From contig JAWAQK010000055.1 in the NCBI GenBank assembly GCA_038893995.1, positions 1 to 14,576 of the forward strand: a stretch of DNA of 14,576 nucleotides. Direction: 5' to 3'. This DNA is from Candidatus Thorarchaeota archaeon (GTDB lineage Archaea; Asgardarchaeota; Thorarchaeia; Thorarchaeales; Thorarchaeaceae). Each line of letters starts with the position of its first letter. Position 1 is the stretch's first letter. The notes below the pieces were generated by a model. It had not been told where the DNA came from. It did no database searches and saw nothing but the letters and a program-made list of their open reading frames with translations. The position numbers and the translations under genes are program-made. Shown piece after piece: positions 1 through 14,576 of the stretch.

Positions 1-1081
1 TCTGGTATAGCTTCGCATCCCGAAACAACTTCTCGAGAGGGTATTGGTCAATGTAGCCATATCCACCGTGTATCTGGACAGCCTCACTGGCCACCCACAT
101 TGCTGCATCAGTGGCAAAGGCCTTTGCCACACTCGCGGGAATGGTTGAATCCTCCCCTGAATCGGCCACCCATGCTGCTTTCATGTATAGCATCCGGGAA
201 GCCTCAATCTTGATGTACATATCAGCCAGCTTGAACTGGATGACCTGAAAATTCCGTATCTTCTCTCCAAATGCCTCACGGCGATTTACATACTCTCGAG
301 CGTACTCCATAGCAGCTCTAGCAACACCAGTGGCAAAGGCAGCTATAGCAGGCCTGGTGGCAGCGAAAGTCATCATGGCTATCCGAAAGCCCTCTCCCTC
401 CCGACCCAACAGATTCTCCTCTGGGACCTCGACGTCTCTGAGCATCACGGAAGATGTGACTGAGGCCCTGTGACCCATCTTGGCGACGGGACGTCCAGTC
501 TTCAGACCCGGCGAGTCTGCGTCCACAATGAAGGCACAGAGAGTCTTGTGACGCTTGGTGGGGTCAAGACTTGCGAAGACTACAAAAGTGTCAGCGTAGG
601 GAGCGTTCGTGATCCAGAACTTGCTCCCATTGAGTATGTAGTGGTCGCCAGACTTCCTCGCAGTTGTCTTGATGCCCGCTACATCAGAGCCCATTCCAGG
701 TTCAGAGCATGCGAAAGAAATGAACTTCAGGTCGGCAGTCAGAGGTCTGAGGTATTTCTCTTTCTGTTCGTGATTGCCTGCAATCAGAATCGGTTCCATC
801 CCAAGGCTGTTGACGTAGATGCTTGTCGTCATGCCGGCACATCCAGCGGCCAATTCCTCGACGACAATACACTGGTCGAGTAACCCCAGACCCGGCCCGC
901 CGTACTCCTTTGGGATCGCCAGGTTCATTAGCCCATGTTCCCAGCATTTCCGAATGATTGGCAGGGGAAACTCCCCGGTTGTATCGTAGTAGTGTGCATA
1001 CGGGATCATGTACTCCTGCGCGAAGCGCCGGGCCCTGTCACGAAGCCCAATCTGAGACTCTGTCAGTTTTAGATCAAACAC
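1..1081 (-). CDS. Acyl-CoA dehydrogenase (3' end runs off the window; not in ORF track)
   Basis: Manual translation from GTG at 1081 (SD GAGGT 7 nt upstream) is open to base 1: MFDLKLTESQ...FACSEPGMGSDVAG...LNGSKFWITNAP...KMGHRAS...RREAFGEKIRNFQVIQFKLADM...AVQIHGGYGYIDQYPLEKLFRDAKLYQ. All are hallmark ACAD motifs. Confidence 0.96.
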   Translation of the reverse strand, partial: MFDLKLTESQIGLRDRARRFAQEYMIPYAHYYDTTGEFPLPIIRKCWEHGLMNLAIPKEYGGPGLGLLDQCIVVEELAAGCAGMTTSIYVNSLGMEPILIAGNHEQKEKYLRPLTADLKFISFACSEPGMGSDVAGIKTTARKSGDHYILNGSKFWITNAPYADTFVVFASLDPTKRHKTLCAFIVDADSPGLKTGRPVAKMGHRASVTSSVMLRDVEVPEENLLGREGEGFRIAMMTFAATRPAIAAFATGVARAAMEYAREYVNRREAFGEKIRNFQVIQFKLADMYIKIEASRMLYMKAAWVADSGEDSTIPASVAKAFATDAAMWVASEAVQIHGGYGYIDQYPLEKLFRDAKLYQ

Positions 1082-1105
1082 CAAGCATACCTCAATCCCT
1101 CACTG

Positions 1106-1159
1106 CCTGCGGAGGGTTATCTCATTTGCGAATAGGACCGCAGACAACTTGACCGCAGG
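1106..1159. repeat. Short direct and inverted repeats in the intergenic spacer upstream of the acyl-CoA dehydrogenase
   Basis: GACCGCAG at 1136-1143 and 1151-1158 (direct, 15-bp period). CCTGCGG 1106-1112 and CCGCAGG 1153-1159 form a perfect 7-bp inverted pair. Confidence 0.5.
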
Positions 1160-3436
1160 TCATGACCTTGCTCCTTCTGCCAGAAGATGATTGACTACCT
1201 CGGGCAGGTTCCATTTCAACTCGATATCCAGTGCACCCTTTTCGGGACCAGGACATTTCCTGACACAGGTCCTGCAGGCCACACAAAGCCAGAGGTCTGT
1301 AGTGACCGTACCAAAGCCGGGTTTGTCACTATCGAAACGTACAGTTTCTGACGACTTGGTCACGGCGAGGCCTCGAACGACCCTATAGAGCAGGGCTTTG
1401 TTCGCGGGGAGCTTCTTGATATCATCCTCGGAAATCTCAAAGAATCTGGCAACATCCACCTCTGGCCTCAGGTATATGGCATCTTCGGGACAGGACAATT
1501 CACAGGTCTTGCATCCAATACACCTGCGGTAGTCCCACTTCACTGTTCCAAATCCAATCAGTGGGGCATAACCCATCATGTTGCGGTACTCATCCATGAC
1601 TGTGGGAACATCTATCTCCTTCAGATCGTTCACACTGATCTTCGGTCGTGTAGAGGGAATGTGTGAACGAGTCTGGTAGGCTGCAGCAACGGCCGACTTC
1701 AATGTGGGCTCGATGTCCGAGAGCAGGGCGTCTCCAATCACGACGCCACCAACCCTAGCCTTCGATAGACGGTCACGGGCCTTTGACACGGTTTCAAGAT
1801 CTGTGGCCAACTGGCCCACATTCTCAGGACCCAGACTGACGATGACCTTTCCTATGTTCGAAACCGCTGACATCATGGGGAAGGCCACCTCGCTGACAAG
1901 CTTGATCACAATCTCCGCTTCTGACGGCGTCCTTGGTACGTCATAGATCACGTATCCGTGTGACTCGCCGACAGTAGTGAGTAGCTCGTCCCTCTTCATC
2001 TTGAGTAGGTGTCTGAATACGCGGTCCTGAGGGATCTTGCTCAGTTGGGCCAATTCCTTAGCTGTCGAAGGCCCGTGTTCCCTTATCAAGACCAGAAGAA
2101 GACCGCGCTCAAACTCGTTTGACAGATAAGTGTCCAGTATCTTCTCGTATTGTTCCTTAGTCAGTTTCTGGCCATAGACGTTCGACCCGGATACAAGACT
2201 AGGACCCTTCTCCAGTGCCAGCTTGAGATTGAACTTTGCAAAGGCCTCAAGACCGGCAGATACCAAGAGTCTGAGATCTTCAGCAGATTCAGAAGACATA
2301 GACTTCATTGCGCTCTGCGTCACGAGGTCGGCCAGTTCACGAAGCTTGTTAACACTTGCAGACAGTGAGTTCTCGTCATACTGTCCCAATAACTGCATTC
2401 GCTCACAGATCACCTGAAGTTTCCGGACCATCTGATCCAGTGCCTGCCGCTCGGGCTCTTGTAGGGTCTTCTGAGCACTCTGTAGCTGTGACAACACCCG
2501 TCTTGTAACGAGTGTAGTCGACGGTATAGAGGAAAGGACTCGGCCAAACACCACAGCGCGATCCTCATGCCCAAGTATCTCGACCTCTCCCCGCTGAATC
2601 ATACTCAGGATCTCACGCTGCAATGTCTCGGGCGGAACTCTCAACAGGTTGGACATCTGACGAATAGTACGAGCGCCGATGCGGTCCAGTACAAAGAGCA
2701 TGATTGCTCTCCTGAGCTCGGTCAGCGCATTGTTCCTGACAAGTAGACCGAAGCGTTCGTCTGCGATACGACCCTCTCTTCGACCCCTCTTGATCTGTGC
2801 TGATGTACGCAGCAGAGGGCCATATCGGAGTCTAGCCGCCAGTTTCTGTATTCGTTCGAGTGCTTCCGACGGATCTGCTATGTCAGCTATCTCATGCAAC
2901 TCATCTACGATCCCGACAAGTTCTGTTTCGGAGTCTGCACCAACTCTCTTGGCACTGTTCTCAAGCTCTGACAACGAGCTCTCGATCTGCTGGATGACGC
3001 TCTCAGTTTCGGTCAAGATACGAGAGAGGTCAATCGACATCTCGGACACGGACTGAATGGCCTCGACGTTGTCCTTCTGTTCCAGCTGAAACTTCAGTAG
3101 TTCGATGAGTTTCTGAATGTGTGCGGATTGACTAACGGAAATAGCCTGCTCAAATCCCGCGATCGCCTTGGTCAGGAACTCCCTGTTCCTCAAATCATGT
3201 ACCAGGCCTGACCTCTCAATCGATCTGAGAAATTCCTCGTAGTAGAGATTGGGAAAGGCAACAATTTTGTCGATGAGTGGCTCAAGCGTCTTTCTCAGAG
3301 CCTCGACTTCTTGACTCACCCTAGCCGGAGAAACAGTCGATTCGTCCTTAAGACCACCGAGAAAGAGTATCATATCCATCAGTCTTCGGCGCTTGGGAGG
3401 GATTCCACGGACCTCGGTCTCTGTCCCTGTGATCAT
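1160..3436 (-). CDS. 758-aa helical/coiled-coil protein with two winged-helix-like modules and a C-terminal 2[4Fe-4S] ferredoxin domain
   Basis: CIGCKTCELSCP and CVACRTCVRKCP motifs, each preceded by GFGTV. Two HTH-like segments (GARTIRQMSNLLRVPPETLQREILSM; GPSTAKELAQLSKIPQDRVFRHLLKM). Start moved from 3454 to ATG 3436: GGAGGTG SD upstream and ATGA overlap with the upstream stop. Confidence 0.85.
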   Translation of the reverse strand: MITGTETEVRGIPPKRRRLMDMILFLGGLKDESTVSPARVSQEVEALRKTLEPLIDKIVAFPNLYYEEFLRSIERSGLVHDLRNREFLTKAIAGFEQAISVSQSAHIQKLIELLKFQLEQKDNVEAIQSVSEMSIDLSRILTETESVIQQIESSLSELENSAKRVGADSETELVGIVDELHEIADIADPSEALERIQKLAARLRYGPLLRTSAQIKRGRREGRIADERFGLLVRNNALTELRRAIMLFVLDRIGARTIRQMSNLLRVPPETLQREILSMIQRGEVEILGHEDRAVVFGRVLSSIPSTTLVTRRVLSQLQSAQKTLQEPERQALDQMVRKLQVICERMQLLGQYDENSLSASVNKLRELADLVTQSAMKSMSSESAEDLRLLVSAGLEAFAKFNLKLALEKGPSLVSGSNVYGQKLTKEQYEKILDTYLSNEFERGLLLVLIREHGPSTAKELAQLSKIPQDRVFRHLLKMKRDELLTTVGESHGYVIYDVPRTPSEAEIVIKLVSEVAFPMMSAVSNIGKVIVSLGPENVGQLATDLETVSKARDRLSKARVGGVVIGDALLSDIEPTLKSAVAAAYQTRSHIPSTRPKISVNDLKEIDVPTVMDEYRNMMGYAPLIGFGTVKWDYRRCIGCKTCELSCPEDAIYLRPEVDVARFFEISEDDIKKLPANKALLYRVVRGLAVTKSSETVRFDSDKPGFGTVTTDLWLCVACRTCVRKCPGPEKGALDIELKWNLPEVVNHLLAEGARS

Positions 3437-5589
3437 TGGACCACCTCCATCCACTTTCCAGCGGTCTGCTTGTGAACCGGTGTTGGGCCAAGTTCATGAC
3501 TCCGACGGACCATCTCCTTGACCGCATGGATAAACCGTTCTGGCTCTGCACTGAACATCCGGAACATCTCGACCCTATCTCCGTCCCAGCCAATCGCGTT
3601 GAGAAGGCTTTTCGCTACATCTACCTGTGCCTGGGCAATCTCGTTTCCAGTCCCTCCGTAATGGCACCTATCTTTCTCGCACGCTGCAACCATGACAGTG
3701 CTTGCACCCTGTTCGAAGGCCTTTAGGATGTCAACAAGACTGACCCTGCCGGCACAGGGTACCGGAACGAGCCTCACGTTGTCAGGATACTCCATCCTGC
3801 GGATTCCGACTATGTCAATTGTTGATACAGAACACTCCTCGCAGTAGAAGCAAAGGGTCTTTGGATACTCGGCTCCAGCATTATTAAGCGTCGCCTCAAT
3901 CTGGGCCCAGAGTTGCTCATTTGACAGGAAATTCAACTGGGTCGCTCCGGAGGGACACAGACTCTGGCACACACCACATGCGTGACAATTCATGATATCG
4001 ATAGAAGCACGGGAGACGATCTTATCCTCGTCCGATTCCGCGTCAGATTTTTCAACCATCAGGGGAACGCCCCGGGGACAGTGTTGGGCACAGAGACTAC
4101 ATCCAACACACTCGTCAACATTGAGATTGGCCCCACGTGCCAGATGCTCAATGTGACCACCCTGTAATTCATTATGAATCAACAGTGCTGCGGCGTGTGC
4201 ATCAGTTACGGCCTCGAAGGAGAATTGGGGTCTGGTGATAGCACCCACGGCAACAACGCCACGTCTGCGTGTTTCGTTTCTTCGGAGCTTTCCATACAGC
4301 TCTTGCACATGACCATCCCTGTCAATCGAGAATCCGAGGGTCTGTGATAGTTCTTCCAGTCCCTCGGCGGGAAGTATTGCAGATGACAGGACCACCAGGT
4401 CGGGATGAGCATCGAAGTATCGGTCTAATAGTGAGTCATAGATTCGTACTACGAGTCTATTGTTCTCTCGCCAGACCTGACTGATCCGGCCTCGAATGTA
4501 GTCCACGCCCTTCTCGCGTGACTCCTTGTAGATCATCTCACTCTCAAAGGGGACCCTTATGTCCATGTAGACTATCCGGACCCGTGCTTCGGGTACCCGT
4601 TTCTTGATCTCGAGTGCGTTGTCAATCGCAAATGTGCAACACAGCTTGCTACAGTCGGATTTGTGATCCTGGGACCTGCTGCCTACGCACTGAACCATGA
4701 TGACTTCTCTAGGTTTAGAGCCCGTAGATGGACATACGAGATCTCCTTCTGTCATCATTGTAGCAAGCTCGAGCTGGGTGATCACATCCTCGTCACGGCC
4801 ATACATATACTCGTCCATCATGGTTGGCTTGAACTCCCTGAATCCCGTTGCGAGGACAACAGCTGATGTGGAGAGAGAGCCATCTTCCCCGTTCTCACCG
4901 ACGTAGTGCACCGAAAACGCGCCCATTTCACCCTCAAAGTACTTCACACGGGTTCCCAGCATCACGTTGATTGATTTGGACGCCTGAAGTTGTGACAGCT
5001 TGGGTGACAGTATGTCCCTCCCAGAAAGACCCGTAGGAGCGACCACAGGTAGTTGCAGAAGATGACCTCCCAGCTCACGACCCTTCTCGATGATCGTAAC
5101 GCTGTATCCAAGTCTTGTCAGTGCAAGGGCTGTTTCTATACCAGCAATGCCACCACCAATCACTGTCACATGTCGAGGAACTTCCTTCGTCTTGATAGAG
5201 AGAGGCTCAGACAGTGCACAGGCCGCCACGGTCCCTCGGATCATGTCCAGGGACTTGTCTGTACTGGACGTGATGTCAGGATGCACCCATGCCGAGTGCT
5301 CGCGAATGTTCACATAGTAGACTTGAGTTGAGTCTAGAGACTTGGAGGTGAGATACTGCTCGATCCTGGGTCGAATCTTCTGACTGGTACAGGCGGCAAT
5401 AACAAGTCGTGGATTCTCGGCCACCAGCTCACCGATTCGCGAGAGACCGGTCTCCTGACAAAGTGAATCATGAAGGTCTACACTGCCTGCAATACCATCT
5501 TTTCTGATCGCTGTCCTCAGAGAGTCGAAGTCAAGCCTTAGAGTGTTGCCGCAAGTACACAGGATCACGTTAGGTCTAGCATCTGTCAC
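3433..5589 (-). CDS. hdrA: Heterodisulfide reductase subunit A-like flavoprotein fused to a C-terminal MvhD/FlpD [2Fe-2S] domain (QmoB-like architecture)
   Basis: N-terminal HdrA domain (CTCG, LC, AACT, NIREH-WVH), GGGIAG Rossmann motif, QCVGSR...CSKLCC cluster motif, two CxxCxxCxxxCP motifs, then an MvhD signature (FYCEEC...EYPDNVRLVPVPCAGRV...ILKAFEQGA...AACEKDRCHY). GTG start overlaps the upstream stop (GTGA). Confidence 0.93.
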   Translation of the reverse strand: MTDARPNVILCTCGNTLRLDFDSLRTAIRKDGIAGSVDLHDSLCQETGLSRIGELVAENPRLVIAACTSQKIRPRIEQYLTSKSLDSTQVYYVNIREHSAWVHPDITSSTDKSLDMIRGTVAACALSEPLSIKTKEVPRHVTVIGGGIAGIETALALTRLGYSVTIIEKGRELGGHLLQLPVVAPTGLSGRDILSPKLSQLQASKSINVMLGTRVKYFEGEMGAFSVHYVGENGEDGSLSTSAVVLATGFREFKPTMMDEYMYGRDEDVITQLELATMMTEGDLVCPSTGSKPREVIMVQCVGSRSQDHKSDCSKLCCTFAIDNALEIKKRVPEARVRIVYMDIRVPFESEMIYKESREKGVDYIRGRISQVWRENNRLVVRIYDSLLDRYFDAHPDLVVLSSAILPAEGLEELSQTLGFSIDRDGHVQELYGKLRRNETRRRGVVAVGAITRPQFSFEAVTDAHAAALLIHNELQGGHIEHLARGANLNVDECVGCSLCAQHCPRGVPLMVEKSDAESDEDKIVSRASIDIMNCHACGVCQSLCPSGATQLNFLSNEQLWAQIEATLNNAGAEYPKTLCFYCEECSVSTIDIVGIRRMEYPDNVRLVPVPCAGRVSLVDILKAFEQGASTVMVAACEKDRCHYGGTGNEIAQAQVDVAKSLLNAIGWDGDRVEMFRMFSAEPERFIHAVKEMVRRSHELGPTPVHKQTAGKWMEVVQ

Positions 5590-6848
5590 TGAGAACTACC
5601 ACCTCTGCTCTGAAGAATCCTGCTTACAACCGCCCTCGCCTGGGTCACACTCTCAGGAACTTCGGCAGGGCCGAGCGCGGTTCCGCAGGCGTAGATGCGA
5701 TCACCAACGACAAACTCATCGAGTTGAGTCGCATCCTTTCGGGAAACGAATCCGCTTGCCGATCTGAGGCCCAGCATGTTCACTAGTTCGGATGTCCCCT
5801 CTGATGGCTCGAGCGCTGATGACAGGACCAAGAGGTCTGTATGTATTTTCATGAACTTGTTGAGTAGCGAGTCGTAGACCACAACCAGCACACCGCCACC
5901 CTCCGCCGGAGAAACAGAATGAACCCGACCTCGGACAAAGTCGGCCCCGTCTAGCCTCGCCTGCAGGTAGTATCGCTCGTGTCGTTCGTATGTACGAATG
6001 TCCATATACACTACAGTGACTCTGGAGCACCCTCGCTCTGCCAGAGCTATGTGGGCATGCTTGAGTGCGAAGACACAGCATATCTTGGAACAGTAGGGGT
6101 AGTATCGTTCATCCCTACTACCTACACACTGCACCATCACCATCTTCTGGACTGGTGAACCATCAGATGGTCTTCGCAGGGCCCCTCCAGTAGGACCGTT
6201 GGGATCTAGAAGACGCGCAAGCTCGAGCTGTGTCACAACATCGGGAATCCGGCCATATCCGTACTCATCCATGTTCTTAGGCTGCATCTCGTGATAGCCT
6301 GTTGCAATGACTATGTCCGACACGGTGACCGTGTCTTCCCGTGGTTTCGCAGACAGGTCGATGGCCCTCGTGGGACACTCCTTCTCAGCCTCTCGTGCAG
6401 CCCCATCATTCAGCTCTGGACGATAGACGACTGACTGGGGTTGACACTGCGGGTAAGGCAGGACAAATGCTCTAGACTTCTGAATACAGAGACCACACAT
6501 GGTACATTTCTTGGGATCAACATAGATGGGACCAGACCGCAGTCTCACCTCGAACTCGTCACGCTTCCTGCTGACCGACACGACTACTGTGTCTGTCCTC
6601 AGATCTATGTTGGGTTGATCAACCATGGCGCTCCTATAGAAACACTTTCTGATTCCTGGTCTCCATCGGTTGCCCTCGAAGCAGTAGAAACAGTCGTCTG
6701 TGGGGAAGGCCTTGTAGAGATCTAGTGCGTTGCCTCCCGCCGAAGGCTGCCTGTCAATCAGGATAGTCTTGACACCGGAGTCTGCAAGTTCAACAGCGGC
6801 GGTCAGTCCAGCCACACCTGCTCCAATAATGAGCACGGGGTTGGTCAC
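5586..6848 (-). CDS. hdrA: Short HdrA-like flavoprotein (FAD/thioredoxin-reductase fold with reduced inserted ferredoxin; QmoA-like size)
   Basis: GAGVAG motif, FPTDDCFYC (cf. HdrA FPTLDCxxC), EYGYGRIPDVVTQLE, QCVGSRDE...CSKICC, YMDIRT, ACGTALGP..VPESVTQA. Lacks the HdrA N-terminal domain and C-terminal ferredoxin. Confidence 0.92.
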   Translation of the reverse strand: MTNPVLIIGAGVAGLTAAVELADSGVKTILIDRQPSAGGNALDLYKAFPTDDCFYCFEGNRWRPGIRKCFYRSAMVDQPNIDLRTDTVVVSVSRKRDEFEVRLRSGPIYVDPKKCTMCGLCIQKSRAFVLPYPQCQPQSVVYRPELNDGAAREAEKECPTRAIDLSAKPREDTVTVSDIVIATGYHEMQPKNMDEYGYGRIPDVVTQLELARLLDPNGPTGGALRRPSDGSPVQKMVMVQCVGSRDERYYPYCSKICCVFALKHAHIALAERGCSRVTVVYMDIRTYERHERYYLQARLDGADFVRGRVHSVSPAEGGGVLVVVYDSLLNKFMKIHTDLLVLSSALEPSEGTSELVNMLGLRSASGFVSRKDATQLDEFVVGDRIYACGTALGPAEVPESVTQARAVVSRILQSRGGSSQ

Positions 6849-6860
6849 TTCTCATCCCTC

Positions 6861-7727
6861 TCATCCGGTAAGATGCTCAAGGATCGGTACAGCGGAGACT
6901 CTGTTCATACCGAGACCGACCTGGTTCTCGTCAAGACCCATGGCCAGCCCCAGAATCTGAGGATAGAACAGGACTGGCAGGTTGTACTCCTCACCGTAGC
7001 TTTGTTTGAGCCCGAGCTGCTGAAGGTCCAACTGGTTGCCACATGCAGGACAGACCACTGTTGCAAACTGTGCGCCGTATTCCTTCATGGATCTTATCTT
7101 GTCTCGTGCGAGCCTGATTGCAAGGGGCTCATTCACGGGCAACACTGTGGCTCCACAGCACTGCTTCCACAACGGGTAGTCCACAACCCGAGCCCCGGTG
7201 ACCTCGACCAGTTCGCGAAGTATCTCAGGCCTGAACTCGGTAACATCCTGGGGGCGAAGTAAGTGGCAACCAAAGTGGATCGCAATGCCCACACCATCGA
7301 GGGGTCGTGCTATCTTCTTCCGTATCTCATCAAGACCAACATCCGTATAGATCGCCTCGATTATGTGACGGACCCGTATCTTGCCCTCCACCCTCAGGCC
7401 TTCACCTGCAAGCTCCTCGTTGACAGATCTCATGTCTGACTCACTGTGCTTCAGATGGTGGAGAACATCCTTCAAAGAACCAAAGCAACCATTGCAGGGA
7501 GTCACAATGTCTTTGCCGTTCTTCTCTGCGATGGCCAGTGTCCTTGCATTGACTCTCAACCACCCATTGTAGTCCAGTGCCCGCAGATTTGGGCTTCCGC
7601 AACAGGCCACACCTTCCATGTACTCCAGATCAACGCCGAGAATGCGGGCCACTGCCAACATGGCCGCCTCGTAATTGGGATAGTTGGCTGGGACACTGCA
7701 ACCCATATACAGATTATACGTGGGCAT
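6861..7727 (-). CDS. hdrB: Heterodisulfide reductase subunit B (two CCG domains)
   Basis: YMGC...CCG...TPCNGC and HFGCHLLRP...CCGA...VCPAC..QLD motifs, C-terminal PVLFYPQILGLAMG. ATG directly abuts the hdrC stop, with a GGAGGTG SD. Confidence 0.96.
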   Translation of the reverse strand: MPTYNLYMGCSVPANYPNYEAAMLAVARILGVDLEYMEGVACCGSPNLRALDYNGWLRVNARTLAIAEKNGKDIVTPCNGCFGSLKDVLHHLKHSESDMRSVNEELAGEGLRVEGKIRVRHIIEAIYTDVGLDEIRKKIARPLDGVGIAIHFGCHLLRPQDVTEFRPEILRELVEVTGARVVDYPLWKQCCGATVLPVNEPLAIRLARDKIRSMKEYGAQFATVVCPACGNQLDLQQLGLKQSYGEEYNLPVLFYPQILGLAMGLDENQVGLGMNRVSAVPILEHLTG

Positions 7728-8270
7728 CTAAACACCTCCCCTTGAGATCCGCCCTGCCCTAGACTGTATGAGAATTCTCTTCACATGCTCAACCGAGAGA
7801 CCGGGCACAGAGGGCTCAAGCCCAAGATCTTCTCTCTCCCAGTCTGCAGTCACTGTATACAGCTGACCCTTCTCGACAAGCTCTCGTGCAAGCTGTGCAA
7901 CATTCTCAGGTATGAACCCGGCCTCTGCAGCGAGGTTCTTGCAATCGAAGAGTATGTCTGTGATACGAACTTTCTGAGGGCATCTCTCCTGGCATTGGAA
8001 GCAGGTCAGACACTCCCAGATCTCTCTTGAAGAGAGTACCTCGTTTCTCATTCCAAGTATTATCATTCGGATAAGCTGATGAGGCTTGTAGAGCCACTGG
8101 TTGGCAATGGGACAGGCTGCTGTGCACGTCGAGCATGCAAAACATGCACTCAGTTCTTCGCCGTTAGGCATGTTACGTATTTGATCACGGAAATCGGGAT
8201 CCAACTGCGACATGTCAATCGGTTCAACCAACGTCTGTGGAGGCGTCGGTTTCTCGGCGGTCTCGGTCAT
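7728..8270 (-). CDS. hdrC: Heterodisulfide reductase subunit C (2x[4Fe-4S])
   Basis: CFACSTCTAACP and IWECLTCFQCQERCP motifs, PHQLIRMIILG; 180 aa, directly upstream of hdrB. Confidence 0.95.
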   Translation of the reverse strand: MTETAEKPTPPQTLVEPIDMSQLDPDFRDQIRNMPNGEELSACFACSTCTAACPIANQWLYKPHQLIRMIILGMRNEVLSSREIWECLTCFQCQERCPQKVRITDILFDCKNLAAEAGFIPENVAQLARELVEKGQLYTVTADWEREDLGLEPSVPGLSVEHVKRILIQSRAGRISRGGV

Positions 8271-8327
8271 TCAACTGGCACCACTGGGATTTACACGGTT
8301 ATACAATCCTGTGCGGGAATCTCGCCC

Positions 8328-8343
8328 ATATTAAAAGCTTGCA
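8328..8343 (-). promoter_or_regulatory. Putative archaeal BRE/TATA promoter of the hdr operon
   Basis: Minus strand TGCAAGC-TTTTAATAT about 58 nt upstream of the hdrC ATG, in a GC-rich background. Confidence 0.55.
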
Positions 8344-8488
8344 GAATGAGCTGACTTCGGTACTGCGGCATGTCGGAGTCTTGATTCAGAGAAGATGGCT
8401 GTTGACTAGCTGGAACAGTCATTGGAGCCCTGTGCAAGGGTCTTCAGAACTTCAGAGAGACCAGAGTGCCCGAGTTGCAAGGCGTCAC

Positions 8489-8496
8489 TTTTAAAG
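8489..8496 (+). promoter_or_regulatory. Putative TATA box of the Lsm/SmAP3 gene
   Basis: TTTTAAAG about 47 nt upstream of GTG 8543; SD GAAGGTGA at 8530-8537. Confidence 0.5.
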
Positions 8497-8542
8497 CGGA
8501 TGCGACGCCAACGGACTATAATCCAAGTTGAAGGTGAGACTT

Positions 8543-8980
8543 GTGTCAGACGCAACGGCCATGAGGGCCTTTAACAGAGAGCTTGCATCCGTCGTAGGTA
8601 GCACGGTCGTGGTCAGCACAACTGCGGGAAAGACGTATACAGGTACGGTAAAGGGGATAGATCAGAGCACTCTGAGCATTGTCCTTTCCGATGTCACCTG
8701 TCTTGAGGACGACTCCAAGTTCCCAAGGATATTCATATACGGGCATAGCATTGTGTCGTTCTCTCTCTCTGAGAAGGAAGTGAGTCTAGAAGGGCTTGCA
8801 AAAGAACTTGAGAAGACATTTCCGCCAGGAGGAGTCCGCTACTTCCCAGATGTGCAGGCCATTGTGGTCATGAACAAGATACGAATAACGCCTCAGGGAA
8901 TTGACGGCTCAGGTCCGCTCTATGAACGTGTTGCTGAGATAGCCAAGAAGTGGATGGAGGAGCACGGCATCACATTTTGA
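8543..8980 (+). CDS. Lsm/Sm-like RNA-binding protein with C-terminal extension (SmAP3 type, Lsm + Lsm_C)
   Basis: Sm1-like FNRELASVVGSTVVVSTTAGKTYTGTVKGID..LSIVLSD, Sm2-like IFIYGHSIVSF, and C-domain LAKELEKTFP...GIDGSGPLYERV typical of ~145-aa SmAP3. Start set at GTG 8543 by SD spacing (ORF track uses TTG 8528). Confidence 0.88.
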   Translation: MSDATAMRAFNRELASVVGSTVVVSTTAGKTYTGTVKGIDQSTLSIVLSDVTCLEDDSKFPRIFIYGHSIVSFSLSEKEVSLEGLAKELEKTFPPGGVRYFPDVQAIVVMNKIRITPQGIDGSGPLYERVAEIAKKWMEEHGITF

Positions 8981-9038
8981 ATGCCCGAGAGGATGGGTTC
9001 AATGCTCCGCCCAGAGCTGACACGGTCATGTCTCTCGA

Positions 9039-10304
9039 TCACAATAGGCGTTTGAGGCCCAGTTCGTCGAGGCTGTATTTCTCAGCCTTAGAGCGTGCAG
9101 TGCTACGACTAGGCACCAACCTGTCAACGGGTTTCAATCGGTCTTCCCAAGAGCCCCCGGTACTGACAGGGAACTTTCCGACAGGTCGAACATCAACCGA
9201 CCGTCTTGTTTCGACTTGACCTATGGGACCTGAGAGCAGACCCAGCTCTGCCAGCCGTTTCTGACCTATCGTTGAAACTACGGTATCTTCCTTTACTCTC
9301 GGGAGCAGCTGTGGACTCCTGACGCCTGTCAGAATCAGCATGACCCGGATGGTACCAGTCAGTCGCGGATCGATTCGTGCACCCCAGATCACCTGTGCAT
9401 CGGAGCTCAGTCGTTTCGAGATCAGTTCCCCAATCTGATTCGCCTCTGACAGTGACATATCAGGACCACCTGTGATGTGAATCAGCGAACCGGTTGCGCC
9501 TCCCCACTCTACTTCTAACAACGGGCTGTTCAGTGCGTTGTCTATGGCCTCTTGGACTCGGTTCGTCCCAGTGGCTTCTCCAAGCCCAACCAGTGCCACG
9601 CCGCCATTGCAGATGATTGACCTTACATCTGCATAGTCCAGATTTATGAGACTGGGCATAGTGATGGTCTCGGTAATACCTTTCACCATGGCGGCGAGGA
9701 CCTCATCCGCAACCCCAAAGGCTTCTTCAAGAGGGAGGTCCGGTACCAGTTCGAGAAGTTTCTGGTTATCAATGACCACGACCGTGTCCGCATTCTCCTG
9801 TAGCTTCGCGAGACCTACTTTTGCCTTGTCGATGCGTGCCCTCTCTAGTGCGAAGGGCATCGTGACAACTCCGACGACAATCGCATCATTACGTTTTGCA
9901 ATCTCTGCAACCACCGGGGCACTGCCTGTTCCAGTGCCACCACCCATACCGCATGCAATGAAGACAAGGTCAGCATCACGCAGTAGCTCAGCAATCTGGG
10001 GTGCTGACTCCTCGGCTGCAGCCTGTCCCACATGAGGATATCCCCCTGCACCCAGTCCTCGCGTAATTGTTTCTCCGATGAGGAGTTTTCGGTGAGCTGT
10101 CGTTACTGCCAGATGTTGCCGATCTGTGTTTATTGCGATGCACTCGGCTCCTTGGACACCTATTGTCATCAGCCGCTTGATTGTATTGTTTCCCGCACCT
10201 CCGCATCCAACAACGACGATTCGGGCCTGACCTAGATCGCGTCCCGATGTTGTACCTTGCTCGACTCTCTCATGCTCCCTGGCAGCGTCAATAAATGTCT
10301 TCAA
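9039..10304 (-). CDS. ftsZ: Cell division protein FtsZ (archaeal FtsZ2-type) with long C-terminal tail
   Basis: [15 protein letters not shown] (FtsZ2-like TDxQHL), GLGAGG, tubulin signature GGGTGTG, T7 loop [11 protein letters not shown] start with a GAGGAGG SD inside the upstream gene. Confidence 0.98.
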
Positions 10305-10310
10305 ACAGAT

Positions 10311-10484
10311 CTATTCCTCCTCGAGGTTGACATTCAGGAACAGCTTCTCCCAAAGCTCTCGTTTCAACAGATCTCTTATTGCGATCCTGATTGTTTCCGA
10401 GCGAGTTGGGTAGGTACCTCTGCTTACAAGTTGGTCTATGTCGTTGACTATCTTCTCTGGGAGATGTACTGCAATTAGGCGCAT
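10311..10484 (-). CDS. cdrS: Ribbon-helix-helix (CopG/Arc/MetJ) regulator, CdrS-like, 57 aa (below ORF-track cutoff)
   Basis: Manual translation MRLIAVHLPEKIVNDIDQLVSRGTYPTRSETIRIAIRDLLKRELWEKLFLNVNLEEE*. Contains the RHH motif (LV..G.YP.RSE.IR.AIRDLL) and lies 6 nt upstream of ftsZ, as in the conserved archaeal cdrS-ftsZ2 locus. Confidence 0.9.
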   Translation of the reverse strand: MRLIAVHLPEKIVNDIDQLVSRGTYPTRSETIRIAIRDLLKRELWEKLFLNVNLEEE

Positions 10485-10569
10485 TGTCTGTCCTCTAGTC
10501 GAAGGAGGAGGTACGGACTTTTGAATGTCGATATTACCAGCGCATGCCGGTCAGGAAGAGAGGACGCGG

Positions 10570-10601
10570 GAGCTGTAGGGAGCATAATGCTCCCCCAGCT
10601 C
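10570..10601 (-). terminator. GC-rich stem-loop immediately after the rpl2 stop (putative terminator/processing hairpin)
   Basis: Minus strand GAGCTG-G-GGGAGCA-TTA-TGCTCCC-TA-CAGCTC (13 Watson-Crick pairs), followed by pyrimidine-rich TCCTCTCTTCCT. Confidence 0.6.
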
Positions 10602-10603
10602 GG

Positions 10604-11323
10604 CTACCTTCGACGCCCTGTTCTTCTGGCTGCAATGTTACCGACCTTACGGCCAGGTGGAGCATTTCGACTGATGGTAGATGGTTTGCTCGGCGACTGA
10701 TGAGAGCCGCCTCCATGCGGATGCGAGGCTGCGTTCATCGCACTACCACGGACAACGGGCCACTTGCGAGCCTTCATCTTGGTGTGATGGTAGACTTTGC
10801 CCGCCTTCAGGAAGGGTTTCTCAGGCCTGCCACCGCCCGCAACTACGCCAATGGTAGCCCTACAACGTGGACTGAACTCCTTGTGGGCACCACTCGGCAA
10901 CTTCACGACGGCCCTGGTCTTGTCGACTGAAACGATCGTAGCATACAGTCCCGATGACCGTACGAACTTCCCTCCATCCCCAGGGCTGCCCTCGATGTTG
11001 TATATCGGCACACCCTCGGGAATGTGTTCAAGCATCAGAGTGTTGCCAGTGAAAACTAGGGCATTCTCACCGCACTCGATCCTGCTGCCCACCTGGATTC
11101 CCTCTGGGGCCACCATGAAGTGGGTTCCAGACTCACCCTCGTACTTGACCTCTGCGAGAGGTGCACCCCTTCCCGTTTCATGGTGCAGGCCAACTACCTC
11201 ACCAACATACGTCTTGCCGGGAGCCCACTTGGGATGTTTGGCGGGTGCAATCCTTCGATGACCAACATTCTGCCACTGGGAGGTTCCTCTTCCCTTACGC
11301 TGAACAAGTAGTGACTTTCCCAT
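10604..11323 (-). CDS. rpl2: 50S ribosomal protein uL2
   Basis: MGKSLLVQRKGRG, GDGGKFVRSSG, CRATIGVVAGGGR, WPVVRGSAMNAASHPHGGG, PPGRKVGNIAARRTGRR. Confidence 0.99.
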   Translation of the reverse strand: MGKSLLVQRKGRGTSQWQNVGHRRIAPAKHPKWAPGKTYVGEVVGLHHETGRGAPLAEVKYEGESGTHFMVAPEGIQVGSRIECGENALVFTGNTLMLEHIPEGVPIYNIEGSPGDGGKFVRSSGLYATIVSVDKTRAVVKLPSGAHKEFSPRCRATIGVVAGGGRPEKPFLKAGKVYHHTKMKARKWPVVRGSAMNAASHPHGGGSHQSPSKPSTISRNAPPGRKVGNIAARRTGRRR

Positions 11324-11336
11324 TCACTGCACCTCC

Positions 11337-11600
11337 TTAGAATATTCCCAGCTTTGTGGCGACTTCTGAGGCGCTGTACTCAGGGGCAAGTCGCACGAAT
11401 GCCTTCTTTCGTCCATCTGGCATCACGAGGGTATTGACCTTTTCAACAACTACGTCGTACAGGCTCTCAACCGCCCACTTGATCTCGTTCTTGTTGGCGT
11501 TTCGAGCAACGTAGAACGTCAGCCTGTTCTGCGTTTCGACTGCCTCCAGACTGGCCTCTGTGACTACGGGCATGACTATCACCTCGTTCGGATTCCTCAT
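11337..11600 (-). CDS. rpl23: 50S ribosomal protein uL23
   Basis: PVVTEAS...NRLTFYV...ANKNEIKWAVE...VEKVNTL...GRKKAFVRL. Start set to ATG 11600 (GGAGGTG SD, ATGA overlap with the rpl4 stop), 87 aa. Confidence 0.98.
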   Translation of the reverse strand: MRNPNEVIVMPVVTEASLEAVETQNRLTFYVARNANKNEIKWAVESLYDVVVEKVNTLVMPDGRKKAFVRLAPEYSASEVATKLGIF

Positions 11601-12400
11601 CTTGAAACACCTCCCATGAAGAGAAGGTCCTTGCCAAGTCGTTCCATCGCGGACTTGGTCCACACAGCCAGTCTTCCGGGATGTGTGCCAGGGGCCAGTA
11701 GTTCAGCATTCAGGGCGTGCACTTCGGTGACATCAACACCGGGGATGTTACGTGCTGCCAGACCGATGCCACGGTCCTTCTCGACGACTATGAGCACGGA
11801 CTTGGGGACCTTGAGCCCGCGTCCACGCACCTTTCCCTTTCCAGCCCTAATGGATCTACCATTCCGGGCACGCTCCAGATCCGGACCAAGTCCGAGGGCG
11901 GAAGCAATCTCCTCTAGCTTACTGGTTGTTTCGACGGTTTCCAGCTCGTCCGAAACAACAAGAGGAAGCTGGGGAACCTTGTCAATCTTATGGCCACGTG
12001 CACTGACCAGTTCCCTGTTTGCAGTAGCAGCGATTGCAGAGCATATTGCAAGGCGTCGTTCCTTCCGGTTTATCCTCTCCAGAAGGACCTTTCGCGCCTC
12101 TGGGGGATGTGCTTCTCGACCACCCACTGTGCCCGGTGCAAACCCACCTCTGTTTGCGGCTCTGGTACCAGATCCCTTTATTCGTGGTATCCTCGACCGA
12201 CCGTGTCCAGTCTGCCAGCTCTCTGCAGTGTTGCGCTTGCCTGCAAGCTCGTCCACGCCATGAGGCTGGTATCTTGCAGAGCGAAGTGCCAGTACTGCTC
12301 TCTTGATCACATCAGGACGAAACGGCGTACTGAACTGTGGTGGAAGTTCAATGGATGGACCCACCTTCCCATTCAAAGAGTATGTCTTGACGTTGACCAT
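11597..12400 (-). CDS. rpl4: 50S ribosomal protein uL4
   Basis: FRPDVIKRAV, AESWQTGHGRSRIPR, ERINRKERRLAICSAIAAT, RAGKGKVRGR, LLAPGTHPGRLAVWT. Confidence 0.99.
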   Translation of the reverse strand: MVNVKTYSLNGKVGPSIELPPQFSTPFRPDVIKRAVLALRSARYQPHGVDELAGKRNTAESWQTGHGRSRIPRIKGSGTRAANRGGFAPGTVGGREAHPPEARKVLLERINRKERRLAICSAIAATANRELVSARGHKIDKVPQLPLVVSDELETVETTSKLEEIASALGLGPDLERARNGRSIRAGKGKVRGRGLKVPKSVLIVVEKDRGIGLAARNIPGVDVTEVHALNAELLAPGTHPGRLAVWTKSAMERLGKDLLFMGGVSR

Positions 12401-12412
12401 CGCTCGTATCCC

Positions 12413-13420
12413 CTATTGTTTCGATGAAGTGCTGATGTAGCTCACCTGTGGAGCTAGTTCAGTCAAGTGTCGTCCAGGTCTGATGGCAAGCCTTAGCCGG
12501 ACTGGTCTCTTGACAGCGCCTGGTACCGATCCCTTGAGCATGACGTAGTCGCCACGTACCACACCGTAGTTGACGAAACCCCCACGTGGGGTAATCTCCT
12601 CACCACGTTCACCAATCTTGAGAACCTTGCAGTTGAACACCGTTCTGGTGTGAAAACCGGTCTGGCCGGCTCTTGGAACCGTGTACCGGATGTTTGTAGG
12701 AGTCCATGCACCCAGACACCCGACACCACGCTTGGTCTTTCGGGCCTTGTGTTGAAGAACACTCACGCCCCATCGACGGACAGGACCCTGAATCCCGTGA
12801 CCCTTTGTGACTGCGACGACGTCAACCATCATGCCCTCGTTCAGGACATCCGCAACCCGGAGATCCTTGCCCAGTATGCTCTTTGCATACTCGAAGGCCG
12901 CGGCGACGTTGGGGCCTCCTACCTTGTACTCGGTGATGTCTGGTTTCTTCTTAGGTACCGCGGCAAGGCGCGGCTGAGTATGGACCAGCATCCGGATCTG
13001 AGAGAAGGTTCCTAGCCTTGCTTCAAATTCCTTCAGCTTGGCTGCATGATCGTAATCCTTAGGCAACTGCAACGTACTACGGAGGTCTTCGGAGAGAGTT
13101 TCAGCAAGAACCTCTGTTGCGAGTCTTAACCCGTAAGGCGTTGATTCGTAGCCTCTTATTGAGAACGGACGAAGAGGGGGTACGTCGATGACCGTTACTG
13201 GAATCACAGTTTCCTGACCCTTGAATGGACTCCGTGGATTGTCCACCGCAGCCACCACATGGGTCATTCCTGCCTTGTACCCAACAAAACCCATTAGTTT
13301 TGCAGCCGAGCCACCATACTCAGGCCAGTTCCTTATCCTTGGTACAAACTTGGAAGCTCTGCCTCGCGGTAAGTAGGCCAGACTTCCGTGCTTAGGTGCA
13401 TACTTCTTTCTGTGTGCCAT
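12413..13420 (-). CDS. rpl3: 50S ribosomal protein uL3
   Basis: PKHGSLAYLPRGRA, GYKAGMTH, VDVVAVTKGHGIQGPVRRWG, VPRAGQTGFHTRT, LKGSVPGAVKRPVRLR. Start at ATG 13420 (GTGGTG SD upstream), 335 aa. Confidence 0.99.
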   Translation of the reverse strand: MAHRKKYAPKHGSLAYLPRGRASKFVPRIRNWPEYGGSAAKLMGFVGYKAGMTHVVAAVDNPRSPFKGQETVIPVTVIDVPPLRPFSIRGYESTPYGLRLATEVLAETLSEDLRSTLQLPKDYDHAAKLKEFEARLGTFSQIRMLVHTQPRLAAVPKKKPDITEYKVGGPNVAAAFEYAKSILGKDLRVADVLNEGMMVDVVAVTKGHGIQGPVRRWGVSVLQHKARKTKRGVGCLGAWTPTNIRYTVPRAGQTGFHTRTVFNCKVLKIGERGEEITPRGGFVNYGVVRGDYVMLKGSVPGAVKRPVRLRLAIRPGRHLTELAPQVSYISTSSKQ

Positions 13421-13438
13421 TGGAAACACCACTTGTTT

Positions 13439-13472
13439 GTACCGAATGGCCTGTGGACTGGGCTATTCGTAC
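13439..13472 (-). promoter_or_regulatory. Stem-loop in the predicted rpl3 5' leader (candidate ribosomal-protein leader)
   Basis: mRNA GUAC-GAAU-A-GCC[CAGUCCACA]GGC-C-AUUC-G-GUAC: 11 pairs with one bulge and one mismatch, between the TATA box and the SD. Confidence 0.45.
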
Positions 13473-13497
13473 TGGAACGTCGCAACTCTTGCCACCG

Positions 13498-13510
13498 CTT
13501 TTTAAGCTTC
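13498..13510 (-). promoter_or_regulatory. Putative BRE/TATA promoter of the rpl3 operon
   Basis: Minus strand GAAGC-TTAAAAAG about 78 nt upstream of the rpl3 ATG. Confidence 0.6.
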
Positions 13511-13526
13511 CCATTCAGCAGTCGAG

Positions 13527-14378
13527 TTATGTCACCGGATGCTCATAGAAGCCCCGTCTGGTCACCTGACGGCCGAATGATGAGTTGAATAGTGCCAGAC
13601 TGATTGTGATGGCCTCCTCGAGTCGGACAGTTTCAGTACCCTGCCCCTCTACCGTGTTGATCCAGATATCGAGAACTGAACGCAGCTCGTCGAACTTTCG
13701 CTCAAAAATCTCACCCACACCTTTGTCAGGTCCACCAAACACCATCACAATACCTCTGGACACAACCTCCCTCAGATACGCTTCAGACTCGCGGAAGGGC
13801 CTACCCCTTCTTGAGAGAGCAATCCGAACAGCAGAAGTTTCTTGCAGGCGGCCTATGAGATCATGCTCAGTTTCAACCTCGTAGCCCAGATAGACATCTT
13901 GTTCCGAATAGTCTACCTCGGACAGCCTGGTCTCAGGAGCAGTTGACACGACCCTAAAGAGAGTGGGTCTCTGGTCGCTGACAGGACGATCGTATGGTAC
14001 TGGATCTGCTAGGCCTATGTCAACACTCCCGCGTCCAGCTGGAAGACCCCAACGGAGGTCTCCGTTGGAGAGTGCCTCACTGGCCAGGGGATGACCACGT
14101 GTCCTCAGCGGAGGAATCAGACCCGCATACCTCAATACGTCAGTCACTGGATAGAGCCTCTTTCGAAGATATTGTGGTGTGTTGGCATATTCGAGAATCA
14201 GGGTCAGTAGATCCGAATCGCGAGAACGCTTCGACTGAGTGGGGCCCGTCTGGTATACCACAATTCGATCGACCTTGAACACTGATGCAGCACGTGCTAT
14301 TGTACCGGCACGGACCGTCTTCTCTCGCAGATCTCTGCAATTTGTGAGTGAGGTATCGGGAATACACATCTCCAGCAA
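13527..14378 (-). CDS. SPOUT-family RNA methyltransferase (MTH1/C9orf114-like, DUF171)
   Basis: IPDT....DLREKT..AG.IARAASVFKVDRIVVY, LEYANTPQYLRK, AGLIPPLR, VFGGP, INTVEGQGTETVRLEEAI. This family commonly sits upstream of rpl3 in archaea. TTG start with GAGGGA SD. Confidence 0.93.
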   Translation of the reverse strand: MLEMCIPDTSLTNCRDLREKTVRAGTIARAASVFKVDRIVVYQTGPTQSKRSRDSDLLTLILEYANTPQYLRKRLYPVTDVLRYAGLIPPLRTRGHPLASEALSNGDLRWGLPAGRGSVDIGLADPVPYDRPVSDQRPTLFRVVSTAPETRLSEVDYSEQDVYLGYEVETEHDLIGRLQETSAVRIALSRRGRPFRESEAYLREVVSRGIVMVFGGPDKGVGEIFERKFDELRSVLDIWINTVEGQGTETVRLEEAITISLALFNSSFGRQVTRRGFYEHPVT

Positions 14379-14387
14379 GCGGATCCC

Positions 14388-14576
14388 TCAGAGATCTAGA
14401 GTGAACCAGATTGTTGTTCGGTCAGACTTCATCTCAATCTTTAGATTCGCATATGTCATTGCCTTGACCTCCGTTTTGGTGACATGACGTTCATGGTCTA
14501 TGGATTCGCCCCACACATTGGCCTTCAGGTACCAACCCTCGTGATCCTCTGCAATCTCAACCACCTCAAATCTTGA
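14388..14576 (-). CDS. Archease (C-terminal 62 aa; 5' end outside the window)
   Basis: Manual translation ...WYLKANVWGESIDHERHVTKTEVKAMTYANLKIEMKSDRTTIWFTLDL*: WGE..D...H...EVKAxTY motif and terminal D-hydrophobic residue of archease. Confidence 0.9.
   Translation of the reverse strand, partial: SRFEVVEIAEDHEGWYLKANVWGESIDHERHVTKTEVKAMTYANLKIEMKSDRTTIWFTLDL

Follow-up and report, generated by a model that had tools for sequence, protein, structure and literature searches.

Among the closest described systems to the operon reported here are the MvhADG-HdrABC and FdhAB-MvhD-HdrABC complexes of methanogens (5odc, 8rvu, 7bkb, and 9sfi), which have a two-CCG HdrB, a two-cluster HdrC, the TrxR-fold flavoprotein HdrA with a QCVGSRD..CC cluster, and the [2Fe-2S] adaptor MvhD in common with it. 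In the Qmo system, a short and a long HdrA-like flavoprotein occur together, and the long one carries a ferredoxin and a C-terminal MvhD-like domain (PMC3333476); judged by layout alone, QmoAB(C) of sulfate reducers and qmoAB-hdrCB of the Gram-positive ones share with our operon both this short and long pair and the soluble HdrCB. Hydrogenase-free variants are MetFV-HdrABC-MvhD of Moorella-type acetogens and FlxABCD-HdrABC, where MvhD joins HdrA to another redox enzyme. For class II benzoyl-CoA reductase, a cryo-EM preprint reports that BamF uses its winged helix to dock BamI, the electron-input Fe-S module (doi 10.64898/2026.04.10.717634). Asgard archaea have many, highly expressed Hdr paralogues, of which the disulfide substrate and the electron donors are not known (PMC11291895).

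The window analyzed here is the entire contig JAWAQK010000055.1 (14,576 nt; G000:C55) of a Candidatus Thorarchaeota archaeon. The organism is a hot-spring Asgard, and the five DNA sequencing runs listed for it are hot-spring metagenomes. Pfam and NCBIfam models assigned six co-oriented genes on the minus strand: hdrC, hdrB, a short hdrA, a long hdrA fused to mvhD (hdrA::mvhD), a gene for a 758-aa Fe-S protein that we call X, and a gene for an acyl-CoA dehydrogenase (ACAD), within which the contig ends, the assembly having nothing beyond it. The first five, from hdrC to X, are linked by gaps of 0-12 nt or by ATGA/GTGA overlaps: the junction is 0 nt at hdrC/hdrB, 12 nt at hdrB/short hdrA, a GTGA overlap at short hdrA/hdrA::mvhD, and an ATGA overlap at hdrA::mvhD/X. 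A BRE/TATA-like box at 8328..8340 (minus strand; AAGCTTTTAATAT, with CTTTTAATAT at 8328-8337) precedes the start of hdrC by about 60 nt and is kept as AAACTTTTAATA, at an equal distance to hdrC, in 11 related loci. Scans of the window for sigma-70 promoters and intrinsic terminators stayed at chance level, and these models are not applicable to archaea. The preliminary description of this DNA had seen a hydrogenase-less locus of five tightly joined, co-oriented genes downstream of a single TATA box, with an ACAD a short way past them. We could confirm the ORFs, the junctions, and the box; the ACAD gene is co-oriented and begins after a spacer of 75-78 nt behind X; and no mvhAG, fdh, flx, or aprAB is present anywhere in the window, the remaining genes of which encode Lsm, FtsZ, the ribosomal proteins L2/L23/L4/L3, and an RNA methyltransferase.

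The cofactor motifs of HdrB, HdrC, and HdrA are intact. HdrC (180 aa; 7728..8270, minus strand) scores 102 bits with TIGR03290, which is under the cut-off, and has both [4Fe-4S] Cys4 motifs (Cys 43/46/49/53 and 87/90/93/97). It has no HdrE-like part, and the qmoC model gives 54 bits versus a cut-off of 300. HdrB (288 aa; 6861..7727, minus strand) matches PF02754 twice (E 7.5e-32) and TIGR03288 with 262 bits; its two CCG motifs are complete (C10..CC42/43..C78xxC81 and C154..CC190/191..C226xxC229), each fitting the non-cubane cluster motif CX31-39CCX35-36CXXC. A single full-length HdrA that unites N-terminal domain, TrxR fold, inserted ferredoxin, and C-terminal ferredoxin is not present: the domains are shared out over a 420-aa and a 718-aa copy. 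The short, QmoA-like copy (420 aa; 5586..6848, minus strand) combines FPTDDCFYC and QCVGSRD..CSKICC with the FAD/TrxR fold and a part of the inserted ferredoxin; both terminal domains are missing from it, and it aligns to HdrA residues 146-561 of 9sfi_A. The long, QmoB-like copy (718 aa; 3433..5589, minus strand), assigned from Pfam and NCBIfam and by alignment to 8rvu_a, consists of the N-terminal domain, the TrxR fold, the C-terminal 2x[4Fe-4S] ferredoxin, and the fused MvhD, and is without the inserted ferredoxin and the FPTxDC motif. Its [2Fe-2S] MvhD domain covers residues 576-718 (3436..3864, minus strand; PF02662, E 1e-34), with the FlpD domain at residues 579-701, and Cys 583/586/612/637/642 are invariant in the alignment. 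The HdrA copies match methanogen Hdr structures in the PDB with E values of 1e-81 to 1e-64 and score 262-467 bits with the NCBIfam HdrA models, versus cut-offs of 1100-1400. We propose that the two paralogues are complementary halves, which would probably form a heterodimer instead of an HdrA homodimer.

Since HdrBC keeps both non-cubane cluster motifs, a thiol/disulfide couple is probably one redox partner of the complex. CoM-S-S-CoB is probably not the substrate, because McrA (PF02249) and ComA (PF02679) were not found in this genome, which is 91% complete; as far as such a genome shows, the organism is a non-methanogen, as had been suspected from the window. Searching the same genome for an unlinked mvhAG revealed no Mvh-type hydrogenase, the sole [NiFe] hydrogenase found being group-3b-like (sulfhydrogenase-like). 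Nor does the window, or any of 13 related loci, encode a linked donor module (MvhAG, FdhAB, FlxABC, or FrhB). ATP sulfurylase and sulfatases near one Helarchaeota-type locus had raised a link to sulfate or APS, which we dropped: Sat (ATP sulfurylase) was not found in the 91%-complete genome.

The fifth gene encodes X (758 aa from the ATG; 1160..3436, minus strand), which we delimited with Pfam, an alignment, and a structure model; the ORF lister uses the GTG at 3454, giving 764 aa. From the N-terminus, X has a conserved motif, coiled-coil helices, winged helix 1, an NVYG motif with winged helix 2, a linker, and a split 2x[4Fe-4S] ferredoxin. Winged helix 1 was taken from the model (residues 237-301; 2534..2728, minus strand). 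The best-conserved stretch is a module of a helix, GxNVYGxKL, and winged helix 2, recognized by its invariant columns (residues 388-500; 1937..2275, minus strand). The ferredoxin domain, placed by Pfam and alignment (residues 630-758; 1163..1549, minus strand), has Cys 639/642/645/649 and 718/721/724/728 separated by an insert of about 65 residues. Within this insert region, F666, P677, Y684, T686, L690, A691, K694, P695, and G707-G709 are conserved, and residues 660-708 (1313..1459, minus strand) are a predicted MvhD contact. Structure prediction for X as a single chain gave a mediocre model (pLDDT 70, pTM 0.37), which is poor in the ferredoxin domain. A Foldseek search of the PDB with it gave zero matches at E <= 0.001; a wide fold search returned generic helical bundles and winged helices only, the best being four-helix bundles at Z of about 10; and a profile search of PDB sequences matched the ferredoxin motif alone. 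Such an architecture could also belong to a redox-sensing transcription factor, its winged helices binding DNA and its Fe-S clusters sensing the redox state so as to regulate hdr or other redox genes. Residues 442-510 indeed give weak matches to MarR/TrmB/ArsR-type domains, all sub-threshold (MarR_2 23.8 bits versus 27; TrmB 22.5 versus 25.6), and for winged helix 1, superposition on those of Z-alpha and ArsR type gives Z of 8.6-8.8 and an rmsd of 1.1-2.2 Å. Both recognition helices have basic residues, so that DNA binding is conceivable.

Several lines of evidence point instead to a redox subunit. When X residues 380-758 were modelled together with the MvhD domain, on alignments built within the analysis, the complex reached an ipSAE of 0.73 (runs 0.72, 0.76, and 0.73), versus 0.00 for the best of 3 controls; contact agreement was at least 94% and partner pLDDT at least 77. 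At the mark applied, 58 of 80 solved complexes pass, as do 2 of 110 mismatched pairs. In this prediction, the insert of the X ferredoxin docks on the fused MvhD domain, touching its residues 617-626, 650-668, and 704-714, and the predicted contact residues are conserved. X is encoded by 84 of the 85 genomes of the window's Thorarchaeota-type family, and a diverged X (21-25% identical) occurs in three Helarchaeota-type families with the same five-gene set (7/7 loci), there in the order hdrA'-hdrA''::mvhD-X-hdrC-hdrB. The set of hdr genes and X thus recurs in four Asgard families. At one locus (G368), X and ACAD are kept and hdrA'' is reduced to its MvhD end; this genome is 77% complete, and a scaffold join is possible. 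The N-terminal 630 aa of X match only 46 clusters among 1.84 billion representatives, and every X found came from a Thor- or Helarchaeota-type lineage.

The NVYG and winged-helix module is an uncurated element that widely accompanies MvhD and HdrA in bacteria and archaea. It occurs as proteins of about 115 aa directly adjoining HdrA-like genes (L041, L042) and fused C-terminally to MvhD in long MvhD proteins (P0161, P0164); for P0161, the MvhD part alone found matches in the PDB (5odc_D and relatives). In a paralogous cluster of the window's genome (C47), the winged-helix module is the last gene, after mvhD (E 5e-4), and Atlas structural neighbors of the X middle region are FlpD+HTH fusions. 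Seven genomes (G317, G318, G341, G347-349, and G352) have a long form of X, in which a GltD/NfnB-like module (Fer4_20 and Pyr_redox_2), 46% identical to the module of an HdrA fusion on C47, substitutes for residues ~160-418. The replacement of the middle of X by an NAD(P)H oxidoreductase argues that the X position is one of electron input. For a regulator, the ATGA coupling to hdrA''::mvhD and the constant place inside the operon in four families would be unexpected, as would the predicted specific contact with MvhD, the fusion of the module to MvhD or its position beside HdrA genes, the protein docking seen for the related BamF winged helix, and the long form with an NAD(P)H oxidoreductase in place of winged helix 1, which fits an enzyme subunit. 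We therefore regard a transcription factor as highly improbable. X as partner of the fused MvhD in a distinct Hdr-type unit, which the preliminary description had already put forward, is likely in view of the gene coupling, the co-occurrence in four families, the controlled complex prediction, and the module relatives fused to MvhD; X is probably the electron entry point.

Based on these findings, we propose that the five-gene operon hdrC-hdrB-hdrA'-hdrA''::mvhD-X encodes a soluble flavin/Fe-S Hdr-type complex in which X feeds MvhD and to which the ACAD is unrelated, a reading to which we assign a probability of roughly 0.65. X would occupy the place that MvhAG, FdhAB, or FlxABC have in known complexes. 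Since the insert of its ferredoxin is predicted to dock on MvhD, electrons may move between the X clusters, the [2Fe-2S] cluster of MvhD, and the flavin of HdrA. The winged helices would serve as protein-docking elements, like that of BamF, rather than as DNA binders; this docking role and the direction of electron flow are what we infer from the comparisons above. The short-form X, which has no flavin of its own, would depend on an electron donor or acceptor separate from it. By analogy with the known complexes, we assume that the complex bifurcates electrons. It could also be a non-bifurcating reductase that transfers electrons from ferredoxin to a disulfide or polysulfide, with X as an extra ferredoxin-like wire and scaffold and with no third partner: the short-form X is limited to two [4Fe-4S] clusters, lacking a flavin and any catalytic domain, and no candidate donor gene is linked in the Thorarchaeota-type family. 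However, two HdrA-type FAD domains, MvhD, and a separate C-terminal ferredoxin are all kept, which is the three-branch layout of bifurcating Hdr, and the NAD(P)H module of the long form implies a mid-potential two-electron donor at X. We hold a simple reductase of this kind to be quite unlikely.

The ACAD (2..1084, minus strand; PF02771, PF02770, PF00441) is cut by the contig end after 361 of about 399 aa; its N-terminal, middle, and C-terminal domains are all present, and it is nearest to the Bcd/AcrC type, under the equivalog cut-offs. The preliminary description had suggested that the operon links acyl-CoA and thiol/disulfide chemistry. In such a scheme, the ACAD would be a client enzyme of the Hdr complex, and the acyl-CoA/enoyl-CoA couple would be connected to thiol/disulfide and ferredoxin through X/MvhD or through the QmoA-like HdrA (compare AprAB-QmoA); for example, electrons from acyl-CoA and reduced ferredoxin could be confurcated onto a disulfide. 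The gene is co-oriented, 75-165 nt past X, in 13 of the 14 family loci examined, and in the window's genome it still adjoins X despite a rearranged upstream synteny. The X-ACAD spacer of the window has neither the TATA-like box of its relatives nor a T-run, so that read-through into ACAD may occur. There are also precedents: QmoA has been reported to bind its client flavoenzyme AprAB (PMC3333476), and mvhD can be followed by genes for a flavoenzyme client, as in acetogen MetFV-HdrABC-MvhD clusters (L038).

However, the adjacency proved unspecific: the unrelated genes for PCNA, primase, and GINS adjoin as constantly as ACAD does. Nine of 12 relatives have a separate ACTTATAC-type TATA-like box 40-55 nt before ACAD. 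In G323, a genome of the same family that is about 95% complete, the operon is followed by a hemerythrin-PAS gene and an ACAD orthologue was not found (E 1e-110); at the Helarchaeota-type loci, no ACAD lies within 6-9 kb (7/7). G312 and G381 gave no ACAD match either, but as their contigs stop right after X, we left them out of account. Conversely, ACAD orthologues are common in Asgard families without X: in one such family (X in 0/135 genomes), 104 of the 135 genomes have one, at 53-57% identity. The usual partner of an ACAD, a Fer4-EtfA/EtfB pair, is encoded on C32, unlinked to the window ACAD. With a potential of about -10 mV, the enoyl-CoA couple cannot be the mid-potential donor at the MvhD position, and we found no paper linking Hdr directly to an ACAD. 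The acyl-CoA link thus did not hold up; we consider a client role unlikely, and the ACAD is probably an independent, ordinary neighbor gene. A broader version, in which X is a modular docking hub whose winged helices recruit separately encoded dehydrogenases to one HdrA/MvhD core, the Thorarchaeota client being the ACAD, is very doubtful. If it were true, reduced ferredoxin would be oxidized together with acyl-CoA (about -10 mV), with a disulfide as the acceptor, and would thereby pull the acyl-CoA oxidation; the archaea most closely related to eukaryotes would then meet the energetic problem of oxidizing fatty acids or amino acids syntrophically by an Hdr-based route independent of ETF.

Returning to the five-gene complex with X at the MvhD position, we note that neither this operon nor X turned up as described in our literature searches, and that the operon defines a type of Hdr that is hydrogenase-independent and has an asymmetric HdrA pair and a dedicated subunit. 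The X variant with an NAD(P)H module suggests an activity that can be assayed, the NAD(P)H-dependent reduction of ferredoxin and a disulfide. The X system is therefore tractable and could reveal how these archaea balance ferredoxin, NAD(P)H, and thiols.

Set against the known systems, the operon stands as a distinct, hydrogenase-less Hdr/Qmo-like unit. Unlike in the methanogen Mvh/Fdh-Hdr complexes, two complementary paralogues share the parts of HdrA, one of them carries MvhD as a fusion, linked genes for a hydrogenase or formate dehydrogenase are absent, and PDB searches found no counterpart of X in methanogen Hdr structures. Unlike the Qmo systems, from which X is missing, the operon has no QmoC and no linked aprBA or sat. 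BamF, compared by description only, and the long MvhD proteins resemble X in tying a winged-helix module to an MvhD adaptor; they combine FlpD and the winged helix in a single chain, whereas in our operon X, the Fe-S partner, has the module, twice, and HdrA'' has FlpD. At one acetogen-type locus (L038), hdrCBA-mvhD-metVF is accompanied by a further Fer4-MvhD-winged-helix protein. NfnAB/GltD-type NAD(P)H modules have their counterpart in the long-form X, whereas the short form of the window is without a MetF, Flx, or GltD-like module. With Bcd/EtfAB-type systems, finally, the three ACAD domains and a genomic EtfAB are shared, but the window ACAD adjoins the hdr operon rather than etfAB.

Six minus-strand ORFs were reported in the preliminary description, and all six are recovered with family assignments: hdrC (7728-8270), hdrB (6861-7727), a short HdrA-like gene of 420 aa (HdrA', 5586-6848), a long HdrA-like gene of 718 aa with a C-terminal FlpD/MvhD domain (HdrA'', 3433-5589), a 758-aa protein with weak winged-helix matches and a C-terminal two-cluster ferredoxin (X, 1160-3436), and an acyl-CoA dehydrogenase truncated by the contig end (ACAD, 2-1084). 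The first five genes are indeed tightly joined, with junctions from hdrC to X of 0 nt, 12 nt, a GTGA overlap and an ATGA overlap; the gap between X and ACAD is 75-78 nt. The TATA box seen earlier is a BRE/TATA box, AAACTTTTAATA, that lies about 60 nt 5' of hdrC in every locus of the Thorarchaeota-type family (8328-8340 in the window). The order hdrC-hdrB-hdrA'-hdrA''::mvhD-X is invariant in 13 loci of this family, and the identical five genes occur as hdrA'-hdrA''::mvhD-X-hdrC-hdrB in all seven loci from three Helarchaeota-type families, each time preceded by a second HdrA/MvhD set. Since one gene set is kept in two orders across deep lineages, there is good evidence that the five genes work together, and it is these five that make up the operon.

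The window is one entire contig (G000:C55, 14,576 bp) of a 2.33-Mb, 91%-complete genome from hot-spring metagenomes, and its other genes encode Lsm, FtsZ, the ribosomal proteins L2/L23/L4/L3 and an RNA methyltransferase. Upstream of the operon (8271-14576) stand a divergent Lsm gene, FtsZ and the L3-L4-L23-L2 ribosomal operon, where nearly all relatives have PCNA-primase-GINS; this difference points to a local rearrangement in which the hdr block and ACAD stayed side by side. Lone MvhD (FlpD) genes of 136-153 aa lie 2-5 kb beyond X in four loci (L004:16402-16812, L006:15872-16282, L050:13737-14150 and L037:2672-3133), frequently with a cupin gene and an HD-domain gene close by. At locus L032 (G368:C1:1299800-1319700) X and ACAD are present, only the last 120-200 aa of hdrA'' (the MvhD domain) precede X, and no orthologue of hdrC, hdrB or hdrA' was detected close by in this 77%-complete single-contig genome, which may reflect operon decay or a scaffold join. 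Beside the Helarchaeota-type set, L025:12645-18403 and L027:394-5090 encode sulfatases, a phosphodiesterase and an HpaB/4-hydroxybutyryl-CoA-dehydratase-like protein; L027 also has ATP sulfurylase and L025 two proteins of 377 aa that end in a ferredoxin domain.

Close relatives of protein X, each of about 750 aa, number more than 200, and wherever one is named the label is Asgard (Thor-, Loki-, Sif-, Hod- or Promethearchaeota). In a set of 400 genomes from the phylum, X is present in 84 of the 85 members of the window's family, and full-length forms with 21-25% identity, labelled Helarchaeota or Lokiarchaeota, occur in seven genomes of three other families; it was not found in the remaining families, including the largest (0/135). 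Because an exhaustive HMMER search with residues 1-630 matched just 46 clusters among 1.84 billion representatives, the family appears, from these searches, to be narrow and uncurated. Our literature search found no paper that describes the five-gene operon or X; work on the metabolism of Asgard archaea notes several copies of HdrA and a heterodisulfide that it leaves unnamed. The operon is real and conserved, a new form of the Hdr/Qmo type with X as an undescribed subunit.

As to the proposed thiol/disulfide chemistry, since both CCG motifs of HdrB and both Cys4 motifs of HdrC are kept, the catalytic site looks intact. The two HdrA paralogues are complementary. HdrA' aligns to HdrA residues 146-561, retaining FPTDDCFYC, part of the inserted ferredoxin and the QCVGSRD..CSKICC cluster, and is without the N- and C-terminal domains; HdrA'' comprises N-terminal, flavin, C-terminal ferredoxin and MvhD domains, is without the inserted ferredoxin, and has VAPTGLSG at the place of FPTxDC. 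In the HdrA'' N-terminal domain a common, non-invariant Cys is replaced by Ser in the window (5290-5298, residues 97-99; NIREHSAWVH vs the alignment consensus NIREHCAWVH in most relatives). The complex had also been described as hydrogenase-less. The sole [NiFe] hydrogenase found in the genome most resembles NAD(P)-dependent sulfhydrogenases, and the other match to PF00374 is NuoD, so that, as far as the 91%-complete genome shows, no Mvh-type hydrogenase is available even in trans. The window holds no aprAB, and neither sat nor mcrA and comA were found in the genome; the lack of the latter two fits the suggested non-methanogen.

The preliminary description further suggested that ACAD may be a functional partner of the Hdr complex, in a six-gene array coupling acyl-CoA to thiol chemistry. 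In its favor, ACAD directly follows X in 13 of the 14 family loci whose sequence continues, and read-through from X is possible in the window because the GC-rich spacer has neither a ACTTATAC-type box nor a T-run. However, PCNA, primase and GINS, which are unrelated, precede hdrC as constantly as ACAD trails X; since the whole family neighbourhood is syntenic, adjacency carries little weight. In 9 of 12 relatives a ACTTATAC-type box stands 40-55 nt ahead of the ACAD start, which suggests that ACAD has its own promoter there. The two also occur apart. G323, about 95% complete and of the same family, keeps all five operon genes intact; next to them comes a DUF438-hemerythrin-PAS gene, and a search of this genome at E 1e-110 recovered no orthologue of ACAD. 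The seven loci of the other three families likewise show none within 6-9 kb of the operon. Conversely, ACAD orthologues (53-57% identity) occur in 249 of 400 Asgard genomes, among them 104 of 135 in the family where X is found in none. The usual partner of acyl-CoA dehydrogenases is EtfA/EtfB, and contig C32 of the same genome (16111-18234, locus L043) encodes EtfB and an EtfA whose N-terminus bears a two-cluster ferredoxin domain, with no ACAD or CCG protein linked; this EtfA is of the type known from bifurcating Etf complexes. Moreover, by established redox potentials the enoyl-CoA/acyl-CoA couple, at about -10 mV, lies too high for the mid-potential donor that enters Hdr complexes via MvhD. 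We therefore regard ACAD as an unlikely client, and the acyl-CoA link of the operon as probably coincidental.

How, then, does X fit the complex? The only conserved cysteines of X are eight invariant ones (639/642/645/649 and 718/721/724/728); they make up a ferredoxin domain that an insert of about 65 residues interrupts. The AlphaFold2 model of X (pLDDT 70, pTM 0.37) runs from long helices (37-184) through a winged helix (237-301), further helices and another winged helix (about 440-500) to the ferredoxin domain; structure and profile searches returned no solved structure resembling the whole. Stretches 13-36, 388-425 and 596-656 are the most conserved, yet modelled at low confidence, as would be expected of segments that become ordered on binding. 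The suggestion that X belongs to the complex as the MvhD partner gains from three lines: a predicted contact, the company kept by its modules, and a domain swap. For X 380-758 with the MvhD domain (HdrA'' 572-718), the complex prediction gave an ipSAE of 0.73 vs 0.00 for the best of three controls, with contact agreement of at least 94% and partner pLDDT of at least 77, a mark that 58 of 80 solved complexes attained, against 2 of 110 mismatched pairs. The ferredoxin insert (660-708) is predicted to contact MvhD loops 617-626, 650-668 and 704-714, adjoining cluster-binding Cys612, through residues conserved on both sides.

Segment 388-500 is a distinct module (helix, GxNVYGxKL loop, winged helix) that recurs as proteins of about 115 aa immediately upstream of HdrA-like genes (loci L041 and L042), adjoins an FrhB-like Fe-S flavoprotein (L040), and is fused behind MvhD in proteins P0161 and P0164, the latter in a bacterial hdrCBA-mvhD-metVF cluster. 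Structural neighbours of the middle part of X in the ESM Atlas are FlpD+HTH fusions and small HTH proteins. A paralogous cluster of the same genome (C47:7883-16062, locus L044) encodes an HdrA-N-terminal/GltD-like NAD(P)H oxidoreductase fusion (918 aa, then a 133-aa ORF), hdrC, hdrB, hdrA (437 aa), hdrA (585 aa) and mvhD (159 aa), and ends in a 110-aa winged-helix ORF; among 9,797 ORFs, this one matches both X winged-helix profiles best after X itself. That X, with its winged helices and clusters, is a redox-sensing regulator seems to us very improbable beside this company and the predicted contact.

Seven genomes of the family carry a longer X, of 972-980 aa (L036:9245-12187, L037:8877-11801, and G318, G341, G348, G349 and G352). 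This long form keeps the N-terminal 150 residues and all from NVYG onward; residues of about 160-418 (winged helix 1 and flanking helices) are swapped for Fer4_20 and Pyr_redox_2 of the GltD/NfnB type, 46% identical to the counterpart in the C47 fusion. Its NCBI and JGI annotations read FAD-dependent oxidoreductase or glutamate synthase beta-like protein. That X has taken in a flavoprotein which oxidises NAD(P)H is an argument for its position on the electron-input branch.

We propose that a heterodimeric HdrA'/HdrA'' core would hold the bifurcating flavin or flavins, with HdrBC reducing a disulfide, or possibly oxidising in reverse. The C-terminal ferredoxin domain of HdrA'' would serve as the low-potential branch and MvhD, held by the X ferredoxin insert, as the third. 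A simple non-bifurcating ferredoxin:disulfide reductase is in our judgment quite unlikely, given that both HdrA-type flavin domains, the MvhD domain and the C-terminal ferredoxin domain are kept and that the long form adds an NAD(P)H module at X. In long-form organisms the third branch of the proposed bifurcating complex would begin at NAD(P)H. Since short-form X has only two [4Fe-4S] clusters, a separately encoded partner would have to deliver or take electrons; the winged helices or the conserved N-terminal motif may hold this partner. For such protein docking there is a structural precedent in class II benzoyl-CoA reductase, where the winged helix-turn-helix of the MvhD homologue BamF is reported to dock the input subunit BamI (2026 cryo-EM preprint, doi 10.64898/2026.04.10.717634). 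The layout of HdrA'/HdrA'' matches the one described for QmoA/QmoB of sulfate reducers (PMC3333476).

Follow-up and report, generated by a model that had tools for sequence, protein, structure and literature searches.

Organization of the gene X locus

The window, meaning the whole stretch of DNA that was analyzed, comprises 14,576 nt from a Candidatus Thorarchaeota archaeon (GCA_038893995.1 JAWAQK010000055.1:1-14576). Thorarchaeota are non-methanogens. The DNA of the window was found in hot-spring metagenome runs that all belong to one study, with no RNA run among those listed. An operon of hdr genes occupies the minus strand, and a TATA-like element (TTTTAATAT, 8328-8336) lies upstream of its first gene, hdrC (7728-8270). 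This is followed by hdrB (6861-7727), which encodes two CCG domains, and by hdrA1 (5586..6848), whose 420-aa product represents the HdrA core only. The latter gene overlaps by 4 nt with hdrA2::mvhD (3433..5589), which codes for a 718-aa protein with an HdrA-like FAD core, a C-terminal 2x[4Fe-4S] domain, and an MvhD/FlpD domain (aa 579-701). For both HdrA genes, the best NCBIfam model is HdrA2, with matches below the cut-off.

The next gene on the same strand, here termed X (1160..3436), codes for 758 aa plus a stop codon, with its coding frame at 3436-1163. Its ATG start codon (3436-3434) overlaps the TGA stop codon of hdrA2::mvhD (3435-3433) within a shared ATGA (3433-3436), and a ribosome binding site, GGAGGTG, is located at 3448-3442. 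These features bear out the proposal of an initial annotation, made from the sequence of the window, that a 758-aa reading frame is translationally coupled to the gene for the MvhD domain. An acyl-CoA dehydrogenase (ACAD) gene (2..1084, minus strand), cut by the contig end, begins 75 nt past X with its own ribosome binding site, GAGGT. Neither an oligo-T tract nor a TATA element was found in the gap between the two genes.

The order hdrC-hdrB-hdrA1-hdrA2::mvhD-X-ACAD is retained at 57 Thor-type loci, as far as their contigs extend, and ACAD follows X at every Thor-type locus where the contig reaches that far (56/56). Helarchaeal (Hel) and Loki-type homologs, which share 21-27% identity, have the order hdrA1-hdrA2::mvhD-X-hdrC-hdrB, and the adjacency to ACAD is missing at Hel-type loci. 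Within its own GTDB family, X is present in 75 of the 76 sampled genomes. Its conservation is about 48%, versus 66-78% for its operon neighbors.

At present the only database name for X is “4Fe-4S dicluster domain-containing protein.” When the full-length protein was compared with PDB by sequence, the matches were generic ferredoxin matches to aa 629-684 only. Searches of Pfam, NCBIfam, and PDB returned generic ferredoxin and winged helix-turn-helix (wHTH) matches and no full-length family, nor did they reveal homology to a canonical Hdr or Mvh subunit (HdrA/B/C, MvhA/G/D). Our literature search found no paper describing the family. The earlier impression that this architecture corresponds to no described family therefore stands. 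Larger fused forms of X (1328-3790 aa) were also sought and none was found, which is weak evidence. Judged from sequence comparisons, the X family appears to be a conserved, uncharacterized Hdr subunit of Thor- and Helarchaeota.

A ferredoxin split by a large insertion

The C-terminal portion of X (aa 628-758; 1163..1555, minus strand) is a 2x[4Fe-4S] ferredoxin body that begins at a GFG sequence (aa 628-630). As the initial annotation had noted, the protein ends in two CxxCxxCxxxCP motifs, which we place at aa 639-650 (C639 to P650; nt 1487-1522) and aa 718-729 (C718 to P729; nt 1250-1285). The Pfam model Fer4_7 matches with 36.5 bits against a cut-off of 27, and Fer4_6, Fer4_8, Fer4_10, Fer4, Fer4_9, and Fer4_2 also exceed their cut-offs. 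Between the two cluster motifs lies a helix-strand-GFG element (aa 676-709; 1310..1411, minus strand) in which L676, P677, A691, G707, and G709 are invariant.

The assignment of a C-terminal dicluster ferredoxin was correct as far as it went, and it overlooked an N-terminal helix that belongs to the same ferredoxin. This helix (PKRRRLMDMILFLGGLK, aa 13-29; 3350..3400, minus strand) is homologous to aa 680-696, and its residues K15 and R16 are invariant in the family alignment. It is the first helix of a split ferredoxin unit. Key to this assignment is a group of stand-alone Asgard dicluster ferredoxins of about 160 aa that are encoded beside hdr genes, for which we use the name sFd. The two ends of X (residues 1-36 plus 612-758) align with eleven of these proteins. 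The halves of sFd align to each other (hhalign E 5.9e-32), which identifies the protein as a tandem duplicate, wherein a unit composed of a KR-helix, a strand, GFG, and CxxCxxCxxxCP occurs in two pseudo-symmetric copies. A KR-helix at the N-terminus is common to X and sFd, and none of the eight cluster cysteines varies among the Thor, Hel, and sFd relatives. By these alignments, X is an sFd whose first unit is cut behind its helix by an insert of about 590 residues (residues ~30-623).

Like sFd proteins, X contains the tandem units and is encoded directly after hdrA2::mvhD. Indeed, sFd occupies the slot of X in the order hdrA1-hdrA2::mvhD-sFd at three loci (L083, L084, and L085) from Asgard families that do not have the long form. 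There are also MvhD::sFd fusion proteins of 265-266 aa. At another locus (L092), the order is hdrA1-hdrA2-[MvhD::sFd]-wHTH-hdrC-hdrB, where the wHTH is a 120-aa protein of the type found in the second module of X described below (hhalign E 1e-23).

Winged-helix modules and helical segments of the insertion

The insertion begins with a long-helix region (aa 37-204; 2825..3328, minus strand) that is the fastest-evolving part of X, with 13% identity between the Thor and Hel clades. No fold match was found for this region, and a search of the ESM Atlas with aa 30-225 gave no usable match. It is followed by a first module (aa 205-306; 2519..2824, minus strand) consisting of a basic pre-helix (aa 205-225) and a winged helix, W1, and then by a helical hairpin (aa 307-379; 2300..2518, minus strand). 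A second module (aa 383-507; 1916..2290, minus strand) is made up of a helix, a GSNVYGQKL segment, and a second winged helix, W2, and it too is succeeded by a hairpin (aa 508-592; 1661..1915, minus strand). The two hairpins are weakly alike (aa 316-381 versus 526-591; hhalign E 2e-4, probability 45%). The insertion ends in a linker (aa 593-627; 1556..1660, minus strand) that is modeled with low confidence and is well conserved inside the Thor clade (IPSTRPK..DVP..DEY..MGYAPL).

The initial annotation had described two repeats, aa 246-295 and 447-496, that align at an offset of 201 aa with 11 identities in 50 positions. The offset is correct. We count 10/50 identities, and the nucleotide ranges are slightly narrower than those first given (2552-2701 and 1949-2098). 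The raw identity is not above chance, because 11-14/50 identities are also obtained after shuffling of the protein sequence. The significance of the repeat stems instead from profiles and structure. When family profiles are compared, aa 225-306 and 426-507 align over 81 columns with a probability of 98.6% and an E-value of 8e-16 (hhalign), and a profile built from the second module recovers the first module in the genome with E 2.9e-8.

In AlphaFold2 models (pLDDT 78.5 and 79.8), each repeat forms three helices, H1-H2-H3, and a β-hairpin wing. For W1 these are helices 226-253, 258-265, and 269-281 with strands 285-291 and 294-299; for W2 they are helices 427-454, 459-466, and 470-482 with strands 487-492 and 495-499. 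Both repeats superpose on solved winged-helix domains with Z-scores of 10-13 and rmsd values of 0.9-2.2 Å over 60-66 residues (VIA-align; ranges 38-102 for W1 and 238-303 for W2 in model numbering). Thus, the helix-turn-helix plus β-wing pattern proposed at the outset is confirmed by the modeled secondary structure and the structural matches, as is the embedding of the repeats in helical segments, since their flanks are modeled as long helices. A W2-type profile matches the regulators HlyU (E 7e-7), PH1932 (7e-6), and NmtR (5e-5), while W1 is tied to curated wHTH families via W2 by the hhalign and profile matches given above. Pfam matches of X to MarR_2 and TrmB lie below the cut-offs. Taken as modeled, both repeats are genuine winged helices with an ArsR/MarR-like fold.

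The second module also links X to MvhD. Five HMMER matches to aa ~333-492 of X are PF02662 MvhD/FlpD proteins with a C-terminal extension (P0164, P0183, P0185, P0187, and P0190), and a GNVYGEKL segment is common to these extensions and X. This result substantiates the likeness to wHTH extensions of some MvhD homologs that the initial annotation had pointed out. In comparisons of the X module with metagenomic long MvhD proteins, HMMER E-values range from 1e-7 to 9e-4 and structural TM scores from 0.46 to 0.49, and an ESM Atlas structure search matched clusters of FlpD+HTH proteins. W2 is therefore homologous to the C-terminal extensions of long MvhD proteins as well as to stand-alone wHTH proteins of about 112-120 aa. 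MvhD proteins with a winged-helix extension also occur outside Asgard archaea, as long MvhD in Bathyarchaeota and in Thermodesulfobacteriota and Thermoplasmatota clusters. The MvhD chains in PDB are of the short form only (129-141 aa).

The genome that includes the window contains a second hdr operon. It is headed by a 918-aa GltD-like protein and ends with mvhD followed by a translationally coupled gene for a 78-aa wHTH (W2-type profile A2, E 8e-8).

When the full X model was compared with PDB by Foldseek, there was no match with E <= 1e-3; the best E-value was 1.6e-3, and TM scores were 0.08-0.19. The top matches were RPC62/Rpc82, PFOR ferredoxin domains, the proteasome lid, and UFL1-DDRGK1. 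The matches to RPC62/Rpc82, PFOR, and the proteasome lid, with TM scores below 0.2, were not interpreted as homology. Matches to ESCRT-II and TFIIIC (VIA-align) either covered single winged-helix domains or had rmsd values above 15 Å.

A variant with a flavoprotein module

In six Thorarchaeota species, the slot of X is filled by a variant of 972-998 aa, with the gene order confirmed at loci L055-L060. A separate genome search likewise found frames of 972-998 aa in 6 sampled genomes. The variant consists of residues equivalent to X(12-119), then Fer4_20 and Pyr_redox_2 domains, then X(419-754), such that the first winged-helix block is swapped for a GltD/NfnB-like NAD(P)H flavoprotein module (NAD(P)H:FAD/[4Fe-4S]). 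The GltD-like protein that heads the second hdr operon noted above shares 52% identity with the inserted module.

A predicted complex with HdrA2::MvhD

A complex prediction for HdrA2(478-718) and X(385-758) yielded an ipSAE of 0.87, compared to 0.38 for the best of three controls. This score is the model's own confidence. In a benchmark, 58 of 80 solved complexes attained that mark, as did 2 of 110 mismatched pairs; these counts are only roughly valid here because our own alignments were used. At least 82% of contacts agreed between the runs, with a partner pLDDT of 63-64. In the predicted interface, the ferredoxin of X, mainly aa 676-709, rests on the C-terminal ferredoxin of HdrA2 and on MvhD, with the cluster motifs of X and HdrA2 facing each other. 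Family-invariant interface residues include L676, P677, A691, G707, and G709 of X and S140, D143, L186, I189, G190, and W191 of chain 1. MvhD lies beside iron-sulfur partners in solved Mvh-Hdr and Fdh-Hdr structures, and part of the passing score may consequently mirror likeness to these complexes. The model suggests that the X ferredoxin docks on the HdrA2 C-terminal ferredoxin and MvhD.

From the long MvhD fusions, W2 had been expected to be the part of X that touches MvhD. Instead, the confident contacts involve ferredoxin-domain residues only. W2 was not placed confidently anywhere, and its absence from these contacts is no evidence against touching.

Proposed role of X and alternative explanations

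The position of X after hdrA2::mvhD, fixed across deep divergence, the fusion of both module types to MvhD, and the predicted complex together support a link of X to the Hdr complex, as was originally proposed. We consider it probable that X is an iron-sulfur electron wire and docking subunit of an Asgard Hdr-type complex for flavin-based electron bifurcation (or confurcation), rather than a regulator. The complex would be composed of HdrA1, HdrA2::MvhD, HdrB, and HdrC plus X, and X would form the electron route that joins MvhD/HdrA2 to a partner. The insertion would serve as a docking arm that holds an electron donor or acceptor protein near the X clusters, and it would be built from long helices and two winged helices of the long-MvhD-extension type, each with a helical hairpin behind it. 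In the six species with the variant, half of this arm would be replaced by the NAD(P)H module, and the covalent insertion of a GltD/NfnB-like module suggests that one mid-potential partner is NAD(P)H.

More speculatively, the co-located ACAD could act via EtfAB as the high-potential end served by HdrBC, and the net reaction would then resemble that of Bcd-Etf or its reverse. An “ETF-less ACAD,” for which Hdr and X would be the sole acceptor, was set aside in that form because the genome has EtfAB on another contig (C32) and five ACADs in total. The ACAD link may also be regulatory or coincidental, because ACAD is not adjacent at Hel-type loci and the four other ACADs and EtfAB are encoded elsewhere.

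An unlikely alternative is that X is purely architectural, with its ferredoxin serving as an anchor, its insertion oligomerizing or tethering Hdr complexes, and its clusters being a dead end or structural, without any specific redox partner. Such a role would suit the dominance of long helices and hairpins in aa 37-220, 306-401, and 506-592, the rapid evolution of these helical parts (12-13% identity between clades), the lower conservation of X relative to its neighbors, and the weak Foldseek likeness to tandem winged-helix scaffolds such as RPC62/Rpc82, the proteasome lid, and UFL1-DDRGK1. However, the invariance of the eight cluster cysteines from Thor and Hel homologs to sFd argues against it, as do the recurrence of MvhD-associated winged-helix modules next to electron-input modules and the NAD(P)H flavoprotein variant, which implies electron flow through the X site.

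The initial annotation had offered a choice between a redox-sensing DNA-binding subunit and a scaffold for the complex. The scaffold fits best, and the regulator is disfavored by domain charges, the missing cysteines, BamF, and the module swap. As a trigger enzyme, X would have two [4Fe-4S] clusters whose redox state, set through contact with Hdr/MvhD, controls DNA binding by W2 (and W1) and thereby feeds back on transcription, which we regard as distinctly improbable. There are reasons to entertain this idea: the W2-type profile matches regulators of the ArsR/SmtB, MarR, and PH1932 types, both winged helices superpose on DNA-binding domains, W2 of the Thor clade has a basic recognition helix (+3 to +4), and the segment ahead of W1 is likewise basic (+4 to +5). 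Yet Hel-clade proteins do not retain the charge of the W2 helix, which ranges there from -2 to +4. The recognition helix of W1 (-2 to +1) is neutral or hydrophobic in all clades, and the wings of both domains are acidic in all clades, with charges from 0 to -4 in W1 and from -1 to -3 in W2 among the sequences inspected. The mean net charge is also negative, at about -0.6 for W1 and -3.0 for W2 among 20 Thor-clade sequences and at -1.4 and -2.9 in the Hel clade.

A redox regulator would be expected to have sensory residues as well. The list of invariant residues contains no conserved cysteine outside aa 639-728, the Pfam match to Rrf2 is marginal (E 0.031), and X appears to have no redox cysteines or cluster ligands in or beside its wHTH domains beyond those of the ferredoxin. 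No clear palindromic operator was found upstream of hdrC, where there is only an unpersuasive 17-nt, 71%-complementary palindrome over the TATA-like box, or before ACAD, where a 9-nt stem (1104-1112 with 1138-1146) is equally unpersuasive. Also weighing against regulation are the stoichiometric synthesis implied by the translational coupling of X within an enzyme operon, the ability of a flavoprotein module to stand in for the first winged-helix block, and the fusion of a like module to MvhD, whose BamF counterpart contacts protein. By this analysis, protein docking is the more likely function of the winged-helix modules. A “trigger” subunit arrangement, in which X docked on HdrA2/MvhD reports redox load through its clusters while the W2 helix binds nucleic acid in a redox-dependent manner, seems to us very improbable; nucleic-acid binding by W2 is conceivable because of its basic recognition helix in the Thor clade. 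It is least credible of all that X is a co-transcribed soluble ferredoxin-like carrier or an unrelated factor, in either case without being stably bound to Hdr, because even though ferredoxins are often diffusible, the slot with its start-stop overlap directly after mvhD is fixed across homologs of 21-27% identity, MvhD::sFd fusions exist, and the complex prediction passes its controls.

What is new, then, is the split-ferredoxin nature of X, the operon slot of sFd, the homology to winged-helix extensions of MvhD, the predicted docking, and the flavoprotein swap. Flavin-based electron bifurcation of the Hdr type plays a central part in how anaerobes conserve energy, and the handling of reducing equivalents by Asgard archaea underlies syntrophy models of eukaryogenesis. 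In this setting, X is predicted to be an extra, lineage-specific subunit of the Thorarchaeial Hdr enzyme that is nearly universal among the sampled genomes of its family. The analysis also yields a testable plan, wherein a ferredoxin docked on MvhD/HdrA2 has been opened to receive MvhD-type winged-helix or NAD(P)H flavoprotein modules. MvhD, sFd, and wHTH form a recurrent triad whose fusion state varies; it occurs in the window, in the second operon of the same genome, and at L092. If the ACAD/ETF link is true, the complex would use Hdr-based bifurcation, in place of the Etf-based kind, to couple the oxidation or reduction of acyl-CoA to ferredoxin and NAD(P)H. If instead the trigger subunit reading is true, gene expression would be under the direct control of an enzyme at the core of energy metabolism in the closest archaeal relatives of eukaryotes.

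Comparison with known systems

Among the known systems closest to X, the sFd proteins (e.g., MHA1238318.1 from Odinarchaeia, misnamed “ATP-binding protein”) have a ferredoxin that is about 30% identical. They share with X the KR-helix, the GFG strands, both cluster motifs, and the operon slot. They differ in being without the insertion, and they are likewise uncharacterized.

X carries the kind of module seen in BamF, the long MvhD adaptor of class II benzoyl-CoA reductase, and in uncurated long MvhD/FlpD proteins, whose C-terminal winged-helix extension spans about 110 aa. This module is made up of a helix and a GNVYGEKL-like segment together with a winged helix of the ArsR type, with the likeness to BamF judged by architecture, and X would also lie next to MvhD in an HdrA-type complex. 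In the class II benzoyl-CoA reductase of Geobacter metallireducens, BamF contacts another protein, the Fe-S subunit BamI, through its winged helix, and the HdrBC-like BamD reduces ETF (cryo-EM preprint, bioRxiv 10.64898/2026.04.10.717634). The proposed arm of X would parallel the way BamF holds BamI, and the speculative route from HdrBC to ACAD would parallel the use of ETF by BamD. Unlike long MvhD, X has two copies of the module, which lie within an insertion in a ferredoxin and are not joined to MvhD. Moreover, X has no MvhD/FlpD domain and no [2Fe-2S] site; MvhD instead ends the product of the preceding gene.

In Methanosarcina acetivorans, hdrA2::mvhD shares its operon with the gene for a putative polyferredoxin (PMC5296606). 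The HdrA2B2C2 system of this organism is similar to the X operon in that the gene for the HdrA::MvhD fusion has a ferredoxin gene behind it, whose product is suspected to pass electrons to the complex (PMC5296606). In the X operon, by contrast, HdrA is split into two complementary genes and the ferredoxin carries winged-helix modules, with the polyferredoxin being compared by description. Finally, regulators of the ArsR/SmtB, MarR, and SurR types share the winged-helix core fold and detectable sequence kinship with X. X differs from them in that it has no dimerization or metal-sensing elements, its wings are acidic, its W1 is without a basic recognition helix, and its winged-helix domains are embedded in a 758-aa protein encoded in an enzyme operon.

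Operon context and distribution

The 758-aa protein considered here (X; gene 3436-1163, minus strand) is encoded in an Asgard genome of ~2.3 Mb (91% complete), and its close homologs are annotated as Thorarchaeota. It lies in a tightly packed minus-strand operon with hdrC (8270-7728), hdrB with two CCG domains (7727-6861), hdrA1, which encodes only the 420-aa HdrA core (6848-5586), and hdrA2::mvhD (5589-3433), whose 718-aa product has an N-terminal domain, a C-terminal 2x[4Fe-4S] domain and a FlpD domain (aa 579-701). X starts with an ATG that overlaps the hdrA2::mvhD stop codon (TGA), and GGAGGTG lies upstream of it. Because all Hdr proteins of the window score below the cut-offs of curated methanogen equivalog models, the operon is taken to encode an Hdr-like enzyme. 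HdrA is divided between two genes overlapping by 4 nt (5586-5589), a pairing seen in all related loci. HdrA1 and HdrA2 are suggested to form an obligate heterodimer, in which case each pair would contain a single MvhD and a single X.

A 75-nt gap separates X from an acyl-CoA dehydrogenase (ACAD) gene that is cut by the contig end (1084-2, minus strand). Since this gap has neither an oligo-T tract nor a TATA element and ACAD carries its own GAGGT ribosome-binding site and TTG start, ACAD is probably co-transcribed with X. The same gap includes a 9-nt inverted repeat, TGCCTGCGG / CCGCAGACA, with a 25-nt loop (1104-1146). A TATA-like element, TTTTAATAT (8328-8336), is found ~60 nt upstream of hdrC, and a second A/T box, TTTAAAAG (8487-8494, read on the minus strand), lies in the intergenic region shared with a divergently transcribed gene encoding Lsm and Lsm_C domains (8528-8980), ~35 nt away from its start. 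Farther along are housekeeping genes on the minus strand for FtsZ (9039-10304), ribosomal proteins L2, L23, L4 and L3 (10604-13432), and a putative RNA methyltransferase (PF02598; 13527-14378).

The order hdrC-hdrB-hdrA1-hdrA2::mvhD-X-ACAD is constant in 57 Thor-type loci, all from distinct species, wherever the contig extends. The Hel and Loki-type loci, which diverge deeply, have hdrA2::mvhD on one side of X and hdrC-hdrB on the other, with no ACAD following. Of all genes in the operon, X is the least conserved, with ~48% identity versus 66-78% for its neighbours. In two related loci, a conserved ORF of ~337-340 aa without a Pfam match follows ACAD (L003:13622-14644 and L008:4852-5865); the window contig stops short of this position.

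More than 200 full-length relatives of X (~754 aa, 45-53% identity) bear the sole name "4Fe-4S dicluster domain-containing protein" and derive from MAGs labelled Thor-, Loki/Prometh-, Hod- and Sif-. When 1.84 billion representatives were scanned exhaustively with HMMER, further full-length relatives emerged at 21-27% identity, and those with cluster names checked (P0131, P0133, P0135, P0138 and P0141) represent Helarchaeota and one Lokiarchaeota MAG. Among 301 sampled Asgard genomes, X occurs in 75 of the 76 belonging to the window's own GTDB family and is full-length in two further families; the rest of the sample gave no match at E <= 1e-20. The initial annotation did not recognize the architecture as a described family, and indeed Pfam, NCBIfam and the PDB contain no full-length match. 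Literature searches returned no paper mentioning a winged helix in connection with Asgard Hdr.

A ferredoxin interrupted by two winged helices

Two cluster motifs end the protein, as originally noted, and these are located at aa 639 and aa 718. Stand-alone ferredoxins of ~160 aa, here called sFd, match X aa 625-750 by HMMER, and their N-terminal KRxxLxxLIxxLAxKxP helix resembles X aa 13-29, in which K15 and R16 are invariant. When X(1-36 plus 612-758) is aligned with eleven of these proteins, one continuous ferredoxin results. The two halves of the sFd family are tandem duplicates of a [helix, strand, GFG, CxxCxxCxxxCP] unit (hhalign E 5.9e-32). X is therefore an sFd with ~590 residues inserted between its first helix and first GFG strand.

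Within this insertion lies the repeat that the initial annotation described at a 201-residue offset. At 10/50, its raw identity does not exceed that of shuffled sequence, but the repeat is real when judged by profiles: in a 29-sequence family alignment, aa 225-306 matches aa 426-507 with an hhalign probability of 98.6% (E 8e-16). A full-length AlphaFold2 model (pLDDT 78.5, pTM 0.39) has an all-helical N-terminal third. The first module, W1, consists of helices 226-253, 258-265 and 269-281 and strands 285-291 and 294-299, followed by a helical hairpin. The second, W2, consists of helices 427-454, 459-466 and 470-482 and strands 487-492 and 495-499, followed by another hairpin; the two hairpins share a weak likeness (E 2e-4). 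A disordered linker (aa 593-627) then leads to the ferredoxin. When a second model covering aa 200-600 was aligned to 48,161 PDB representatives, W1 and W2 both matched complete winged-helix domains (Z 10-13, rmsd 0.9-2.2 A), including those of Zalpha, PH1932, MarR, ArsR/SmtB, TFE-alpha and ESCRT-II. These structural matches, together with the match of the W2-type profile to ArsR-family structures (HlyU, E 7e-7), establish both repeats as winged helices, as had been proposed.

Association of the winged helix with MvhD

A likeness to extensions on MvhD homologs, also proposed at the outset, is borne out by HMMER: five hits to X aa ~333-492 are MvhD/FlpD proteins extended at the C terminus. All share a GNVYGEKL segment with X, and the cluster of one includes a member named Bathyarchaeota. 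An independent ESM Atlas structure search recovered FlpD+HTH clusters (234-263 aa) from Thermodesulfobacteriota and Thermoplasmatota, as well as stand-alone winged-helix copies (117-119 aa, TM 0.8). The window's own genome carries a second hdr operon on contig C47 (L091:7883-16062, minus strand) that encodes a 918-aa HdrA-like::GltD-like protein, a 133-aa ORF, HdrC, HdrB, HdrA1, HdrA2 without MvhD, MvhD and a 78-aa wHTH protein. This mvhD is stand-alone, and the ATG of the wHTH gene (W2-type profile E 8e-8) overlaps its stop codon. Judging from these gene and domain arrangements, the winged-helix module belongs with MvhD.

Asgard families without X have sFd in its slot (hdrA1-hdrA2::mvhD-sFd), again with a start-stop overlap (L083-L085), and MvhD is fused directly to sFd in proteins of 265-266 aa. 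One metagenomic locus (L092:1749-17025) has the order hdrA1-hdrA2-[MvhD::sFd]-[120-aa W2-type wHTH]-hdrC-hdrB, and its wHTH matches the W2 type with an hhalign E of 1e-23. Genes for the maturation of lipoate-binding proteins belong to sulfur-oxidising sHdr systems. The hdr genes of L092 are followed by two radical-SAM genes, a lipoate-protein ligase, an FAD oxidoreductase and a GcvH-like protein, which recall that maturation set. The gene set also hints that a lipoyl-protein disulfide is the substrate at L092.

Predicted docking and a natural domain exchange

Folding HdrA2(478-718), using the HdrA2 alignment A3, with X(385-758) gave an ipSAE of 0.87 versus 0.38 for the highest-scoring control of three, a score to which likeness to solved Mvh-Hdr structures may add. 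This mark was attained by 58 of 80 solved complexes and 2 of 110 mismatched pairs, counts that are approximate here because our own alignments were used. Contact agreement among runs was at least 82%, with a partner pLDDT of 63-64. On the X side, the confident interface of the model takes in the first cluster motif (aa 640-647) and the second helix-strand-GFG element (aa 676-708). On HdrA2 it takes in the ferredoxin cluster motifs (493-503 and 544-548), the MvhD helices at 617-626 and 651-668, and the C-terminal tail. It includes non-cysteine residues that are invariant in the families of both proteins. The prediction supports, rather than demonstrates, binding of X to HdrA2/MvhD.

Six Thorarchaeota species (L055-L060, e.g., L055:10001-12877; P0128, 972 aa) carry in the X slot a variant that keeps X(12-119) and X(419-754). 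Its coiled coil, W1 and first hairpin (residues ~120-418) are exchanged for a GltD/NfnB-like NAD(P)H flavoprotein module (Fer4_20, 163-242; Pyr_redox_2, 257-549) that is 52% identical to the GltD-like protein heading the C47 operon. In the genome sample, six genomes have a 972-998-aa open frame matching only X(2-145) and X(417-748), and none of the six has a match to full-length X. An electron-input module can thus be accommodated at the insertion site. In the atlas search, an 824-aa Promethearchaeota cluster (Pyr_redox plus FrhB_FdhB_N) aligns weakly (TM 0.2) to X aa 149-621; in Lokiarchaeia, a further redox module may thus be mounted on a scaffold of similar kind.

Proposed function and relation to known systems

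The initial annotation offered a redox-sensing DNA-binding subunit as one reading of X. The basic recognition helix of W2 would suit such a regulator, but this feature is confined to the Thor clade. In addition, the W1 recognition helix is neutral, the wings of both modules are acidic in every clade, no cysteine is conserved outside the ferredoxin, and no convincing operator was seen upstream of hdrC or before the ACAD gene. We regard a regulatory role as improbable, though conceivable for W2.

We favor an electron relay, in which the split ferredoxin would dock on HdrA2/MvhD, as computed in the complex model, and its clusters would carry electrons to or from MvhD/HdrA2, the other end of the relay being a partner that the winged-helix and helical arm holds. 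One such partner may be NAD(P)H-linked. More speculatively, HdrBC could serve ETF and the co-transcribed ACAD. EtfAB is encoded in the window's genome, and the best model match of ACAD, below cut-off, is the acryloyl-CoA reductase AcrC. If HdrBC does serve ETF and ACAD, the overall reaction would be Bcd/Etf-like and carried out on an Hdr chassis.

A parallel in architecture is found in class II benzoyl-CoA reductase. A cryo-EM preprint on this enzyme reports that the MvhD adaptor BamF is >100 residues longer than usual, that its winged helix-turn-helix forms an interface with BamI, which belongs to the NADH/ferredoxin input module, and that ETF receives high-potential electrons from the HdrBC-like BamD (bioRxiv 10.64898/2026.04.10.717634).
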